NCBI GenBank assembly: GCA_038231795.1
Contig: JBBRKR010000007.1
Location: 16,491-80,490 of the forward strand
Direction: 5' to 3'
DNA length: 64,000 bases
Source of the DNA: Acidimicrobiales bacterium
GTDB taxonomy: Bacteria; Actinomycetota; Acidimicrobiia; Acidimicrobiales; JBBRKR01
Shown: positions 1 to 64,000 of the stretch, in pieces
Position numbering within the stretch: the stretch's first letter is position 1
Layout: each line of letters opens with the position of its first letter
Program-made: the position numbers and the translations under genes
Notes under the pieces: model-generated
Told to the model about the DNA's origin: nothing
Databases searched by the model: none
Seen by the model: the letters and a program-made list of their open reading frames with translations, nothing else

Positions 1-425
1 CGGCGCCCATTGTCGATGTCGTGCACGAATGGCGAGCCGTAGTTGGGAGCAAACACGGTGGCGTTGCCGCCGATCTGCACGTTGTTGGCTGGGTTGCGAG
101 CATGCTGGGTGTACATCGCTGGAGCGCTTGCTTGCACAATTTGGCGACACATGCCGCGCGGGAACCGCACTCGTGTGCCGTCCACTATGGCCCCGGCATC
201 GCCGAACACTTTGAGGGCGCTCGGGTAGTCGCGGATCTCCACGCCGACTTCTTCCAGAATGGTGTCGGCGTTGTGCTCGATGATGGCCAAGCCCTCTTCG
301 CTCACAATTTCGTACGGCTTGAGCGTGCGAGTCATGAATGGATCGCGGGCAATGGTGTGGGCTGCTCGTACGGCTTGACGCCCAGAGCGGCCGCCGCTGC
401 GGCGTGCGGTTGGTTCTTCTGACAT
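1..425 (-). CDS. MttB-superfamily (trimethylamine / glycine-betaine type) corrinoid methyltransferase. Only the N-terminal ~141 codons are present; the gene continues past the left edge.
   Basis: Absent from the ORF track because there is no stop in the window. The reverse complement from ATG (425-423) reads MSEEPTARRSGGRSGRQAVRAAHTIARDPFMTRTLKPYEIVSEEGLAIIEHNADTILEEVGVEIRDYPSALKVFGDAGAIVDGTRVRFPRGMCRQIV..., a typical MttB-family N-terminus. AGGAGG lies at 429-434 (rc). The gene starts 11 nt after the upstream activase gene. Confidence 0.8.
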   Translation of the reverse strand, partial: MSEEPTARRSGGRSGRQAVRAAHTIARDPFMTRTLKPYEIVSEEGLAIIEHNADTILEEVGVEIRDYPSALKVFGDAGAIVDGTRVRFPRGMCRQIVQASAPAMYTQHARNPANNVQIGGNATVFAPNYGSPFVHDIDNGR

Positions 426-436
426 GGGTCCTCCTG

Positions 437-2425
437 TTAGGCCCGGCGACGGCGTCGGCCGCCAGCAGATTCGGATGATGCTGATCGTTCGGGGAGAGTA
501 ACGTGCGCCGCCATGTGCGTTGTGGGGGCATCGAGATGAGGAAAGGCCATGGCTTTCACGAACAGTTCCTGAAACTTGGGTTCGGTGGCTGTCTCAATTT
601 TGATGACGCCCCGCACTGCGAGTTCCATATCGGCGCGTTGCGATTTACTGAGCAACGCTCGCACAGCGCCGGCTCCCGCGGCGTTGCCGACTGACCGCAC
701 GCCAGCCAGTTCACAGTCCGGTACGAGCCCCAAAACCATGGCGTACAGCGGGTCGATGTGGGCGCCGAATGCCCCGGCAAGACGGATGTCGGTGAGTTGC
801 TCGATGCCTGCTTGGTCGACCAACAAATCAATACCGGCCCGCAGCGCTGCCTTCGCCAATTGGATGGCCCGCACGTCGTTTTGAGTGATCATGAGCTTGG
901 TCTCGCCATTGGTATGCAGCACGTAGGAAAAGGTGCGACCCTCTGCGATGACGCGCGGGCTACGTTCGCTCGCGGCACCGTTAATCACACCGTCGTACTC
1001 CACGATGCCAGCCAAAAACATTTCGGCAATGACTTCGATAATTCCCGAGCCACAAATACCACTAATGCTGAGTTCTTCTGTCGATTCGGCAAAGCCTGGA
1101 TCGTCGCTCCACAAATCTGAGCCGATCACTTTGAAACGTGGTTCGAGCGTCTCGCGATCGATGCGGACCCGTTCGATAGCGCCGGCGGTAGCCCGCTGCC
1201 CACAACTGATCTGAGCGCCTTCAAACGCTGGCCCTGTGGGGCTCGACGCCGCGTATTGCACGACGCTTGACCCCAGCACGATTTCGGCATTGGTACCCAC
1301 ATCCACCACCAACTGCATATGGTCGCTGTGATGGGGCTGCTCGGACAAAATGACGGCAGCGGTATCGGCGCCCACATGGCCAGCAATGCAGGGAGCGAAA
1401 TAGACGTTGGCGTTGGGGGCATCAATTTCGATATCGATCGCCCGGCAATGCACTGGCTCGCTGGTCGCCAAGATAAACGGCGCCATGCCAAGAGGTGTGG
1501 GGTCGATACCCAACATCAGGTGATGCATGATCGGGTTACCCACCAACACCACGTCGAGTACGTGGGTGGCTTCCACGCCCGCTGCGGCAATCAGTTCTGC
1601 CACTAGTTCGTTGAGCGCGGTGCGAACGGCGGCGGTGAGGTTGCGCTCACCGCCCGGGTTCATCATCACGTACGACACTCGGCTCATGAGGTCTTCGCCG
1701 AAACGGATTTGAGGATTCATCCGCCCCGCGCTGCCCAGAATTTCGCCGGAGCTGAGGTCGCAAATATGCCCCGCAATAGTGGTGGAGCCACAGTCGATGG
1801 CCACTCCGTAGGCGTTGCCCACAAAGCCAGGCCACAACGCCACGAGATCGCCGCCAGTGCTGAGGGCCACGGTCATTGGCCCTCGTTCAGCGTTGAGTGT
1901 GGGATGCAACGATGCCAACAATCGAGGCGGGATCGATCGCATCACCCGGTTGTGTTGGGCCTCCACAGCGTCGGCAATGAGCTCGGCTGCGCTGCGGTCA
2001 TCGCCGAGTACAGCCTCTGTCACATCGAGGTAGAGCAGCGTATAGTTAGGGTCGACCATCAGGCCGTCGACGTTGACAGATTTGCGCACCACTTGGCGAT
2101 GCACTTGGCTCTCTTCGGGAACGTCGATCACTACGTCGCTTTTGATAATCGCCGCGCATCCCAGCCACAGGCCCGACGACAACGAACGCTTGCCGGGGTA
2201 GTCGAGTTCGGTCTGCGTCCAGCCGCCAAGGGCGTCGGCGCGGGCGTCGATCTGCCATTTGGCGAAACTACCGGTGCCGGGGGTCACCATGCATCGGCCG
2301 CAAATACCGCGCCCGCCGCACACTGAATCGATGTCAACTCCGAGTTGGCGGGCAGCCGTCAACACGTTGGTGCCCGCGTCGAATTCACCATCTAAACCAG
2401 ACGGAGTGAATACGACACGAGCCAC
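437..2425 (-). CDS. Corrinoid reductive activase (RACo-like): N-terminal 2Fe-2S ferredoxin domain plus ASKHA/DUF4445 ATPase domain
   Basis: 662 aa. N-terminal plant-type 2Fe-2S cysteine cluster SVCGGRGICGRC, followed by a long ASKHA-like body. Located inside the corrinoid methyltransferase operon. Confidence 0.8.
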   Translation of the reverse strand: MARVVFTPSGLDGEFDAGTNVLTAARQLGVDIDSVCGGRGICGRCMVTPGTGSFAKWQIDARADALGGWTQTELDYPGKRSLSSGLWLGCAAIIKSDVVIDVPEESQVHRQVVRKSVNVDGLMVDPNYTLLYLDVTEAVLGDDRSAAELIADAVEAQHNRVMRSIPPRLLASLHPTLNAERGPMTVALSTGGDLVALWPGFVGNAYGVAIDCGSTTIAGHICDLSSGEILGSAGRMNPQIRFGEDLMSRVSYVMMNPGGERNLTAAVRTALNELVAELIAAAGVEATHVLDVVLVGNPIMHHLMLGIDPTPLGMAPFILATSEPVHCRAIDIEIDAPNANVYFAPCIAGHVGADTAAVILSEQPHHSDHMQLVVDVGTNAEIVLGSSVVQYAASSPTGPAFEGAQISCGQRATAGAIERVRIDRETLEPRFKVIGSDLWSDDPGFAESTEELSISGICGSGIIEVIAEMFLAGIVEYDGVINGAASERSPRVIAEGRTFSYVLHTNGETKLMITQNDVRAIQLAKAALRAGIDLLVDQAGIEQLTDIRLAGAFGAHIDPLYAMVLGLVPDCELAGVRSVGNAAGAGAVRALLSKSQRADMELAVRGVIKIETATEPKFQELFVKAMAFPHLDAPTTHMAAHVTLPERSASSESAGGRRRRRA

Positions 2426-2433
2426 GAAAACTC

Positions 2434-3339
2434 CTATTCGGTCGGGCGTCGACGACGCCCGCCTTCACGGCCTTCACGCCCACCAGTTGGTGCGTTGGGG
2501 TCGCGGTTGGCGCGAATCCAGTTGGCGCAATCGGCATCGTTGCCCGCCAGTACGTCGGCTGCTTTTACGGCTGCTTTCACTTCAGGGTGCATTGGATTCA
2601 TAATCGCCGAGGTCATGCCTGCCCCGATGGCCATCGACAAGAAGGTGCCTGTGATGGCGTTTCGATTGGGTAATCCAAAGCTCACATTGGAGGCACCGCA
2701 TGTGGTGTTGACGCCCAGCTCGTCGCGCAGGCGACCCACCAACTTGAAGACTTGCTGACCGGCGTAACGCAGCGCCCCAATGGGCATCACCAGCGGATCG
2801 ACCACGATGTCACAGGGCTTGATGCCGTAATCGCTGGCGCGGTTCACAATCTTTTGCGCCACCAAGAAACGCACGTTGGGGTCTTCAGAAATTCCCGTTT
2901 CGTCGTTGGAAATGGCCACTACCGCAGCACCGTATTTGGCAACCAGCGGGAGAACTCGTTCCATTTGTTCGTCTTCGCCCGTAACGGAGTTCACGAGAGG
3001 CTTGCCTTGGTACACGGCCAGGCCAGCAGCGAGGGCTTCCACAATCGACGAGTCGATCGACAGCGGCACGTCGACCACCGACTGCACGAGTTGAATGGCT
3101 CGGGCCAGCAACGCAGGCTCATCAGCCAATGGGATACCAGCGTTGACGTCGAGCATTTGCGCACCGGCGAGCACTTGGGCAATGGCATCGGCTTCCACGC
3201 GGCTGAAGTCGCCGACTTTCATCTCTTCGGCCAACAGTTTGCGGCCAGTGGGGTTGATACGTTCGCCGATCATCACGAAAGCGCGATCGAACCCGATGAC
3301 GACTTCCTTGGTGGCTGAGCTCAATATGGTGTGGGTCAT
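2434..3339 (-). CDS. Pterin-binding methyltransferase (methylcorrinoid:tetrahydrofolate methyltransferase, MtgA/MeTr-like)
   Basis: 301 aa. Pterin-binding TIM-barrel signature regions: ERINPTG, LDVNAG, SIDSS, LVNSV, GASNVSFGLP. Its stop overlaps nothing, and its start overlaps the upstream gene by 4 nt. Confidence 0.8.
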   Translation of the reverse strand: MTHTILSSATKEVVIGFDRAFVMIGERINPTGRKLLAEEMKVGDFSRVEADAIAQVLAGAQMLDVNAGIPLADEPALLARAIQLVQSVVDVPLSIDSSIVEALAAGLAVYQGKPLVNSVTGEDEQMERVLPLVAKYGAAVVAISNDETGISEDPNVRFLVAQKIVNRASDYGIKPCDIVVDPLVMPIGALRYAGQQVFKLVGRLRDELGVNTTCGASNVSFGLPNRNAITGTFLSMAIGAGMTSAIMNPMHPEVKAAVKAADVLAGNDADCANWIRANRDPNAPTGGREGREGGRRRRPTE

Positions 3340-3764
3340 TCTTCGTCCTCGTCGTCGACGTTGGTGAAAGGGTCTGGTGCTTCTTCGCCATGTTCGGCGG
3401 CGTAGGCGGCATCGATGGCGTCGGCTTCTTTGACCCGATCGCGGCCCGGGCCGCGTAACACGTCGCCGCCTTCAATTCCCCCGCGGGCGGCCAAGTCGCG
3501 CAGGCGATCCTTGGTGTATTCGGCATCGATCAATCCGGCATGGGATGTGGCTTCGTTGATCAAGTCGTTGCTGCACGCTTTGGTTTCCCGCCGCCATTGT
3601 TCGACGTAGTCGTGAGCTGTGGTAACGCCAGCAAACATGGCGGCGCGATCGATGGCTTTTTGAAAGCGATGATCGAGCAACACTTGATGGCGGTCGCGAC
3701 CTGCCTGGGCGTTGACTTGGGCGGGGATGTCACGCCAATAAATCACAACCAATTTTGCCGCCAT
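3336..3764 (-). CDS. Small conserved protein of unknown function. It resembles the so-called 'virulence factor' family seen in corrinoid methyltransferase clusters. It has an acidic C-terminal tail.
   Basis: The internal ATG at 3764 gives MAAKLVVIYWRDIPAQVNAQ... (142 aa), starting 1 nt after the DUF1638 stop. The longer ORF to 3884 would overlap DUF1638 by 119 nt. The C-terminus is EEAPDPFTNVDDEDEE. Confidence 0.55.
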   Translation of the reverse strand: MAAKLVVIYWRDIPAQVNAQAGRDRHQVLLDHRFQKAIDRAAMFAGVTTAHDYVEQWRRETKACSNDLINEATSHAGLIDAEYTKDRLRDLAARGGIEGGDVLRGPGRDRVKEADAIDAAYAAEHGEEAPDPFTNVDDEDEE

Positions 3765-3765
3765 A

Positions 3766-4389
3766 TCAAACAACCTTCCCGGCCGACAGGCCAGTGATTT
3801 CCACCATTGCTGATGCGAATGGAGCGAGGCCCACATGACGATGTTCGAATCGCAAACCGATTCGGGCGGCGGCTTCTTGACCAAGGGTGATGAGTTCCGG
3901 ATCGTCTGATTGCGTGATCAAAATGACTCGTGTGTAGTTGCCAAAATACGTGTCACGGAGCTCGGGATGTTTGTCGAGACCGAGGCCCACAATCACCAGT
4001 TGTTCAAATTGGCGCACCAAGAAATCGGTGAGAAAAAACGTGCCGGGCTCGGCCTCGTGCCATGCCGCGAAATCGATGGAGCCGCTGAAAAACTCATAGC
4101 AATGCGCTCCAGGGAGACGGGTGATGTTCGTGCCGGCAATACGGGCGTCGAGCAATCCACCAGTGCCGCAATCGGCGTACCCCAAGCTGATCGAACCGTA
4201 GTTGGCTCCCCGTTCAGCGATGAGCTCACTCACCCGATCGGGTATGCGGTGGGGCCGATTGTGCAACGAGGCTGGAAGATATTCGACATCAATGTGGTGG
4301 TCAGGCAGTTGGGCAAGCACGGCACGTATCTCTCTGACTAACGCGCCGCAAGCAATAACGAGATGACGGTTAGGCGGAGTGTGCGGCAC
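3766..4389 (-). CDS. DUF1638 domain protein
   Basis: 207 aa. The region HLVIACGALVREI...YADCGTGGLLD...FFLTDFL matches my recollection of DUF1638, a family habitually linked to corrinoid methyltransferase genes. It overlaps the corrinoid protein gene by 20 nt. Confidence 0.6.
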   Translation of the reverse strand: MPHTPPNRHLVIACGALVREIRAVLAQLPDHHIDVEYLPASLHNRPHRIPDRVSELIAERGANYGSISLGYADCGTGGLLDARIAGTNITRLPGAHCYEFFSGSIDFAAWHEAEPGTFFLTDFLVRQFEQLVIVGLGLDKHPELRDTYFGNYTRVILITQSDDPELITLGQEAAARIGLRFEHRHVGLAPFASAMVEITGLSAGKVV

Positions 4390-5074
4390 GACGTTGCGCC
4401 ACCAAGGCCTTGGCCATTTCGGCGGCTACGGCGGCATCACGGCAGTAGGCATCGGCGCCAATGGCGTTCCCGAATTCTTCATTGAGTGGTGCACCGCCCA
4501 CCAACACGATGTAGTCGTCGCGCAGGCCCTTGGACACCAATGTGTCGATGACAACCTTCATGTATGGCATGGTCGTGGTGAGCAATGCCGACAGACCCAG
4601 GATGTCGGGCTTGTGCAATTCGAGGGCTGCCAAATATTTGTCGGCGTCGGTGTTGATGCCGAGGTCGAACACTTCGAATCCGGCGCCTTCCAACATCATC
4701 GCCACCAGGTTTTTGCCAATGTCGTGAATGTCGCCCTTGACGGTGCCGATGACCACTTTGCCGATCGGCGGGACGCCGGTCTCGGCCAACAGTGGCCTCA
4801 GAATAAACATGCCAGCCTTCATGGCGTTGGCGCTCAAAAGCACCTCCGGCACAAACAGGATTCCGTCACGGAAGTCGATGCCCACGATACGCATGCCCTC
4901 TACGAGAGCTTCATCTAGAACACGAGAGGCGCTCCACCCGCGACCCAACAAAATGTTGGTGCCCTCTGTGATTTCAGCGGCCAGACCGTCGTACAGATCG
5001 TCGTGCATCTGCTTGGTGAGGTCGTCGTCGTTCAGACTGTTGAGATCAATTTCTTCGAAATCGTCGTCGCTCAT
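4370..5074 (-). CDS. Corrinoid (cobalamin-binding) methyl-carrier protein, MtgC/MttC-like
   Basis: B12-binding helical cap plus a Rossmann domain with the DxHxxG motif (GDIHDIGKNLV). The start is chosen at ATG 5074 (MSDDDFEE...), which has AGGAG 7 nt upstream. The longest ORF starts at 5098. Confidence 0.85.
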   Translation of the reverse strand: MSDDDFEEIDLNSLNDDDLTKQMHDDLYDGLAAEITEGTNILLGRGWSASRVLDEALVEGMRIVGIDFRDGILFVPEVLLSANAMKAGMFILRPLLAETGVPPIGKVVIGTVKGDIHDIGKNLVAMMLEGAGFEVFDLGINTDADKYLAALELHKPDILGLSALLTTTMPYMKVVIDTLVSKGLRDDYIVLVGGAPLNEEFGNAIGADAYCRDAAVAAEMAKALVAQRRAAHSA

Positions 5075-5125
5075 CGTGGCTCCTAAAAGGCCCTGCATCG
5101 GGTGATGTCTGAGATGGGAATACTG

Positions 5126-5169
5126 TACGGAAATTCCGTAATGCGGAAACTATCCGCAATGTGGAATTT
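5126..5169. promoter_or_regulatory. Cluster of GGAA/TTCC palindromes: a candidate operator upstream of the corrinoid operon
   Basis: TACGGAA-A-TTCCGTA (5126-5140) is a perfect inverted repeat. TGCGGA-AACTA-TCCGCA lies at 5142-5158. TCCGCAATGTGGAAT (5153-5167) matches 12 of 15 positions of TCCGCTTCGTGGAAT at 11824-11838. Confidence 0.45.
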
Positions 5170-5180
5170 ACCCTGGGGAT

Positions 5181-5198
5181 GGTACCACGGTGGGTACC
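5181..5198. promoter_or_regulatory. GGTACCACG-GTGGGTACC element, repeated at 52849-52868
   Basis: GGTACCACGGTGGGTACC here versus GGTACCACGAGGTGGGTACC at 52849-52868. Both are intergenic and upstream of minus-strand genes. A related GTGGGTACGGCGGGTAC lies at 9135-9151. Confidence 0.35.
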
Positions 5199-5204
5199 GA
5201 ACGG

Positions 5205-6845
5205 TCACGCTGGCGTGATGTAGTAATCGACGTGTTCGGGAGGCAGCGGTTCGATGCCCAAAATGATGTCGGCGGCTTTCTCGGCCAACATCATCACGGG
5301 GGCATAAATATTGCCGTTTGTCACGTGACGCATGGCCGACGCGTCAACGACACGCAGCCCGCCAAGGCCATGCACGCGCATGGTGACGGGGTCGATCACG
5401 CTCATGTCGTCGGTGCCCATTCTGCATGTGCACGACGGGTGCAAAGCCGTCTCGCCATCGGTGCGAACCCACTCCAAAATCTCTTCCCCCGTGGCGACCG
5501 CCGGCCCTGGCGACAGCTCGCCGTTCGTGAACGGTTCGAACGCCGGCTGAGCCAAAATCAGGCGTGTGACACGCACGGCTTCTTCCCACTCTTGGCGATC
5601 TTCTGGGGTGGACAGGTAGTTGAATTGCAACTTTGGTTTGGCCCGCGGATCGCGGGAGGCAATCTTTACCCAGCCTCGCGAATTCGAATACATGGGGCCC
5701 ACGTGCACTTGATATCCGTGACCGCCAGCCGGGGCCGATCCGTCGTATCGCACTGCGATCGGCAAGAAGTGATACATCAGGTTGGGATACTTCACGGTGT
5801 CGTTGGAACGGATAAAGCCGCCCGCCTCAAAGTGGTTCGTGGCGCCGGGACCCTTGCGGAAGAACAGCCACTGGAACCCAATCCACGGGCGGTTGCGCCA
5901 CTTCAGCGCCGGTGCCATCGACACTGGTTGTTTGCAGCCGTGCTGCACGTAGACCTCTAGGTGGTCTTCCATGTTTTCGCCAACGCCCGGAAGGTCATGC
6001 ACCACGGGGATGCCGAGAGTGGCGAGTTCAACGGCGTTGCCCACGCCTGACAATTGCAGTATTTGGGGGGTGTTGATGGCGCCGCCGCACAAGATGATTT
6101 CTTTGCCCACCGCCACGGTGGTGGCGCCTTTGCGAATTTGGTACTCCACACCAGTGGCTGTTTTGCCGTCGAAAATGATCTTGTTGACCAATGCTCTGGT
6201 GAGCACGGTGAGGTTGGGCCGCGACTTCTTTACTGGATGCAAATAGGCACGGGCGGCCGACAGGCGACGACCATTACGAATGTTGCGGTCAAACATGGCG
6301 AAGCCTTCCTGCTTATACCCGTTGACATCCTTCGTGAGCGGGAATCCAGCCTGTTGCACTGCTTCGAAAAAGGCACCAAACAACGGGTTTGTGGCCGGGC
6401 CACGCTCGAGCTCCAATGGGCCATGATCACCGCGGTATTCGTCGCCACCGGCAAGGCAATTTTCCATGCGTTTGAAGTACGGCAAACAGTGGGCGTAGCT
6501 CCACGTGGCCATGCCCGGCTCGCTCGCCCACCGCTCGAAATCCAATGGGTTGCCGCGTTGGAAAATCATGCAGTTGATGCTGGATGACCCACCGAGCACT
6601 TTGCCGCGAGCGTGGTAGATCTTGCGTCCGTTCATAAATGGCTCTGGTTCTGACTCGTATTTCCAATCGTAGAATTTGCTGCCGATCGGAAACGTGAGCG
6701 CAGCGGGCATGTGTATGAACACGTCCCACTTGTAATCGGGCCGCCCTGCCTCGAGCACGAGCACCTTGTTGTTGGGGTCGGCGCTCAGGCGGTTGGCAAG
6801 TGCGCAACCAGCTGAACCTCCACCCACGATGATGTAGTCGTACAT
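5205..6845 (-). CDS. betA: Choline dehydrogenase (GMC flavoprotein oxidoreductase)
   Basis: 546 aa. The N-terminus [33 protein letters not shown]...MPAAL...[12 protein letters not shown]...[11 protein letters not shown] closely parallels BetA. Confidence 0.85.
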
Positions 6846-6869
6846 CGGAATCTCGCTATTCGTGTTGCT

Positions 6870-8339
6870 CTAGTAGGGCGCCTCGACGTCGCCCATTTCG
6901 ACGTAGACGCTTTTGATTTGTGTGTAGTGATTGATGGCAGCGGATCCGTTTTCGCGGCCGATTCCCGATTGCTTGTAACCGCCGAACGGCATCTCGATGG
7001 GCGTGATGTTGTAGTTGTTAATCCATGTGGTGCCGGCCTGCAAACGGGCGATCACGTCGTGGGCTCGCCGGAGATCGTTAGTGAACACGCCAGCCGCCAA
7101 GCCAAACTCGGTGTCGTTGGCCCGGGCCACAACTTCGTCGTCGTCGTCGAAGCTGAGCACGCACATGACGGGGCCGAAAATCTCTTCCTGAACGATGGTC
7201 ATGTCGTCGCGGCAGTCGTCGAAAATCGTGGGCAGAACGAAGTTGCCATTGGCCAATGCGGGGTCTTCTGGTCGGCTGCCGCCACACACCACATGGGCAC
7301 CTTCTGCGATGCCGGCTGCGATGTAGCCAAGCACCTTGGCGGTGTGATCTTGGGAGATTAAGGCGCCCACATGGGTGGCGGGATTTTGAGGGTCGCCGAT
7401 CACCATTTTGCGGGTGCGGGCCACGAGACGGCGCACAAACTCGGCCTTGATCGACGAGTGCACGAACACCCGAGTGCCGTTGGAGCACACCTCGCCTTGG
7501 GTATAGAAGTTGGCCATGAGCGCGGCCGATACGGCGTTGTCGAGGTGGGCATCTTCGAAAATAATGAGCGGACTTTTGCCGCCCAGTTCCAGGGTGACGC
7601 TCTTGAGTGTGTCAGCGGCTTGGGCCATGACCTTGCGGCCGGTGCCCACTTCGCCAGTGAGCGACACCTTGGCCACGCCGGGATGGGAGCTCAGCATCTG
7701 CCCCACGCGTCCGTCGCCTTGCATCACGTTGAACACGCCGTCGGGTAGACCAGCTTCTGTGTAGATCTCGGCCAGTTTCATGGCCGTGAGGGGTGTGAGT
7801 TCGGCGGGCTTGAAGATCATGGCGTTGCCGCATGCCAGGGCGGGAGCTGATTTCCAACAGGCGATTTGGATCGGGTAATTCCATGCCCCGATGCCCACGC
7901 ACACACCAAGCGGTTCCCGGCGGGTGTAAGCCCAATTGCGGCCCAGATCAATGTGCTCTCCCGTGAGGGTGGCCGCCATTCCCGCGTAGTACTCGATGCA
8001 ATCTGCGCCCGACAGAACGTCCACGTAGAGCGCTTCGGAAATGGGCTTGCCGGTGTCGATTACTTCGAGCCTGGCGAGTTCTGCGTTGCGTTCCCGCAAG
8101 ATGCGTACCGCGTTGTTGAGGATGCGGCCCCGGGCCGCGCCCGACATGGAACGCCACTGGGCAAAGCCCTCCTGTGCCGATGTGACACATGCGTCAACAT
8201 CGGCGGCCGACGACTGACCCACTGCCGTGATGACGGTGTTGGTGGCCGGGTTGATGGAGTCAAACGTCTCGCCGGAGGTGACGGGCGAATGGGCGCCGTG
8301 AACGTAGTTGCCCACGGTCGAGGTGGAGGTGGGGTTCAC
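6870..8339 (-). CDS. betB: Betaine-aldehyde dehydrogenase (NAD-dependent ALDH family)
   Basis: 489 aa. ALDH motifs TLELGGKSP and GEVCSNGTR (catalytic Cys). Lies directly upstream of betA. Its start overlaps the IclR stop by 4 nt. Confidence 0.8.
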
Positions 8340-9112
8340 GATGCATGCTCCGATTTCACGGTGGTCAGGGTGGTGTTGTCAACGATTCGCTTTGCCGTGT
8401 CGATGACTGTTTGCGCAACTTCTGCTGCCGTGCCGGCCGAGGGGAATCGGTAGGCCGGCCCATGGGCATGGACGGCGCCGATCACCTCACCAGTTCGGGA
8501 AATGATTGGCGCAGCAACCGAATTGATGCCCTCCAGAAACTCTTCGTACACCCAACAAAATCCTTGGTGCCGTATGGCGGTGAGGCGTTTGCGCACGGCT
8601 CGGTGCTCCACCACCGAATTGGCGGTGAAGCGTTCCAACGGTCGCGACAAGTAGTCGTCGACAAATTCAGTTGGCGAGTGGGCCAGGAGAACTAGCCCAG
8701 AGGAGACCACGTGCAGCGGTACAGATTCGCCTGTCCAGTCGCGTACCTGCACGGCGTTGGTGGACTCCACTTGATCGATGTAACGCACTGAGCCACCATC
8801 CATCACGCTTAATCCAGTGGCTTCTCCGGTGTCATTCATAAGCGCCACCAGATGGGGTTTGGCGGCTGCGCCAAGGTCCCGGCCTGGTTGCACGGCGTCG
8901 GCGATTTCGAGGAACCCAGCACCGATCCGGTAGCGGCCGCCTGACGTAATTTGCTCAACTGCGCTGAGTTGTTCCAGCGTGCTCAAAAGACGCGACACGG
9001 TGCTTTTGGGCAGCCCGACAATGTCGGCCAATTCAGTGACTCCCGCTGCTCCCCCGGCCAAGCTGCGCAACACAGAAAAGGCTCGCTCGATTGATTGAAC
9101 GCTCGACATCAA
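8336..9112 (-). CDS. IclR-family transcriptional regulator
   Basis: 258 aa. N-terminal wHTH ([14 protein letters not shown]...[23 protein letters not shown]) followed by an IclR effector domain. Confidence 0.85.
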
Positions 9113-9153
9113 ACTCCCTTGTGCGCTTCTCTGTGTGGGTACGGCGGGTACTT

Positions 9154-10008
9154 CTACTTAGGAAAGGCGTTCTGCAGCCGGGCCGCAGTGAGTGTGTTTT
9201 CCAACAGGCAGGCAATAGTCATGGGCCCGGTGCCGCCGGGCATTGGCGTGATGGCCCCGGCGACATGTTGCACGTTGTCGAAATCCACGTCGCCCACGAT
9301 GCCGCTTTCGGTGCGCGACACACCCACATCGATGACTGTGGCCCCGAGCTTCACGTGGTCGACGGTCACCATGCGAGCCTGGCCAGCGGCGGCCACAATG
9401 ATGTCGGCATCGCGACAAACGTCGATCATGTCGGGCGTGCGCGAATGGGCCAGCGTCACAGTGGCGTCGACACCCTTGCGGGCCAAAAGCAACACTTGGG
9501 GAAGGCCCACCAGGGTGCTGCGACCAATGACCACGGCCCGCTTGCCGGCGGTAGGAATGTTGTAGCGCTCCAGCAATCGGATGACCCCGAGAGGCGTGCA
9601 CGGCACGAGGCCAGGCGTACCGCGAACCAGCCGGCCCATCGATTGTTCTGTGAGTCCGTCGACGTCTTTCTCGGGCGGAATGTGGGCCAACACAGCCTCG
9701 GCATCGAGCCCGGCTGGCAACGGAAGTTGGCACAAAATGCCGTGAACAGAAGGGTCGGCGGCCAGCGCCTTAACGGCATCTTCGACCTGTTGCTGGGTGG
9801 CGTCTTGAGGGAGCTCCACGTGTCGCGATGCCATACCTGCTTCTTGAGCCTTCTTGTGCTTGGAACGCACGTAAATCTGGCTGGGTTTGTCGACGCCAAC
9901 CAACACGGTGGCGAGGCACACATTGGGGTTGCCAGCGGCTTCGATGGTGACCCGCAACTGGGCCACCATCTCGTCGCGAAGTTTGTTGCCATCGAGCAGT
10001 ATTGCCAC
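9154..10008 (-). CDS. folD: Bifunctional methylene-THF dehydrogenase / methenyl-THF cyclohydrolase
   Basis: 284 aa. LATVLVG...PSQIYVRSKHKKA, GILCQLPLP, VVIGRSTLVG and PGGTGPMT are classic FolD blocks. Confidence 0.9.
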   Translation of the reverse strand: MAILLDGNKLRDEMVAQLRVTIEAAGNPNVCLATVLVGVDKPSQIYVRSKHKKAQEAGMASRHVELPQDATQQQVEDAVKALAADPSVHGILCQLPLPAGLDAEAVLAHIPPEKDVDGLTEQSMGRLVRGTPGLVPCTPLGVIRLLERYNIPTAGKRAVVIGRSTLVGLPQVLLLARKGVDATVTLAHSRTPDMIDVCRDADIIVAAAGQARMVTVDHVKLGATVIDVGVSRTESGIVGDVDFDNVQHVAGAITPMPGGTGPMTIACLLENTLTAARLQNAFPK

Positions 10009-10041
10009 GATTGTTGTCGCTTTCTTGTCGTCGTTGACGGC

Positions 10042-11739
10042 CTAGCTGAGGCCGATGATTTCGCCGTTTTCATCGAAGTCGATGATGCTGGCAGCAGGGG
10101 CAGATCCGAGGCCGGGCATGGTGGTCATTTCGCCACAGATCGGGTAAATGAACCCTGCGCCCACCGAGGCACGGGCCTCTCGCACGTTGAGGGTGTGGCC
10201 AGTGGGCGCGCCCTTGAGGGTGGAGTCGCCAGAGATGGAAAGGTGAGTCTTGGCAATGCACACCGGAAGGTGGCCGAAGCCGTTCTTTTCGTAGCGGGCC
10301 AGCTGCGTGTTGGCTACTGCCGAGTAGGTGACATTGGCAGCGCCGTAGATCTTGGTAGCGACCGCTTCAATTTTCTCTTTGAGGGTGGCGGTGTCGGGGT
10401 AGCAGAAGGCGAACGTGTTCTCCTCGTTGCATGCTTCGACCACGGCGCGAGCCAGGTCGGTGGCGCCAGCACCGCCGTCAGCAAAGTGAGTGCATACCGC
10501 CACGCGGGCGCCGACTGATTCGGCGATTTCGCGGATGGCTTGATGCTCGCTGGCGAAGTCGCCGGGGAAGGCGTTGATGGCCACCACTGGTGACACGCCG
10601 TGCACCTTGACGTTTTCGATTTGCTTGATGAGGTTCGCAGCGCCGGCGCGCACGTCGTCGGGATTTTCGGCAAGCAGGTCGGCGGGAAGGGGCTTGCCGG
10701 CCACGATCTTGAACTTGCCACTGTGGGCCTTGAGGGCACGCACGGTGGCCACCAACACAGCTGCGTCGGGGACCATGCCAGAGTTACGGCACTTGATGTT
10801 GAAGAAGCGTTCTGCGCCCATGTCGGCGCCGAAGCCAGCCTCTGTGATGAGGTAGTCGCCGGCGTGGATGCCGATCATGTCACCCACGATTGACGAGTTG
10901 CCGTGAGCAATGTTGCCGAACGGACCAGCGTGGACAATCACAGGAGTGTTTTCGAGCGTCTGCAACAAGTTGGGCTTGATGGCTTCACGCATGATGACGG
11001 CCATGGAGCCGGCGCCTTTGAGTTGCTCGGCGGTGACGGGGGTGCCGTCTTTGGTGTAACCCACCACGATGCGTCCCATGCGGGCTCGCATGTCTTCCAC
11101 AGAGGTCGACAGCGCCAAGATGGCCATCACTTCGCTGGCGGCCGTGATGTCGAAACCGGTTTGGCGTACGACGCCATCGGCCTTGCCACCGAGGCCCACG
11201 ATGATGTTGCGCAGGCTGCGGTCGTTGACGTCCATCACTCGACGCCATGTGATGTTGTCGATATCAAGGCCCAACTCGTTGCCTTGGTGCAGATGGTTGT
11301 CGACCATGGCGCTGAGCAAATTGTGGGCTGCGGTCACGGCGTGGAAATCGCCGGTGAGGTGAAGGTTGAGCAATTCCATGGGAATCACTTGGCTGTACCC
11401 GCCGCCGGCCGCGCCGCCCTTGATACCAAACGTGGGGCCCATCGAAGGTTGGCGAAGGCTGATGACAGCGTTCTTGCCGATGTGCTTCATGGCTTGGCCG
11501 AGGCCGACGGTGGTGGTGGTTTTGCCTTCGCCCAGCGGTGTGGGGGTGATGGCGGTGACCACCACGTATTTGGCTTTGGGGCGATCTTTGAGTTCGTCGA
11601 TCGCTTCCAGTTTGATCTTGGCCAATTCGGGACCATACGATTCTAGCAGATGAGGACCGATGCCCATTTGGGCGGCGATTTCGGTGAGCGGCAGTGGTTT
11701 GCCTGCTCGGGCGATTTCAAGATCAGACGGAAATCCCAT
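10042..11739 (-). CDS. fhs: Formate--tetrahydrofolate ligase
   Basis: TPLGEGKTTTTVGL P-loop and family-wide conservation. The start is chosen at ATG 11739 (MGFPSDLEIA...). The longest ORF begins at GTG 11790. Confidence 0.9.
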   Translation of the reverse strand: MGFPSDLEIARAGKPLPLTEIAAQMGIGPHLLESYGPELAKIKLEAIDELKDRPKAKYVVVTAITPTPLGEGKTTTTVGLGQAMKHIGKNAVISLRQPSMGPTFGIKGGAAGGGYSQVIPMELLNLHLTGDFHAVTAAHNLLSAMVDNHLHQGNELGLDIDNITWRRVMDVNDRSLRNIIVGLGGKADGVVRQTGFDITAASEVMAILALSTSVEDMRARMGRIVVGYTKDGTPVTAEQLKGAGSMAVIMREAIKPNLLQTLENTPVIVHAGPFGNIAHGNSSIVGDMIGIHAGDYLITEAGFGADMGAERFFNIKCRNSGMVPDAAVLVATVRALKAHSGKFKIVAGKPLPADLLAENPDDVRAGAANLIKQIENVKVHGVSPVVAINAFPGDFASEHQAIREIAESVGARVAVCTHFADGGAGATDLARAVVEACNEENTFAFCYPDTATLKEKIEAVATKIYGAANVTYSAVANTQLARYEKNGFGHLPVCIAKTHLSISGDSTLKGAPTGHTLNVREARASVGAGFIYPICGEMTTMPGLGSAPAASIIDFDENGEIIGLS

Positions 11740-11800
11740 GGCGTACAGTCCCCTTGTGCATTCGATTCGCCCTTGTGGCGCAGAACCCACAGTCTAACCT

Positions 11801-11840
11801 ACGATTCCATCATGAGGAACGATTCCGCTTCGTGGAATAC
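11801..11840. promoter_or_regulatory. GGAA/TTCC repeat cluster in the divergent fhs / pabBC promoter region
   Basis: ACGATTCC is a direct repeat at 11801-08 and 11819-26. Inverted repeats are TTCC-N7-GGAA (11805-19), GGAA-CGA-TTCC (11816-26) and ATTCC-N7-GGAAT (11822-38). It shares GGAA-N4-TCCGC-N3-GTGGAAT with 5145-5167. Confidence 0.45.
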
Positions 11841-13691
11841 CTGACCAACACCGTGCCTGTTTTGGAATCGACGTCGGCAATCAATGTTCGTTTTGACGAC
11901 CTCACTCCTGGCGCTCCCCAAGCGTGGGAGTTTGTCGGCCTGGAGTCGATCATCGTGGCCACCGGTTTTGATGACGTGGTTCCCGCGTTGGCCGAAGCAT
12001 CACAGGCCGCTGGAGCTGGAAAATGGGTGGCGGGATTTGTGAGCTATGAGGCCGCTGCTGGCATCGATTCCTTGTTCGTCATTTCGGCTAGCGACCATGC
12101 ATGCCTGCCGTTGGTGTGGTTCGGGGTATTCGATTCCCGCACACCTGTTGAGCCGATCGATGCCCAGCCGCCCACGCCCGATGAGTGGTCGGTGGCCGAT
12201 GTGTCGCTGGCCTTCGGACGAGAGTGGCATACGAAATCGGTGGAGGTCATTCGAGAAGCGATTGCCGCTGGCGACGTGTATCAAGTGAATCTGTGCGACA
12301 GAGCGCGAGGCGTGTTTGCGGGCGACTCGCTGGCCATGTACCGATCGTTGGCTCACGCCCAACGCGCCAAATATCACGCCTACATTTCGACGCCCGATTT
12401 CACCGTGGTATCGGCATCGCCGGAATTGTTTTTCGAACTCTCCTCCCCTGTTGTCGATGGCTCTTCGGCGGGCCAGATGATTCGCACCCGTCCCATGAAA
12501 GGCACCGCTCGACGGGGCCGATGGCCAGCAGAAGATCGGGCTCGGGCGGCGGCACTTTTCGAATCGCCAAAGGAGCGGGCCGAGAACGTGATGATCGTGG
12601 ATCTATTGCGCAACGACCTGGGCCGCATAGCCGAGGTGGGCTCTGTGCAGGTGACTGATTTGCTTGGCCTCGAGCGCTATCCCACGGTGTGGCAATTGAC
12701 GTCGACCATCGAAGCGAACCTGACGCCGGGCACCGATTTCGTCGACGTGATGACGGCGTTGTTTCCGTGTGGTTCGATCACTGGTGCACCGAAAATCGCC
12801 GCCATCCACCACATTGCCGATCTGGAACACGAGCCGCGTGGTGTGTATTGCGGCGCCATTGGATGGCTCGCTCCGCCTCACGCAACCGGGCCGGCGGCAC
12901 GGTTTTCGGTGGCGATCCGCACCGCAGTAATCGACCAGCGAAGTGGCGCTGTGGAGTACGGGGCGGGCGGCGGGATCACTATCGATTCGGAACCAGTGGC
13001 CGAGTTCGATGAGCTCCGCTCGAAGCACAGAATTCTGACTCACCCGTCGGCCACGGCATCGATTCTGGAGACCATGTTGTGGACGTCGGCGGCCGGGATC
13101 GAGTTGCTGGAATCTCATCTCGATCGCATGGAGCGGTCGGCCGAATACTTCGCCCATCCCTTCGATCGCCACGCCATCCGATCGGAGATTCTTGCCGTGT
13201 GTGGCGCAGGTGGTTCGGAAGCGTTCATGGTGCGAGCGTTGCTCAACCCCCATGGCGTGCTGACGGTTGAATTGCGCGATCCGCCGGCTGCTCACGGCGG
13301 GCCGGTTCGATTGGCGGTGCACCATCACGCAATCGACAACAATGATCCCCGGTGGTACCACAAGACGACCGACCGGGCCCGTTACGCGGAGGCCAAACTG
13401 CACCACCCCGATGCCGACGACATCGTGTTCGTGAACCAGTACGGCCAAGTCACAGAGACCACGATGTACGCAGTGGCAGCGCTCATCGATGGCGTGTGGC
13501 TCACCCCGCCTATCGAAGACGGGTGCCTGCCCAGTGTGGCCACCCGAACTGCGGTTGCCCTGGGCCATTTGACGCGTTCGTCAATTTCGGTGGAACAATT
13601 CTTGGCGGCGTCGGAAATCAAAGTGGGGAATGCGGTGCGGGGCTGGCAACCGGCCAGTGCACATTCAGAGCCACTGGTTTCCGAAAGATAA
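11832..13691 (+). CDS. pabB: Fused aminodeoxychorismate synthase component I (PabB) and aminodeoxychorismate lyase-like class IV aminotransferase (PabC)
   Basis: Chorismate-binding blocks VYQVNL, PELFFEL, TRPMKGTARRG, ENVMIVDLLRNDLGR, FPCGSITGAPK and RGVYCGAIGW, followed by a C-terminal ~200 aa class IV-like domain. The start is uncertain: GTG 11694 would overlap fhs, and GTG 11832 or GTG 11853 are the alternatives. Confidence 0.8.
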   Translation: MEYLTNTVPVLESTSAINVRFDDLTPGAPQAWEFVGLESIIVATGFDDVVPALAEASQAAGAGKWVAGFVSYEAAAGIDSLFVISASDHACLPLVWFGVFDSRTPVEPIDAQPPTPDEWSVADVSLAFGREWHTKSVEVIREAIAAGDVYQVNLCDRARGVFAGDSLAMYRSLAHAQRAKYHAYISTPDFTVVSASPELFFELSSPVVDGSSAGQMIRTRPMKGTARRGRWPAEDRARAAALFESPKERAENVMIVDLLRNDLGRIAEVGSVQVTDLLGLERYPTVWQLTSTIEANLTPGTDFVDVMTALFPCGSITGAPKIAAIHHIADLEHEPRGVYCGAIGWLAPPHATGPAARFSVAIRTAVIDQRSGAVEYGAGGGITIDSEPVAEFDELRSKHRILTHPSATASILETMLWTSAAGIELLESHLDRMERSAEYFAHPFDRHAIRSEILAVCGAGGSEAFMVRALLNPHGVLTVELRDPPAAHGGPVRLAVHHHAIDNNDPRWYHKTTDRARYAEAKLHHPDADDIVFVNQYGQVTETTMYAVAALIDGVWLTPPIEDGCLPSVATRTAVALGHLTRSSISVEQFLAASEIKVGNAVRGWQPASAHSEPLVSER

Positions 13692-14778
13692 CGCCTGCCG
13701 TTTTTGGTTCGCCATCAAGGCGAATGTGGGGCAAAAATTTGATGATCGAACTCAGCGCGCTGCGGGCTTCCATACGAGCAAGCTGGGCGCCGATACAGGC
13801 GTGCGGGCCTTGGGCGAAGGTCACGTGATTGCGTGCGTTGAATCGGCTGATATCGAATTCGTCGGGATTTTTGAAGTAGTCAGGATCGCGGTTCGCTCCG
13901 GCAAGAGACACGACCACGAGGTCTCCAGTGGAGATTTTGGCGCCCCCCAAAGTGGTGTCGCACGTGGCGTACCTGTCGACGCGGGCGGCAGCGGGCTCGA
14001 ATCGCAACGACTCGTCTACGGCGCCATCGATCAATTCCGGCGCGTTGCGCACGGCCTCGAATTGGGCGGGATGCATCAACAAATGGTGGATCAAATTTGC
14101 CGTCATGGCCTCACTGGTTTCGATGCCGCCGAAGAGGAATACTGCGGCATTCGAAGCCACTTCATCGGGTGTGAGATGAAGGGCCGCTTCGGCAAGAGGT
14201 GACGCCTCGGCAAGTTGCGCTTCGCCGATGGCAGCGGCCAAATTTCGGTACGCCATCGCCCCGGCTTCGCTCACTGGATGGCCCTGCGACACACCTTCCA
14301 CGCTCTGAACGATGGCCTCATACCAACGCAACAAGTCGGTCGTATTCACGTCGTGCAGGCCAAGCGAAAGCGCGACGACCGACACTGCCAAAGGTCCGCA
14401 CAATTGCCTCCTCAATTCGGCCGTGCCATTGTCTTGCAGGCCGATCACAAGGCCGTCGGATGCTTGTTGGATTCGGTCGGCGTAGTGGGCCACCACGGCG
14501 GGCCGGAAGGCGTCCACGAACGGCTGGCGATGGCGTCGTTGATCAACGCCGTCGAGCGACAACATGCTGGGGCCCACCACTTGGGCGGTGCTGAATCGGG
14601 GGTCGTCGACGGTGAAGGTGGCGGCATCGCGCATGACCTCGATGGCGAGCTGGCGAGAGGTTACGACCCAACCGCCCAAGGCCTGCGCCCATGCCACTGG
14701 CGATGACGCTCGCAGCGCGGCGATGGCCTCATGATGCCGTTCGTCAAACATAGCGAGTGACAACTCAGGCAAGGTCAT
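13618..14778 (-). CDS. Cytochrome P450
   Basis: 386 aa. Heme-thiolate loop FAQGPHACIGAQLA and an EXXR region (ESLRFEP). Its 3' end overlaps the convergent pabBC by 74 nt. Confidence 0.85.
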   Translation of the reverse strand: MTLPELSLAMFDERHHEAIAALRASSPVAWAQALGGWVVTSRQLAIEVMRDAATFTVDDPRFSTAQVVGPSMLSLDGVDQRRHRQPFVDAFRPAVVAHYADRIQQASDGLVIGLQDNGTAELRRQLCGPLAVSVVALSLGLHDVNTTDLLRWYEAIVQSVEGVSQGHPVSEAGAMAYRNLAAAIGEAQLAEASPLAEAALHLTPDEVASNAAVFLFGGIETSEAMTANLIHHLLMHPAQFEAVRNAPELIDGAVDESLRFEPAAARVDRYATCDTTLGGAKISTGDLVVVSLAGANRDPDYFKNPDEFDISRFNARNHVTFAQGPHACIGAQLARMEARSALSSIIKFLPHIRLDGEPKTAGVIFRKPVALNVHWPVASPAPHSPL

Positions 14779-14906
14779 GAGCAGGCAGGTTACCGATCGC
14801 CGCGACGAGTCGCCTCAGCTGGCTCGGAGGTCAATGGTCCAGCGCCCAAAGGGCAGAGCCGAGCTCCCGAACTAAGATGCGCCGACACGAAAGGCCGACG
14901 GCGCGC

Positions 14907-16502
14907 ATGACTTCCCCGATGAACATCAATTCCGAAGCAACGCGTCGACGCACGTTTGCCATCATCAGCCACCCCGACGCCGGCAAAACAACGCTGACGG
15001 AAAAGTTCCTTTTGTACGCTGGCGCGGTACGTGAAGCAGGAGCAGTCAACGCTCACACCGGCAAAAAATCAGTGACGTCTGACTGGATGGATATTGAGCG
15101 CCAGCGCGGCATTTCGATCTCGTCGGCCGTAATGCAATTCGAATACCGCGACCACATGTTCAACCTTCTCGACACCCCTGGCCACCGCGATTTTTCCGAA
15201 GACACTTATCGCGTTTTGGCCGCTGTCGACGCGGTGATCATGGTGCTCGATACGGCCAAGGGCATCGAGTCGCAAACGCTGAAACTGTTCCAGGTGTGCC
15301 GCAGCCGCAACCTGCCGGTGTTGACGTTTATCAACAAGTTCGATCGGCCGGGGCGCGACCCGCTCGAACTGCTCGACGAGATCGAAGAAAAGATTGGTCT
15401 CCGACCCACGCCTGCCACATGGCCGGTGGGCATTCCTGGCGATTTTCGAGGCGTGATCGATCGCCGCACTGGCGAGTACATCCGCTTCACTCGCACCGCC
15501 CGGGGCAGCGCGTTGGCACCCGAGGAAATCATTCCCATCGAGCGCGCTGAAATCGAAGAAGGCGAATCGTGGAAGGCGGCGAAAGATTCGGCTTCGCTGC
15601 TTGACGCCATTGGGGCCGACGTCGATATTCCGTCGTTTCTGGCCGGCAAATCGACGCCCGTTTTTGTGGGTTCTGCGCTCACAAATTTCGGGGTGCGGAT
15701 GCTGCTCGACGCCATGATCGACCTTGCTCCCCCGCCCTCTCCACGGCCTGATATCGCGGGTGTATCTCGGGCGTTGGACGGCGAATTTTCAGCGTTTGTT
15801 TTCAAGATTCAGGCCAACATGGATCCCCGCCATCGGGACCGTTTGGCGTTTGCCAGAGTGTGCTCCGGCTATTTCGAACGGGCCATGGATGCCAACTGCG
15901 CACGCACTGGGAAACCCGTCGCCACCAAGTTCGCCACTACCGCGTTTGGCGCCGAACGCGAGACCATCGAAGACGCCTACCCGGGCGACATTATTGGCCT
16001 GATCAACGCCACTGGCATCCAGATCGGCGACACGTTGTACGCCGGTAGCGCCATCACCATGCCGGGCATTCCCCGCTTCGCTCCCGAGGTGTACGCCATT
16101 GCCAGGCCGTTGGATTTAGGACGGTTCAAACAGTTCCGCCGTGGGCTTGCGCAACTCGATGAAGAGGGCGTGGTGCAAGTGTTGCGCGACCTTGATGTGG
16201 GTGATTCAGAGCCTGTGTTGGCCGCAGTGGGGGCGTTGCAATTTGAGGTTTTTGCCCATCGCCTGGCCAACGAATTCAACTCGCCTGCTGAGCTTCGGCC
16301 GGTGAGTTATCAAGGCATCCGTTTGACCGATGCGGCGAGTGCTCCCAAGCTGCGATCAATCGGCGGCATCAAAATCATGCGGCGCGGCGACGGGGCGCTG
16401 GTGGCCCTTTTCGAGAACCGTTATCGACTGCAACGAATCGAAACCGACTACCCGGAATTGACGCTCGAACACATCATCGCTGACGTGGCGCCTACTGAAT
16501 GA
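14907..16502 (+). CDS. prfC: Peptide chain release factor 3 (GTPase)
   Basis: RRRTFAIISHPDAGKTTLTEK, DTPGHRDF and NKFDR GTPase motifs. Start at ATG 14907; the longest ORF starts at 14877. Confidence 0.9.
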   Translation: MTSPMNINSEATRRRTFAIISHPDAGKTTLTEKFLLYAGAVREAGAVNAHTGKKSVTSDWMDIERQRGISISSAVMQFEYRDHMFNLLDTPGHRDFSEDTYRVLAAVDAVIMVLDTAKGIESQTLKLFQVCRSRNLPVLTFINKFDRPGRDPLELLDEIEEKIGLRPTPATWPVGIPGDFRGVIDRRTGEYIRFTRTARGSALAPEEIIPIERAEIEEGESWKAAKDSASLLDAIGADVDIPSFLAGKSTPVFVGSALTNFGVRMLLDAMIDLAPPPSPRPDIAGVSRALDGEFSAFVFKIQANMDPRHRDRLAFARVCSGYFERAMDANCARTGKPVATKFATTAFGAERETIEDAYPGDIIGLINATGIQIGDTLYAGSAITMPGIPRFAPEVYAIARPLDLGRFKQFRRGLAQLDEEGVVQVLRDLDVGDSEPVLAAVGALQFEVFAHRLANEFNSPAELRPVSYQGIRLTDAASAPKLRSIGGIKIMRRGDGALVALFENRYRLQRIETDYPELTLEHIIADVAPTE

Positions 16503-16543
16503 TGTAGGTGGCGGCGCTTCGACGCGGCTAACATGCGTGCGCT

Positions 16544-16617
<74 letters not shown>

Positions 16618-16643
16618 ATAAATGCCCAGTTCAAATGCTATTT

Positions 16644-16853
16644 GGCGCTGACCCCTACCTTCGCCGAGGGTGGGTCGTGCAAGTAGCGTGCAAATAGTGG
16701 CGGACAACGCCGGTCACTGAACTGACCGACCCATCGGCGCCGGGTCGACGCCGATGGGTCTTCACCGTCAACATCCCAAGAGTCGCTCTGCGGCTGCCCG
16801 GCCGTCGAACTTGCCGATCCGCAAGCAAGGGGGTTAGATTCCCCCAGCTCCAC
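16644..16853 (+). other. tmRNA/tRNA-like remnant (degenerate; not a confident RNA gene)
   Basis: The 3' part GGGGG-TTAGATT-CCCCC-AGCTCCAC (16829-16853) looks like a T-arm plus a tmRNA-type acceptor end (CAGCTCCA). The 5' GGCGCTGA (16644-16651) can pair with it in 6 of 7 positions. Against it: the T-loop C56 equivalent is A, position 3 is C instead of G, there is no CCA, the span is only ~210 nt, and I found no clean tag ORF. Confidence 0.2.
16728..16760. other. Perfect 12-bp GC-rich hairpin in a non-coding stretch
   Basis: GACCCATCGGCG (16728-39), a 9-nt loop, then CGCCGATGGGTC (16749-60). There is no clear U-run. It lies between tRNA-Gly and the convergent DUF429 pseudogene. Confidence 0.5.
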
Positions 16854-17066
16854 AAGACAAAACACCACGTAGATAGCTCTTTCTGAGACCTTCAGGAAGG
16901 GCCAATCTACCGGATTTCTACCGCTACGCAGAGCACACCCGATGAGGCTTGACCCAATGTGCTTGAGACCGATGTGCTGTACTGCACGATCAGTTCGATG
17001 GCCGAGAGTGCGTTGTCGACATGCGTGACCCGTTAGTGCCGCGTAACCTTGAGGCTGAGTCACCTC

Positions 17067-17887
17067 TCAAGATCCGTCGTCGCGGGACTGCTGGCGTTGG
17101 CTCGCACGAGCTGGGGCAATGATCGTGGCCGCGGTCGCGTCGTCGACATCGCCGAGGACTTGGCAACGCTTCAACCCGTGTCGAAGCCAGAGGAGGCCCG
17201 TCCATGCGCAAATCGCGGCGTCGACGAGATCCTCACGATGCTTGTAGGCCGTATCGACGATCGGGCTCTTCTCATCCAGGAGCGCCGTCGTCACTGGATG
17301 CGAGCGCAGCCGGAGCGGCGGGTCAACTACAGCGAGCGCGTCCAGGCGGGCAAGTAGATCGTCGCAGACGGCCGCCCGATGAGGTCGAAACGCTGACGTA
17401 GCCATTGCCTTCGGTTTCCGTTTGTACACGGGACGCTCCTCGTCATAACCGAACTCGGCCGCACCGACCAACGCTGTGAACGGATAGCACTCGCTGAAGT
17501 GTCGGCCTTTCGTTGGTGGCCCGGACCAGCCATCGCTGTAGTTCCATCCGCGCTGTCGAGCAGAAGGCGCAGCTCCAGCCCACCGAGATTCCGGGAGGCG
17601 AGATTGGTGCTGTTCGCCGACACCTTCCACTTGCCGTATCGCTGGCCGGTGTGCTTCTCGCACGCCCGCTGTCCGGACGCGTTCGTCACGACGAGCGGGG
17701 CGTCGATCATCGCGAACGCCTCCACTCCGGCGTTAGCCTCCATCCAATCGAGCGTGTGATCGAGTCCACGAGTCCAGCCCGCATCGACGACCGTTCCGTC
17801 GAGTCCGACGGCGACAACTCCGGTCTCGTTTGAGACGCCGGACTTCTTGTTGGTCGCCCATGCGAGATCGATCCCTAGGATTCTCAA
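17067..17887 (-). pseudogene. DUF429-family (RNase H-like fold) gene split by a frameshift
   Basis: The N-terminal half (MRILGIDLAW...IDAPLVV...GGLELRLLL) is in the frame of ORF 17327-17887. The C-terminal half (GWNYSDGWSGPPTKGRHFSECYP...HREDLVDAAICAWTGLLW) is in the frame of ORF 17067-17663. The frame switch is near 17540-17600. Confidence 0.6.
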
Positions 17888-17888
17888 C

Positions 17889-18866
17889 TCAACTGACCTT
17901 TGCCATCATGAGTGGTGACGCAGCACAGATCTTGGTGGCGACGTCGACCTGTGCGAGCAGCTGAGTAGGCAGCAGCTCGAGATCGAGCGCGTGGGCGTGC
18001 AGCTGTACGCCACTGCCCCGTACGATCAATTGCTGTTCGGCCTCGTTGCCCTTGGCGTAAACGAGGTGGCCGACTGGCAGGCCGAGCGCAGTGCAGTACG
18101 CCAGCATCTGATACAGGTCAGCGTTCGGATAGCCGGCCACTTTCTCGACTTTGTACTTGGCATCGATTACTGCGATCGGCCTGTCGCCTCGGTACCAGAC
18201 GAGATCCGGCGCCATCTTCACCATGTTTGTCACATCAAGCGTCTGCGGGTCCTGCGGCCGAACTCGTCCGTCGATCTTTTCCAATGACCCGGTCAGGGCG
18301 GCGGTGACGAAGTCCTCGAAGACGGTTGCCATGTCGATGATGAAGCCGTTGACCTCGATGGCGCCAGCAGGTAGGTCGATAGACCGTTGCTTCAGCACCA
18401 TCGAGGCGAACCATAAGACGGTGTCGTAGTGCACGTTGCGACGGCTCGCCCGCCAGCTCGGCAACGGCTGCCCAGGGATCAGTTCGCTCACGTCGTCGAG
18501 GCGCTGAATGATCGCTCGCAATTTGCGGGTGACCATCGGATCAAGCCCGGGAACACGGCGGAGGATCTTGGCGGCAGCTCGAACGAGTTGGTTCTCCGCT
18601 ACGTCGATGGTGAAGTCGTCGTAGTGAACGAGCAGCGGTGTGATCTGTCCGAAGCGTCGGGTGACCTGCTCTCGGTATCGCATCCGGCCTCGGACGACAG
18701 CGAGTTCGTCGTCGCGTTCGACATAGCCCTGGATGACGCCACGACCTAGTGCGCGGTCGGCCTGGCGCACCAAGGCGTCGGCGAGGACGTGTACCCGCGC
18801 GAGATCGAAGAGGTCTTCTACGCCCATCCCGACGTGCTCGAAGTTGCTGTCGTTGGCGTGCCTCAC
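17889..18866 (-). CDS. McrC-like restriction endonuclease subunit (PD-(D/E)xK), probably 5'-truncated, with no McrB partner
   Basis: McrC-like blocks ALGRGVIQGYVERDDELAVVRGRMRY, FTIDVAENQL and the nuclease core PDLVW...IAVIDAKYK. The first ~31 codons of the ORF are merely antisense to the ligase remnant, so real homology starts near 18773. Confidence 0.55.
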   Translation of the reverse strand: MRHANDSNFEHVGMGVEDLFDLARVHVLADALVRQADRALGRGVIQGYVERDDELAVVRGRMRYREQVTRRFGQITPLLVHYDDFTIDVAENQLVRAAAKILRRVPGLDPMVTRKLRAIIQRLDDVSELIPGQPLPSWRASRRNVHYDTVLWFASMVLKQRSIDLPAGAIEVNGFIIDMATVFEDFVTAALTGSLEKIDGRVRPQDPQTLDVTNMVKMAPDLVWYRGDRPIAVIDAKYKVEKVAGYPNADLYQMLAYCTALGLPVGHLVYAKGNEAEQQLIVRGSGVQLHAHALDLELLPTQLLAQVDVATKICAASPLMMAKVS

Positions 18867-19067
18867 GACTCGCTCGGCGAGGAGGTCGGCGCCGCCGTCG
18901 TCCTCAAGTCCGGCGCGAGCGCCACACCCGACGAGCTACGCGAGTTCGTCAAGTCGAAGGTCGCCGCATACAAATACCCACGCGAGATCTGGCTTACCCA
19001 GGCGCTACCGAAGGGCCCGACCGGCAAGATCCTCAAGCGCGAAATCGACGTCAACGCGCGGTCCTGA
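18774..19067 (+). pseudogene. 3' remnant (last ~95 codons) of an acyl-CoA synthetase / AMP-binding enzyme
   Basis: GVGEDVYPREIEEVFYAHPDVLEVAVVGVPHDSLGEEVGAAVVLK...ELREFVKSKVAAYKYPREIWLTQALPKGPTGKILKREI is the canonical C-terminal subdomain. The ~450 upstream codons are missing. Confidence 0.75.
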
Positions 19068-19116
19068 ACCCTCCACCCAATCAACCATCGACCCACACTT
19101 TGAAAGGAACCCCATC

Positions 19117-19743
19117 ATGACTTCTGAGATCGACATGAGCCGGCTCGACATCACCAAACAGAACGTCGCCGTCGAGAAAGTGCTCGCCAACACAGACAAT
19201 CCTCGCCACCGCTACCTACTCCAGTCCTACCTGCGCCACCGCTACCTTGAATCAGCCGGCCGCTGGGAGGAAATTCTCGACCCGTCCCTCACCGTCGATG
19301 TGCCGCACTACAGGTTCAGCCTCGCCGGCCAGGCGCCACTCACGCTGACTGGCAAGGACCAGCTAGGCATGCTGTACGGGCATTGGACCAACACCAACCA
19401 ATGCGTGTTCTATGTCGAGGACGAAGACGTCGCCGTGGGCGACCACATGGTCGTGGGACGCGGTATCGGCTACCAGCAGACACTGGGCTCCGAACTCGCC
19501 AACGCCGGGCTCGACGTCGACCCCGACGCGATGTATCTCAAGAAGTCACAAATCATGATGCTGTGGCCCTACGACGACCAGTGCCGCCTCCTTGGCGAGG
19601 ACGTGTGGGAGTTCGACACCGCCGAAGCCGGCCTGTACAAGCTGGACCCGGCCGATGTGCTCACCGCCGCGCAGGCGGGCGAACTGTTGGCGCCGTTCAT
19701 CAAGCCGCTGCCTGCGTTCGACCACAGCATGCTTCCCAGATGA
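19117..19743 (+). CDS. Hypothetical protein, possibly an NTF2/SnoaL-like fold
   Basis: ATG 19117 with GAAAGGA 8 nt upstream. 208 aa. The longer ORF from 18733 is Arg-rich junk. The stop overlaps the next start (ATGA). Confidence 0.5.
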   Translation: MTSEIDMSRLDITKQNVAVEKVLANTDNPRHRYLLQSYLRHRYLESAGRWEEILDPSLTVDVPHYRFSLAGQAPLTLTGKDQLGMLYGHWTNTNQCVFYVEDEDVAVGDHMVVGRGIGYQQTLGSELANAGLDVDPDAMYLKKSQIMMLWPYDDQCRLLGEDVWEFDTAEAGLYKLDPADVLTAAQAGELLAPFIKPLPAFDHSMLPR

Positions 19744-20768
19744 GGGCGGTCGTCTGCCAGAACTCGGAGCTACGCGTCGTCGGCTTCGGGCGTTCCCACG
19801 AACAGGTCGTGTTCGGACACGAATTCTGCGGCACCATTGCCGACTACGGCACGAACACACGGCGAAAGATCAAGAACGGCACCCCCGTCGTTGCCCTGCC
19901 TCTGATCAGCACCGCCAGTGGCATGCACGCCATTGGTTTGTCCGCATCGGCGCAAGGCGCCTACGCCGAGCAGGTCGTCATCGAGGAGGCGTTCATGATG
20001 GCATTGCCGAACGGGCTCTCGCCGGAGATTGGGGTGCTCACCGAGCCGATGGCCATCGGCTTCCACGCCGTCAACCGTTCCGAAATCGACAAGAAAGACG
20101 CGGCGATCGTCATTGGCTGTGGGCCCGTCGGGCTTGCGATCATCTCCATGCTCAAAATGCGCGGCGTCGAGACCATCGTCGCCAGCGACTTCTCACCTGG
20201 CCGGCGCAGCCTTGCTGTGGCCTGCGGGGCGACCTCGGCCGTCGACCCGAGCAACGAAACCCCCTACGACGTGCTCGGCAAACGCGGGTACGCCACCTCG
20301 ATGGCACGACAAGCCGCCGCCGGGCTGAAGGGTCTCAAAGGACTTCAGAAGCTCCCGGTGCCGTGGCACATCGTGCTGCGCGGACTTGGCAAGGTCGGAG
20401 CCACCAAATCCAAACGACCGGTGATCTTCGAGTGTGTCGGCCTGCCCGGCATCATCGAACAAATCATCACAGCGGCACCGATCGGCACCCGCGTCGTCGT
20501 CGCAGGCGTGTGTATGGAACCCGACAAGTTTCGACCAGCGATGGCAGTCAACAAAGAAATCGACCTGCGCTTCGTCGTCGGTTACGGACCACTCGAATTC
20601 CGAGACACCCTGCATCTCCTCTCCGACGGCAAGGTCGACGTCACCCCACTCGTCACCGGAACCGTCGGCCTCGACGGCGTGGATGCAGCGTTCACAGCGC
20701 TCGCAACCCCCGAAACTCACGCGAAGATCGTCATCGACCCCCGCAGCACCGCTACCACACCCGTCTGA
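19740..20768 (+). CDS. MDR-superfamily dehydrogenase with an atypically short N-terminus (both zinc cysteine sites absent)
   Basis: VFGHEFCG, a Rossmann motif VIGCGPVGL, and an ending KIVIDP. Only 24 residues precede GHE, and no catalytic or structural Cys cluster is visible. Confidence 0.7.
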   Translation: MRAVVCQNSELRVVGFGRSHEQVVFGHEFCGTIADYGTNTRRKIKNGTPVVALPLISTASGMHAIGLSASAQGAYAEQVVIEEAFMMALPNGLSPEIGVLTEPMAIGFHAVNRSEIDKKDAAIVIGCGPVGLAIISMLKMRGVETIVASDFSPGRRSLAVACGATSAVDPSNETPYDVLGKRGYATSMARQAAAGLKGLKGLQKLPVPWHIVLRGLGKVGATKSKRPVIFECVGLPGIIEQIITAAPIGTRVVVAGVCMEPDKFRPAMAVNKEIDLRFVVGYGPLEFRDTLHLLSDGKVDVTPLVTGTVGLDGVDAAFTALATPETHAKIVIDPRSTATTPV

Positions 20769-20892
20769 ACTTCCGTCGCCGAGGCCGGTTTTTGTGTAGT
20801 CGTGTGGCCCGTCGCTGTATATCGAACCAATTCGACGATTCGGGATGGGCGTGTGCGGCCGTCGATACGCATAATCACGTCAAGATTGCGAG

Positions 20893-20913
20893 TGGCCAAG
20901 GTTGCCTTGGACA
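20893..20913. promoter_or_regulatory. Palindrome upstream of sodA (candidate operator)
   Basis: TGGCCAAGG-TTG-CCTTGGACA has 9-3-9 symmetry with one mismatch. It ends 23 nt before the sodA ATG. Confidence 0.35.
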
Positions 20914-20935
20914 TATTTCCGGTTACCGTCACCAC

Positions 20936-21538
20936 ATGTCTTACACGCTTCCTGACCTTTCATATGACCCTGCCCAACTCGAGCCCCATCTCAACGCCCG
21001 TATCGTCGAATTGCATCATGGAAAGCATCATGCTGCATATGTTGCTGGCGCCAACACCGCGCTGGAGCAACTAGCCCAGGCACGCCAAAACAACGATTTT
21101 GCCAACATCGTGGGTCTCGAAAAAAGCTTGGCGTTCAACCTTGGTGGCCACGTGTTGCACAGCATGTATTGGACCAATCTGTCGCCAAATGGGGGCGGAG
21201 AGCCAGAGGGCTCGTTGGCAGAAGGGATCACCGAATCGTTCGGGTCTTTCGCAGCGTTTAAGGCCCAATTCACGCACGCCACCACAACCGTTAACGGATC
21301 AGGTTGGGGGCTGCTCACGTTCGAACCGCTCGGACGTCGACTCATCGTTGAACAGCTTGAAGTGCATCACGAATCCACCGTGCTCGGCGGCATTCCAGTA
21401 TTGGCGATCGACGCCTGGGAACACGCGTATTACCTTCAATACGAAAATCGCCGCGCCGATTACGTCGGAGCGATTTGGAACCTCATCGACTGGTCCGACG
21501 TCAGCAAACGATACGAAGCGTCCACCACCCGGGGATAA
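20936..21538 (+). CDS. sodA: Fe/Mn superoxide dismutase
   Basis: MSYTLPDLSYD...LHHGKHH...DAWEHAYYLQYENRR. This is the C-terminal 200 aa of the 648-aa ORF 19592-21538. Confidence 0.9.
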   Translation: MSYTLPDLSYDPAQLEPHLNARIVELHHGKHHAAYVAGANTALEQLAQARQNNDFANIVGLEKSLAFNLGGHVLHSMYWTNLSPNGGGEPEGSLAEGITESFGSFAAFKAQFTHATTTVNGSGWGLLTFEPLGRRLIVEQLEVHHESTVLGGIPVLAIDAWEHAYYLQYENRRADYVGAIWNLIDWSDVSKRYEASTTRG

Positions 21539-21571
21539 ATCCCGCACCGAACAGTCGAGCCCCTCTCGATA

Positions 21572-21712
21572 CTGTCGGGTGAAGGCCATCGCGTCGTACG
21601 CATCGCACACACTTGCGATCCGCGCCAGATACGGATTGTCATTCCCGGCCATACCATCGGGATACCCGCGACCGCGATGCATTCGCGATCCGCACGCACA
21701 ATCGGGACACAA
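21572..21712 (-). pseudogene. HD-GYP domain remnant (~45 codons)
   Basis: HRGRGYPDGMAGNDNPYLARIASVCDAYDAMAFTRQYREGL matches the GYP-loop region of HD-GYP phosphodiesterases. Both flanks of the domain are missing. Confidence 0.5.
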
Positions 21713-21772
21713 ACGTTTTCGGACGACGCCGGGAATTTGCTGTCGGAGGTACGTAGCAGAGTGTGCGCATAT

Positions 21773-22366
21773 ATGCTCACAAATGTGTACGCATCAAAAC
21801 TGGTTGATCGGGCTCGGGCCTCAGCCGGGTTGTCGGTACGCGATTTGGCCGAAGCCGCTGGCGTGGCGGTATCGACCGTTACTCGGATTCAATCGGCGGC
21901 CGTCGACCCAACGATTTCGATGCTCGAACGAGTACTCGATGCGGCGGGGTTCAAACTACTTATCACCGCTGTCCCCCACGGGACGCCCACGGCGCCCATG
22001 CTGCGCGACCTTGCCAGTTACGTCGCTCCGACTCGCTACGGGCTCAGGTTGATCTGGCCGCGATGGCGAACCTTCATTGCGAACCTCGTGGACAATCCAC
22101 ACCAGATCCCCGAAACGATCTACGTGTCGCCAGGTCCGGCAGGGCACCCCATACTCGACGCACTCGTGGCCGCCCTCGCAGACACGTTTGCAGAAAATGC
22201 CGGCCTGCCACAACCAATGTGGGCAGCGGCAGCCCCGCCGCTAACGAACCGGTATCGCCCCACGACAGTCACCAACTACGACGGCACCAAAATTCCGCCG
22301 GCGTTTCTGCGCCGAAATATCTGGATAGATGCCCGAGCGTTGTGGCCCGCTACATCCGTTCGATGA
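21773..22366 (+). CDS. XRE-family HTH protein with an uncharacterised C-terminal domain
   Basis: ATG 21773. [35 protein letters not shown] is a Cro/C1-type HTH. The remaining ~130 aa are unrecognised. Confidence 0.6.
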
Positions 22367-23579
22367 TGGTGGCTGTACCCATGCCGCCACCGGTACACAT
22401 CGTGATTAGAGCTGTGGATTTGTCAGAGCGTTCCAACTCGTCAAGAGCGGTCTGAATCAACATCCCACCTGTGGCACCGATTGGGTGGCCAAGTGCGATT
22501 GCCCCACCGTTCACGTTCACCTTGTTGGGGTCAAGACCCAGATCTCGAATCGTCTTGAGAGGCACTGCGGCGAAGGCCTCGTTGATCTCCCACAAGTCAA
22601 TGTCGTCAACGGTCATACCGGCCCGGGCGAGGCACTTCAGCGATGCTGGCCCAGGAGCCGTCAGCATGATTACTGGCTCGGCCCCAGCCACTGCGCTCAT
22701 GCGAATGCGTGCCCGCGGTGTGAGCCCATGGGCTCGAGCGAATTCTGGCGAAGCAACCAGCAAAGCGCTGGCGCCGTCCACCACGCCTGATGAGTTGCCG
22801 GCGTGGTGCACGTGGTTTATGGAGCTCACCGATGGGTAAACCTGGCGACACATTTCGTCAAATGAGGCGTCAAACCCAGGAAACACCGTGGTGCCCATGT
22901 CACCGAACGAGGGCACGAGTTTTGCCAACCCTTCACGAGTCGTCGACGGCCGTGCGAATTCGTCGACCGCCAAGGCCACACTGCCATCGGGATTGTGAAT
23001 CGGCACCACACTTCGATCGAACCGACCTTCCGACATAGCCACACCAGCTCGCATCTGACTCTGCATCGCAAACGCGTCGACATCGTCGCGCGTGAACCCC
23101 TCGACGGTAGCGATCAAGTCGGCCGAAATGCCTTGCGGCACAAGCGGAAAGAGGGCCCGCAGGGCGTCGTTGCCAACGGTGAAATCGGGCGGCGCATTGT
23201 CGACAGGCCACCGAGACATACTCTCCACTCCCCCGCCCACCACCAGGTCTTGGTGCCCGGCCTGAATGCCCATGGCGGCGAAGGTGACAGCTTGCTGGCC
23301 AGAACCACAGAACCGGTTGAGCGTGAGCCCGGGAGCCTCCACAGGCCACCCCGCGGCGAGCACCGCCATACGACCAATACAGGCTCCATGATCGCCGACA
23401 GGATTGCCATTGCCGATAATCACATCGTCGACCATTTTGGGATCGATGCCAGTGCGACCTACCAATGCATTGAGTACTTGCGCCAACAATTCTTGGGGGT
23501 GAATGTGGTGGAGCGAACCATTCGACTTGCCCTTGCCGCGCGGGGAGCGAACGCCATCAATAATCCATGCTTCAGTCAT
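22350..23579 (-). CDS. Acetyl-CoA C-acyltransferase (thiolase)
   Basis: [11 protein letters not shown] (active-site Cys), [17 protein letters not shown], and CTGGGMGTA at the C-terminus. Confidence 0.85.
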
Positions 23580-23607
23580 TATGAACTCGTTTCGATTCGG
23601 GGACGGG

Positions 23608-24501
23608 CTAGGCGATATCAGTCATCAGCGTGCGCTGACGAGCAGCGGCCAACAACGGACGAATCATGGCGTCTACATCGCCGGGTTCTGCTGGCGGCGA
23701 ATCGTTGGTGGGGCCACGCCGCCAACCTTCGGCAATGGCTAACGAAATACCGGACGACTCAATCACCTGCCCTGTCACATCGGCTGATTGCTCGGAGGCC
23801 AACCACGTGATGACGGGCGCCACCCAGCGCGGATTCATCTTGGCCGCCATCTCCTCAGGCAATGCCAGATCAGATGTGAGCCGTGTCAACCCGCCGGGCG
23901 CAATAGCGTTGACGGTCACGCCATATCGCTCAAGTTCCTGCGCCGCTATTTGCGTGAATGCGGCGATGCCGGCCTTGGCGGCGCCGTAATTTGTCTGCCC
24001 CATATTGGCGTACAGGCCAGCAACCGAGCTGGTGTTGATAATGCGACCAGCGTTCGGCAAACCGTCTTTGGCCCGATTCCGCCAGTACGCGGCGGCGTGA
24101 CGGCTCGGCGCCCATGTGCCCTTGAGATGCACCTTGATGACAGCGTCCCACTCGTCTTCGGTCATCGAAAAGAGCATGCGGTCGCGCACGATGCCGGCGT
24201 TGTTGATCACCACATCAAGGCCTCCGAAGGTGTCGATAGCCAAGTTGATCATGCGCCCCGCACCCTCCAGCGAACTCACATCATCGGTGTTGGCCACTGC
24301 CTCACCACCAGCAGCCACAATGTCGTTGACCGTCTCTTGGGCGGGGACAGCATCGCCGCCCGAGCCATCACGAGCACCCCCGAAATCGTTCACTACGACC
24401 TTCGCGCCGTGCTCGGCGAGCATCAGTGCGTACTCTCGGCCGATACCGCGCCCAGCACCCGAAATTACGCAGATTCTGCCTTCACACATCCGATTAGTCA
24501 T
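23608..24501 (-). CDS. SDR-family oxidoreductase (hydroxyacyl-CoA dehydrogenase-like)
   Basis: [18 protein letters not shown], and the S...YGAAK catalytic pattern. Confidence 0.8.
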
Positions 24502-24579
24502 TGGCCGACCCTAATAGACCTGCCACTACCGTCAGGTTGTGCGGCGCACCCACCAGCGCCGCCATGAGAAAGTACTCAG

Positions 24580-24825
24580 CTACCCAATAGCCATTTGATG
24601 CGACCAATTGTGGCCAACCCCCGCTGGCCCCGCGATCAATATCGAGATCGCCCGCTCAGGGCAAGCCGCCTCGGCTCGGCGCGCCATGGCTATTTGCGAG
24701 TCGGTGAGATCACCATCCACGATCACCATTCCGTTGCCGAATTCGTCGTCGCCGAACAGTTCAGGCACGAGGGAATAGCATCGCCCGTGACCCGTGCACG
24801 CCACCGAATCGATGACGACTCTCAT
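24580..24825 (-). CDS. Small 3Fe-4S/4Fe-4S-type ferredoxin (P450 redox partner)
   Basis: MRVVIDSVACTGHGRCYSLVPELF...ACPERAIS. The ATG overlaps the P450 stop (ATGA). Confidence 0.75.
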   Translation of the reverse strand: MRVVIDSVACTGHGRCYSLVPELFGDDEFGNGMVIVDGDLTDSQIAMARRAEAACPERAISILIAGPAGVGHNWSHQMAIG

Positions 24826-26027
24826 CGGCCGGCCCCAGCAAGCGCTGAATCCTGAACGACTGGAAACGTGATCGGCAAACTCTCGAGGTGGTACGTAACG
24901 CTCGGCCACTGAATTCGGGGCTCGAAATTCTCCACGATTGTGAAGTCGGGAATTGCGGCAAGAAATTCTTCAACGACCAAACGCAGTTCGCGACGGGCCA
25001 AGTGTGAACCCAAGCACCGATGAATTCCACCGCCGAACGAAACATGGCCACTATCGGCTTGGCTCAGCTCCACGTCGTGCGGACAGGCTCGGTTTTCTCG
25101 GTTGACAGTTCCCAAAACGAGCTGCACCTTCGCCCCTGCCGGAATCGTGACGCCGCACAGCACCACCTCTGTGGTGGTGACCCGCGGCGTGATGGGAGCC
25201 GGAAGTTCTAGGCGCAACACTTCCTCCACCACCGCGTTCACCAACGACAAATCGGCGACGACACGCCGCCGAAGCTCGACATCATTCGCGAGGTGGCGCA
25301 GGACGAACCCGATGGAAGCCGCAACCGTATCGAGTCCCGCCAATACGAACAGGAAACACATGCCGAGAACTTCAGCATCGGTCCATGCGTCGTCGCCGGT
25401 AAGGGCCAAAATTTCGCTCAGCGTATCGTGCCCCGGTTGTGAGCGTTTTTTGACAATGTATTCATGGAGATACATCGACAACGCCATGCCCGCTTCGGCT
25501 CGTTCCGCTTCGCCCACAGAGGCGGACACCGCCGATCCGCCGACGATAATTTTCGTCCACTCCATGAATCTGTCGCGATCATCCAAAGGAAGCCCGAGCA
25601 TCGTAAGAATCACTTGTGTCGGGTACAGCTCGGCCAGGTCAAACATCACATCACATGAACCTGTACTCGAGAACTGGGCGATGATTTCGCGCACCTGGCG
25701 ACGCAGCTCGTCTTCAATTCGATTGATCACGCGTGGGGCAAACATGGGATCCAAAATTCGTCGGTAGCGCAGGTGGTCCGGAGGGTCAATAGCAACCGGC
25801 ACCAGCGGTACCGGGCTACCAAGCGCGTCGAACGCTTTCGCTGAACTGAAAATCAATGGGTTCTGATGTGCGAACCGAACGGCCTCTGGACTGGTGAGGT
25901 ACCACTGTCCGTCTCGTTCGAAAACTTCGCCTGCGTCGCGGATGTATTTCCAACCGTCTGTGCGATCAAACGCCATGGGGGCCGATTCCAAAAAACTGCG
26001 AGTCTCAGTTTCAGCTGGGTTGTTCAT
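24822..26027 (-). CDS. Cytochrome P450
   Basis: 401 aa. FGGGIHRCLGSHLA heme loop and EEVLRLE (EXXR). Confidence 0.85.
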   Translation of the reverse strand: MNNPAETETRSFLESAPMAFDRTDGWKYIRDAGEVFERDGQWYLTSPEAVRFAHQNPLIFSSAKAFDALGSPVPLVPVAIDPPDHLRYRRILDPMFAPRVINRIEDELRRQVREIIAQFSSTGSCDVMFDLAELYPTQVILTMLGLPLDDRDRFMEWTKIIVGGSAVSASVGEAERAEAGMALSMYLHEYIVKKRSQPGHDTLSEILALTGDDAWTDAEVLGMCFLFVLAGLDTVAASIGFVLRHLANDVELRRRVVADLSLVNAVVEEVLRLELPAPITPRVTTTEVVLCGVTIPAGAKVQLVLGTVNRENRACPHDVELSQADSGHVSFGGGIHRCLGSHLARRELRLVVEEFLAAIPDFTIVENFEPRIQWPSVTYHLESLPITFPVVQDSALAGAGR

Positions 26028-26187
26028 CGCGCTCCATTTCGTTCAATCCGACACTAGTGTCACGTCGCCAGGCCGATGGCGGCGCATCATTACTCAACGT
26101 AAATCGGGCCCTCCCGGGTCGGCGAATTCGACGACCCGCTGGAAGCCGAATCGCCAAACATGTCAAACCTTTGCCGTCTGCGTTACG

Positions 26188-28485
26188 GTGCGTTTTGTGG
26201 ATTTCAACAGCTTCGACCGTCGCCATTTCCTCGTCGCTTCGGCCACTGCGGCCGCTGCTGCGGTGGTAGCGAGTTGTACAGGCACATCGAAGACGTCCCA
26301 GATGAGCACCAAGCAATCGGCGGCGTCGACCACAACGACGACAGCACTGGCCACCACTACAACGACTGCGGCCCCGATCGTGGGCCTCGGCGCCGCGGCA
26401 CCGACAGCGGCGCAAGCGCTACATCCCATTGGCGCTCCCGGTCTCATGAGCGAAGCGGTCTATCAGCAACGTATCGACGGCTACCTCAAGGTGGCGACAT
26501 CAGTCGAGCAGCCCACCGATACCGTCGGCATTGCAAGCCACCTGATCCGTGCCGCCCGAGAGCCGAACTACCAGTGGAACATCGAGGCTGTCACCGTCGA
26601 ATCGCTCAAAGCAGCGTTCGACAAAATCGATACTTGGGACGACACTCGAGACTTTCAAATCATGTACATGCATTGGCTACTCGCCCTCGGCCAGGGCACC
26701 ACGGCGTCCACCAAACTGTCACCAAACCTGATCGACGCCATCGAGCTACGCATGGTGACTAACCGGTATCGCTACGACGATCCGCTGCCCGCAGATCGCG
26801 TCGACAACATGTGGTTCTGGTCCGAAAATCACCGCATCATTGGGCTCACTAACGAGTATCTGGCCGGGCAACGATTCCCCACCAAGACCTTTACGATTAC
26901 CGGCCTCACGGGAGCGCAACATCTGGCCAGATCACGCCCCGGCATCCTTGATTGGATCAACGAGCGGGCCAAGCTCGGCTTCTTCGAATGGCACTCAAAC
27001 GTGTACATGTTGAAGAACGTCTCGCCCCTTTTGACACTCGTCGAACTTGCCGATGATCCCGAAATCGTCACCGCAGCGGCCATGGCACTCGACCTGTGCC
27101 TCATCGATATGGCGGCCCACAACCACGCCGGCTGCTACACCGCCCCCCGAGGCCGGACCTACAAAAAAGACAAGATGTCGTCACTCGATGAGGACACGTT
27201 CGGCACCACCAAATTCATATTCGACGACACCAAAGCTCAGTACCCATCACTCGCTGACGCCGGCGCGGCGTACTTGTGCGCGGCCACTCGGTATCGTCCC
27301 GCCCAGCTCGTCATCGACATCGCGAAAGACCAACAAACGAGTGTCGTTCGCGAACGCCACGGCGTAGCGTTCGACGACCATTCACCCATAGTCGACAAGC
27401 CCGTGGCACCGTACGGCAAGGACTTCGAAGACCCCGCGAACTTGCCGTTCTGGTGGAGCCTGGGAGCACTCGGAATGTGGCCCATGACCCGCGTCAGCAT
27501 GGCAACAGCCAACAAATTTCGGCTGTGGGAATCAACAAGTTTTTCGGATGTCAAAGCCCTTGCGCTGGTGACCGGCGGCGATGTTGAGAAGCTTCGTGTG
27601 TGGTTGCAACAACGGGCGTCGGCAGTGAACTTCGGCTTTTTGGGCGAAGCCAATACGTACGCCTATCGCGAACCGAAAGTCTCGATGGCCAGCGTCATCG
27701 ATCATCGTTTCGGTTCGCTTCGCGATCAAGTGCATGCATGGCAAGCGGCGATCGACGAGGACGCCATGGTGTTCACCAACCACCCGGTGACCGACGTCAA
27801 AAAGACTCTCGATTGGGCAGACGACGGTAAGCCCGGATACTGGACCGGCGAAGCATCAATGCCTCGCACCGCACAGCACGAGGGCACTGCTATCCATATC
27901 TACCTACCGTCGTGGGACCAATCAACCGACCCGCTGGTGTGGTCCGTTCTTGGATACCAACCGCTCACCCACGCCTATGTGCCGCAAGACCATTTCGACG
28001 AGGTACGCCAAGTTGGGAATTGGACAATCGCCGCCAAAGCCGGCGCATACATCGCATTGTGGTCATGGCGCACGCCCACGTGGCGCGTGTACGACCCCAC
28101 AGTGTTGGCCACCAGAGGGATGAAAAAGCCATTCGATCTCGTGGCCGCCGGTGGGCCTGACAACGTGTGGATCTCCGAGGTGGGCACATTTGAAAACGCC
28201 GCCGAATTCGACAAAGCCGTCGCCGCTTTGACCGCCGCTCCGCCGCTGGTCGAACGTTCCACGACCGGATTCACGGTGGCGTGGACGTCGCCTCGGGCCG
28301 GGGCTATTGCATTCGGTTCCAAAGGCCCATTCACCGTGGCGGGCAAGACGCAGCCCATCGCCGATTTCAAACGTCACGAATCGCCATGGGGATCAGTCGA
28401 CCATGAATCAATGAAGTACGCCTTGGCCGCGGGCGCGTCGAAATGGTCGGCCGATTTCGACGATCTCACCCGCAGCGTGTCGTAA
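26188..28485 (+). CDS. Large Tat-signal lipoprotein of unknown function with a Thr-rich linker
   Basis: Twin-arginine motif FDRRHFLVASATAAAAAVVASC, ending in a lipobox Cys, then STTTTTALATTTTTA. Start at GTG 26188 or GTG 26197. The annotated ORF start at 25894 would overlap the divergent P450. Confidence 0.6.
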   Translation: MRFVDFNSFDRRHFLVASATAAAAAVVASCTGTSKTSQMSTKQSAASTTTTTALATTTTTAAPIVGLGAAAPTAAQALHPIGAPGLMSEAVYQQRIDGYLKVATSVEQPTDTVGIASHLIRAAREPNYQWNIEAVTVESLKAAFDKIDTWDDTRDFQIMYMHWLLALGQGTTASTKLSPNLIDAIELRMVTNRYRYDDPLPADRVDNMWFWSENHRIIGLTNEYLAGQRFPTKTFTITGLTGAQHLARSRPGILDWINERAKLGFFEWHSNVYMLKNVSPLLTLVELADDPEIVTAAAMALDLCLIDMAAHNHAGCYTAPRGRTYKKDKMSSLDEDTFGTTKFIFDDTKAQYPSLADAGAAYLCAATRYRPAQLVIDIAKDQQTSVVRERHGVAFDDHSPIVDKPVAPYGKDFEDPANLPFWWSLGALGMWPMTRVSMATANKFRLWESTSFSDVKALALVTGGDVEKLRVWLQQRASAVNFGFLGEANTYAYREPKVSMASVIDHRFGSLRDQVHAWQAAIDEDAMVFTNHPVTDVKKTLDWADDGKPGYWTGEASMPRTAQHEGTAIHIYLPSWDQSTDPLVWSVLGYQPLTHAYVPQDHFDEVRQVGNWTIAAKAGAYIALWSWRTPTWRVYDPTVLATRGMKKPFDLVAAGGPDNVWISEVGTFENAAEFDKAVAALTAAPPLVERSTTGFTVAWTSPRAGAIAFGSKGPFTVAGKTQPIADFKRHESPWGSVDHESMKYALAAGASKWSADFDDLTRSVS

Positions 28486-28495
28486 AATCAATCCC

Positions 28496-29545
28496 GTGAC
28501 TCATCGATTGGCGGTTGTCGGCGCCGATCACCAACACGTTTTTCAAATCGTGAACGACCTGGCACATGCCGGCGTCGAAGCTGCTGCGCACACGACCAGT
28601 GGCGCGCTGATTGGCGAATACGCGAAGTGGCAGCCACGATCACAGGAGCGCGTATTCCATGAGATCCTGGCCGACGACACGATCGATATCGTGGTCGTTG
28701 CAGGGGTGCCAAGCGAACGAGCATCGGCTGCCGTCGCCGCGCTGCGAGCCGGCAAATGGGTAGTGAGCGACAAACCAGGCGCCACCACAATCGATCAACT
28801 CAATGAAATTCGCGATGCCGCCGGCGGCTATTCCGGGCGACGGTGGACGGTGGTGTTTTCCGAACGACTCACCAGTCGATCGACAAAGCGAGCTGTCGAA
28901 CTCGCTCAGGGCGGGGCTATTGGAAACGTCGTCCACGTGATTGGTTCGGGGCCCCATCTACTGGCCGCCCGACACCGGCCTGCGTGGTTCTGGGACCCCA
29001 TAAGTAGCGGCGGAATTCTCGCCGATATTGGGTCTCACCAAGTGGATCAATTCCTCACAATCGTTGGCCCGGCGGCTAGTGAGGTGGCTGCGGTAACGGC
29101 CGCCGAAGTCGGCAACGCTGCCAACCCCGACCACCCTCACATGGAAGATATTGGAGCCATGACCATCGTGGCCAGGAGTGCCACGGGAGCGCCCATCCGC
29201 GGCGATTTTCGCGTCGACTATTTGACGGCCAAGGGACTCGGCACATGGGGCGACGTGCGCCTCACCATCATCGGCACGGCGGGCACGATCGAGTCTCGAT
29301 CCAATATCGATATCGGCGGTGCACCAGGTGCCGATCATCTCTTGCTCGTTGATCAATCTGCTGCGGTCCGGGTTGATGTGAGCGACGTTCGACTCGATTG
29401 GGCGGAGCTGTTAGTGGCCGATATCCACGACAGCGGAGAACGGTTGATGCCTATCGATCACCCGTTTCGTGTGACGGAACTCAGCATCAAGGCACAGATG
29501 CTGGCCGGCGTTTGGGGAACTGGCGCAACGGCGATGCGCCCATGA
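28496..29545 (+). CDS. Gfo/Idh/MocA-family oxidoreductase
   Basis: 349 aa. N-terminal Rossmann region (LAVVGADHQH...), a family-like core and a C-terminal alpha/beta domain. Confidence 0.65.
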   Translation: MTHRLAVVGADHQHVFQIVNDLAHAGVEAAAHTTSGALIGEYAKWQPRSQERVFHEILADDTIDIVVVAGVPSERASAAVAALRAGKWVVSDKPGATTIDQLNEIRDAAGGYSGRRWTVVFSERLTSRSTKRAVELAQGGAIGNVVHVIGSGPHLLAARHRPAWFWDPISSGGILADIGSHQVDQFLTIVGPAASEVAAVTAAEVGNAANPDHPHMEDIGAMTIVARSATGAPIRGDFRVDYLTAKGLGTWGDVRLTIIGTAGTIESRSNIDIGGAPGADHLLLVDQSAAVRVDVSDVRLDWAELLVADIHDSGERLMPIDHPFRVTELSIKAQMLAGVWGTGATAMRP

Positions 29546-30573
29546 TGCGGGTCGGCATCGTGGGCTTGGGTATTGGACAGCTCCACTTACGCGCGTGGTG
29601 GAAAGTCGAAGGGGCCAACACCGTCATCGTGGCCGATAGCGATGTCGAACGTGCTCGAACGACTGGCGAGGCCCGCGGTCTTCGGTGGGCGACGTCGCTC
29701 GACGAAGTACTCGCCGCTGGCGTCGACATTGTGGATTTGTGCACTCCTCCCGAGATGCACGAAGCACAGATCTTGCAGTGCCTCGCGGCTGGCGTACACG
29801 TGATTTGTGAGAAGCCTCTGGTGGGTTCAATCGATGCGTGCGAACGGCTTCGCGTCGCGGCGAAGGCCGCCGAGGAATCGTCTGGCGCGTTACTCATGCC
29901 GATCATGCAGTACCGCTTCGGCGAGGGCGCTGCGCAAGCCCGAGCGCTGATCGAAGCCGGCCTCACCGGCAGGCTCTACACGGCGTCGGCTGCCACGTGG
30001 TGGCGACGCGATCGCGCCTACTACGACCAGGCTGCGTGGCGCTCCACACGGGCTGGCGCATTGGGCGGCACGCTGGTGAACCATGCCCTACATATCCATG
30101 ATTTGTTGACCTGGATTGGCGGCCCTGTAGTAGCGCTCAACGGTCAGATTGCCACGCGGGTCAACGAGGTGGAGACTGAGGATTGCGCAGTCGCTATCGC
30201 CCGCACAATCGACGGCGGGCTGGCGTCGATGAATGTGACTTTGGGGGCAGCAGTCGAGAGCTCACGTCTCACGTGGCACTTCGAAAATCTGAGCATCGAA
30301 TCGACAACGGACCCCTACAATCCAGCACGGGGGCCGTGGACGTTCGACTACCGCAGCGACGCCACTGAAGCGGCCGCAGCTCGCGTGATGGCAGCTGCCA
30401 CCTCACAAGTTGGCGAACAATACGTCGGCCAGTTCCAGGCCTTCGTGGATGGCATCGAGCACGGTCGCCTACCTGTCACTCTCGACGATGCTCAAGACGC
30501 GATCGCACTGGCCGCCGCGTGGTACACCTCCGCCGAAACCGGAAGTTGGGTCGACCTCCAGCGAACTCGTTAG
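29542..30573 (+). CDS. Gfo/Idh/MocA-family oxidoreductase
   Basis: MMRVGIVGLGIGQLHL...VICEKPL. The ATG overlaps the upstream stop (ATGA). Confidence 0.75.
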   Translation: MMRVGIVGLGIGQLHLRAWWKVEGANTVIVADSDVERARTTGEARGLRWATSLDEVLAAGVDIVDLCTPPEMHEAQILQCLAAGVHVICEKPLVGSIDACERLRVAAKAAEESSGALLMPIMQYRFGEGAAQARALIEAGLTGRLYTASAATWWRRDRAYYDQAAWRSTRAGALGGTLVNHALHIHDLLTWIGGPVVALNGQIATRVNEVETEDCAVAIARTIDGGLASMNVTLGAAVESSRLTWHFENLSIESTTDPYNPARGPWTFDYRSDATEAAAARVMAAATSQVGEQYVGQFQAFVDGIEHGRLPVTLDDAQDAIALAAAWYTSAETGSWVDLQRTR

Positions 30574-30576
30574 GGT

Positions 30577-31041
30577 TTGGAGATGCATGCTTCCGTCACA
30601 CTTCACATGAACGCCACGCCCGCCAAGGTGTGGGGGCTCGTCAGCGACATCACCAAGATGGGTACATACAGCCCAGAAGTTTTCGAAGCTGAATGGCTCG
30701 AGGGAGCCACTGGCCCGGTTCTCGGTGCGAAATACCGAGGCCATGTGAAGCGAAACGAAATCGGTCCTACCTATTGGACCACGTGCGAGGTCACGGAATG
30801 CACACCAGGCGAAGTGTTCGAGTTCGCAGTTGTGATGGGCGGCAAGCCGGTGAACACGTGGCGTTACGCATTCGCACCGGGTGCCAACGGCGGCACAGAT
30901 GTCACAGAATCATTCCGATTGGCCGATAACTTTCTCACGAAACTATGGCGGCCTTTGGGCGGATTCCTTCGCGAACGACGCAACTCGCGCGACATGATGC
31001 GCACACTCGAAAAAATCAAGGCCGTCGCCGAGACCGATTAA
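30577..31041 (+). CDS. SRPBCC-superfamily protein (polyketide cyclase/dehydrase-like)
   Basis: 154 aa. The opening VTLHMNATPAKVWGLVSDITKMGTYSPE is typical of SRPBCC. Confidence 0.65.
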   Translation: MEMHASVTLHMNATPAKVWGLVSDITKMGTYSPEVFEAEWLEGATGPVLGAKYRGHVKRNEIGPTYWTTCEVTECTPGEVFEFAVVMGGKPVNTWRYAFAPGANGGTDVTESFRLADNFLTKLWRPLGGFLRERRNSRDMMRTLEKIKAVAETD

Positions 31042-31087
31042 TCGAGCGGCGCTACTACATTCTCGCCCGACCCATGAAAGGCAACAC

Positions 31088-31540
31088 ATGAACGACGACC
31101 TAAACCTCGGCGACACTCACTTCAGCAGGACTTACGACGCTCCAATTGAGCTCGTATTCGATTGCATGATTACGCCTGCGCATCTCACAAATTTCTTCGG
31201 GCCGTACGGCATTAGCGCCCCGCTCCACACCATCGTGATTGATCCCCAACCAGGGGGCGTGTACGACATCGTGATGACGAACGACGCCAACGGCGAGCAG
31301 TATCCCAACCACGGCATCATCGAAGTAATCGAACGCCCCACCAAGCTCGTCACCCTCGAGCCTGACGTGCCAGGCGGCGGCATGCGTTCCACCCAGACCT
31401 ACACCGACCTCGGCGATGGCCGCACACGTGTCGACGTCGATCAGTCCGGAGTTCCTGAGATGTATCGCTCGCCAGAAGCCAAGGCCGGCATGGAAACGAG
31501 CTTTGATCGGTTCGCCGAATACCTCAAGTCGATCAAGTAA
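31088..31540 (+). CDS. SRPBCC-superfamily protein (AHSA1/START-like)
   Basis: 150 aa. The region FSRTYDAPIELVFDCMITPAHLTNFFGP resembles the Aha1-like domain. Confidence 0.65.
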   Translation: MNDDLNLGDTHFSRTYDAPIELVFDCMITPAHLTNFFGPYGISAPLHTIVIDPQPGGVYDIVMTNDANGEQYPNHGIIEVIERPTKLVTLEPDVPGGGMRSTQTYTDLGDGRTRVDVDQSGVPEMYRSPEAKAGMETSFDRFAEYLKSIK

Positions 31541-31552
31541 AAAGATTTACAG

Positions 31553-32926
31553 TCACGCCGGCTTAGCCGGCGTGTCGAGCCACGTCGTAAAGAACGCTCC
31601 GAGTTGCTGATGCGACAGGCGTTGTGACAGCTCGATGAAGTCGGCTGTCGAGGCACTGCCGTAGCGGTGTTCACTCGTCCACGTGCGCAAGATTCTGAAG
31701 AACACATCATCGCCCACCAACCGGCGCAAGGCGTGCAGCGTTAAGGCACCACGGGTGTACACCTGGTCGCTAAACAGCACAGACGCGTTGGGCAACGTGT
31801 TTGGCCCAATGGGCTGAGTCCAATACACATCGCCTGCCGGGTAGCTCGCCATCGTGGCGTCGAACGTGGCGTCGGCCGTGACGCCGCCATCGTGTTCGGC
31901 CCACATCCACTCTGTGTATCCCGCGAAGCCTTCGTTGAGCCACATATCGGGCCACTGCGTAAGGCTCACGCTATTGCCGACCCATTGATGCGACAGCTCA
32001 TGCACCACGGTCGAATCATCGGGCACATACGTGTAGGTGGGGCGCGTTTGGGTCTCCAACGCATAGCCCACGTTTGGCGCGTCGGTCACGATGGAACCCA
32101 CGGATTCAAATGGGTACGGGCCGTAAATCCCAGACAGCCAATCGATCATTTCCGGTATCCGATCGAGCGCCGGCGCGGCGGCAGCCTCTAGGCCCGGTTG
32201 CACGGCGTTGATCACCGGCAAACCACTCGCAGTCTTGTATTTCGTGACCGTGTAGTGGCCGATCGCCACCGTGGCCAAGTAGGGCGCCATGGGCTTGGTT
32301 TCCGACCACGAGTAGGTGGTTCGGTCACCTTTGGTTTTGGGACGATCGGGCAGGCCGTTGCTGACCACCACCAAATCGTTCGGGACCGTCACCTCAATTT
32401 CGAAGGTGGACTTTTCATTCGGGTAGTCGTTGCTCGGAAACCACGTCGGAGAGCCCTGTGGTTCGCTCAAGGCGGTAATTCCATTGTCGGTGTAGATCCA
32501 GCCATCTGGCGAACCGTCAGGGTCATACACGGTCTCTGGCGTGCCCTGGTATTTGACGTCGATCTGCATGTGCGTACCGTTGCGAATTCGGCGACGAGGT
32601 TGGATGGTGAGCTCTTGGCCGTCACGTGTGAAACGGGCAGAGGCGCCGTTTACTTCGACGGACTTCACCGTGAAGCCACGCAGATCAAGATTGAATCGAT
32701 CAAGTTCTTGGGTGGCAGTAGCGGAGATTTCCGCAGTCGATTTCAACATTGACGTGGCGGGATCCCACGACATTTCGAGGTGGTAGTCGGCCACGTGGTA
32801 GCCGCCGTTTCCGCTATTGGGGAAGAACCTGTCACCAAGGCCCGACGAGCCGTTGGGCGCTGCCGCCCACGCTGGCGACGCCATCGCCACGATCGCCACT
32901 ACGCATACCCCTACGAAACGTTTCAT
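31553..32926 (-). CDS. Secreted M1-family zinc metallopeptidase (aminopeptidase N-like)
   Basis: HELSHQWVGNSVSLTQWPDMWLNEGFAGY (HExxH-x18-E). Signal peptide MKRFVGVCVVAIVAMASPAWA from ATG 32926. Confidence 0.85.
   Translation of the reverse strand: MKRFVGVCVVAIVAMASPAWAAAPNGSSGLGDRFFPNSGNGGYHVADYHLEMSWDPATSMLKSTAEISATATQELDRFNLDLRGFTVKSVEVNGASARFTRDGQELTIQPRRRIRNGTHMQIDVKYQGTPETVYDPDGSPDGWIYTDNGITALSEPQGSPTWFPSNDYPNEKSTFEIEVTVPNDLVVVSNGLPDRPKTKGDRTTYSWSETKPMAPYLATVAIGHYTVTKYKTASGLPVINAVQPGLEAAAAPALDRIPEMIDWLSGIYGPYPFESVGSIVTDAPNVGYALETQTRPTYTYVPDDSTVVHELSHQWVGNSVSLTQWPDMWLNEGFAGYTEWMWAEHDGGVTADATFDATMASYPAGDVYWTQPIGPNTLPNASVLFSDQVYTRGALTLHALRRLVGDDVFFRILRTWTSEHRYGSASTADFIELSQRLSHQQLGAFFTTWLDTPAKPA
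31554..31574. terminator. Perfect 9-bp hairpin between convergent genes (candidate bidirectional terminator)
   Basis: CACGCCGGC-TTA-GCCGGCGTG lies 14 nt after the SRPBCC stop and overlaps the last codons of the peptidase gene. An A/T-rich tract AAAAGATTT flanks it on one side only. Confidence 0.45.
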
Positions 32927-32989
32927 TACGCCGCCCTTGTTGGTCACTACTGTGAGCGACCGTACCACGGTGAGCGACGATTTTCACGT

Positions 32990-34006
32990 TCAGAGCGAAG
33001 CCAGGTCGAGTGCTTCTCGAAGCTCGTCGGGAGTCATCATGCCCGGCCGCTGATGTTGTCGGGCAGCAGAGGTCACCAGCCGACCAATTGCGTCGTTGAC
33101 GGGAGTCGGCACGCCGGCCAGACGGCCCAGCAACGTGACCTCACCGTTGAGGTAATCGGCCTCGATTCGCCCAGTACCACGGGCCATTGATTGCCAAGTA
33201 GAGCCGCCGCTGGATTCCACTCCCCCTGCTGCTTGCAACGGCAACAGGTGATGCCGCCGTTGTTCCTCTTCCATCTGAGAAACAGCATCAATATTGTTGG
33301 CAATCAAACATGCTTTGCCTTCACGACGAGCCATCGTTAGGAGGTCGCCAACGCCTGCGAGGTCGGTGCAGAGGGCTTGGAACGCATTCATCACATTGGT
33401 CAACAACTTGGCGTATTTCCAGCGCATAATGTCGGGCCTGGCCACTGCATCAAAGGCCGATTCGCGTAGGTCGTTGGCCATGATTTCCGCCAGCGCATCA
33501 ACGGTACGCTCGACACCGGCGGCGCTCCCGGGGTAGCGGCCCACGTCAAACACGCCAGAGTATGGCGCGGTATGGACACGTACGAGCCCGGGCGTTGTGA
33601 AGGTCGAAATAAGAAAGTTGTACGCGCCATACACATTGGCGAAATGACGCAACGCCAGCCGCTCCGTTTCAACGCCGTTCTGCGCGCACACGACGCTCAC
33701 ATCATGCGGCGCCACTCGGGTGAGCTCGTCGATCACATCTGCCGAATCCTGAGTTTTCACAGCGAGGACCACCACGTCGTCAGATGTGATGTTGGCCGCC
33801 TCAAAATCGCCCACCACAGGCACCTTGAGCGTCACGTCAGATTGAGGACACACGATGCGCAGGCCATCTCGGCGAAGCACATCGAGGTTGGCGCCGCGTG
33901 CTACGAGAACCACGTCGCGCCCGTGCTGGTGCAGACGCCCGCCGATTACCGCGCCAACTGCACCGGCACCCACAATCACATAACGGGGACTTTGGATCAC
34001 AGTCAT
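32990..34006 (-). CDS. Ketopantoate reductase (PanE/ApbA) family oxidoreductase
   Basis: YVIVGAGAVGAVIGGRL Rossmann motif and family-like length (338 aa). Confidence 0.65.
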   Translation of the reverse strand: MTVIQSPRYVIVGAGAVGAVIGGRLHQHGRDVVLVARGANLDVLRRDGLRIVCPQSDVTLKVPVVGDFEAANITSDDVVVLAVKTQDSADVIDELTRVAPHDVSVVCAQNGVETERLALRHFANVYGAYNFLISTFTTPGLVRVHTAPYSGVFDVGRYPGSAAGVERTVDALAEIMANDLRESAFDAVARPDIMRWKYAKLLTNVMNAFQALCTDLAGVGDLLTMARREGKACLIANNIDAVSQMEEEQRRHHLLPLQAAGGVESSGGSTWQSMARGTGRIEADYLNGEVTLLGRLAGVPTPVNDAIGRLVTSAARQHQRPGMMTPDELREALDLASL

Positions 34007-34151
34007 CCACGAACACTACCGACGGCCGTCCAAGAGTGACGGCGTCGTGCCCACACCAAGGCCTGCGCCATGCAATTCGTTTACGTAGTGTGTCCAAATC
34101 GGGTTCATTCGATCGTCGTAGAGTTACCAACCCACTACAAGGAGACACACC

Positions 34152-34499
34152 ATGCGGTACCTACTCATGATCTGCGCCAACGAAGTATCCGAAGCTGAAG
34201 CGAGCCAAGAAGACACCACGGCCATGATGGCCGGGTACGCACAGTTCGCCGAGGAAATGAACGCCCGCGGTGTGCTTCGCGATGGCAACCGCTTGCATCC
34301 GGTCTCTAACGCCACCACCGTTCGGGTGCGCAACAGCGAGATCCTGAGCACCGATGGTCCGTTTGCGGAGACGAAAGAACAAATGGGCGGCTACTACATC
34401 GTGGATGTTGCTGATCTCGACGAAGCAATTGCCGTGGCCGCCAAAATTCCCAGTGCACAATTTGGATCGATCGAAATTCGACCGATCTGGGAAGAGTGA
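34152..34499 (+). CDS. YCII-related DGPF protein
   Basis: 115 aa. Contains the TDGPFAETKEQMGGYYIV motif. AAGGAG 8 nt upstream. The stop overlaps the sigma factor start. Confidence 0.8.
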   Translation: MRYLLMICANEVSEAEASQEDTTAMMAGYAQFAEEMNARGVLRDGNRLHPVSNATTVRVRNSEILSTDGPFAETKEQMGGYYIVDVADLDEAIAVAAKIPSAQFGSIEIRPIWEE

Positions 34500-35740
34500 G
34501 CGAAAAGCACGACACAGCAATCGATGGCGTATTCCGCCGCGAGTGGGGCCGAATTGTGGCCACAATTATCCGGGCGACCGGTGATTGGGATCTCGCGGAG
34601 GAATGCGCCGCCGAAGCATTTGCACGGGCCGCAGAACGATGGCCTCATGACGGCACGCCCGACAATCCGGGGGCATGGCTGACCACAACAGCTCGCAACA
34701 AGGCCACCGATACGTTGCGCCGAAAGGCCAATGAAAAGGTGAAGTTGGAGCAACGGATGACGATCGGCGAACCCGGCCCGATGGCGGCTGATCCAAGCAA
34801 CGGAATCACCGACGATCGTCTGCGCCTGATCTTCACCTGTTGCCATCCGGCGTTAACTCTCGAGGCACGGGTCGCCCTCACGCTGCGCACGCTGGCTGGC
34901 ATGTCGACTTCTGAAATTGCCAGCGCCTTCCTAGTGCCGGAAGCAACTATGGCGAAACGCATCGTGCGGGCAAAAGCAAAAATTTGCAACGCCGGCATCC
35001 CCTACCGCGTGCCATCTGGCCACGAGCTTCCCGACCGTTTGAACAGTGTGTTGGGTGTCATCTACGTGTTGTTCAACGAAGGGTACGCGGCAACGGCGGG
35101 CGACGATTTAGTGCGGACCGATTTGTGTGTAGAGGGAATTCGGCTCGCACAACTGGTCGCGGACCTCATGCCCGATGAGCCAGAAGCGATGGGACTTCTG
35201 GCGCTCACAATGTTGCACCACGCGCGGGCCTCGGGCCGGGCAGATGACGCCGGTCAACTCATCCCTCTCGAAACTCAAGATCGATCCTTGTGGGACGGTA
35301 TGGCAATCAAGGACGCGGGCCGAATTTTGGAAAAGGCATTGCGACGAGGCGAGCCAGGTCCGTACCAAATCCAAGCTGCCATCGCGGCCTGCCATGCCAA
35401 TGCGGCCACAGCAAGCGCAACCGATTGGACACAGATCGGGTTGTTGTACACCGAGCTGTACCGATTCGTGCCCACGCCTATCGTGGCGCTAAATCGTGCC
35501 GTGGCGGTTGCCATGGCCGACGGCCCCCATGCGGGGTTGGCCTGTATCGATGAGGCCGGGCTCAACGAGTCACTCGCCGATTACCACCTGCTCCACGCCA
35601 CCCGCGCCGACCTGTTCAGAAGACTCGGGCAACCTACAGCGGCACTCGCCGCCTATAAGCGTGCACTACTCCTCACTATTTCGGATCCCGAGCGGACGTA
35701 TCTACGAAACCGAATTGCCGAGGTAGCTGCTCTCGAGTAG
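34496..35740 (+). CDS. ECF sigma factor with a long C-terminal extension (ECF42-type)
   Basis: 414 aa. Sigma-70 regions 2 and 4 occupy the first ~170 aa (region 4 around [24 protein letters not shown]), followed by a ~240-aa helical extension. It is coupled to the DGPF gene. Confidence 0.8.
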
Positions 35741-36409
35741 ATGCGGATTGCTCAATAGGTGAGCTGCAGACCCCTCAAGCGACAGTTCGCCGTGGCTCAA
35801 AACATAGGCTCTATCGGCCACGCCCAGCACCAAGTGGACGTGTTGCTCAACCACCAAAATGCCTACTCCAGTGGACTCGGCAATTTGGCGAAGAACTGGT
35901 AGCAATCGCTCCACAATGATGGGTGCCAATCCGAGGCTCATCTCGTCGACCATCAGCAATTTCGGGTGCCCATTCAATGCACGGGCCATAGCCAACATTT
36001 GCTGCTCGCCACCCGACAACAGCCCAGCGCGTCGGTCCATCAGCTTTTCGAGTTCCGGGAAGTATTCAAATGTCTTCTCGGTTGCAGGGGCGCCTCGTTT
36101 GAGACCAAGGCGCAAATTTTCCCGCACCGTCAATTGATAGAAAAGGCTGCGATCTTCTGGCACGTGAGCAAGCCCTGACCTGGCAACATGATGTGCTCGG
36201 CGGCCGGCGATCGATTGGCCAAAAACTTTGATGTCCCCTTTGAACATCTGGTTCAGTCCCGACACGGTGAGCAGTGTGGACGTCTTGCCCGCACCGTTTG
36301 GCCCGAGTAGGGCCACGATCTCGCCCTCGCCCACCGTCAAGTTGAGATCGCGCACCACTGGGACGCCGTTGTAGCCGGTGGACATGTCAGTGATCTCGAG
36401 AAGCGTCAT
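35702..36409 (-). CDS. livF: Branched-chain amino acid ABC transporter ATP-binding protein
   Basis: GPNGAGKTS Walker [11 protein letters not shown] signature, LLMVDEMS Walker B. Confidence 0.85.
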
Positions 36410-37176
36410 GACTTGCTGCCTTGAATACCGTGCTGCGCCGATTGTCCAAGATATGCCGTGATCACAAGCGGGTTGCTCCGAATTTCGGCCGGTGTACCCT
36501 GCGCGATCAGGCTGCCGAACTCAATCACATAGACGTAATCGCAAATATTCAAAACCAGCCCCATGTCGTGGTCGACGAGGAAAATGGCCGTGCCGTTGTC
36601 GACCACCTCGCGCAAGCGTTCACCCAATACCTGGCTCTCGCGGGTGTCAAGCCCAGCGGCTGGTTCGTCCATGCACACCAGCTTCGGTTGGGCGGCCAAC
36701 GCTCTACCGACTGAAACCAGCTTGAGCTGGCCTTGACTGAGTTCGTTGGGCATTCGTGACGCAAAATCTCGAAGATTGAGGGCATCGAGCGCATACTCGA
36801 CGGCTTCAAGTTTTCGATGTCGCCGGGGAGCCACCAGGTCCAGGAAGAAGTCCCTCTTCGTATGCCTTTCGGCAGCGACTTGAAGGTTCTCCTCGATCGT
36901 GAGGTCGTCGAAAAGTTCGAGTGACTGCCACGTGCGCCCCAGCCCGAGTCGGGCTCGTTTATGGGGTGGCAAATCTCCAATCTCGTTGCCGTCGAACTCG
37001 ACACGACCGCTAGTAGGCACGAACCCCGTGATGCCATCGATGAAGGTGGTTTTGCCCGCGCCGTTCGGCCCAATCAGCCCTACAAGCGTTCCAGCGTTGA
37101 CTTCGATACTGACCTGATTGACGGCACGTAAGCCACCAAAACTGACCGACATTTCTGCGGCATTGAGAAGCGCCAT
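36406..37176 (-). CDS. livG: Branched-chain amino acid ABC transporter ATP-binding protein
   Basis: [30 protein letters not shown]. Confidence 0.85.
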
Positions 37177-39182
37177 TACGCGACCGACGTTTCGGCCAAC
37201 GACGCCTGGCTGAGTTTCAGTTGCTTTTGTTCCTTCTTCAGTTTGGCTTGCGCTGCTTGGAGCCGGAAGGCGCCAGCTATGCCTTCAGGATTTTGGATAG
37301 CAGTGAAAATCAACAGCACACCGCCAATGAACGCCTCCCACGCACCGAGGGATCCAATGACCCGACTGGTGGCAAAGAACGCTATGCCTGATGCCGCCAC
37401 GATGCCCGATGTGACAGCTCCACTCACGCTCGTGATGCCGCCGAGGTACGCAACAGCGAGGGCAGTCAGCGATGCCACAGTGCCATAGGACACGTCAGAA
37501 ACGGTGCTAAACCGATACGCAATCAGACAACCGCCGATGCCGGCAATAAACGACGACAACGCGAAAACCAACATTTTTACTTGCGCGACATCGAGTCCAA
37601 TTGCGCTTGCGGCCCGTTCGTTGGAACGAATGGCGAGCATTCGCCGGCCGGTTGCGCTGCGGCGAATGTTGGCAACCGTCAACGCCAACACCAACGCCAC
37701 GGCCACCAAAAAGATGCCGAAAATTGGTCTCGAGGATTTGGTGCCGAGCACGAGCCCCAAGTCCCACCCGCCCAGTTTCGGGTTCGGAATTTTGGCTCCA
37801 CCCGTAGATGCGTCACCAACATACTGTGGGTTCTTGAAGATAAATTCTGAGATCGCCACACCGCCCGAAAGCGTGACTATCGCCAGGTTTGTACCGCGCA
37901 CTCGCAATGCCGGGACGCCGACCAGGACACCAAACAAAGTGGCAATTAGTGCCGCCAGGATCGGCGCAATCGGAAACGGAATATCCCAATTCATGGCCAG
38001 CTTCGATAACCCAAACCCAGCAATACCGGCAAAGGCCATTTGGGCCAACGACGTCTGCCCGCCGAAACCTGTGAGCACCACAAGTGACAGTGCCAGTACG
38101 GCCGCAATGGCGCTCGTCATGATCGCTCCACGCCACAGCGGGCCAAGTGCCAACAGACCGACTACAGCGAGCCCAGCGGGAAGCACCACGGTGGCTACCG
38201 TGACCTTCGATTGAGGAACGGCGGGAAGTTTCCAACCAGCCACCGCGCCGCGGTCGGGAAGGCGCTCACCAAGCACCACCATGGCCACGATAATGATCAG
38301 AAAAGGAATCCCTTCACGGGCCCCGTATTTCGGAAACCAACTGACATCGACTTGCAGCTTGGTAAAGGTTGACTGCACCATCCCAATTGCCATACCGGTA
38401 ATAACCGTGGGCCATATGTTGCGGAACTTGCCGATTAACGCAGCACCTAGGGCCGGGATCAAATAGCCGAATGTGAATACGCCGGAGCTCAACTGAATCA
38501 TCGGCGCCGCCAAAATGGCGATCAGTCCGCCAAGCAGCGAGGCAACGACGAACGTCAACCCCGCCAGCATGTCGGGGGAAAATCCCAACAACACCGCACC
38601 CTTTTCCTTCTCGGCCGCAGCGCGCGTCACGAGGCCGATGCGAGTGAATCGGGAAATCGCCCACAGAACGGCACCGATCGCTATCACTATGACGGCAAGC
38701 CACAGGCCGTCGCGAGGAATCGTGAGTCCTTTAGCGATCGTCACGGGACGACGGGGCAACGTGGGCTTCACACGGATAGTGATCTTGTCGGCGAAGCGCC
38801 GATCCACGAGTGATGTGAACACGATGACAAGACCGATACTGGCCACCACTTTGGCCAGTGCAGGAGCATTGCGCAGCGGCCTAAAGACCAACAAATACAC
38901 CAGCAGACCAACGACCACTGCTGTCAGCAGCGACAAGCTCATCGCCCATCGGAACCCAACGTCGTGACCAAAATGGTACCTGCCAGGTAGCCCAGGGATC
39001 GGAAAGGGATACGACCCAGTTCGTAGGTCCGCATACACGTACGCGTTCCACATGGCCATGCCGCCAAAGGCGAAATTGACTACGCCCGAGCCCTGATAGG
39101 TAAGTACCAATCCGAGCCCGAACGCAGCCATGATCGCCCCAGCCCCGCTGCCCAGCAGCAGGTAGAAGAGGTAGTCAGTCAT
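37176..39182 (-). CDS. Fused LivH/LivM-type ABC permease
   Basis: 668 aa, highly hydrophobic, with two permease halves in one ORF. It shares 1 nt with the livG start. Confidence 0.8.
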   Translation of the reverse strand: MTDYLFYLLLGSGAGAIMAAFGLGLVLTYQGSGVVNFAFGGMAMWNAYVYADLRTGSYPFPIPGLPGRYHFGHDVGFRWAMSLSLLTAVVVGLLVYLLVFRPLRNAPALAKVVASIGLVIVFTSLVDRRFADKITIRVKPTLPRRPVTIAKGLTIPRDGLWLAVIVIAIGAVLWAISRFTRIGLVTRAAAEKEKGAVLLGFSPDMLAGLTFVVASLLGGLIAILAAPMIQLSSGVFTFGYLIPALGAALIGKFRNIWPTVITGMAIGMVQSTFTKLQVDVSWFPKYGAREGIPFLIIIVAMVVLGERLPDRGAVAGWKLPAVPQSKVTVATVVLPAGLAVVGLLALGPLWRGAIMTSAIAAVLALSLVVLTGFGGQTSLAQMAFAGIAGFGLSKLAMNWDIPFPIAPILAALIATLFGVLVGVPALRVRGTNLAIVTLSGGVAISEFIFKNPQYVGDASTGGAKIPNPKLGGWDLGLVLGTKSSRPIFGIFLVAVALVLALTVANIRRSATGRRMLAIRSNERAASAIGLDVAQVKMLVFALSSFIAGIGGCLIAYRFSTVSDVSYGTVASLTALAVAYLGGITSVSGAVTSGIVAASGIAFFATSRVIGSLGAWEAFIGGVLLIFTAIQNPEGIAGAFRLQAAQAKLKKEQKQLKLSQASLAETSVA

Positions 39183-39209
39183 TTGTTAGTGGTTATGCTT
39201 TCTTCAATT

Positions 39210-40562
39210 TCACGGAAGGAAGTCGACGGTTTTGACGGCTTCCAGGCCCGGAATTGTTTCAACTTTTCCGCCTGCTTTGTATTCGGCAATCGGGAAGGTG
39301 AACGAACAGATGGTCGGGTATTTCGCCGATGCACCACATTCGATTTCAGCGCCGTTGGGCCACAAATGCAAGCCCTTAGCGGTCTGAAGGTATTTGTACA
39401 ACGACTTACCGGTGACAGCTGTACCTGATTCAGCAAGCTTGTTAGCAAACACAGCCAACGACATGGTCTCGATCATTCCAAGCGCTCCCAGGCCCAAGGC
39501 CGTGGGGTCGATTGTGGAAGCTTCCACCTTCAACACCGGCGCCAACATTTCCTGAAGGATCAACAATTCTGGCGAGTCTTTTTTGGTAGATGATCCAACA
39601 AAGCTCCAGCCAACAGCGTCGTCACCGACCGTGCTGATCACATCTTTGCCAGAGCAAATCGACGTGGTGAGAACCGGAATTTGGATCGCCAATGCGGCGC
39701 GTCCACGGATTGTTCCGATACAACCGGCATCCGAGTACAAAGACACCAGCAGATCAGGATTGGTTTGAGCTGCTTGACGCATCAGCCCCTGATAGCCAGC
39801 ATCAGTTTCGTTGTCGCCGCCGGTCACCAACGTATGTTTGATTCCTGCGACGTCCAACGACGCTTCCAGTGCTACGCGAGTGCCTGTGGCGCCAGCATTG
39901 TCACTGCTAATGATGGCCACGTTGGCAGCCTTGTAATAATTCTTCGCTGCTGCAGCCATGGCGCCAACGGTCGTGGCATTGCCGCCGGTCAGATACAAAG
40001 CATCGGCTGTGTAGTCACCGGGAAGAATGGGCAGCACTCCAATGACGGGAATTTTCGCTGCCGTGTAAGCCTTGTAGTCGGGGAAGAGGTCGAGGCCGGT
40101 AAGCACGAGCTCAACCTTCTTGGCGATAAGTTCCTGGGCACACTGTTGCGAAGTTTCAGGAGAACCCTTGGCGACGCAGCTCTCGATCTTGATCGGCCGT
40201 CCGCCCATGCCGCCGTGCTTATTCAAGTAGTCAGCAACACCCACTGAGAATTTGCGGATGTCGGGAAAGTCGAGCCCTGGAGTTCCTTCGGTATTCACGA
40301 ACCCAATCAACATTTCTTTGCCAGTTGGAGGTGCCAGATCAGGAAAGATCGCAGAAGGATCTTTCGGCGCCAAGGTCGTCGTTACCTCGGGGGCCCCCGA
40401 AGTAGTGGTGACGCCCGCAGGCGCAGCCGTCGTAGTGACTGCCGCGGTAGTGACGACAGCTTTTTTGCTATCACTACTACACCCCGAGGCAACCAGCGCC
40501 CCTATAGCTAGGACGGCGCACGCTGTAAGCGAGCGTCGTGACACAAAACTCGGTCCGTTCAT
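39210..40562 (-). CDS. ABC transporter substrate-binding lipoprotein (LivJ/K-like, type I periplasmic binding fold)
   Basis: ATG 40562 with AAGGGG upstream. Signal and lipobox LAIGALVASGCSS, then a Thr-rich linker VTTAAVTTTAAPAGVTTT. Confidence 0.8.
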   Translation of the reverse strand: MNGPSFVSRRSLTACAVLAIGALVASGCSSDSKKAVVTTAAVTTTAAPAGVTTTSGAPEVTTTLAPKDPSAIFPDLAPPTGKEMLIGFVNTEGTPGLDFPDIRKFSVGVADYLNKHGGMGGRPIKIESCVAKGSPETSQQCAQELIAKKVELVLTGLDLFPDYKAYTAAKIPVIGVLPILPGDYTADALYLTGGNATTVGAMAAAAKNYYKAANVAIISSDNAGATGTRVALEASLDVAGIKHTLVTGGDNETDAGYQGLMRQAAQTNPDLLVSLYSDAGCIGTIRGRAALAIQIPVLTTSICSGKDVISTVGDDAVGWSFVGSSTKKDSPELLILQEMLAPVLKVEASTIDPTALGLGALGMIETMSLAVFANKLAESGTAVTGKSLYKYLQTAKGLHLWPNGAEIECGASAKYPTICSFTFPIAEYKAGGKVETIPGLEAVKTVDFLP

Positions 40563-40708
40563 AATTTCCCCTTTTCGATGCACCGACGGTGTCGGCGTTG
40601 AATAAAAACTTGAGAATCTAGACATCAATTTGTTGTGGCCGCTTCCCCCTCGAAAGCAACAACCACATTGATTTTTCGGAGCGTCTTGCCATCAAAACAT
40701 TGGCTGTC

Positions 40709-40742
40709 GGCACCCGATTGGGGCACCATAACACGAGGCACC
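40709..40742. promoter_or_regulatory. Three direct GGCACC repeats upstream of the liv operon
   Basis: GGCACC occurs at 40709, 40722 and 40737 (spacing 13 and 15 nt), inside the 228-nt leader/promoter region. Confidence 0.3.
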
Positions 40743-40790
40743 GAAACAAATCTACTGGACGGTTAATAATCTAAAAATTGACCATCATCA

Positions 40791-41858
40791 TCACCGCACA
40801 TCGCCGCTCAGGCCCATTGCCGACCCGGCGTCGAGGTCATCCAAAGCGGTAAACGTGCGCCTCACCAACACGTCGAATAAGGCAGCGCCACGTTCGTTGG
40901 CCGGACTAATCGACAAGAGACTGGCGCCGAACGATGCGGCATAAAAGACCAGCCCTTCCAGGTAGCCACTCCACACACCATCGACAGTCACGCGATCAGT
41001 GGGCACGCCGGCGCTGTGCAAACCAGCCACATACCGTGCAACCAACGCACGCTCGTGAGCGCGCCGCATGTCCACCGTGAGATTGTTGGCACAGAAATAC
41101 ACCAAGTCGGCTTGACCAGGTGCCCGCATGCTCATCTGCCAATCAATGACGGTGACCTCGTCGTCGGCTGAGAAAAACAAATTGTCGAGGCGAAAATCGC
41201 CGTGTGTCATCGTAAGGTGATCGCCGAAATGACCAGCGATCCACTCGGGAATTCCCTCCACAAAATGTTCACACCACCGCAAGCAACGAGCGGGAAGTTC
41301 ATCGCCGTATCGCTCCAGGAACCCTGGCCATCCCATTTGGAAGATGGGGCCAAGCGTCAAAACCGCCGGATCGTCGAGCCCCGGCATCCACGTAAACGAC
41401 GTCAACATTGGATGCTCGAACCACGCCGCATGGTGACGGGCGAGCACGTCAATCGCTAACTCGGCTTGACGCAGCGTGGCCCCTGCCACATGGTCCCCTG
41501 CCACTGCGGGAGCAAGGTCCTCAAGAACAAGGCATGGCGGATCAGCCAAATTCACCAGCGCACGGGGAACACGAATACTCATGAGAGGAGCGACATCTCG
41601 ATAGAAGCAGTGCTCGCGTTCCCATACTCGCATTGTCTCGCCAATGAAGCGACCACCAGGGTCAACGGTTGGCAATTTGACAATCACGGAACCAGGCGCA
41701 TCTGGATCCGCCGAAGCGATTTTCACCCTCGCCAATTGCCCCAAAAAGCCTTCGCCCGCGGCAATGGAAACGACCTCGATGGAATCCACGGTTACATTGA
41801 GAACGTCAGAAATCCACTCAGCCGTTACGTCGTCGAGCGACAGCGGTGTTGAACTCAT
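40791..41858 (-). CDS. Phosphotransferase (APH/EcKinase-like kinase fold)
   Basis: HGDFRLDNLFF catalytic loop and VIDWQ. Start at ATG 41858; the longest ORF starts at 41912. Confidence 0.75.
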   Translation of the reverse strand: MSSTPLSLDDVTAEWISDVLNVTVDSIEVVSIAAGEGFLGQLARVKIASADPDAPGSVIVKLPTVDPGGRFIGETMRVWEREHCFYRDVAPLMSIRVPRALVNLADPPCLVLEDLAPAVAGDHVAGATLRQAELAIDVLARHHAAWFEHPMLTSFTWMPGLDDPAVLTLGPIFQMGWPGFLERYGDELPARCLRWCEHFVEGIPEWIAGHFGDHLTMTHGDFRLDNLFFSADDEVTVIDWQMSMRAPGQADLVYFCANNLTVDMRRAHERALVARYVAGLHSAGVPTDRVTVDGVWSGYLEGLVFYAASFGASLLSISPANERGAALFDVLVRRTFTALDDLDAGSAMGLSGDVR

Positions 41859-41923
41859 AAGCACGAAACCCCCCACGGTTAGAGCACAAAAGTCATGGCC
41901 GCGAACGGCCAATAGCTAGTACA

Positions 41924-42424
41924 TCACATATTGACTTCAGGAGACCTGACCCACATGAGATCGGCATCGAAACTCAGCGTGTAATCGGGAATGAATTCGA
42001 TGATCACACGTTGAGGCGAATCCAAAAATTTCTCGAACGCCTTGGCGGCATCCTCGCTGTCGCGGCGTATCGAACCAGCGAACTCTGGATAGAACCAATC
42101 CTTAGTTTCCCGGTCATCGTGCACAACGCACGAACCCTTGTAGGTGACCGTCTTGCCGCCACCCATTTTGGTGCCTGAGCTATTGAGGCACAACGACGCG
42201 CGCGGATACCGTCGAATCGCTGAAATACGCGCTCGCCGCTCGGCAGCCGTGAGCCAAAATTTGCCGTCTTTGGGCAAGCACGACATGACGACGCCGAAGG
42301 CTTCGCCTGCCTTGTTGGTCCACATGAAAACGCATTCGCGCTGTATCTGCACCAGACGAGCTTCAAGCTCGGCCGAGAGCCCGCACTCTGTGAGGTCTTC
42401 GTAATCGTCGTGTTGGTCGGCCAT
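41924..42424 (-). CDS. Pyridoxamine 5'-phosphate oxidase-like (split beta-barrel, FMN/F420) family protein
   Basis: 166 aa. The PNPOx-like core is my reading, at moderate confidence. The start shares 1 nt with the dioxygenase stop (TGATG). Confidence 0.5.
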   Translation of the reverse strand: MADQHDDYEDLTECGLSAELEARLVQIQRECVFMWTNKAGEAFGVVMSCLPKDGKFWLTAAERRARISAIRRYPRASLCLNSSGTKMGGGKTVTYKGSCVVHDDRETKDWFYPEFAGSIRRDSEDAAKAFEKFLDSPQRVIIEFIPDYTLSFDADLMWVRSPEVNM

Positions 42425-43776
42425 CAGTCGGCAACCGAGCTCTCGACCCAGTTGCCATGAAAGCCAAACGGCACCCGAGGAAGATGCACCAACGCAACTG
42501 GCTCATCAGCCATGGTGGCTGCGTCGAATATGGCGAAGTCACTGGTATCGGTTGCCGCGTCGTACACATACGTCATCAGGTACCCGTCGTCTTCGGCTGC
42601 GCTGTTGGCGGCGGGCACAAATACTGACTCGCCGGGAATACGGCCGTACCCAAGATTGATCTGGGTGCGTGCCCCTGAAGTGCGATCGTACTTAACGATG
42701 GCACCCGACGTTCCCATGGGGTTCGAGTAAGCAGCCTCATTGGCGTTGGCCATCATGTAGCCGTATCGATGAGCCTGCCCGACTACCGAATCCGCCACTC
42801 GTGGGAACTCAGCGGCGAGGTCGTCGATCTGCTCTTCGCGGACGGTTCCCTTGACGGTGTCGATTGTCCAGCGGTACAGCGCGGGGGCTGGGAAGTCCAT
42901 GGCACCGTCACGCCAAATGTGGCTCAAGCGAGCAACATCAAGAATGATCAGGTCGCCCGACTCGTAGGCGTTCATGGGGTGAAAGACGTAACACGGGTTG
43001 ATGTCGAACCACTTCACAGAAGCGTCATTCCCGTCGCGAGGCATCACGCCAAGCCGAGCCCGATAGTCGTTCTTCCACGTAATCGGCATCTCGCCACGGA
43101 TGGCCAAATCGAGATCGAATACGGCGGGCAGATCCATGATGATGATGTGATTACGGGTGACATTGAAATCGTGCATCATGGTTGGGCCGCCCACGGTGAT
43201 CACTTCTGACTGAACCAGTTGGCCCTCGGCGCTGATGCGGTGGTACGTGAGGTGGGGGCCGAGAAACGAATAGCCAAAAGCGAGCAGCTCGCCAGTGGCC
43301 GGGCAGATCTTGGGATGGGCGGTGAACGGGCCGGCAAGGCGGCCGGCGAAATCGGTCGGCCCTACTGTTTCAAGATTCCCATCAAGCACATATGGGAAAT
43401 GCCCTTCTTCCAAAGCCATGATGCGACCAGAATGACCAATGACGTTGGTATTGGCTTTTGACGACGTCATGTCAGTGAGGCTTTGGGTGGCATCGATGAC
43501 GGCACGATCGACGTCGACCAGGAAAGGAGTCTTGACGTAACGGTTGCGGTACCACTCTGCTTTGCCGTCGCGAACGCGAACTCCGTGGATCATTCCGTCG
43601 CCGAGGAAGGGGTGATCGGCCATACCCGTAAACGGGTTTGCGCCGTTGCGAAGGTAGCGGCCATCGAGCTCAACCGGGATCGATCCGGTGACAGCCAGGT
43701 CGGTGAGCGTCAGCTCCTCTGTTACTGGTGCGCCGTTGCCACGAAGGAATAGTGGTAGGTCTTCGACGGTGGTCAT
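42424..43776 (-). CDS. Carotenoid/stilbene cleavage oxygenase (CCO family)
   Basis: NGAPV...GSIPVELDGRYLRNGANP...DGMIHGVRVRDGKAEWYRNRYV plus conserved His positions (TAHPK, MMHDF, VFHPMN, GFHGNW). Confidence 0.85.
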   Translation of the reverse strand: MTTVEDLPLFLRGNGAPVTEELTLTDLAVTGSIPVELDGRYLRNGANPFTGMADHPFLGDGMIHGVRVRDGKAEWYRNRYVKTPFLVDVDRAVIDATQSLTDMTSSKANTNVIGHSGRIMALEEGHFPYVLDGNLETVGPTDFAGRLAGPFTAHPKICPATGELLAFGYSFLGPHLTYHRISAEGQLVQSEVITVGGPTMMHDFNVTRNHIIIMDLPAVFDLDLAIRGEMPITWKNDYRARLGVMPRDGNDASVKWFDINPCYVFHPMNAYESGDLIILDVARLSHIWRDGAMDFPAPALYRWTIDTVKGTVREEQIDDLAAEFPRVADSVVGQAHRYGYMMANANEAAYSNPMGTSGAIVKYDRTSGARTQINLGYGRIPGESVFVPAANSAAEDDGYLMTYVYDAATDTSDFAIFDAATMADEPVALVHLPRVPFGFHGNWVESSVAD

Positions 43777-43884
43777 TGGGACTCTCCTTGATTCGAATTG
43801 TGTAAAAAAATAGGCGAGATGAACTACTTGCGGATCGTTTTAACACAGTTGGACGAATTAATCTACCCCTGGTAACATATTTAT

Positions 43885-44550
43885 GTGATTTTGGTTGAAA
43901 CCGTCGATTTCGAGCGAGGTAGCCCAAGTTCGCGCCGTCCAGGACGCCCCAGAGGGGGACGAGTATTGGCAGACCGAGACCAGTTGCTCGAAGCCGCCGA
44001 AACCGTGATTCGCAGAAACGGACCCGACGTCACCATGGAAGCCATTGCGGCCCAAGCCACGGTCACGAAACCAATTCTGTACCGAAATATCGGCGACAAA
44101 GATGCACTCGTGACGGCCCTGGCCGAACGTTTTGTGGACAGAATCAACGTGGCAGGATCAGTCGCCGTGATTGGCGCCGAAAGCGCGCGTGACGGTCTGC
44201 GCCGAGTCATTGGATCGTTAGTGGCCGTGGTGGAAGCCGACCGAAACGTGTTTCTCTACGTCACCTCTGTGGGCTCAAGTACCAACCCATTTGGCGAAGC
44301 GTTACGACTCGCCGATCGCAGTGCCCAACCACTCGCAGAACAACTCGCCGCCCAGCGACGCGCCGACGGACTCGATCCTGCCGTGGCCCTCACGTGGGCC
44401 TATGGAATCGTAGGCGCCCTGCATTTTGCCACCATGTGGTGGTTACGCAACGAACCGTTCGAACCCGCACAGCTGGCCGATCATCTGACCGAATTGCTGT
44501 GGTCCGGCCTCAGCGCGGCACCACCACGAAAGCCGCGGAAGCCCCGATGA
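43885..44550 (+). CDS. TetR-family transcriptional regulator
   Basis: LLEAAETVIRRNGPDVTMEAIAAQATVTKPILYRNIGDKDAL. Divergent from the CCO gene across an AT-rich 108-nt spacer. Confidence 0.8.
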   Translation: MILVETVDFERGSPSSRRPGRPRGGRVLADRDQLLEAAETVIRRNGPDVTMEAIAAQATVTKPILYRNIGDKDALVTALAERFVDRINVAGSVAVIGAESARDGLRRVIGSLVAVVEADRNVFLYVTSVGSSTNPFGEALRLADRSAQPLAEQLAAQRRADGLDPAVALTWAYGIVGALHFATMWWLRNEPFEPAQLADHLTELLWSGLSAAPPRKPRKPR

Positions 44551-44990
44551 CTTTTCAGATCGACGACGCCCGATCGCACATCGGCCACCAATTCCCCGGA
44601 GGCGCATACCGAATTGCGCACTGGGAAAACTGGCTACTGACCGACTGCACGGGAGCCGAACCTCTCCCCGACCAGCTGGTCCACCCCATCGCCCTATTCC
44701 ACGCACCGATACTGGGCAGCGGTATCTCGATCACCGAATTGTTTGCATTATTTAACGTCACGGGAATGGGTGGCGTGAGCCTCGTGGGCTACGACTGGGA
44801 ATACTTTCAACCGCTACAAGAAGACGTCGACTATCAATGCGAAGGACGTGTCATCACAGTTGAGCGCGGCGAGACGACGCCTACTGGATGGACGGAAACA
44901 ATGGCCTTTCAGATCGACATGCTTGACCAAGATCGCCAACCCGTGGCCAGAGTTACCAACACATGGCGTTTCCATCGGCAGGCATCATGA
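44547..44990 (+). CDS. Hot-dog fold protein (MaoC-dehydratase N-terminal-like)
   Basis: 147 aa. The ATG overlaps the TetR stop. Paired with the following MaoC-like gene. Confidence 0.55.
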   Translation: MTFQIDDARSHIGHQFPGGAYRIAHWENWLLTDCTGAEPLPDQLVHPIALFHAPILGSGISITELFALFNVTGMGGVSLVGYDWEYFQPLQEDVDYQCEGRVITVERGETTPTGWTETMAFQIDMLDQDRQPVARVTNTWRFHRQAS

Positions 44991-45448
44991 CCGCCACCGA
45001 ACCCATCGCCGTGGGATACGCCATCCCACCACTCACCATCAATTCGGTCGATCCTGCTCGCATGAAAACCATGGCCGCCATCCTGCGCGACCCATATCCA
45101 CTGCACTGGGACCGAAAGATCAATGAGCTCATCGGCCTCGGCAATCGCGTGGTCAACCAAGGCCCATTAAACGTTGGATATGTTGCCAACATGCTGATGG
45201 CATGGGCGGGGCCCGACAGCATCAAGCGACTCACGCTGTCATTCGGAAACCCGGTGTTCGACGGCGACCGCGTCGTGGCCCACGGAGTCGTGACGGCACT
45301 CGATACATCCGGCACAGAAGCACTCGCTACATGCGATATTTGGCTGGAACGCGCCGGAGAACACGTCGTTACCGGAGTTGCCGTGGTGCACCTCAATTCA
45401 CATGTGTTGCTCAGCGTTGCTGACAACCCCAATCATCTGCCTACCTAA
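44987..45448 (+). CDS. MaoC-like (R)-specific enoyl-CoA hydratase domain protein
   Basis: RDPYPLHWD...NRVVNQGPLNVGYVANM is a hydratase-2-like motif region. ATGA overlap with the upstream gene. Confidence 0.65.
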   Translation: MTATEPIAVGYAIPPLTINSVDPARMKTMAAILRDPYPLHWDRKINELIGLGNRVVNQGPLNVGYVANMLMAWAGPDSIKRLTLSFGNPVFDGDRVVAHGVVTALDTSGTEALATCDIWLERAGEHVVTGVAVVHLNSHVLLSVADNPNHLPT

Positions 45449-45463
45449 AAACAAAGGACTACC

Positions 45464-46222
45464 GTGAACCAAGAACTATTCAATCTGACAGGTGACGTTG
45501 CCGTCGTCACCGGTGCTGGACGAGGAATCGGGGAAGGAATCGCAAACACGCTCGCCGATGCAGGTGCGGCAGTCGTGTGCGCCGCTCGTCGAGTCGATGA
45601 GATTGAACGAGTGGCCGCCGGCATCCGCAGCAGGGGTGGCAAAGCAATTGCCATCGCCACCGACGTCACCGATCGGGCGGCCGTCGATGCCGTCGCCCAG
45701 GCCGCGGTGGCCGAATTCGGCAAGCTTGACATTTGGATCAACAATGCCGGTGGGTCGCCAATTCAGGCGCCACTTATCGACCTTGACCCCAAGGAATGGC
45801 AAGCCACGATGGACCTCAACATCACGGCCGTGTGGGTGTGCACCAGCGTGGCCGCCCACCACATGGGCGACAACGGACGAATCGTCAATATCTCATCACG
45901 AGTAGCCAACTCTCCCCTGCCCGGCAGCGGTCACTACGGCGCAGCCAAAGCAGCCGTGAACCATCTCACCCAAACGTTCGCTAAGGAACTCGGCCCCCGT
46001 ATTCGGGTGAACTGCATCATGCCTGGGGCAGTACCCACCGAGATCATGATGACAGCACTCAAACTATCTGACTCCGACTTGCCAGGGCTCGAGCGAATGC
46101 TGCGGTTGCCTATGCGGCGGCTCGGCACACCAGAGGATCTTGGTAACGCAGTGCTCTATTTAGTGGCACCGGCATCGAGCTGGGTAACTGGCCAAATTCT
46201 GGCCGTCGACGGAGGGATGTAA
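45464..46222 (+). CDS. SDR-family oxidoreductase
   Basis: VVTGAGRGIGEGIA, NNAG, S...YGAAKAA. Confidence 0.85.
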   Translation: MNQELFNLTGDVAVVTGAGRGIGEGIANTLADAGAAVVCAARRVDEIERVAAGIRSRGGKAIAIATDVTDRAAVDAVAQAAVAEFGKLDIWINNAGGSPIQAPLIDLDPKEWQATMDLNITAVWVCTSVAAHHMGDNGRIVNISSRVANSPLPGSGHYGAAKAAVNHLTQTFAKELGPRIRVNCIMPGAVPTEIMMTALKLSDSDLPGLERMLRLPMRRLGTPEDLGNAVLYLVAPASSWVTGQILAVDGGM

Positions 46223-46224
46223 CC

Positions 46225-47235
46225 ATGGAAGAAATGGTCAACCGCAAAATTGTTTTGGTCAATCGCCCTGACGGGATGCCAAAGTTATCCGACTTCCGGC
46301 TCGAAGAAATCAAGGTAGAAGAACCAGAGGATGGCCATGTGGTTGTGGCTACCGATGTGTTGTCGATTGACGCCTTTATTCGGACCACCTTGGAAACCCG
46401 CGCCTATCACGGCGTGGTCCCCATCGGCGCACCAATCGTGGCCCTCGGCGTTGGTCACGTACTCCACAGTACGGTGCCCGAATTTCAACCAGGCGATGAA
46501 GTGTTTGGACCTCTATGCGCGCAGACAGTGGCCACGCTTCCATCCGTTGCGCTACGCAAGCTCGACACGTCGAAATTCCCAGCCACTGCATACCTCGGAG
46601 CGCTCGGCATGACCACCGGACTCACCGCATACTTCGGCATCACCGAAGTAGGGGCAGTGAAGCCGGGCGACACTGTCGTGGTTTCGGGAGCCGCAGGCGC
46701 CGTTGGATCGTTGGCCGGGCAGATCGCCCGCATTTCCGGTGCCACAAATTTGATCGGCGTCGCCGGCGGGCCTGAGAAAGTTGCCTTCCTTGTGAATGAA
46801 CTCGGCTTCACCGCGGCGATTGACTACAAAAATGAAAATGTCGAAGCTCGCTTGGCGGAGCTTGCGCCAGACGGTATCGACGTATTTTTTGACAACGTCG
46901 GCGGCTCAACGCTCGACGCCGTGCTCATGCACATCAAAGAGTTTTCGCGAGTGGTCATTTGTGGCGGCATCTCTCACTACGAAGACATGGACAATGTGGT
47001 TGGACCCAAAAATTATCTGAAACTTGCCGAACGGCACGCTCGCATGGAGGGCTTTGCCGTCACCCATTTCGGCGCCCGCTTTCCTGAAGCAGAAGCGGCG
47101 CTCACCGGTTGGCTCCAAGACGGGCAGTTGATCGTGCACGAACAGTACGAGCATGGAATTGAACGATTTCCCGAAGCGCTCCTCACGCTGCTTACCGGGG
47201 GCAATCGCGGCAAAATGCTTCTCGATATGCGATAA
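46225..47235 (+). CDS. NADP-dependent alkenal/enone reductase (zinc-free MDR, PTGR1/YncB-like)
   Basis: VVVSGAAGAVGSLAGQIA nucleotide motif and a GKMLLDM ending. Confidence 0.75.
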   Translation: MEEMVNRKIVLVNRPDGMPKLSDFRLEEIKVEEPEDGHVVVATDVLSIDAFIRTTLETRAYHGVVPIGAPIVALGVGHVLHSTVPEFQPGDEVFGPLCAQTVATLPSVALRKLDTSKFPATAYLGALGMTTGLTAYFGITEVGAVKPGDTVVVSGAAGAVGSLAGQIARISGATNLIGVAGGPEKVAFLVNELGFTAAIDYKNENVEARLAELAPDGIDVFFDNVGGSTLDAVLMHIKEFSRVVICGGISHYEDMDNVVGPKNYLKLAERHARMEGFAVTHFGARFPEAEAALTGWLQDGQLIVHEQYEHGIERFPEALLTLLTGGNRGKMLLDMR

Positions 47236-47240
47236 CGAAA

Positions 47241-48044
47241 ATGAACAACGCTCCATCATTCAACACTGCATATCCAGCACCCCAAGAGTTGTTTTCCTTA
47301 GCCGGAGAAGTGGCCGTCATCACTGGTGGAGGCAGGGGCATTGGTGAGGGAATCGCTCGATCTCTGGCCAGCGCCGGCGCCAAAATCGTGGTCGCAGCCC
47401 GCCGGACCGATGAGATCGAAGCAGTGGCCGACCAAATTCGTGCTGATGGCGGCGACGCAATCGCCGTGACTACCGATGTTACGAACGATGAAGCCGTCGA
47501 CGCACTGGCGCGCCAGGCCATGGAACGTTTCGGGTCGTTGTCGATTTGGGTCAACAATGCCGGCGGGTCTCCCGCACGCATGCCCATGACTCAGCTCAGC
47601 CGGCAGGCATGGGATGACTGCATTGCCCTCAACCAGACCGCAGTGTGGATCGGCATTGTGACTGCGGCGCGCTACATGACCAAGGGTTCGATCATCAACA
47701 TTTCATCAGGCGCTGCCTACGGTCCAGTACCGGGCAGTGGCCACTACGGGGCATGCAAAGCAGGCGTGAATTCGTTGACGCAAACTGCTGCTGCCGAACT
47801 AGCGCCCAACATTCGGGTCAACGGCATTGCACCCGGCGCGGTGCCTACCGAGATTTTCAGAAAAGCCCTCGGCATCGAAACAGACGAAGACCTCGTCGCC
47901 ATCGAAGCCCAATGGAATATCGCTATGGGCCGCATGGGCACTCCGCTCGACATGGGTGCATGCGCTGTGTTTCTGTGTTCACAGGGATCTAGCTGGATTA
48001 CCGGCGAGACGTTTCGGGTAGGCGGCGGTGCCAAGCCCAAATAG
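47241..48044 (+). CDS. SDR-family oxidoreductase (paralog of 45464-46222)
   Basis: VITGGGRGIGEGIA, NNAG, S...YGACKAG. Long stretches are collinear with the other SDR. Confidence 0.85.
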   Translation: MNNAPSFNTAYPAPQELFSLAGEVAVITGGGRGIGEGIARSLASAGAKIVVAARRTDEIEAVADQIRADGGDAIAVTTDVTNDEAVDALARQAMERFGSLSIWVNNAGGSPARMPMTQLSRQAWDDCIALNQTAVWIGIVTAARYMTKGSIINISSGAAYGPVPGSGHYGACKAGVNSLTQTAAAELAPNIRVNGIAPGAVPTEIFRKALGIETDEDLVAIEAQWNIAMGRMGTPLDMGACAVFLCSQGSSWITGETFRVGGGAKPK

Positions 48045-48072
48045 CATCCTCCATCGCGCCATACTGTTGGAG

Positions 48073-48765
48073 ATGAAATCTGCTGGCTCCCCACAGGGCA
48101 CTCAACAGGGCACCAAGCGCAACGTGCCGCGCCCTGTTGCGCGCAAGCTCGGGCGGCCGCCGCAGGTGAAGGCGCAGGACACACGCCGTCGCATTTTGGA
48201 TATAGCGCGCGGGGTGTACGCCGAACAAGGTTTCGAAGCGGCTACGAACAAGAAAATTGCTGACCTCGCCCACATGACCACTGCCGCGTTGTACTACCAC
48301 TTTCCGTCTAAGCGCGACCTCTACCAAGCGGTTCACGCCGATGCGCTGGCCCAGGTGCACGGACGGTTCATTGAGGTCATCGATAGGCAAAGCAATTTCG
48401 CGGCGCAGCTCACATCGGTCCTCACCGCCAGTCACGAACTCAATGCCTCTGACCCCACGCTTGCCCGATTTCTGTCGTCGGCCAACGTCGATATGAAACG
48501 CAAGCCGGAACTCACCGACATTTTGAATCAGACAATTGCCAACCGGCAACGATTCTTTGACCACATGGTCGAAGTCGGCGTACGCACCGGCGAAATTTTA
48601 CCGCACAATCGCGAAATCGTGAGCGTGTTCATCATTGCCATGGTCACGGGAATGACAGACGCCCTGAGCGACGATCAGACGGTGCATGCCCACGCCATCG
48701 AGGCCGTCAAATGCATTATTTCCGGAAATTTGATTCGTCCACCGACGTGCGATGCAGGTAATTAA
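48073..48765 (+). CDS. TetR-family transcriptional regulator
   Basis: RRRILDIARGVYAEQGFEAATNKKIADLAHMTTAALYYHFPSKRDLY. The start is uncertain: ATG 48073, or GTG 48028 overlapping the SDR. Confidence 0.8.
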   Translation: MKSAGSPQGTQQGTKRNVPRPVARKLGRPPQVKAQDTRRRILDIARGVYAEQGFEAATNKKIADLAHMTTAALYYHFPSKRDLYQAVHADALAQVHGRFIEVIDRQSNFAAQLTSVLTASHELNASDPTLARFLSSANVDMKRKPELTDILNQTIANRQRFFDHMVEVGVRTGEILPHNREIVSVFIIAMVTGMTDALSDDQTVHAHAIEAVKCIISGNLIRPPTCDAGN

Positions 48766-48802
48766 CCCTTCGATAAGTTAACGTTCGTTTTCATGAGGAA
48801 TC

Positions 48803-50194
48803 ATGAGCACTAGCGGTTCAAACGGCACGACAAATAGCACGGCCAGCGGCACGGCAAATGGCACGGCCAGATCTCCAGGGCTGACGTACCAACAGTTGCT
48901 CGATACCGATACGCATGACGTTCCCGTAGTCCTGCGCCTCCAGTCTCCCCGCTACCTGGGTAGCGCAGATGTGTCGATCGACCGCTACATCTCTCGCCAG
49001 TGGCACGAGCGCGAGGTCGCCAAATTGTGGAGCAGGGTGTGGCAATTTGTGTGCCGCGAAGAGGAGCTCCCCGAGGTCGGTGATTACCAGATCTACACAA
49101 TCGTGCGGTCGTCGTACATCGTCGTCCGAACCGACGAAAACACCATTCGGGCATACCCCAATGCGTGCCTGCACCGCGGCCGCCAGCTCAAAGATTTCGA
49201 CGGCCGGTGCTCGGAAATTCGGTGCGCATTCCACGGCTTTGCCTGGAAGCTAGACGGCTCCTTGAAGGACATCCCCGCCCAATGGGATTTTGATCACGTG
49301 GACCCCGAACACTTCTCGCTACCCGATTGTAAGGTCGGGGTGTGGGCCGGATTCGTGTTCATCAATCCCGATCCCGCCGCCGAACCGCTCGAATATTTTC
49401 TCGGTGAACTCGTCGACCAGTTTGCGGTGTGGGACCTCGGCAACCGCTACAAACAAGCGCACATCGCCAAGGTCGTTCCCGCCAATTGGAAGATCGCCCA
49501 AGAAGCATTTTGCGAGGCGTATCACGTCAACGCCACCCACCCCCAAGTGATGCCATACCTTGGCGATACCAACAGCCAAGTAGACGTGTGGGAGAACTTT
49601 TCCAGGGTTATTACACCGGCCGGGATTTCGAGCCCGTTGCTCGATTGGTCGCCAACTCAGGACCAAATGATGCAGGCCATGATGGACGTCCGCCATGACC
49701 AAGTTTCGCCCCTCACGATCAAGGAAAGTCAGTCAATGCGGGCCATGGCGGCAGCCGGCACCCGTGAACGTTGGCGTGCAGATGCGGGCGACCACGTCGA
49801 CAAGTTGTCCGACGCCGAGCTAATGGACAGCATCGATTACACGGTGTTTCCCAACTTCCATCCCTGGGCCGCCTACAACCGAATTGTGTACCGCTTTCGC
49901 CCCAACGGTGACGACCACCGCAGCGCGATTATGGAAGTCCTTTTCCTGTCGCCGTTCACCGGTGAACGGCCCCCGCCGGCGCCAATTCATTGGCTCGGCG
50001 AGCACGAAACTTTTAGCGACGCTCCTGAACTCGGCATGCTGGCCAAGGTATTCAACCAAGACCTCTTCAACATGCCCAAGGTGCAGGCAGGTTTGGAATC
50101 AACTCGAAAGCCCGGAATTACCCTCGGCAATTATCAAGAGTCCAAAGTGCGTTGGCTCAACAACAAACTCGAAGAATTTATGGAGCGCCCATAA
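48803..50194 (+). CDS. Rieske [2Fe-2S] non-heme iron oxygenase, alpha-subunit type
   Basis: CLHRG...CAFHGFAW Rieske ligands and the EAYHVNATHP mononuclear iron motif. N-terminal low-complexity extension. Confidence 0.85.
   Translation: MSTSGSNGTTNSTASGTANGTARSPGLTYQQLLDTDTHDVPVVLRLQSPRYLGSADVSIDRYISRQWHEREVAKLWSRVWQFVCREEELPEVGDYQIYTIVRSSYIVVRTDENTIRAYPNACLHRGRQLKDFDGRCSEIRCAFHGFAWKLDGSLKDIPAQWDFDHVDPEHFSLPDCKVGVWAGFVFINPDPAAEPLEYFLGELVDQFAVWDLGNRYKQAHIAKVVPANWKIAQEAFCEAYHVNATHPQVMPYLGDTNSQVDVWENFSRVITPAGISSPLLDWSPTQDQMMQAMMDVRHDQVSPLTIKESQSMRAMAAAGTRERWRADAGDHVDKLSDAELMDSIDYTVFPNFHPWAAYNRIVYRFRPNGDDHRSAIMEVLFLSPFTGERPPPAPIHWLGEHETFSDAPELGMLAKVFNQDLFNMPKVQAGLESTRKPGITLGNYQESKVRWLNNKLEEFMERP
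48824..48871 (+). repeat. Tandem 2 x 24-nt repeat inside the Rieske N-terminal extension
   Basis: GGCACGACAAATAGCACGGCCAGC / GGCACGGCAAATGGCACGGCCAGA (21 of 24 identical). It encodes GTTNSTAS / GTANGTAR. Confidence 0.8.
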
Positions 50195-50406
50195 TGCTCG
50201 GCATTCGTCACCCCTTCACTCAAGCGCTGTACGAACAAGACGGCAACGGACGCGTATTGGTCACCGACGGCGACAGGACAGGTACATTCACCGGCCAAGG
50301 CCAGTGGATTTCCGGCGAATTACGCGAGTGCGATCCTCACCTGTGCGGTTGGGTGAGCGGACCGTCGTATGCCAATTTTCGTATGGTCAAATCAGAGCCG
50401 AACTGA
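50194..50406 (+). CDS. Small hypothetical protein (70 aa), translationally coupled to the Rieske oxygenase
   Basis: The ATG shares 1 nt with the Rieske stop (TAATG). MLGIRHPFTQALYEQDGNGRVLVTDGDRTGTFTGQGQWISGELRECDPHLCGWV... I recognise no family. Confidence 0.5.
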   Translation: MLGIRHPFTQALYEQDGNGRVLVTDGDRTGTFTGQGQWISGELRECDPHLCGWVSGPSYANFRMVKSEPN

Positions 50407-50413
50407 TTGCTTT

Positions 50414-51706
50414 TTAGCGGTCAACTTGGGCCGCTGCTGGCGTGAATTCAATATTCAGACTCGTCAATCCACGAAGCATGAAGCTGGGGAAGTAAGCGAA
50501 ATCGTTGTTGTCGGAAAGCGTGAACGACTCGATTCGACGCGACAGCTCCTGCAACGCCACCTGACCCTCGAGCCGAGACAAACCAGCACCGAGGCAAAAA
50601 TGAATACCTTTGCCAAACGCCAAATGTTGCTTCAGATTGTCGCGATCAGGAACAAACGCATCGGGGTCCTCGTAGAGAACCTCATCGCGATTAGCCGACA
50701 TAAACACGATCACAATGCGCGTGCCTTTGGCGAGGGCAACACCACCCAGTTCGCAGTCACGGGTCACGATACGAAACATGCCTTGCGTCGGGGTTCCCAG
50801 CCGCAGAGTCTCTTCTACAACGCGATCAACGCGGCTCGGATCAGCTTTGAGCAACGCCCACTCGTGCGGATTGTCGGCCAATAGCCGCATCATCTCGGTG
50901 AGCATTTTCGTGGTCGTTTCGTTGCCGGCCACGAGCAGTTGTTGCACGATGCTGAGCATCTCAGGCATATCGAGTGGGCGGTTGTCGGTGACGTCGGGAT
51001 CGTCATCATCGACGCGAGCGTTGAGCAATTTAGTAAGGAGATCGTCGCGCGGATCTGTTCGGCGCAGCTCGATTTGTTCTGCGAAGTAGCGCTGGTACTC
51101 GTTGATGCCCCGCTCGGATGCCACCCGTTGATCGATCGTAATGTTGGTGCCGATACCGGCGATTGAATCGTCGGACCACCGCTTGAAATCAGCCAAACGA
51201 TCCTCTGGCACGTTGAGCGCGTGAGCGATAACGCGCACCGGCAACGGCACAGCAAAATCACGCACAAACTCGATCGACCCCTTGTCGATCCACGAATCGA
51301 TGAGCATGTTCGTGGTCTCCCGAATCACGGGCTCCATAGCCAAAATCGCCGCCGGGTGAAACGCCTTAGCCACCAGTTTTCGATACCGAGTGTGCTCTGG
51401 CTGGTCGGCGGTCAGCATGGTCGCCACCCGGGGCATCCCCTCAGCAACAACCTCTGACAACCGCCGGCGATCCTCTGCCGGCACAGGCATGCCGGCTCCG
51501 CCAAACAACGAGGAGTATGTCTGTGGGTCGCGCAAAACCTCCATCACCAAATCGTGTTTTGTGACGAGATGGAATCCCATCTTTTCCACAAGCATCACAG
51601 GTGATTCATCGCGCATTTGGGCGTAATGCGGATATGGGCACTGCAGGGTTGTTGGATCAAAAGGGTTGAAGGTGGTGAGATCGATGCTCATTACTTGATT
51701 CTCCAT
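50414..51706 (-). CDS. Cytochrome P450
   Basis: 430 aa. FGKGIHFCLGAGLS heme loop and EETLRL. Confidence 0.85.
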   Translation of the reverse strand: MENQVMSIDLTTFNPFDPTTLQCPYPHYAQMRDESPVMLVEKMGFHLVTKHDLVMEVLRDPQTYSSLFGGAGMPVPAEDRRRLSEVVAEGMPRVATMLTADQPEHTRYRKLVAKAFHPAAILAMEPVIRETTNMLIDSWIDKGSIEFVRDFAVPLPVRVIAHALNVPEDRLADFKRWSDDSIAGIGTNITIDQRVASERGINEYQRYFAEQIELRRTDPRDDLLTKLLNARVDDDDPDVTDNRPLDMPEMLSIVQQLLVAGNETTTKMLTEMMRLLADNPHEWALLKADPSRVDRVVEETLRLGTPTQGMFRIVTRDCELGGVALAKGTRIVIVFMSANRDEVLYEDPDAFVPDRDNLKQHLAFGKGIHFCLGAGLSRLEGQVALQELSRRIESFTLSDNNDFAYFPSFMLRGLTSLNIEFTPAAAQVDR

Positions 51707-51743
51707 ATCGACATAAGGGGACGACAGTTCAGCACGGCATAGG

Positions 51744-52817
51744 TCACAGATCCGACAACACAGCTTTTAGCATGGGCAGGTCCATGGCGCGAGCCATGAT
51801 TTCGTCCATACCGCCAACGACGCCGGTCACGTTGGCGAGCACCACATGCTCAAGTCCGTTGCGTGCGTACGCTTCGAATTGCCCAGCGAGTTCTTCGGCG
51901 TTGCCAATAAACAACACCTGCTGCACCATTTCAAACGGGATAGTGGGCGCCAAATCACGAAGGTCGTCGGGGTTCAAATCGTGGATGATCACATCAATGA
52001 AACCCTTGGAATCATTGCCTAGTGGATGCTTCAATCCGTTGGCTTCCCACATTGAACCCATGGCAAAGAGGCCAAACAATTTGCCGAGCGGTTCGCGCTC
52101 GAACATTTCTGCGGCCCGCTCCACGCTCTCGGCAAAGATGATGAATGGAAGTAGCGACGCCTCTGGAGTCGGACGCCCAGCTGCCGATGCGTGCCCGGCG
52201 ATCGCGCCCAAATTTTTGCCGTACTCTTCTGGCGACATCCACCATGCTGGGATCCAGCCGTCGCCGTATTGACCGGTGAGCCGCAACATGCGGGGGCCAT
52301 GGCCAGCAACCCATACTGCTGGCTTACCGCGTCCCTCAGCTTCCAGTGGCAATCCCATGCGCCCCACGCCGGTTGGCATTTTCCCGGTATCGAGCAAACT
52401 GCGAAGTTCTTCGAGCACGCCTACGGGCTTGTCGAACGGGTACCCAAAAGGCAGCAGGCTTTCCGCTTCGCCAGATCCAATGCCCAAGATGAACCCGCCA
52501 GGGTTGAGATCATTAAGGGTGAGCGAAGCGCGGGCCAGATCGGCAGCGCCGCGCCGGGTGGCGTCGGTGACGCAAATGCCGTATGGCTTTGGTGTCATCG
52601 TCCCAACTCGGGCACCGTAGATAAACGGGTCGTAAAAAGCATCGGGATCAGCGGCCAGAGCGGAGAGCGGAGTGTCGGCCCACAACCCAGGGTGGAACAC
52701 ACCCAGGAGATGATCGGGAGCCCAGTACGAATCGAATCCAGCGGCTTCGTACATCGGCAATAGTTGCTCAGTGCTGCCGAAGGGGAACTGGGCGGGGAGG
52801 TTGACTCCGACCTTCAT
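51744..52817 (-). CDS. Luciferase-like monooxygenase (LLM) class, probably an F420-dependent oxidoreductase
   Basis: ATG 52817 with AAAGGAA upstream (MKVGVNLP...). TIM-barrel LLM pattern. Confidence 0.7.
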   Translation of the reverse strand: MKVGVNLPAQFPFGSTEQLLPMYEAAGFDSYWAPDHLLGVFHPGLWADTPLSALAADPDAFYDPFIYGARVGTMTPKPYGICVTDATRRGAADLARASLTLNDLNPGGFILGIGSGEAESLLPFGYPFDKPVGVLEELRSLLDTGKMPTGVGRMGLPLEAEGRGKPAVWVAGHGPRMLRLTGQYGDGWIPAWWMSPEEYGKNLGAIAGHASAAGRPTPEASLLPFIIFAESVERAAEMFEREPLGKLFGLFAMGSMWEANGLKHPLGNDSKGFIDVIIHDLNPDDLRDLAPTIPFEMVQQVLFIGNAEELAGQFEAYARNGLEHVVLANVTGVVGGMDEIMARAMDLPMLKAVLSDL

Positions 52818-52848
52818 AGGGTGTTCCTTTTCTTTATGGGATTGTGGC

Positions 52849-52868
52849 GGTACCACGAGGTGGGTACC
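52849..52868. promoter_or_regulatory. Second copy of the GGTACCACG..GTGGGTACC element
   Basis: GGTACCACGAGGTGGGTACC lies 32 nt upstream of the LLM ATG. A third GGGTAC lies at 52884-52889. Confidence 0.35.
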
Positions 52869-52947
52869 CCCCAAACAACACATGGGTACTGCCTCGCCGC
52901 AAACTAACCGATAGATTAGTTTCCGTTCACAAACCGCTCAGTGTCGA

Positions 52948-52961
52948 GCTCGAATTCGAGC
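52948..52961. promoter_or_regulatory. Perfect 14-bp palindrome upstream of the molybdoenzyme gene
   Basis: GCTCGAATTCGAGC lies 38 nt before ATG 52999. AAACTAA-N8-TTAGTTT lies at 52901-52922. Confidence 0.4.
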
Positions 52962-52998
52962 CAAACACCGGACTCGCGACCACAAGGGGCACACCGAT

Positions 52999-55191
52999 AT
53001 GACCTCCACAGAAGCCATCGTCGAGCAAAAAACGTCGGCTGAAACAATGGACACGCGAACCACATTTTGCCGAGTGTGCCACGCCAGTTGCCCCATCGCT
53101 GTGGACGTCGTCGACAACAAGGCAATCGCTATTCGCGGTGTGCCAAGCGACCCGCTATTCGGCGGATACACATGCATCAAAGGTCGCCAGCTACCCGATC
53201 AAATGAGTAGCCCCGGACGTTTGCATGCGCCGCTCGTACGTCAATCTGATGGCACGTTCGAAATCACCAGCAGCGAGGTGGCGCTCGATGAGATTGCCGC
53301 CAAGCTCCGCCACATCATCGATACGTACGGGCCTCGCGCTGTGGCCTCCTACACAGGCACCGGCGGTTACCAAAATTCAGTTGCGGTGCCTGCCGCTCGG
53401 GCGTTTCAACAGGGCATTGGTTCTCCAATGTTTTACACCTCGGTGACTATTGATCAACCCGCCAAAGGAACTGCTCCGTTCCGTACCGGCATCTGGGAAG
53501 CCGGCTATCACGGGTTCACTACGGCAGAGGTGTTGTTGGCCATTGGCTACAACCCAATGGTGTCAAGTTACGGTCCTGTAGGCGGGTTGCAAGGCACGAA
53601 TCCGTTCGTTGTTTTGCGAGAAGCCAAAGAGCGTGGCATGAAGCTCATCGTGGTGGATCCCCGCCGTACGGAGCTGGCATCACAGGCCGACATTTACCTC
53701 GCCATCCGCCCCGGCGAAGACGCCACCCTTCTGGCCGGCATCATCAATATTGTGCTCAGCGAAGGGCTCCACGATCATGAGTTTTGTCAGGACTGGGTCG
53801 GCGATCTCGAACTGTTGGCCGACGCCGTCAAGGGCTTCGATGTAGATCACGTGGCGAAGCGGTGTGACGTACCCGCCGCCGACATTGCGGCTGCCGCTCA
53901 CATGTTCGCTGAGGCGAAGCGCGGATCCGCTGGCACCGGAACGGGCCCCAACATGGGTTTGCGGCCCAGCCTCACAGAGCATTTGTCGATCGTGCTGAAC
54001 ACGATTTGTGGCCGCGTCAATCGTGCTGGCGACCAACTCGATAGTGGTCTGTTCCTTTATCCCCAAATGCCACTGCGCGCCCAAGTCCACGCCGCCCGTC
54101 CGCCGGCCACTGGTGCCCCATCGCGTATTCGCGACCTGCGCGGCTGTCGCGGGGAGATGCCCACCGCCACGTTGGCAGAAGAAATTCTGGAGCCTGGCGA
54201 AGGCAGAGTACGTGCCCTCATCGTCAACGGGGGCAACCCCGTGGTGGCGTGGCCCGATCAAGAATTGACCATGAAGGCCATGGCCGATCTGGAGCTCCTC
54301 GTCGTAATCGATCACCGTATGACGGCCACTGCAGAATTCGCTGACTACGTGATTGCCCCCACGCTGTCACTCGAACGAGCCGACGTGCCGCACATCATGG
54401 ACCGCTGGTTCAATGGTCCATACACCAACTACACCGATGCCATTCTGGAACGCGACGGCGATGTGCTTAACGAGTGGGAAGTGTTCTGGGAACTCGCAAA
54501 ACGCCTCGGGACCGCTCTCCCCCTCCCTGGTGGCGACGCCCCAATGGACGCCCATCCAACCGACGACGACATCATCGATCTTGCCTACGCGAACTCGCGC
54601 ATGCCAATGAACGAGGTGCGTGAGCAACGCATGCAGGTGCATCCCGAACTGGTTTTGGTTGTTCAACCCGCCGACCCGGCGTGCACAGCCCGTTTCACCT
54701 TGGCGCCCGCCGATCTCATGAGCGAGCTCCAAGAGGTGCTCCACGAAGTCGACGGCCTAGCCGTATTTGGTGTGACCTCGGAGCAGTATCCATTTCGGCT
54801 GGTAAGCCGTCGGCTCAAGCAAGTACTCAATTCCTACGGATCCGAGCTTCCCGAGCTCGCTAAAAAGGGCACCACCAATTCCGCCTATATGAACCCCGAA
54901 GACATGGCGTCGTTGGGACTTTCAAGCGGCGATCTGATCGACATCAGTTCTCCGCGATCGTCGCTCGTGGGCGTAGTGGAATCTGCTCCCGACGTTCGTA
55001 CCGGTGTCATTTCGATGGCTCACTCCTGGGGTGGTTCTACACTCACCGACGAGAAAGTTCGCGACATTGGCTCGCCCACAAATCGCTTGGTGTCAGCCAA
55101 TGTGGCCTTCGATCCCATGACGGGCATGGTCGTGCAAAGCTCGATTCCCGTTCGCGTCGCAGCGTGCACCTCAGTAGGGTCGGCAAAGTGA
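52999..55191 (+). CDS. Cytoplasmic molybdopterin (bis-MGD) oxidoreductase, DMSO-reductase superfamily
   Basis: 730 aa. N-terminal Fe-S motif CRVCHASC...C(IKG). Contains molybdopterin and C-terminal dinucleotide-binding domains. No Tat signal. Confidence 0.75.
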   Translation: MTSTEAIVEQKTSAETMDTRTTFCRVCHASCPIAVDVVDNKAIAIRGVPSDPLFGGYTCIKGRQLPDQMSSPGRLHAPLVRQSDGTFEITSSEVALDEIAAKLRHIIDTYGPRAVASYTGTGGYQNSVAVPAARAFQQGIGSPMFYTSVTIDQPAKGTAPFRTGIWEAGYHGFTTAEVLLAIGYNPMVSSYGPVGGLQGTNPFVVLREAKERGMKLIVVDPRRTELASQADIYLAIRPGEDATLLAGIINIVLSEGLHDHEFCQDWVGDLELLADAVKGFDVDHVAKRCDVPAADIAAAAHMFAEAKRGSAGTGTGPNMGLRPSLTEHLSIVLNTICGRVNRAGDQLDSGLFLYPQMPLRAQVHAARPPATGAPSRIRDLRGCRGEMPTATLAEEILEPGEGRVRALIVNGGNPVVAWPDQELTMKAMADLELLVVIDHRMTATAEFADYVIAPTLSLERADVPHIMDRWFNGPYTNYTDAILERDGDVLNEWEVFWELAKRLGTALPLPGGDAPMDAHPTDDDIIDLAYANSRMPMNEVREQRMQVHPELVLVVQPADPACTARFTLAPADLMSELQEVLHEVDGLAVFGVTSEQYPFRLVSRRLKQVLNSYGSELPELAKKGTTNSAYMNPEDMASLGLSSGDLIDISSPRSSLVGVVESAPDVRTGVISMAHSWGGSTLTDEKVRDIGSPTNRLVSANVAFDPMTGMVVQSSIPVRVAACTSVGSAK

Positions 55192-56015
55192 CTGGACGTT
55201 TGGAAGGACGCGTGGCGGTAGTTACCGGTGGCGCCAGTGGTATCGGCGAAGGCACCGTTCGCCGGTTCGTGGCAGAGGGCGCATTGGTGGTTATCGCCGA
55301 TCTACAACGAGGCCCGGGCGAAGCACTAGCTGCGGAACTGGGCGCGGCAACCCGGTTCGCCCTTACCGACGTGACCAACGAATCAGATATTGCTGGGGCT
55401 GTCGATTTGGCAGTGAGCGAGTTCGGTCAGCTCGACGTGATGTTCAACAATGCCGGCATTGTGGGCGTCGTGGGGCGGATTGCCGACACCTCGATTCAAG
55501 ATTGGGACCGCACCGTCTCGGTACTTATGCGCGGCGTGTTCTTGGGAATCAAGCACGCAGCACGAGTGATGGTGCCCCGCAAAAGTGGTGCCATTATCTC
55601 CACCTCAAGCACAGCCGGCGTGATGGGCGGCCTCGGGCCTCATTGCTACACGGCCTGTAAACACGCAGTGATTGGGCTGACAAAGTCGGCAGCCTCGGAG
55701 CTCGGCGATTTCGGGATCCGGGTCAACGCCATCTCGCCAGGAAACACTGTTACCGCCATGACCTCGGCGGCAATCACCGGCGATCACACGGCCGTCGAAG
55801 CCACCGCAGCACGAATCGCATCGATGTCGTTGCTCGGTATTGCTGGGTTTCCAGAAGACATCGCCAATGCCGCACTGTATTTGGCAAGTGACGAGGCGCG
55901 CTACGTGTCTGGGCACACACTGGTTGTAGATGCTGGCCAAACCACAAACGGCGGCAGTTCACGTTTTCACAATCAACCAAGCGCTGTACTCCGCGAAGCC
56001 GGACAGCGCGACTAA
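55188..56015 (+). CDS. SDR-family oxidoreductase
   Basis: A GTG start overlaps the upstream stop (GTGA). VVTGGASGIGEGT, NNAG, S...YTACKHA. Confidence 0.8.
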   Translation: MTGRLEGRVAVVTGGASGIGEGTVRRFVAEGALVVIADLQRGPGEALAAELGAATRFALTDVTNESDIAGAVDLAVSEFGQLDVMFNNAGIVGVVGRIADTSIQDWDRTVSVLMRGVFLGIKHAARVMVPRKSGAIISTSSTAGVMGGLGPHCYTACKHAVIGLTKSAASELGDFGIRVNAISPGNTVTAMTSAAITGDHTAVEATAARIASMSLLGIAGFPEDIANAALYLASDEARYVSGHTLVVDAGQTTNGGSSRFHNQPSAVLREAGQRD

Positions 56016-56034
56016 AAGATAGGACCACCATTCA

Positions 56035-56388
56035 ATGAGTTTGATCGCCGTTGAGGCCGCAATTGTTGTTGCCGATGCCAGCCGTCGCGACGAGGTGTTG
56101 GCGCTTTCTGCCCCTCACCAAGCCGCTACCCGAATTGAAGAGCCCGGATGTTTGGTGTACTGCTTTGCCGCCGATCCGATTCAAGCCGACCTTATCCAGG
56201 TATACGAATTGTGGGCCGATGAGGAGTCGTTGGCAGCTCATTTTTTGCACGCCAATTACCACGCTATGCGTGTCGCTTTGGGCACCGCTGGCCTCGCGTC
56301 GGCCGTAAGTCGCAAGCATCGCATTGATGCCACTGCGCCGGTGTACGGGTCGGACTTTCAGCCAAGCGCTTCGTTCGGCGACGCCTAA
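56035..56388 (+). CDS. ABM-domain (antibiotic biosynthesis monooxygenase-like) protein
   Basis: 117 aa. EPGCLVY...YELWADEESLAAHF is typical of the ABM ferredoxin-like fold. Confidence 0.7.
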   Translation: MSLIAVEAAIVVADASRRDEVLALSAPHQAATRIEEPGCLVYCFAADPIQADLIQVYELWADEESLAAHFLHANYHAMRVALGTAGLASAVSRKHRIDATAPVYGSDFQPSASFGDA

Positions 56389-57425
56389 ATTACGGCCCGG
56401 TGCTCGGCTATGTCGGCTGAGCTGAGCGTGGAACCAGCAGCCTGAGCAATGGCCTTCACGGCGTCATCGGCGAACGGCGCGGTGTCGAAATAGTCGGCCG
56501 CGTACGTCACCAATCCGTCAGCAAATCGACGAACACTGGTACCGCGCAAACCCAGTTCGCGACGGCCGTCAGGCACGATCGCCATCAGCTTCCATTCCTG
56601 TACTGACACTGTTCCATCAAACAGACGGGCACCGAGTGGTTCTGCAACAAATTGGCCGAACTTGGGGCCAACGTCGGCAAGCAAGGACTCCACTGCCGAT
56701 CGACCTCGGAACTCGCCAAACAACGAATCGAAATACACAAAGTCGGTGGGATGAATTTGTTCGCTCACCGTGGATGAATCTGCGCACAAGATGGGGCCAG
56801 AGCCAACATCGTTCGGCTGTGCGGCAGCGGCCGATTGATCGGTAACCCAATCCACATTCGGCCACGGCGGCAACGGGGCTGCTTCCACGCCCATGTCGGG
56901 TGGCGGTGGTAGGCGCATAGCGCCCGTGTCGTACACGTCGCATGCCCATGTGATCCAACCGTCGCGATATCGGCGCACGCTGACCCCTCGAGCAAGCGGA
57001 ATCGACATGTCACCGATGTTGGCCACCATGTTCCACTCGTCAAGCGAAGAGCCTCCCATGCCGTCGTCAAAAATGACGGATTCGGCTGTGGGCACGAAGT
57101 CGACGAATTCGATTTCGGCCATGGCCGGCACGAGCCAATTCCGAATTGCTGCCTGCCCGTGAAACGCACCGAAGATGGCATCGAAGTACACGGACCCGTC
57201 TGGTGCCATGAAGTCGGCCATTAGCGGGATTCCCATCCGACCCAGACGCGTATCGGTGAGCACAGCCATCATTTCCGTGGCGCCCAAACCACTCGACTCA
57301 GTCACCGCGCGGTCGAGGTCGAACGCCGTATCGGCCATGTCGGCGACGTATGCGGTCACAAAATTCTCAACTGTGTTTTTCACTGGAGCCCCTGGCATCA
57401 TTAGCGACGTGCGATGCGGTGACAT
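56385..57425 (-). CDS. Tandem NTF2/SnoaL-like double-domain protein
   Basis: Two homologous halves. Half 1: YFDAIFGAFHGQAAIRNWL...GVSVRRYRDGWITWACDVYDT. Half 2: YFDSLFGEFRGRSAVESLL...GTSVRRFADGLVTYAADYFDT. The start is uncertain (57425, 57398 or 57383). Confidence 0.6.
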   Translation of the reverse strand: MSPHRTSLMMPGAPVKNTVENFVTAYVADMADTAFDLDRAVTESSGLGATEMMAVLTDTRLGRMGIPLMADFMAPDGSVYFDAIFGAFHGQAAIRNWLVPAMAEIEFVDFVPTAESVIFDDGMGGSSLDEWNMVANIGDMSIPLARGVSVRRYRDGWITWACDVYDTGAMRLPPPPDMGVEAAPLPPWPNVDWVTDQSAAAAQPNDVGSGPILCADSSTVSEQIHPTDFVYFDSLFGEFRGRSAVESLLADVGPKFGQFVAEPLGARLFDGTVSVQEWKLMAIVPDGRRELGLRGTSVRRFADGLVTYAADYFDTAPFADDAVKAIAQAAGSTLSSADIAEHRAVI

Positions 57426-58605
57426 TAGCCGTAAGCAGTAGCGCTTTCGCTACGGCAATGACCACATGGTCGTGCCAACGAGGCGCCGCGATCTGTACGG
57501 CGAGGGGTAAGCCGGTGGCCGCGTCGACACCATACGGAATGCTGATGGCCGGCCAGCCCGTGAGGCTCCACGGCAGGGTGAAGATGTAGTCCTCCCCCAC
57601 CAGTGGCCGGGCCAGCGGAGCCACGTCGGCCACTACCGGGCCAAGCACCACATCAAAGCTTGCAGAAGCACGCGTCATCTTGCCGTTGAACTGATCCCAC
57701 TCCAGCAATTGACGGTCGACATCGCGACCTTTGAGCGCCGCTCGCATCCAGTATCGCTGAGTGATCTCAAGTGATTCATCGAGGTGTTGGGGCAACGCGC
57801 CGCCCACAATTTGTGCTCCCCGTGCTACCAGATCGACGGCCGCTCGCTCCACGGCATCGTGCGTCGAACCAGCGACTTTCCACGACCCGTATGTATTGAG
57901 TACCGCCACTCGCATCCCACTCACACTCACCGATGAAGGGGCGCCGAGGGGAACGGGATGACAATCGGGATCGACTCCATCGGGGCCGGCAATACAACGC
58001 AACATCTCGTAAGCATCGTCGACAGAAACTGCCAGTGGGCCCATGGTGGTACGACCATCAAACCGATATCCGACGCGCGGGAAGTGACCCGTCGTGGGCA
58101 CCAACCCTGCAGAGGGCTTGAGGCCCACCACACCGCACCACGCGGCGGGCAATCGAATGCTGCCACCAGAATCGCTGCCTAAACCAATAGCTGACGCTCC
58201 AGCGCCGATCAAGGCCGCCTCGCCGCTCGACGAGCCGCCGGGCGAGCGATCGCGGTGTGTGGGGTGGTGACATCGGCCATGAATTGGGTGATCGGCGCCG
58301 GGCTGAGTTTTGGCGATCACGATCGCACCATGGGCACGCAACCGAGCAACAGCGGTGGCATCACGCTGCGGTACGCGACCAGTACGTTCAGCCGACTCGC
58401 CCTCACAGGGCATGCCAGCCACGTCGATCCAGTCCTTGATCGTGATCGGACGCCCAGCCCACGAGGTGCCGTCGTCGGATTTTGCATCAACTCTTGCGGC
58501 CTCGGCGAGGGTTGCTTCGTCGTCACGAAATACCACGGCGCCAAGATCCTCATGGAGATCAAGCTGGTGCAATGCATCACGCACTCGTTCGGAAGATGAC
58601 GCCAT
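57367..58605 (-). CDS. Amidase (amidase-signature family)
   Basis: GGSSSGEAALIGAGASAIGLGSDSGGSIRLPAAWCG. Start chosen at ATG 58605; alternatives are 58662 and 58875. Confidence 0.8.
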   Translation of the reverse strand: MASSSERVRDALHQLDLHEDLGAVVFRDDEATLAEAARVDAKSDDGTSWAGRPITIKDWIDVAGMPCEGESAERTGRVPQRDATAVARLRAHGAIVIAKTQPGADHPIHGRCHHPTHRDRSPGGSSSGEAALIGAGASAIGLGSDSGGSIRLPAAWCGVVGLKPSAGLVPTTGHFPRVGYRFDGRTTMGPLAVSVDDAYEMLRCIAGPDGVDPDCHPVPLGAPSSVSVSGMRVAVLNTYGSWKVAGSTHDAVERAAVDLVARGAQIVGGALPQHLDESLEITQRYWMRAALKGRDVDRQLLEWDQFNGKMTRASASFDVVLGPVVADVAPLARPLVGEDYIFTLPWSLTGWPAISIPYGVDAATGLPLAVQIAAPRWHDHVVIAVAKALLLTANVTASHVANDARGSSEKHS

Positions 58606-58703
58606 GGCGCATACTCGCACACGACCAAACGGTCCGCGTTGATTGAGACGGTCGTTGCCCATAGTCTCGGAGCCGACATTGAGTCGTCGCAAAGGATGCA
58701 CGA

Positions 58704-60512
58704 GTGAGCCAAACCCCCGAAACGTCGATCGATATTGATGCGACACATGCCCGATATCGCGTCGAGCGCGACAAGCGAATTCGCCCAGATGGCAACAGCC
58801 AATACTTGCAACCCACTGGTCGTTTCGCTCATCTTTTAGACGACCCATATGTGCCGGTCGGCCAGCGCGAACCACTCCACGATGAGGTGACGGTCGCCGT
58901 GATCGGCGGAGGCTTCTCCGGCCTTGTGACCGGCGCCCGACTGAAGCAGGCCGGCATCACCGACGTTCGAGTGATCGAGGGCGGCGGCGATTTCGGAGGG
59001 GCTTGGTATTGGAACCGATACCCGGGTGCCATGTGCGATACCGCTGCCATGGTGTACCTCCCGTTGCTCGAAGAAACGGGACACATGCCGTCCCAAAAGT
59101 ACGTCCAGGCACCGGAAATTTTCGGCCACGCTCGCCGCATCGCCAACCACTTCGACCTGTACACAAATGCCGCTCTATCGACGCAAGTGACTCGGCTGGA
59201 GTGGGACGCGGCCAGCTCACGGTGGTTCATTCACACCAACAGAGGCGACATCATTCGTGCTCGGTTCGTGACCATGGGTACTGGCCCGTTGCATCGCCCG
59301 AAGCTGCCGGGGATCCCGGGGATCGAAGCATTCGAAGGTCACTGTTTTCATACCAGCCGTTGGGATTACGAATACACCGGGGGAAGCTATTTCGGCGACC
59401 CAATGGTGAACCTGGCCAACAAGCGAGTGGGCATCATCGGCACCGGTGCCACTGCCGTCCAATGCATCCCCCACCTAGCCAGCGCCTGTGGTGAGCTGTT
59501 CATTTTCCAGCGCACCCCATCCACGATCGACGTTCGCAACAACCATCCGATCGATGCCGCGTGGTTCGACACGTTGGAGCCTGGCTGGCAGCAAAAGTGG
59601 TTGACAAATTTTGCCACCTTGCAGACCGGTGGCTTCACCGACGAAGACCTCGTCAAGGACGGCTGGACGGATATTTCCCAACGCATACGCGACCGAGTGG
59701 TGGCCGACGTGATGACGGGCGCCGAATTGAACCCAGACACCTTTCGCCGTGCCTACGAAACGAGCGACGACGAGAAAATGGCCGAAATTCGCGCCAGAGT
59801 CGATGCTGTAGTGAGCAACCAGAACGCGGCAGAGCACCTCAAACCGTGGTACCGCCAATTGTGCAAGCGACCGTGTTTTCATGACGAGTATCTCGACGCG
59901 TTCAACGAACCTGGCGTTGCGCTTATCGACACAAACGGCCAAGGTGTCACATCGATCGACGCCACCGGCGTGTGGGTCGGCGACACCCACTACGAACTGG
60001 ATTGCATCATCTACGCATCGGGATTCGAAGTCGGCACTCCTGCCGCTCGACGATCAGGTTTTGAGACTGTGGGTCGAGACGGTTTGACACTGAGCGAATG
60101 TTGGGAAAACGGCATGCGGAGCTTGCACGGCATTCACGTGCGGGAGTTCCCCAACTTGTTCATCGTGGGGCCATCTCAGGGTTCGAATTTGATTTCCAAC
60201 ATCACACAAAATCTCACCGAAGCGGGCACCACCATCGCCAAAATTATTCGCCACGCCGTTGACCACCAGGCGCACGAAGTGGAGCCTTCACTGGCCGCCG
60301 AGAACCAGTGGGTTGAGATGTTGGAACGCGACGAACGCGGCTTCATAGGCGACCCCAATTGCACCCCTGGCTACTACAACAACGAAGGCCATCCAATCGG
60401 CCGCCGCGAACGTCTCAACGGCAGCGGCTACCCAGAAGGTCCGGTGGCCTTCTGGAGCTTTATGGACGGCTGGCGAAACAGTGGGACTTTTGAGGGGCTC
60501 GAGTTTCGCTAG
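58704..60512 (+). CDS. Baeyer-Villiger monooxygenase (type I, FAD/NADPH)
   Basis: VIGGGFSGL, the BVMO fingerprint FEGHCFHTSRWD, and GTGATAVQ. Confidence 0.85.
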   Translation: MSQTPETSIDIDATHARYRVERDKRIRPDGNSQYLQPTGRFAHLLDDPYVPVGQREPLHDEVTVAVIGGGFSGLVTGARLKQAGITDVRVIEGGGDFGGAWYWNRYPGAMCDTAAMVYLPLLEETGHMPSQKYVQAPEIFGHARRIANHFDLYTNAALSTQVTRLEWDAASSRWFIHTNRGDIIRARFVTMGTGPLHRPKLPGIPGIEAFEGHCFHTSRWDYEYTGGSYFGDPMVNLANKRVGIIGTGATAVQCIPHLASACGELFIFQRTPSTIDVRNNHPIDAAWFDTLEPGWQQKWLTNFATLQTGGFTDEDLVKDGWTDISQRIRDRVVADVMTGAELNPDTFRRAYETSDDEKMAEIRARVDAVVSNQNAAEHLKPWYRQLCKRPCFHDEYLDAFNEPGVALIDTNGQGVTSIDATGVWVGDTHYELDCIIYASGFEVGTPAARRSGFETVGRDGLTLSECWENGMRSLHGIHVREFPNLFIVGPSQGSNLISNITQNLTEAGTTIAKIIRHAVDHQAHEVEPSLAAENQWVEMLERDERGFIGDPNCTPGYYNNEGHPIGRRERLNGSGYPEGPVAFWSFMDGWRNSGTFEGLEFR

Positions 60513-60518
60513 CCACCA

Positions 60519-60989
60519 CTAACGGGCGGCGATCAACACCACGACGCATTGGCCACCGCCAGATTCCACGGTGGTAGTGAACTCGCCCTCAGGTACCAGC
60601 CGGCTCAGGCGATCCAGAAGCCATTTCGCTGCCTGGTCGGCATCGGCCTTCGTGGGACATCGAGCCATGATCTCTCGTCCGCCCTTGCGCAACAACCGTT
60701 CTACGCTGCCAATGATTGGTGCTGGATCCACTACGAAGAGATCGGGATGCCAAGACACCACAGCAGCGACAGCGCCCTTCTTCGTGTTGCAGGCGCGATG
60801 CGCAATCCGCTCCAACGACTCCGGAGCGCCGGTTTTCGACTTTGATTTCGCCTTTGCTTTGGCCGACGTCATCCGCGAATCCACGCTCGGTCCTCGATCG
60901 TCGTTGACAGACTTTGTGCGGTCAACTGGCTCATCGCAGAGCCAACAACGCCAACCGTCGGCGTCGCCGACCTCATCCATTCGACTCAC
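60519..60989 (-). CDS. Hypothetical protein with a degenerate HNH-like zinc-ribbon motif
   Basis: CWLCDEPVD...SVDSRM...(AKAKAKSKSK insert)...IAHRACNTKKG. The expected DH dyad reads DS. Confidence 0.4.
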   Translation of the reverse strand: MSRMDEVGDADGWRCWLCDEPVDRTKSVNDDRGPSVDSRMTSAKAKAKSKSKTGAPESLERIAHRACNTKKGAVAAVVSWHPDLFVVDPAPIIGSVERLLRKGGREIMARCPTKADADQAAKWLLDRLSRLVPEGEFTTTVESGGGQCVVVLIAAR

Positions 60990-61006
60990 GAATTGTTCGC
61001 TTCGCG

Positions 61007-61420
61007 CTAGGCGCGGGCGAGTACCAGAACAGGAATGGTTCGGGTGGTGGCCGCCGCGTATTCATCGAAGTTGCCCATGAGGTCGGCTTGGGCCCGGTAC
61101 AACGAATTGCGCTCGTCGTCTTTGGCCTCACGCACGTTGGCGGTGAATTTATCGGTGCCTACTTCGACGACCACCGAAGGATTGGCCACCATATTGCGAT
61201 ACCACTGGGGGTCGGCAGGCGCACCACCCATGGAGGCGATAATCACGTGATCTTCACCACTCTTGGAGTACACCAATGGGGTGGTGTATTCCTTGCCGCT
61301 CTTGGCTCCCGTATGGGTCACAAGAATCATCGGGGCGCCAGCGAATGGGCCACCGACGATGCCAGCGTTGGCCCGAAATTCGGCGATGATCGAAGTGTTG
61401 AAGTCGTTCATTTCACTCAT
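61007..61420 (-). CDS. Deazaflavin (F420H2)-dependent nitroreductase family protein (DDN-like)
   Basis: ATG 61420 with AGGAGA upstream. IIAEFRANAG...HTGAKSGKEYTTPL...GGAPADPQWYRN...RTIPVLVL. Confidence 0.8.
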   Translation of the reverse strand: MSEMNDFNTSIIAEFRANAGIVGGPFAGAPMILVTHTGAKSGKEYTTPLVYSKSGEDHVIIASMGGAPADPQWYRNMVANPSVVVEVGTDKFTANVREAKDDERNSLYRAQADLMGNFDEYAAATTRTIPVLVLARA

Positions 61421-61505
61421 GGTGGTCTCCTGAGAATGTTCAAAAAATTTGATATGTTGGGCGGACATTATCAGCGTCGTCGACGACTATTACGAGGAGG
61501 CCGCA

Positions 61506-61952
61506 ATGGGCCGTGTCAGTACCTACCTAAATTTCATGGGAAATACCGAAGAGGCGTTCAATTTCTATCGAGAAGTGTTCGGCACTGAATTCCATGAGGG
61601 GATGATGCGCATGGGCGACGTACCGTCTGACCCCAGCATGCCTGCCATGTCGGACGCCGAGAAGAACATGATCATGCACATCGAGTTGCCGATTCTGGCC
61701 GGCCACGTGATCATGGCCACCGACATGATCGAATCCATGGGTCATAGCCTCACGGTGGGCAACAACACCACCATCAATCTTGAGCCTGACACTCGTGAAG
61801 AAACCGACCGGTTGTACAACGCCTTGTCGGCTGGCGGATCAGATGGCTCCGGGATGATCGACATGTTTTGGGGCGCCTATTGGGGCTCGTGCCTCGACCG
61901 ATTTGGCATCCGCTGGATGTTTAACTACGCCGAGACAAACGCGGGCCTATAA
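61506..61952 (+). CDS. VOC/glyoxalase-fold protein (PhnB-like)
   Basis: ATG 61506 with GAGGAGG upstream. YLNFMGNTEEAFNFY...HIEL...FWGAYWGSCLDRFGIRWM. Confidence 0.75.
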   Translation: MGRVSTYLNFMGNTEEAFNFYREVFGTEFHEGMMRMGDVPSDPSMPAMSDAEKNMIMHIELPILAGHVIMATDMIESMGHSLTVGNNTTINLEPDTREETDRLYNALSAGGSDGSGMIDMFWGAYWGSCLDRFGIRWMFNYAETNAGL

Positions 61953-61978
61953 GCCGTATTTCACGGCCGTTTACGTCG

Positions 61979-62569
61979 TCACCGGTGGCGGCTGACAACC
62001 GCCACTACCGCCGGGCCACCCTGAGATTCAATGGCGAGCGAGCCACTATCGCCGGTAGCCACCACGGCATCGAGATAGCCCAACTCGTGCGCCGATTCAG
62101 TGACACACCCGTCGACCACCACCAATGCCGCCACGTTATCGATACGTACCGTCAGCCCGGTACCTATCGCCACGAACTGCAAGGACATCGCTGCGCTCGA
62201 CTGATGCACCATCAGATTGAGATCCTGCACCGGTCCATCGACCAGGTCGCAGTGCGTGGTTGCCGCTCCATCAAACTCGTTCGGTACATACGGCTCCCGC
62301 AAACGAAAAATTGTGCAACTTCCGTGGGCAAGATCAAACCCGTTTCCACGCAAAAGAGCAATGGTGCGATCCACGTTGTGGAACGTCGAAAACGGTCCCG
62401 ATGCTGCGACGTCGGCCACGCTTAATCGCCACGCCCAGTCGGGAGGCGCAGTCGGATGCGACAGCTCATCGGCAAATGGCGCCACCACGATTTCAGAGGT
62501 CCATCCGCCGTTGTTTGCCCACCGAACCCGTCGATGCCCAGAAGCTGGCCTGAGCTCGAACCCATTCAC
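61979..62569 (-). CDS. HutD-family protein
   Basis: RWANNGGWTSEIVV...WRLSVADV...FSTFHNVDRTIALL resembles HutD/Ves. Confidence 0.6.
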   Translation of the reverse strand: MNGFELRPASGHRRVRWANNGGWTSEIVVAPFADELSHPTAPPDWAWRLSVADVAASGPFSTFHNVDRTIALLRGNGFDLAHGSCTIFRLREPYVPNEFDGAATTHCDLVDGPVQDLNLMVHQSSAAMSLQFVAIGTGLTVRIDNVAALVVVDGCVTESAHELGYLDAVVATGDSGSLAIESQGGPAVVAVVSRHR

Positions 62570-62572
62570 GGG

Positions 62573-63586
62573 CTATGGCAATACGTGAGCGGCGAAGGTG
62601 GCCGCATCAGTATTGCCGCCGCACACGACAATGCCGACCGATTTGCCATCGAGGCGGTGGCGAAGCGGGTACATCAGCCCCGCCAAAGCCGTGGCACCAG
62701 CTGGCTCCACCACCAGTTTCGCGGCCCGAAAAATAAGCCGCATCCCGTTGCGAATTTGCTCATCATCGACAAGCACAACCTCGTCGACGACCTGACGGTT
62801 GAGAGCGTATGAATAGGGTTCGCAACGGGGCGCCCCCAGCGAGTCGGCAATGGTGTGAACCGAATCCAAAGCCTGCGGTGAACCGGCTGCGAAACTGCGA
62901 TACATCGAGTCGGCGCCTGTTGGCTCCACCACGAAGACCTCGGTCTCGGGACTGAGTTGTTTGACTGCACACGCCACACCGCTCGACAATCCTCCGCCAC
63001 CAGAGGCCACAATCACGGCATCGAGCCGGGCGCCAAGCGCCGAAATCTGGTCAATGAATTCCATACCCACCGACGCCGTACCAAGCGTGGTTTTGGGTCC
63101 TTCAAAAGGATGCACAAAAGTACGTTGCTCTTCGGCCGCGATGACCAGTACACGAGCAAACGCGGCGTGAACGTCGTCGACGAGTTCAACCGTGGCGCCG
63201 TAGTCGCGACACACCTGTACCCGGAAAGGGTTCGCAGATCGTGGCATGACAACAGTGGCCGTAGTGCCCAGCAACCGGGCAGAATAGGCCAACGAAATGG
63301 CATGGTTTCCAGCCGACACACCGACCACGCCACGCTGAAGTTCTTCGGGTGATAAGTCGAGCATCACCGACAACGCACCCCGAGGTTTGAAACTTCCGGT
63401 GCGTTGAAAGAGCTCTTCTTTTAACCACACCGCGGTCGTCGCACCGACCGCATCGGCCACCACGTCGTCGACGAGTCTGCGGACCGGCGTGGTCACCACA
63501 AAGTCACCCAGCCGAGCTCGATTGGCGCGAATCTCGGCGACGGTTGGTATCGAAATTTCCATGACTGGGAACGATACTTCACCCAC
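62573..63586 (-). CDS. PLP-dependent threonine/serine dehydratase family enzyme
   Basis: FQRTGSFKPRGA (PLP lysine), SAGNHA, and the GGGGL phosphate loop. Start at GTG 63586 or ATG 63562. Confidence 0.8.
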   Translation of the reverse strand: MGEVSFPVMEISIPTVAEIRANRARLGDFVVTTPVRRLVDDVVADAVGATTAVWLKEELFQRTGSFKPRGALSVMLDLSPEELQRGVVGVSAGNHAISLAYSARLLGTTATVVMPRSANPFRVQVCRDYGATVELVDDVHAAFARVLVIAAEEQRTFVHPFEGPKTTLGTASVGMEFIDQISALGARLDAVIVASGGGGLSSGVACAVKQLSPETEVFVVEPTGADSMYRSFAAGSPQALDSVHTIADSLGAPRCEPYSYALNRQVVDEVVLVDDEQIRNGMRLIFRAAKLVVEPAGATALAGLMYPLRHRLDGKSVGIVVCGGNTDAATFAAHVLP

Positions 63587-63681
63587 CTAATTGGCCACCG
63601 TGAGCGCAGAGACGCCAGAGCTCGACAGCGAGCAAACTGCCAGAAGTAAGGTGTGGTCACTATCGAGGAAGATTGCGACCC

Positions 63682-64000
63682 GTGACTGACATTTTGATCC
63701 ACGACATTTCTGGTTCGACACAGCGACTACTGGCCGTGGCCACCGCGCTAACCGACCACGATGTTCGCCAGTCATCGAATCTGTCGGGCTGGACCGTAGG
63801 GCATGTGCTGAGCCACATTGCGTTCAATGCCGAAGCGTTTGTGCAGTGCGCGGCCGACCTTCGGGCGGGGCGGACAGGAACCATGTACCCGGAAGGGTTT
63901 GCCGGGCGCGCCCAAGCCATCGAGACCGGATCATTGCGATCAGCCAACGACATCGTCACCCACCTCCGGGAATCGGCGAACGCTTTTGAACTTTCGTGGT
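63682..64000 (+). CDS. DinB-like / mycothiol-dependent maleylpyruvate isomerase N-terminal domain protein. Partial; runs off the right edge.
   Basis: Not in the ORF track because there is no stop. GTG 63682 gives VTDILIHDISGSTQRLLAVATALTDHDVRQSSNLSGWTVGHVLSHIAFNAEAF... Confidence 0.55.
   Translation, partial: MTDILIHDISGSTQRLLAVATALTDHDVRQSSNLSGWTVGHVLSHIAFNAEAFVQCAADLRAGRTGTMYPEGFAGRAQAIETGSLRSANDIVTHLRESANAFELSW

Follow-up and report, generated by a model that had tools for sequence, protein, structure and literature searches.

A probable choline and glycine betaine catabolic cluster with an aerobic-type MtgB-MtgC-MtgD system in an Acidimicrobiia bacterium

Described systems for betaine demethylation

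The anaerobic MtgB-MtgC-MtgA system of Desulfitobacterium hafniense was reportedly described by Ticak et al. in 2014. Among the D. hafniense structures, 2QNE and 9YCE are MtgB and 6SJ8 is MtgA. Four betaine-binding residues of D. hafniense MtgB (DhMtgB) have been experimentally validated: Y97, R312, H348 and F356. In enzymes with other substrates the aromatic pair is lost, whereas R312 and, more rarely, H348 are retained (PMC13080624).

In aerobic Ruegeria pomeroyi, genetics and proteomics showed that glycine betaine is demethylated by MtgB, MtgC and MtgD together with a RamA-like protein and DUF1638 (Mausz et al., PNAS 2025, PMC12478193). MtgC and MtgD are needed for aerobic growth on betaine, and MtgB1/2, the RamA-like protein and DUF1638 are induced; the role of mtgB rests on proteomics, not knockouts (PMC12478193). 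The same study found co-located clusters in Sinorhizobium meliloti, SAR116, SAR324 and SUP05, the S. meliloti one bringing MtgBCDE together with two reactivation modules; among the TARA mtgC reads, it attributed 5% to Actinomycetota (PMC12478193). The view of an earlier note on this DNA, that non-pyrrolysine systems are established in strict anaerobes, is thus outdated by the aerobic R. pomeroyi system of 2025 (PMC12478193).

Organisation of the cluster and its neighbourhood

We analysed a 64-kb stretch of DNA from an Acidimicrobiia bacterium, hereafter the window. Six same-direction genes fill positions 1-5074 of its minus strand (Table 1) and encode, from position 1 onwards, the N-terminus of an MttB-family protein, a RACo-type activase, a pterin-binding methyltransferase, a PF13769 protein, a DUF1638 protein and a B12 carrier. 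MtgC and DUF1638 overlap by 20 nt and PF13769 and MtgD by 4 nt, while gaps of 1, 8 and 11 nt separate DUF1638 from PF13769, MtgD from the activase and the activase from MttB. BetA, BetB, IclR, FolD and Fhs are encoded upstream of this cassette on the same strand. The earlier note had described six tightly packed co-directional genes, and its coordinates and junctions match ours. Its parts list and gene order were borne out by Pfam, where the MTTB, B12-binding, Pterin_bind, RACo-domain and DUF1638 models all matched well above threshold, and the choline and betaine-aldehyde dehydrogenases that it placed next to the cassette both pass NCBIfam equivalog cut-offs. IclR, FolD and Fhs are additions to its account. 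The aerobic, oxygenase-rich setting was also confirmed, since the window encodes three P450s, an Fe/Mn SOD, a Rieske oxygenase and an RPE65 dioxygenase, besides luciferase-like and FMO-like monooxygenases. We think that the region is very probably an 11.8-kb cluster with which an aerobic member of the Acidimicrobiia catabolises choline and glycine betaine, built around an aerobic-type MtgB-MtgC-MtgD system.

Table 1. Features of the cluster, in window coordinates
Feature	Position	Strand	Evidence or remark
mtgB, MttB-superfamily, non-Pyl type	1..425	-	Pfam MTTB 9.4e-41; N-terminal 141 codons only within window
RACo/RamA-like reductive activase	437..2425	-	Pfam Fer2, RACo_linker, Raco_middle, RACo_C_ter (1.1e-82)
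mtgD, methyl-corrinoid:tetrahydrofolate methyltransferase, MetH-pterin/AcsE type	2434..3339	-	Pterin_bind 1.1e-26
PF13769 ('Virulence_fact') protein, 142 aa	3336..3764	-	Pfam 3.3e-17
DUF1638 protein	3766..4389	-	Pfam DUF1638 4.8e-25
mtgC, corrinoid carrier	4370..5074	-	Pfam B12-binding 5.5e-27, B12-binding_2 6.5e-14
operator-like 17-nt inverted repeat containing TCCGCAATGTGGAAT	5131..5169		59-93 nt upstream of mtgC start
betA, choline dehydrogenase (GMC family)	5205..6845	-	TIGR01810 842 bits (cut-off 732); GMC_oxred_N/C
betB, betaine-aldehyde dehydrogenase	6870..8339	-	NF009725 808 bits (cut-off 593); TIGR01804 690 (cut-off 669)
IclR-family transcriptional regulator	8336..9112	-	Pfam HTH_IclR + IclR_C
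folD, methylene-THF dehydrogenase / methenyl-THF cyclohydrolase	9154..10008	-	Pfam THF_DHG_CYH, THF_DHG_CYH_C
fhs, formate-tetrahydrofolate ligase	10042..11742	-	NF010030 805 bits (cut-off 652)
operator-like inverted repeat, second copy TCCGCTTCGTGGAAT	11804..11838		62-96 nt upstream of fhs start

The gene order of the cassette recurs in about 35 Acidimicrobiia/Actinomycetota species. BetA homologs adjoin it in some ten relatives, among them the closest MAG (L001), and a BetB homolog does so in L024. A MetF-like gene directly follows MttB in L001; further downstream, on the near-identical contig of L082, lie genes for ETF alpha/beta and a DAO-FAO_M-GCV_T protein (DMG/sarcosine dehydrogenase-type). 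The relatives' MetF-like protein scores just under the Pfam MTHFR cut-off (22.3 vs 24 bits), and no MetV gene was present among the called genes of the L082 and L083 relatives. In SAR92 the neighbours of this cassette are MetV-MetF, Fhs, a DMGDH-type gene and AraC regulators that carry a DJ-1/PfpI domain.

The exact operator-like motif occurs only twice in the window. L001/L082 retain it in the corresponding spacer, and five further Acidimicrobiia loci have it upstream of their IclR-mtgC operon. Its candidate binder is the IclR regulator, a homolog of which stands beside the cassette or at its head in 17 Acidimicrobiia loci. The occurrence of one motif upstream of both MtgC and Fhs may be a new observation.

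Properties of the cassette proteins

Read from 425 to 1, mtgB leaves the window at codon 141, and the Pyl position (about residue 347) falls past the edge. The 141 codons contain no stop, encode an Arg/Gly-rich N-terminal extension (ARRSGGRSGRQAVRAAH) and are 86% identical to the N-terminus of the L001 ortholog; their MTTB match agrees with the MttB-family methyltransferase claimed before. The L001 ortholog is an intact 512-aa ORF without internal stop and with Leu at the Pyl position, and from the intactness of this close relative we infer that the window's own MttB is complete. The end of the window at codon 141 is the sole point in favour of regarding the module as a decayed or inactive remnant, with MttB disrupted further on or Co(I) chemistry that fails in air. 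We consider this highly improbable, as all six ORFs are intact and tightly coupled for translation, some 80 loci have intact orthologs, cofactor and catalytic motifs are conserved, and activity of this system has been demonstrated in R. pomeroyi under aerobic growth (PMC12478193).

Against PDB structures, the L001 ortholog matched 4YYC at 7e-200, biochemically proven DhMtgB at 4e-121 and, far more remotely, Pyl-MttB at 2e-29; TIGR02369 (MttB), whose cut-off is 525, gave 248 bits. 4YYC, deposited only as a 'putative' enzyme, is the MtgB of the S. meliloti cluster. The Tyr matching DhMtgB Y97 lies inside the window, and the equivalents of Y97, R312 and H348 are invariant in 76/76 orthologs. The F356 equivalent is Gly throughout the clade, which has an invariant Trp four residues earlier; this Trp/Gly swap in the betaine pocket may be new.

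The missing F356 of the aromatic pair and the R312/H348 retention pattern (PMC13080624) would suit another quaternary amine (proline betaine, carnitine, gamma-butyrobetaine, phosphocholine or choline), with the betA-betB adjacency coincidental or serving another branch, and so would the several MttB paralogs of many genomes, where a second MttB can lie about 3.5 kb downstream (five loci). We regard such a substrate as unlikely. Y97 is kept, and the Trp lies one turn of the helix away from position 356, where it could make the aromatic box complete again. Moreover, the closest characterised relative is by a wide margin a glycine betaine enzyme, BetA homologs recur beside the cassette, and its neighbours in L082 and SAR92 include genes of DMG-dehydrogenase type, for ETF and for DJ-1/PfpI-AraC regulators. 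Glycine betaine, which the earlier note had drawn from gene context only, is still a deduced substrate, although on a basis now wider than context.

MtgC joins a B12-binding cap to a Rossmann B12 domain with the sequence DIHDIG, in agreement with the DxHxxG carrier proposed previously. Its acidic N-terminal extension is MSDDDFEEIDLNSLNDDDL, an upstream ATG at 5098 being another possible start. The best PDB match is 1Y80 (1.3e-58). MtgC models are its best NCBIfam matches, yet it falls under the cut-offs of both anaerobe models, and the full match to anaerobe-type parts claimed earlier does not hold. MtgD, with the Arg-rich C-tail GGREGREGGRRRRPTE, scored 350 bits with NF005719 (cut-off 259). 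Its PDB matches, headed by AcsE-type MeTr (2YCK) and the MetH pterin module (1Q7M), include no MtgA structure from D. hafniense. The pterin-binding methyltransferase of the earlier note therefore stands, but its identification as MtgA is ruled out in favour of the PF00809 MetH/AcsE lineage (cf. PMC7154762). The activase consists of an N-terminal [2Fe-2S] ferredoxin, linker, middle and ASKHA ATPase domains and ends in a poly-Arg tail (GGRRRRRA). It matches RACo of Carboxydothermus hydrogenoformans (3ZYY) over its full length (1.3e-77), the alignment including the Cys motif CGGxGxCGxC, as expected of the 2Fe-2S/ASKHA activase claimed, and scores 322 bits with AcsV and 109 bits with RamA, each under its cut-off. 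The contrast between poly-Arg tails on every MtgC partner and the acidic N-tail of MtgC may also be new.

The DUF1638 protein, correctly named from the start, has conserved Cys14, Cys74, Cys97 and several His, and its conserved N-terminal IACGAL motif is an argument for the long ORF and against the public gene call of 184 aa. Its AF2 model (pLDDT 92.2) gave weak fold matches only. Genetics in Phaeobacter inhibens make DUF1638 a B12-reactivation accessory (PMC5764234). The 'small acidic protein' is indeed small with an acidic, disordered tail after an alpha/beta folded core (residues 1-100; AF2 pLDDT 82.7 overall, >90 in the core), but it is not mere filler: PF13769 is a conserved cassette component across phyla, present in 44/45 related loci having MtgC and DUF1638. 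A PDB sequence search returned no match for it and Foldseek no structural analogue in the PDB (best E 0.1, TM <=0.24). This near-constant presence may itself be a new observation.

For MtgC, MtgD, the RamA-like protein and DUF1638 we adopt the roles reported in R. pomeroyi and P. inhibens, and we propose the following pathway. BetA and BetB would oxidise choline to glycine betaine, from which MtgB, a non-pyrrolysine TIM barrel, would move an N-methyl group to Co(I) of MtgC and release dimethylglycine. MtgD would hand the methyl group to THF, and methyl-THF would be converted by a MetF-like enzyme, FolD and Fhs to formate and ATP; the MetF-like gene is seen in relatives only, just past the window edge. 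When O2 or side reactions generate Co(II), the RACo-type [2Fe-2S] ATPase and DUF1638 may restore Co(I). The earlier proposal of a route from choline through glycine betaine to dimethylglycine and methyl-THF is consistent with the parts, their order and the aerobic setting, and is strengthened by FolD and Fhs in the window and by the MetF-like, ETF and DMG-dehydrogenase-like genes of relatives.

MtgC, MtgD, the RACo-like protein and DUF1638 could instead act mainly, or additionally, as a split cobalamin-dependent methionine synthase, betaine demethylation being a second function of a shared carrier. The same four protein types are required for methionine prototrophy in P. inhibens (Price et al. 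2018, PMC5764234), and R. pomeroyi becomes auxotrophic for methionine when mtgC or mtgD is mutated (PMC12478193). MtgC and MtgD are also about 75% identical to gammaproteobacterial homologs, versus about 52% for Fhs, and such cross-phylum conservation fits an essential function. However, the cluster genes and the scanned window ORFs of at least 200 aa included no homocysteine S-methyltransferase (PF02574, MtgE), and the cassette sits between choline-oxidation and C1-oxidation genes with an operator-like motif apparently common with fhs, which points to a catabolic regulon. We hold methionine synthesis to be a possible but doubtful main or additional role; it overlaps the betaine pathway and does not exclude it.

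Comparison with known systems

The betaine pathway would have its logic, from betaine through a Co(I)-corrinoid protein to THF, in common with the D. hafniense system, and the MtgB clade keeps Y97, R312, H348 and Leu at the Pyl position. The differences lie in a Gly at the place of F356, for which the Trp may compensate, in a THF methyltransferase of PF00809 lineage instead of MtgA, in an MtgC under the equivalog cut-offs of anaerobe-type models, and in the additional DUF1638 and PF13769 proteins. The charged terminal tails are absent from the solved DhMtgB, Moorella corrinoid protein, RACo and AcsE. The activase resembles RACo in its four domains, [2Fe-2S] cysteine motif and ASKHA ATPase domain; unlike RACo and methanogen RamA, it would act on the corrinoid protein of a methyltransferase system in an aerobic host, lies under the curated AcsV and RamA cut-offs and carries the poly-Arg tail. 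With Pyl-containing MttB of Methanosarcina barkeri (7XCL) only the PF06253 superfamily fold is common, the two being distant by E-value, TIGR02369 score and Leu for Pyl in the ortholog.

The nearest systems are the aerobic ones. R. pomeroyi, P. inhibens and S. meliloti have the same families (non-Pyl PF06253 MtgB, cap and B12 MtgC, PF00809 MtgD, ferredoxin-ASKHA activase and DUF1638), an aerobic host, and links to the C1-oxidation enzymes MetF, FolD and Fhs. The S. meliloti orthologs, which lie together near a bmt gene, are 74% (MtgC), 65% (MtgD), 62% (MtgB), 52% (RamA-like), 45% (DUF1638) and 40% (PF13769) identical. Unlike those systems and their split methionine synthases, the Acidimicrobiia cluster has no MtgE homocysteine module nearby, so that a role in methionine synthesis is putative here, and the MetF-like partner of its relatives is divergent. 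While the R. pomeroyi genes are scattered, here they form one tightly coupled operon joined to betAB, IclR and fhs-folD. Those three hosts are Pseudomonadota, whereas ours belongs to the actinobacterial class Acidimicrobiia. Since B12-dependent betaine demethylation was already shown in aerobic marine bacteria in 2025, the novelty lies in Acidimicrobiia as a host lineage and not in the chemistry.

Organization and setting of the cluster

The Pfam and NCBIfam assignments for the genes of the cluster are unambiguous, and within the six-gene cassette the junctions are, in order, a 20-nt overlap, a 1-nt gap, a 4-nt overlap, an 8-nt gap and an 11-nt gap. Both agree with the corrinoid demethylation parts list that an earlier note on this DNA had read at positions 1-5074, and the DxHxxG motif that it described in the corrinoid carrier is present as DIHDIG. 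BetA exceeds the cut-off of the choline dehydrogenase equivalog (842 bits against 732, NCBIfam), and BetB that of the betaine-aldehyde dehydrogenase equivalog (808 bits against 593, NCBIfam). The IclR, FolD and Fhs genes, absent from the earlier note, complete the C1 branch of the cluster. The cluster is real and intact as far as it is visible and, judging from its sequence, it is very probably functional. An Rfam search of the whole 64 kb at the gathering threshold, aimed at cobalamin riboswitches and other RNA families, matched a single tRNA. Scans of the window for sigma-70 promoters and terminators gave chance-level results, and no use was made of them.

The closest public relatives of the window are MAGs of Acidimicrobiia and Ilumatobacteraceae, and the source organism itself is represented by metagenome assemblies alone. 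The best of them, JAYWAI010000272.1 (hereafter L001), is 86% identical to the window over the MttB N-terminus, 95% in MtgD, 94% in MtgC and 92% in BetA. The rest of the window codes for O2-requiring or O2-detoxifying enzymes, including an Fe/Mn superoxide dismutase. Since the relatives are Acidimicrobiia and the window holds these oxygenases and the dismutase, the aerobic actinobacterial context proposed from the sequence is supported. The oxygenases are unusually dense, and between them lie SDRs, TetR regulators and a thiolase, a set that suggests lipid, terpenoid or steroid-like catabolism. Divergent from fhs lies a fused aminodeoxychorismate synthase/class IV aminotransferase gene of PabB-PabC type (Chorismate_bind and Aminotran_4), so that a folate-precursor (pABA) gene adjoins the THF-dependent C1 genes. 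Elsewhere in the window, an McrBC-family restriction component comes after a lone tRNA gene.

Coordinates of the cluster genes, motif sites, protein tails and neighbouring features (L052, SAR92; L085, S. meliloti MtgB neighbourhood; other L numbers, related loci)
Feature	Sequence	Position	Strand	Remark
fhs	window	11742->10042	minus	first in transcription order; NCBIfam
folD	window	10008->9154	minus	Pfam
IclR-family regulator	window	9112->8336	minus	Pfam
betB	window	8339->6870	minus	NCBIfam
betA	window	6845->5205	minus	NCBIfam; 130-nt spacer, then mtgC
mtgC	window	5074->4370	minus	
DUF1638 gene	window	4389->3766	minus	
PF13769 ('virulence factor') gene	window	3764->3336	minus	
mtgD	window	3339->2434	minus	
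RACo/RamA-like activase gene	window	2425->437	minus	
mtgB (MttB family)	window	425->1	minus	first 141 codons; runs past window edge
PF13769 gene	L052	12891-13223		
PF13769 gene	L085	9108-9410		
MtgC N-terminal tail	window	5018-5074		
MttB N-terminal tail	window	375-425		
MtgD C-terminal tail	window	2434-2481		
RACo-like C-terminal tail	window	437-466		
Inverted repeat with TCCGCNNNGTGGAAT	window	5131-5169		mtgC side
Inverted repeat with TCCGCNNNGTGGAAT	window	11804-11838		fhs side
TCCGCNNNGTGGAAT	L001	1272-1286		
TCCGCNNNGTGGAAT	L017	4281-4295		
TCCGCNNNGTGGAAT	L020	4314-4328		
TCCGCNNNGTGGAAT	L022	1948-1962		
TCCGCNNNGTGGAAT	L025	4304-4318		
TCCGCNNNGTGGAAT	L026	4279-4293		
Trp/Gly swap	L001 mtgB	6113-7651		residues 382 and 386
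Genes flanking the SAR92 cassette	L052	7323-9836, 17670-19735		DMG-dehydrogenase-type and AraC genes
PabB-PabC-like gene	window	11694-13691	plus	
tRNA gene	window	16544-16614		
McrBC-family component	window	17889-18866		
Three cytochromes P450, RPE65-type dioxygenase, Rieske oxygenase alpha subunit, luciferase-like and FMO/BVMO-like monooxygenases	window	13618-14778, 24822-26027, 50414-51706, 42424-43776, 48803-50194, 51744-52883, 58704-60512		

Identity and probable substrate of MtgB

The MtgB fragment in the window matches Pfam MTTB (9.4e-41), its C-terminal 370 residues lying beyond the window edge. The L001 ortholog (86% identical) is an uninterrupted ORF of 512 aa, and the protein of a near-identical contig, L082, is identical to it. 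For the sequence past the window edge we relied on these closest relatives, L001/L083 and L082. We placed MtgB by scores against PDB entries and by a residue signature; the S. meliloti protein and a Cognatishimia locus (L029, 73% identical) stood in for R. pomeroyi MtgB1 and MtgB2 (SPO2108 and SPO2134). The L001 protein scored best against 4YYC from S. meliloti, annotated as 'putative trimethylamine methyltransferase' (E 7e-200), followed by the D. hafniense glycine betaine methyltransferase DhMtgB (2QNE/9YCE, E 4e-121) and the pyrrolysine-containing MttB (7XCL, E 2e-29). A pyrrolysine-dependent trimethylamine methyltransferase was rejected: the ortholog has no internal stop, carries Leu at the pyrrolysine-aligned column, as does DhMtgB, and reaches 248 bits on TIGR02369 against a cut-off of 525. 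It shares 62% identity with S. meliloti MtgB, which was crystallised as 4YYC, and it falls among the non-pyrrolysine PF06253 proteins. A second group of MttB paralogs, found about 3.5 kb downstream in L017, L020-L022 and L026, has Phe, not Leu, at the pyrrolysine column.

Mutagenesis together with a structure containing the ligand established that DhMtgB binds betaine by cation-pi contacts of Y97 and F356 and holds the carboxylate by R312 and H348 (Picking et al. 2026, PMC13080624). We aligned 83 MttB homologs taken from the fetched loci; all 76 orthologs among them have the equivalents of Y97, R312 and H348, with Gly at 356 and Trp at 352, a position that is Ile in DhMtgB. The full tetrad of the anaerobic type is not present, position 356 being Gly in every ortholog; the Y-R-H signature with Gly at 356 therefore retains three of the four betaine-binding residues. 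The I352/F356 to W/G swap runs throughout the aerobic clade, and the second aromatic residue of the betaine pocket appears to be shifted by one helical turn. According to the alignment, this covarying swap may relocate the cation-pi partner.

The genetic context also points to betaine. The betA-betB pair lies directly upstream of the cassette in the window, about ten relatives have a BetA homolog adjoining it, and locus L024 has a BetB homolog there. Related loci bring a DMG-dehydrogenase-type gene, ETF and MetF, and L001 has a divergent MTHFR-like gene downstream of MttB. Beyond MttB, L082 encodes ETF alpha and beta and then an 838-aa DAO-FAO_M-GCV_T protein, the architecture of dimethylglycine/sarcosine dehydrogenases. 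After betaine demethylation, a DMG-dehydrogenase-type enzyme would be the expected next step, wired to the respiratory chain. Flanking the cassette in SAR92 are a DMG-dehydrogenase-type gene and two AraC regulators that carry a DJ-1/PfpI domain, the architecture of the betaine-responsive regulator GbdR. By this analogy, the flanking genes lend independent support to a betaine regulon around the cassette. Glycine betaine is the most probable substrate, and we would expect it to prove the right one.

A shared motif, accessory proteins and charged tails

The 64 kb window holds exactly two copies of the sequence TCCGCNNNGTGGAAT, where chance would give about 0.008. Each copy is held in an inverted repeat about 60-95 nt upstream of a start codon, that of mtgC in one case and that of fhs in the other. 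The corresponding spacer of L001 and L082 also contains the sequence, and five other loci have it a short way upstream of the IclR-mtgC operon. The IclR regulator of the cluster is the obvious candidate, and probably the one, to bind this operator-like motif. If it bound at both copies, the demethylase and C1-oxidation genes would form one regulon.

PF13769 is present in 44 of the 45 loci having MtgC and DUF1638. In Acidimicrobiia the gene is internal to the cassette; in S. meliloti and SAR92 it immediately precedes MetV (DUF5981)-MetF. The two key papers on the aerobic-type system (PMC12478193, PMC5764234) do not include PF13769, and our literature search found no indexed paper mentioning it. 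The AF2 model of PF13769 has high confidence in residues 1-100. DUF1638 is modelled as a confident two-lobed alpha/beta fold without a close structural analogue. Fold searches with both models gave no significant PDB analogue, so that no function is transferable. In DUF1638, Cys14, Cys74 and Cys97 are invariant or nearly so, His43, His96 and His141 are invariant, and His183 and His185 nearly so; such conservation points to a possible metal or cluster site. On the source contig, DUF1638 is publicly annotated with 184 aa, a gene call that lacks the conserved IACGAL segment, and with it Cys14, at the N-terminus. The ORF of 207 aa (3766-4389), with its 20-nt overlap with mtgC, is the better fit to the family alignment.

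Charged tails mark the proteins of the system: MtgC has a strongly acidic N-terminal extension, and each partner that has to dock on this carrier (MtgB, MtgD, the RACo-like activase and, in S. meliloti, MtgE) bears a poly-Arg/Gly tail. In the window the tail sequences are GGRRRRP in MtgD and GGRRRRRA in the RACo-like activase, and the S. meliloti homocysteine module MtgE/Bmt (L085) ends in RERRRRA. The tails taken as controls (DUF1638, BetA, Fhs, IclR and others) are mostly near neutral, none of them with an Arg/Lys run, and only 6% of MtgC C-tails have such a run. The pattern is kept across four phyla or classes, and the charged tails have no counterpart in alignments with anaerobe homologs of solved structure. 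The tails, like PF13769, are shared by Acidimicrobiia, Alpha- and Gammaproteobacteria.

Identity of the window proteins to S. meliloti and charge of their tails
Protein	Identity to S. meliloti	Tail	Mean net charge	Loci (n)	At least 4 Arg/Lys in any 6 residues
MtgC	74%	N-terminus (30 aa)	-10.3	50	0%
MtgD	65%	C-terminus (25 aa)	+4.5	53	89%
MtgB	62% (L001 ortholog as query)	N-terminus (36 aa)	+6.2	81	41%
RACo-like activase	52%	C-terminus (25 aa)	+4.3	59	92%
DUF1638	45%				
PF13769	40%				

It is tempting to propose that the Arg-rich tails of MtgB, MtgD, the activase and MtgE would tether these partners electrostatically to the acidic N-tail of MtgC, and that tethering the split modules to the carrier would substitute for the covalent linkage of MetH. 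PF13769 could link the methyltransferase to methyl-THF oxidation. That charge-coded docking tails and PF13769 as an obligatory extra subunit are two features of the system not previously described is a tentative proposal, about which we are more doubtful than confident.

Distribution and relation to known demethylation systems

Among the best 80 loci, with one genome per GTDB species, the cassette occurs in the order of the window or a near variant in about 35 Acidimicrobiia/Actinomycetota and in two Chloroflexota MAGs; some variant loci show no MtgD, DUF1638 or PF13769 match. Porticoccaceae/SAR92 and Halieaceae have the order MttB-MtgC-DUF1638-PF13769-MetV-MetF-MtgD-RamA. As the same order is found in about 35 Acidimicrobiia/Actinomycetota species, the cassette is common and vertically stable in the class. 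A recent horizontal acquisition was considered and rejected: the GC content of the cluster (0.58-0.61) does not stand out from that of the rest of the window, and the conserved gene order shows that the cassette is not a recent island. Across phyla, identity is about 75% for MtgC and MtgD and about 52% for Fhs, and the high conservation of the former two fits a carrier and a folate partner that are under strong constraint.

Our results would extend aerobic B12-dependent glycine-betaine demethylation to Acidimicrobiia, a class of actinobacteria that is abundant in soils, fresh waters and oceans and has few cultured members, where the presumed pathway from choline to formate is entire in one co-directional gene cluster. 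The cluster could thus serve as a clean genetic marker of the lineage's demand for betaine, choline and B12 and as a compact gene set for heterologous reconstitution. Moreover, the putative docking tails, PF13769, the Trp/Gly swap and the shared operator-like motif offer leads on the assembly and regulation of a split corrinoid methyltransferase.

The D. hafniense MtgBCA definition does not describe the window, as MtgD, MtgC and the activase do not fit it. The parts list of the earlier note, MtgB/MtgC/MtgA plus an activase, would make the THF methyltransferase an MtgA, a reading that we abandon: in contrast to D. hafniense MtgA, the window enzyme belongs to the PF00809 AcsE/MetH/MT2DH lineage, and a PDB search (E <= 1e-3) matches AcsE, MetH and MT2DH and none of 6SJ8, 6SK4, 6SJS or 6SJO. 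Unlike its anaerobe counterparts, the window MtgC stays under the cut-offs of both NCBIfam models for anaerobe MtgC (207 bits where 370 are required, and 165 where 310 are), and the activase differs from methanogen RamA in being RACo-like, with one [2Fe-2S] domain and a score below the curated RamA cut-off.

The window proteins match the S. meliloti genes of L085 one for one. MtgC combines PF02607 and PF02310 with the DIHDIG motif in a lineage apart from anaerobe MtgC, MtgD is a stand-alone PF00809 pterin-binding methyltransferase homologous to the MetH folate module, and the activase is a RamA-like protein with ferredoxin and DUF4445/ASKHA domains, accompanied by the DUF1638 protein. No MtgE homocysteine methyltransferase (PF02574) was found among the scanned window ORFs. 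In Ruegeria pomeroyi grown with air, both growth on betaine and the synthesis of methionine depend on MtgC and MtgD (Mausz et al., PNAS 2025, PMC12478193). Betaine, choline and carnitine induce two PF06253 proteins (MtgB1 and MtgB2), a RamA-like protein, DUF1638 and MetF2, co-located mtg clusters occur in S. meliloti, SAR116, SAR324 and SUP05, and Actinomycetota account for about 5% of TARA Oceans mtgC reads (PMC12478193). The earlier note's functional reading was essentially right; its statement that such systems are established in strict anaerobes has been overtaken by this work on an aerobe (Mausz et al. 2025, PMC12478193), and the surprise of Co(I) methyl-transfer catabolism in an aerobe is one already reported in 2025. 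Our literature search found no indexed paper on the aerobic-type system in Acidimicrobiia or Actinobacteria specifically. Compared with the known aerobic-type MtgBCD, the system of the window lies in a new phylum and in a more compact operon.

Follow-up and report, generated by a model that had tools for sequence, protein, structure and literature searches.

The first 13.7 kb of the window (the whole stretch of 64,000 nucleotides that was analysed) hold the right-hand two-thirds of a gene island of ~20 kb, which is most likely a complete new example of the known B12-dependent pathway of choline and glycine betaine demethylation. The island is proposed, with a probability of about 0.8, to encode the route from choline to glycine betaine, B12-dependent demethylation and oxidation of C1 units linked to tetrahydrofolate (THF), the steps being drawn from homology and from published work on relatives. 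The genome comes from an uncultured organism that is most likely a member of the Acidimicrobiia (Actinomycetota).

In the proposed route, BetA and BetB would oxidize choline to glycine betaine. One methyl group of glycine betaine would then be passed by an MtgB-like enzyme of the MttB family to the Co(I) corrinoid of MtgC, and from MtgC to THF by MtgD. Oxidized corrinoid would be re-reduced by a RACo/RamA-like activase with the use of ATP, and the DUF1638 and PF13769 proteins may be accessory parts acting with MtgC and MtgD. Methyl-THF would be converted to methylene-THF by a divergent MTHFR homologue encoded downstream of mttB; FolD and Fhs would carry methylene-THF through formyl-THF to formate and ATP, or into biosynthesis. 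The next methyl group would be removed by a dimethylglycine-dehydrogenase-like enzyme (DMGDH) with its own EtfBA. The predicted fhs unit and pabBC have one spacer in common.

Layout of the island

The core of the island is a co-directional minus-strand array of 12 genes and 13.7 kb (C7:14551-28229), which together with dmgdh-etfBA and pabBC comes to 16 genes and 19.9 kb. Intergenic gaps on the minus strand range from -20 to +44 nt, with the single exception of the betA/mtgC spacer (106-130 nt), so that 10 of the 11 junctions are overlaps or gaps of at most 44 nt. From fhs through betA the gaps measure 24-44 nt, apart from an overlap of 4 nt between the iclR stop and the betB start, while the corrinoid module is joined by translational coupling to mttB and the MTHFR homologue.

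A preliminary description of the window had recognized fhs, folD, iclR, betB, betA and the corrinoid module as minus-strand genes with short spacers, which strong family matches bear out; the extent of 11.7 kb that it gave to the block does not hold, because the array runs past base 1 into mttB and then the MTHFR homologue. The absences that it listed arise from the window's left edge, which cuts through the island. The dmgdh-like gene, etfBA and the MTHFR homologue lie 0-6.2 kb left of this edge, and canonical metF and soxAB-like genes are found elsewhere in the genome; the listed lack of MetF-type and dimethylglycine oxidation genes is therefore wrong for the genome. The lack of a betaine or choline transporter is correct for the island, which has no transporter gene, but not for the genome, where a betaine-type (OpuAC-type) ABC transporter is encoded on contig C10; no BCCT gene was found in the genome. 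The functional chain proposed there (choline oxidized to betaine, methyl groups captured on THF, C1-THF species interconverted, with a folate-precursor gene linked to these steps) agrees with the protein families, with the published MtgBCD system and with recurrence in relatives.

Table 1. Features of the island in and at the left edge of the window. Positions are those of the window unless a contig is given.
Feature	Position	Strand	Evidence
mttB-family methyltransferase (mtgB-like), non-pyrrolysine, 5' part, first 141 codons	1..425 (frame 3..425)	-	PF06253
mttB-family gene, full	G000:C7:15377-16915	-	512 aa; runs off the left edge of the window
RACo/RamA-like ATP-dependent reductive activase	437..2425	-	PF14574 277 bits, PF17651 159, PF17650, PF00111
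MtgD/MtgA-like pterin-binding methyl-THF:corrinoid methyltransferase	2434..3339	-	PRK07535 350 bits (cut-off 259); PF00809 94.5
PF13769 ('Virulence_fact') small protein, conserved module member	3336..3764	-	PF13769 61.9 bits
DUF1638 protein	3766..4389	-	PF07796 88.7 bits
Corrinoid (B12-binding) protein MtgC	4370..5074	-	PF02310, PF02607
Operator-like element, betA/mtgC spacer	5134..5167	.	two overlapping GGAA-N4-TCCGCAT-N2-TGGAA copies, opposite strands
betA, choline dehydrogenase (GMC family)	5205..6845	-	TIGR01810 842 bits (cut-off 732)
betB, betaine-aldehyde dehydrogenase	6870..8339	-	PRK13252 808 bits (cut-off 593); TIGR01804 690 (cut-off 669)
IclR-family transcriptional regulator	8336..9109	-	PF01614 118 bits, PF09339 54.6 bits
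folD, bifunctional methylene-THF dehydrogenase/methenyl-THF cyclohydrolase	9154..10008	-	PF02882 198 bits, PF00763 115 bits
fhs, formate-tetrahydrofolate ligase	10042..11739	-	PF01268 827 bits; PRK13505 805 (cut-off 652)
Palindromic operator-like element, 35 nt, fhs/pabBC spacer	11804..11838	.	ATTCCA-N7-GGAA-N3-TTCC-N7-TGGAAT
pabB-pabC fusion, aminodeoxychorismate synthase component I + class IV aminotransferase domain	11832..13691	+	

Choline oxidation and choice of the methylated substrate

The adjacent betA and betB genes, separated by a 24-nt spacer, both score above curated equivalog cut-offs, and betA occurs once in the genome. The neighbouring IclR-family regulator reaches no NCBIfam equivalog. 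To the left of the array, the dmgdh-like gene is encoded divergently with its own etfBA pair.

The MttB protein covers the whole of PF06253 (733 bits, model positions 1-500 of 500). Its matches in the PDB include 4yyc (686 bits), 2qne (416 bits), a D. hafniense-type chain whose alignment spans the full length of the protein, and 9yce (415 bits), deposited as ‘Glycine betaine methyltransferase’. The mttB frame is uninterrupted and has no in-frame TAG, so that it does not encode a pyrrolysine trimethylamine enzyme. The assignment of glycine betaine as the putative substrate rests on gene context (betAB, dmgdh) and on the 415-bit similarity. Action on another methylated amine (choline, proline betaine, carnitine, gamma-butyrobetaine or trimethylamine), which would leave the betaine reading only partly right, is unlikely. 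The MttB superfamily, as portrayed in PMC12478193, does include characterized enzymes for several quaternary amines, but mttB sits here between betAB, which make betaine, and genes for a DMGDH-like enzyme with ETF, of the kind that consumes the product of its demethylation. No NCBIfam equivalog names the protein, its sole match being the trimethylamine model (258 bits, cut-off 525), and its best solved relative, 4yyc, is itself called only a ‘putative trimethylamine methyltransferase’; a second MttB-family paralogue of the genome, 40% identical and encoded next to a gene resembling gamma-butyrobetaine dioxygenase, is however a better candidate for other substrates.

Corrinoid module and accessory proteins

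Translation of mtgC probably starts at the ATG at 5074, which has AGGAG upstream, within an ORF reaching 5098. The best NCBIfam matches of the protein are MtgC models (207 and 165 bits, below the cut-offs), and its B12-binding DxHxxG motif (D123-x-H125-x-x-G128) is invariant across eight orthologues. MtgC shares 70-76% identity with copies from Rhodobacterales and rhizobia (73% with that of Ruegeria arenilitoris, L092, and 74% with that of a Mesorhizobium, L080), and MtgD shares 61-86% with its counterparts from other phyla (61-80% with proteobacterial ones). In a FastTree phylogeny of MtgC, MtgD and RACo, the genome's copy groups with the proteobacterial copies. The activase combines an N-terminal 2Fe-2S ferredoxin domain with an ASKHA domain; its NCBIfam matches, AcsV (322 bits) and the RamA-type TIGR04270 (109 bits), both stay below their cut-offs. 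Like the DUF1638 gene, the activase gene is present in one copy in the genome.

The PF13769 gene holds an identical position in all eight relatives' loci of sufficient length and is found in 22 of 51 type-A loci (the proteobacterial-like form) versus 0 of 29 type-B loci. Natural fusions join DUF1638 to PF13769 (three proteins), PF13769 to MtgD (three) and all three domains in the order DUF1638-PF13769-MtgD (one). Across 43 DUF1638 sequences, C14, H43, P46, G78, T121 and D122 are invariant and D73, C74, H96 and C97 nearly so. The predicted complex of MtgC with DUF1638 scores 0.40 (runs 0.40, 0.38 and 0.41), against 0.01 for the best of three controls, and is a weak pass; 90% or more of the contacts agree between runs, and the partner has a pLDDT of 81 or higher. 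Of 157 solved complexes, 116 attained the mark, as did 2 of 215 mismatched pairs, and scores of at most 0.60 among those reaching it comprise 18 of the 157 solved complexes and both passing mismatches, a calibration that holds only roughly here because own alignments were used. The candidate reading of DUF1638 and PF13769 as bridging subunits draws on the fixed gene order, the type-A distribution, the fusions and the complex prediction.

Folate genes and the MTHFR homologue

The genome has no further copies of folD, fhs and pabBC: folD gives a single tblastn match in G000, and pabBC is the sole PabB-like gene among three chorismate-binding genes. The three genes thus form no dedicated catabolic branch and must also serve biosynthesis, and their placement may mirror a general folate/C1 neighbourhood instead of a dedicated oxidation branch. 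The fhs start was taken as the ATG at 11739, preceded by GGGGA. As first described, pabBC is a plus-strand fusion gene divergent from fhs, with PabB (TIGR00553 335 bits, cut-off 328; PF00425 267 bits) and class IV aminotransferase domains. For the C-terminal domain, matches are limited to the general PF01063 (105 bits) and to ‘hypothetical protein’ models whose cut-offs are not reached. The gene may start at 11832, 11853 or 11862.

The MTHFR homologue (279 aa), encoded after mttB, aligns over its full length (residues 5-277) with PDB chain 7xg9 (S6MTHFR, E 1.3e-32), the only solved chain that it matches at E <= 0.1. Against the Pfam MTHFR model it scores 19.8-20.9 bits (cut-off 24), compared with 244.5 for the canonical MetF of the genome. 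Its relatives are annotated as MTHFR in Ilumatobacteraceae and Acidimicrobiales MAGs, and it is 27-31% identical to alphaproteobacterial MTHFR paralogues encoded beside mtgD. Of the seven type 4 signature residues, taken from loop b2-a3, helix a8 and loop b8-a11 as named in the text of PMC11868366, two (Pro49 and Phe269) are kept in the alignment to 7xg9, while Leu48 is changed to Ser, Arg78 to Leu, Phe215 to Met, Cys219 to Leu and Pro268 to Thr. Given this partial signature, the methyl-THF-oxidizing direction and the electron acceptor of the homologue stay putative.

Predicted regulation

The fhs, mtgC and dmgdh genes are each preceded, at a distance of 65-73 nt, by an operator-like motif of 22-23 nt. 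The betA/mtgC element precedes the mtgC start by 71 nt and is kept in the orthologous spacer of a same-genus genome (L050:1273), and the fhs/pabBC palindrome precedes the fhs start by 65 nt, inside a divergent spacer of 92 nt. The strict pattern occurs three times in 3.15 Mb versus 0.014 expected from base composition, a count that is optimistic because the pattern was derived from these same three sites, which lie in the island's three inter-unit spacers. With a matrix made from seven sites of relatives only, the island sites rank 1, 2, 4, 5 and 8 genome-wide (2 and 5 being the palindrome), and ranks 3, 6 and 7 fall inside polA, RNase E/G and an AAA-VWA gene; at the score of the island sites, intergenic occurrences in the genome are confined to the island spacers.

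The motif is also present in loci of other genera and of Chloroflexota. When the matrix was rebuilt from all 11 instances, which in part guarantees the scores of the relatives' own sites, hits of at least 17 bits were found upstream of mtgC in 8 of the 15 relatives' loci scanned and not in the other 7. L069 has sites ahead of iclR and of mtgC and also in the interval from dmgdh to fhs. The motif occurs together with a neighbouring iclR homologue in L066 and in L069, and it is likewise found in loci that lack iclR within 10 kb (L044, L085).

This distribution suggests that the three motif-bearing units (fhs-folD-iclR-betB-betA; mtgC to the MTHFR homologue; dmgdh-etfBA) are probably co-regulated, most plausibly by the island's own IclR protein. 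It is unlikely that independently transcribed folate and C1 housekeeping genes abut the betaine module by chance, with no common regulation and a fortuitous or unrelated motif. The single-copy fhs, folD and pabBC must indeed be expressed without choline, no sigma-70-type promoters or terminators were found above chance, and fhs and folD lie near mtgC in a minority of loci. Chance is nevertheless opposed by the iclR/betB overlap and the short spacers from fhs through betA, by the like distance of the motif from three starts with no other intergenic site at that score, by its conservation in other genera and Chloroflexota, and by fhs/folD adjoining the module in several genomes in different arrangements. 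Co-regulation of the three units can be combined with the reading of the accessory proteins: an IclR/GGAA-N4-TCCGCAT-N2-TGGAA regulon over three promoters, together with DUF1638 and PF13769 as MtgC-MtgD bridging subunits of the type-A form, is a tentative joint proposal of two undescribed features whose chances are rather less than even.

Conservation in relatives

Of 40 same-order relatives, 9 encode an MtgC orthologue of at least 79% identity. The order mtgC-(DUF1638)-PF13769-mtgD-RACo is identical in all eight same-order loci long enough to show it, and mttB follows RACo in six of these. The G007 locus comprises, in this order, the MTHFR homologue, mttB, RACo, mtgD, PF13769, DUF1638, mtgC, betA, an OpuAC-type ABC transporter, folD and fhs, without betB and iclR. 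Within 10 kb of mtgC in 80 loci of other species (51 type-A and 29 type-B), iclR is found in 19, the MTHFR homologue in 14, dmgdh in 13, betA in 9, fhs in 6 and folD in 2. The genes fhs, folD or both adjoin the module in G007, G028, G024 and G002, and pabBC homologues do so in three other genomes, again in differing arrangements. The core order is thus conserved in relatives, while the flanking genes vary; the suggested link to pabBC gains some support from these homologues and from the palindrome in the fhs/pabBC spacer.

Comparison with known systems

The MtgB/MtgC/MtgA sets of Desulfitobacterium hafniense and Methanolobus vulcani are anaerobic glycine betaine methyltransferase systems of anaerobe hosts, and their three-component logic is in common with the island. 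In Escherichia coli, the choline-glycine betaine operon betIBA/betT encodes a TetR-type BetI regulator and a BCCT transporter. Its betA and betB are likewise adjacent and co-directional, whereas the island has an IclR-type regulator in a genome without BCCT, and betaine would be catabolized there and not only stored.

The module matches the aerobic MtgBCD/RamA/DUF1638 glycine betaine demethylase of Ruegeria pomeroyi DSS-3, in which MtgC and MtgD are reported to be required for growth on glycine betaine, and choline and betaine to induce MtgB, RamA, DUF1638 and MetF2 (Mausz et al., PNAS 2025, PMC12478193). Both systems have an MttB-family MtgB, MtgC, MtgD, a RamA-like activase, DUF1638 and an extra MTHFR paralogue, with a link to betAB, dimethylglycine demethylation and THF-linked C1 oxidation. 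The R. pomeroyi genes are described as scattered, whereas here they form one 12-gene array with folD, fhs and the IclR regulator inside, in an Actinomycetota genome that has MetH as well. Aerobic MtgC is presented in the same paper as phylogenetically distinct from that of anaerobes, and the PF13769 gene is not mentioned in its main text or in the supplementary files examined.

In Sphingobium lignivorans SYK-6 (ligM-metF-ligH) and Methylorubrum extorquens CM4 (cmuAB-linked MTHFR), type 4 CH3-THF-oxidizing MTHFRs are associated with THF-dependent demethylases, according to the text of Yu et al. (Commun Biol 2025, PMC11868366). As in the island, a demethylase that makes methyl-THF is found beside a non-canonical MTHFR, and in SYK-6 a formyl-THF ligase also adjoins. 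The search outlined there began from the LigM, DesA, CmuAB and Dmt demethylases and not from MttB systems; Cys219, called crucial in type 4 enzymes, is Leu in the island's homologue.

In the split methionine synthase of Phaeobacter inhibens, DUF1638, a pterin-binding subunit and a RamA-like DUF4445 activase likewise come after a corrinoid protein, but this synthase is defined by methionine auxotrophy and has a homocysteine-binding subunit (Price et al., PLoS Genet 2018, PMC5764234). That the corrinoid module is mainly such a synthase (MtgC/MtgD with MtgE), the bet neighbourhood being secondary, is highly improbable: three stand-alone homocysteine S-methyltransferase-domain genes exist in the genome and the G007 module adjoins a BHMT/MtgE-type gene (PRK07534 501 bits, cut-off 338), but the genome already has a full-length MetH frame (1231 aa) and canonical metF outside the island, the island contains no homocysteine-binding gene, and mttB and the MTHFR homologue are coupled to the module.

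Significance

Choline and glycine betaine rank among the major osmolytes and serve as carbon sources rich in nitrogen. The aerobic B12-dependent route of their demethylation was recognized only in 2025, chiefly in marine Proteobacteria. The same machinery would now extend to an Acidimicrobiia-type actinobacterium, with choline oxidation to formate packed into one array, in an island that also carries a dimethylglycine dehydrogenase with its own ETF. What goes beyond the published description is a candidate operator and regulator, the conserved small PF13769 protein and the divergent MTHFR, leads by which the kind of system is unchanged. If the predicted IclR regulon includes the sole folD and fhs of the genome and, by way of the common 92-nt spacer, pabBC, the cell would adjust its folate cofactor supply and its housekeeping C1 enzymes to the influx of methyl groups. 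The island may serve as a compact template for annotation and heterologous reconstitution.

Gene content and layout of the island

The window corresponds to C7:16491-80490 of the studied genome, G000. The genes named for window 1-13691 in the preliminary description were all found, each on the strand claimed for it and backed by strong family matches (selected scores in the table below). The short spacing of the minus-strand genes was also confirmed, with junctions that are overlaps or spacers of at most 44 nt, apart from the betA-mtgC junction, where the gap is 106-130 nt.

Features of the window: island genes, and other genes to the right of the island (match scores and cut-offs in bits)
Feature	Window position	Strand	Family match	Cut-off
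RACo/RamA-like activase	437-2425	-		
Pterin-binding methyltransferase (mtgD)	2434-3339	-	PRK07535 350	259
PF13769 protein	3336-3764	-		
DUF1638 protein	3766-4389	-		
Corrinoid protein (MtgC)	4370-5074	-		
betA	5205-6845	-	TIGR01810 842	732
betB	6870-8339	-	PRK13252 808	593
IclR-family regulator	8336-9109	-		
folD	9154-10008	-		
fhs	10042-11739	-	PF01268 827; PRK13505 805	652 (PRK13505)
PabB + class-IV-aminotransferase fusion (pabBC)	ends 13691	+	TIGR00553 335	328
Cytochrome P450	13618-14778	-		
prfC	14877-16502	+		
tRNA gene	16544-16614	+		
McrC-like restriction component	17889-18866	-		
648-aa open frame	19592-21538	+	Fe/Mn superoxide dismutase (sole match, residues 450-640)	
Molybdopterin oxidoreductase	52999-55191	+	Formate dehydrogenase subunit alpha (best NCBIfam) 195	666

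The array extends beyond the left edge of the window. A 512-aa gene of the MttB family (PF06253, 733 bits over its full length, no internal stop) begins in window frame 3..425(-); the overlapping frame 1..531(-), which has no family match, was rejected as a gene in favour of that frame. The gene immediately after mttB encodes a 279-aa MTHFR homologue; according to the start chosen, the two overlap by 14 nt or are 4 nt apart. Facing it, with 7 nt between the convergent stops, is a group composed of an 838-aa DMGDH-type protein (DAO and GCV_T domains), etfB and etfA, transcribed divergently from its upstream spacer. With mttB and the MTHFR homologue the co-directional array amounts to 12 genes over 13.7 kb, and with dmgdh, etfB, etfA and pabBC the whole island comprises 16 genes over 19.9 kb. 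A MetF-type enzyme and the dimethylglycine oxidation genes had been reported as absent; both are in fact encoded left of base 1, as the MTHFR homologue and as the DMGDH-type protein with etfBA, and a canonical metF occurs elsewhere in the genome.

A consensus scan of window 1-14000 returned 4 promoter-like and 14 terminator-like sites versus 3.6 and 14.2 in shuffled sequences, and is uninformative for such a high-GC genome. An Rfam search at gathering thresholds, run on the whole window together with its left flank, found no riboswitch in the island, the only matches being two tRNAs and one PYLIS_3, the pyrrolysine insertion sequence of mttB (left-flank locus L002:15778-15877 (-), on G000:C7; 40.1 bits, gathering score 38). 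This last match lies inside the island's mttB, which has no in-frame TAG, and is probably explained by the homology of that coding sequence to pyrrolysine-type mttB genes rather than by a functional element. To the right, the cytochrome P450 gene and pabBC share 74 nt at their 3′ ends; the P450 gene, prfC, the tRNA gene and the McrC-like component appear to have no relation to the island. The long N-terminal part of the 648-aa frame is probably an over-extended ORF call.

Identity of the corrinoid module and proposed pathway

Mausz et al. 2025 (PMC12478193) describe the system in the aerobic bacterium Ruegeria pomeroyi, which needs MtgC and MtgD both to grow on glycine betaine and to make methionine; choline, carnitine and betaine induce MtgB (PF06253), RamA, DUF1638 and the metF paralogue MetF2. 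According to the same source, genes of the mtgBCD system are often co-located in other bacteria with genes for later demethylation and C1 oxidation, and about 5% of ocean mtgC reads are assigned to Actinomycetota. MtgC of the window has the DxHxxG motif and shares 70-76% of its residues with Rhodobacterales and rhizobial copies; for the copies of other Actinomycetota and of Chloroflexota the identity is 77-88%. Among solved chains, the island MttB matches 4yyc with 686 bits and 2qne and 9yce with 415-416 bits, 9yce being deposited as 'Glycine betaine methyltransferase'. Given the similarity of MtgC, the chains matched by MttB and the published system, the module can be filed by homology as a member of the aerobic MtgBCD kind, with a putative substrate and activity.

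By analogy with published work on relatives, glycine betaine would be the substrate and its methyl group would pass from MtgB to MtgC, then to MtgD and THF, with ATP-dependent reactivation of the corrinoid. Methyl-THF would be oxidized by the extra MTHFR, and C1 units would flow via FolD and Fhs to formate. Demethylation of DMG would deliver electrons to a dedicated ETF. The molybdopterin oxidoreductase farther right in the window is a possible, putative sink for the formate made by Fhs.

The MTHFR homologue

This protein is barely recognized by the Pfam MTHFR family (20.9 bits, cut-off 24), and it aligns end to end with a solved 5,10-methylenetetrahydrofolate reductase, 7xg9 (E 1.3e-32). MAGs of Ilumatobacteraceae, Acidimicrobiales and other Actinomycetota encode homologues at 52-60% identity that carry the MTHFR annotation. 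The 'type 4' MTHFRs defined by Yu et al. 2025 (PMC11868366), with S6MTHFR (7xg9) as the type example, are enzymes that oxidize methyl-THF without using NAD(H) and are encoded alongside THF-dependent demethylases. The island homologue is far nearer to S6MTHFR than to canonical MetF, and the genomic logic is the same, with a demethylase beside an extra MTHFR. However, of the seven residues named in that source, the alignment to 7xg9 retains only Pro49 and Phe269, whereas Leu48, Arg78, Phe215, Cys219 and Pro268 are replaced by Ser, Leu, Met, Leu and Thr, respectively. On sequence, type 4 membership is not established. EtfBA, convergent at 7 nt, was considered as a possible electron acceptor of this homologue, but ETF always accompanies dmgdh in the loci seen, which explains its position more simply.

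Copies, paralogues and cofactor supply in the genome

The studied genome, G000 (completeness 100%, contamination 0.42%), holds single copies of folD, fhs, betA, the activase, DUF1638, PF13769 and the MTHFR homologue, and pabBC is the only PabB-like gene among its three chorismate-binding genes. Its canonical metF (244.5 bits) adjoins icd, mdh and purH, and a full-length MetH frame of 1231 aa is accompanied by three stand-alone genes with a homocysteine-methyltransferase domain. The reported lack of a betaine or choline transporter holds for the island; in the whole of G000 no BCCT transporter was found, but one OpuAC-type substrate-binding gene lies beside a permease gene on contig C10.

There are ten GCV_T matches in the genome, six of them in frames of 755-859 aa, and five of these six match the island's DMGDH-like protein (tblastn). 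A second methylated-amine island occurs at G000:C2:133095-142300 (locus L146:7042-16304). It encodes an MttB paralogue of 530 aa, 40% identical to the MttB described here, next to DMGDH-like, SoxA-like (Fer2_4 and GCV_T) and SoxB-like (401 bits, below cut-off) proteins, an MFS transporter and a gamma-butyrobetaine-dioxygenase-like protein (318 bits, below cut-off). Because it lacks a corrinoid protein, this second island would depend on MtgC, MtgD and the activase encoded by the island on contig C7. Its soxAB-like genes and the other DMGDH-like paralogues are candidates for the conversion of sarcosine to glycine.

For cobalamin synthesis, the genome gave one CobS match and three TP_methylase-family matches (C5:187950-188639; C7:142969-143604; C1:257466-258068; C1:272074-272670), which would seem too small a set for corrin to be synthesized de novo. 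Cobalamin may be salvaged rather than made de novo, even though the island depends on it.

The DUF1638 and PF13769 proteins

Neither protein has a relative among solved structures in a sequence search at E <= 1, and their predicted models are confident (pLDDT 93.4 for DUF1638 and 85.9 for PF13769). For the DUF1638 model, the best Foldseek row is the cobalt chelatase CbiK (1qgo, E 1.1e-3, TM 0.30), and the best VIA-align Z, 8.2, falls among generic Rossmann/flavodoxin-like folds; neither hit yields a function for the protein. The PF13769 model retrieved nothing at Foldseek E <= 0.001 (best 0.12), with a best VIA-align Z of 3.6, and the ESM Atlas returned PF13769 clusters only. The portions of PMC12478193 covered (main text and supplementary files) make no mention of the PF13769 gene, and the term 'PF13769' was not found in a literature search.

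Among 3493 candidates for longer PF13769 relatives, seven public metagenome proteins are fusions, all collinear with the gene order: DUF1638-PF13769 (P0123, P0124, P0127), PF13769-MtgD (P0122, P0125, P0126) and DUF1638-PF13769-MtgD (P0128). Some could be gene-calling artefacts, against which counts the fact that two of the clusters have 5 and 13 member sequences.

Across 43 DUF1638 sequences, Cys14, His43, Pro46, Gly78, Thr121 and Asp122 are invariant and Asp73, Cys74, His96 and Cys97 nearly so, a pattern that hints at a metal or cofactor site. A predicted complex of MtgC with DUF1638 scored 0.40 (runs 0.40, 0.38, 0.41) versus 0.01 for the best control, with runs agreeing in at least 90% of contacts and a partner pLDDT of at least 81. 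In calibration, 116 solved complexes out of 157 attained the mark, as did 2 mismatched pairs out of 215; scores of 0.60 or less comprised only 18 of the 157 and both passing mismatches. As the prediction was run on alignments made for this analysis, these counts apply only roughly. The prediction weakly supports an MtgC-DUF1638 complex.

Conserved core and variable periphery

An MtgC orthologue with at least 79% identity is present in 9 of 40 relatives of the same order, and one more relative has a copy at 49%; other MtgC matches in these genomes lie in MetH-like frames of roughly 990-1400 aa. Ten loci were fetched, and in all eight that are long enough the order mtgC-(DUF1638)-PF13769-mtgD-activase is identical, DUF1638 being missing in a single case (L051). 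In six of these loci, mttB comes after the activase, and a genome of the same genus repeats the series from betA and mtgC to mttB and the MTHFR homologue, up to its contig end. In the relative G007 (locus L045, G007:C1:272900-292890), the array consists of a BHMT/MtgE-type gene (PRK07534, 501 bits), a DAO-family oxidase, the MTHFR homologue, mttB, the module and betA, followed by an OpuAC-type ABC transporter in the place of betB-iclR, then folD-fhs. The genes fhs, folD or both also adjoin the module in G028, G024 and G002, and pabBC homologues (37-38% identity) do so in G039, G016 and the Microthrix-labelled MAG L109.

Comparison with 80 loci from other species distinguished two forms. Type A (51 loci, MtgC at least 64% identical) occurs in Acidimicrobiia, Chloroflexota and Alpha- and Gammaproteobacteria and includes PF13769 in 22 loci, among them those of Mesorhizobium (L080) and Inquilinus (L089); type B (29 loci, 43-52%), mostly from other Actinomycetota, never includes it and usually has the order mttB(-), iclR, mtgC, mtgD, activase, DUF1638. 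Within 10 kb of mtgC, the 80 loci contain iclR in 19 cases, the MTHFR homologue in 14, dmgdh in 13, betA in 9, fhs in 6, folD in 2 and pabBC in 1. From the conserved order and these counts, synteny in related genomes stands for the core but not for the periphery, which draws variably on one functional set; the full array as in G000 is common to close relatives only.

A shared operator-like motif

The island can be divided into three units, fhs-folD-iclR-betB-betA, mtgC to the MTHFR homologue, and dmgdh-etfBA, and the three inter-unit spacers carry a common element of 22-23 nt, GGAA-N4-TC(C/T)-N-CA(T/A)-N2-TGGAAT. Base composition predicts 0.014 occurrences of the strict pattern in 3.15 Mb, and three are observed, a count that is optimistic because the pattern was derived from the same sites. 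Each of the three spacers holds one, at 65 nt upstream of the start codon for fhs, 71 nt for mtgC and 73 nt for dmgdh; the element in the betA/mtgC spacer spans window 5134-5167. In a less circular test, a matrix built from seven sites in relatives only was scanned over the genome; the island sites rank 1, 2, 4, 5 and 8, and ranks 3, 6 and 7 lie inside polA, an RNase E/G gene and an AAA-VWA gene. The fhs/pabBC spacer contains two overlapping copies on opposite strands, forming a 35-nt palindrome (window 11804-11838) that extends to the first candidate pabBC start.

Scanning with a matrix from all 11 instances, which partly guarantees the scores of the relatives' own sites, gave sites of 17 bits or more a short way upstream of mtgC in 8 of the 15 loci covered. 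In locus L069, sites precede both iclR and mtgC and also occur between dmgdh and fhs, and in the Chloroflexota locus L066 one lies between the divergent iclR and mtgC. The 2.0-Mb relative G007, with its more complete variant of the array, has no site of at least 17 bits. There is good comparative evidence that the island, the pabBC promoter region included, would be under common regulation, and we infer the island's IclR protein to be the putative binder of the motif.

Relationships of the module

A FastTree phylogeny of MtgC, MtgD and RACo was computed on 39 rows (the 38 of the 80 loci with all three genes, plus the window). The Acidimicrobiia copies are nested in a mostly proteobacterial clade, apart from the type B actinobacterial clade, with supports of 82-95, a midpoint root and one long-branch row. 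Transfer of the module between phyla would fit this topology, which is no test of it. The probable placement of the host in the Acidimicrobiia follows the names borne by the nearest public loci and proteins, which come from Actinomycetes, Acidimicrobiia and Ilumatobacteraceae MAGs. The aerobic MtgBCD system as such is already known; what is new is its host lineage and the unusually complete and compact arrangement in which its genes are found.
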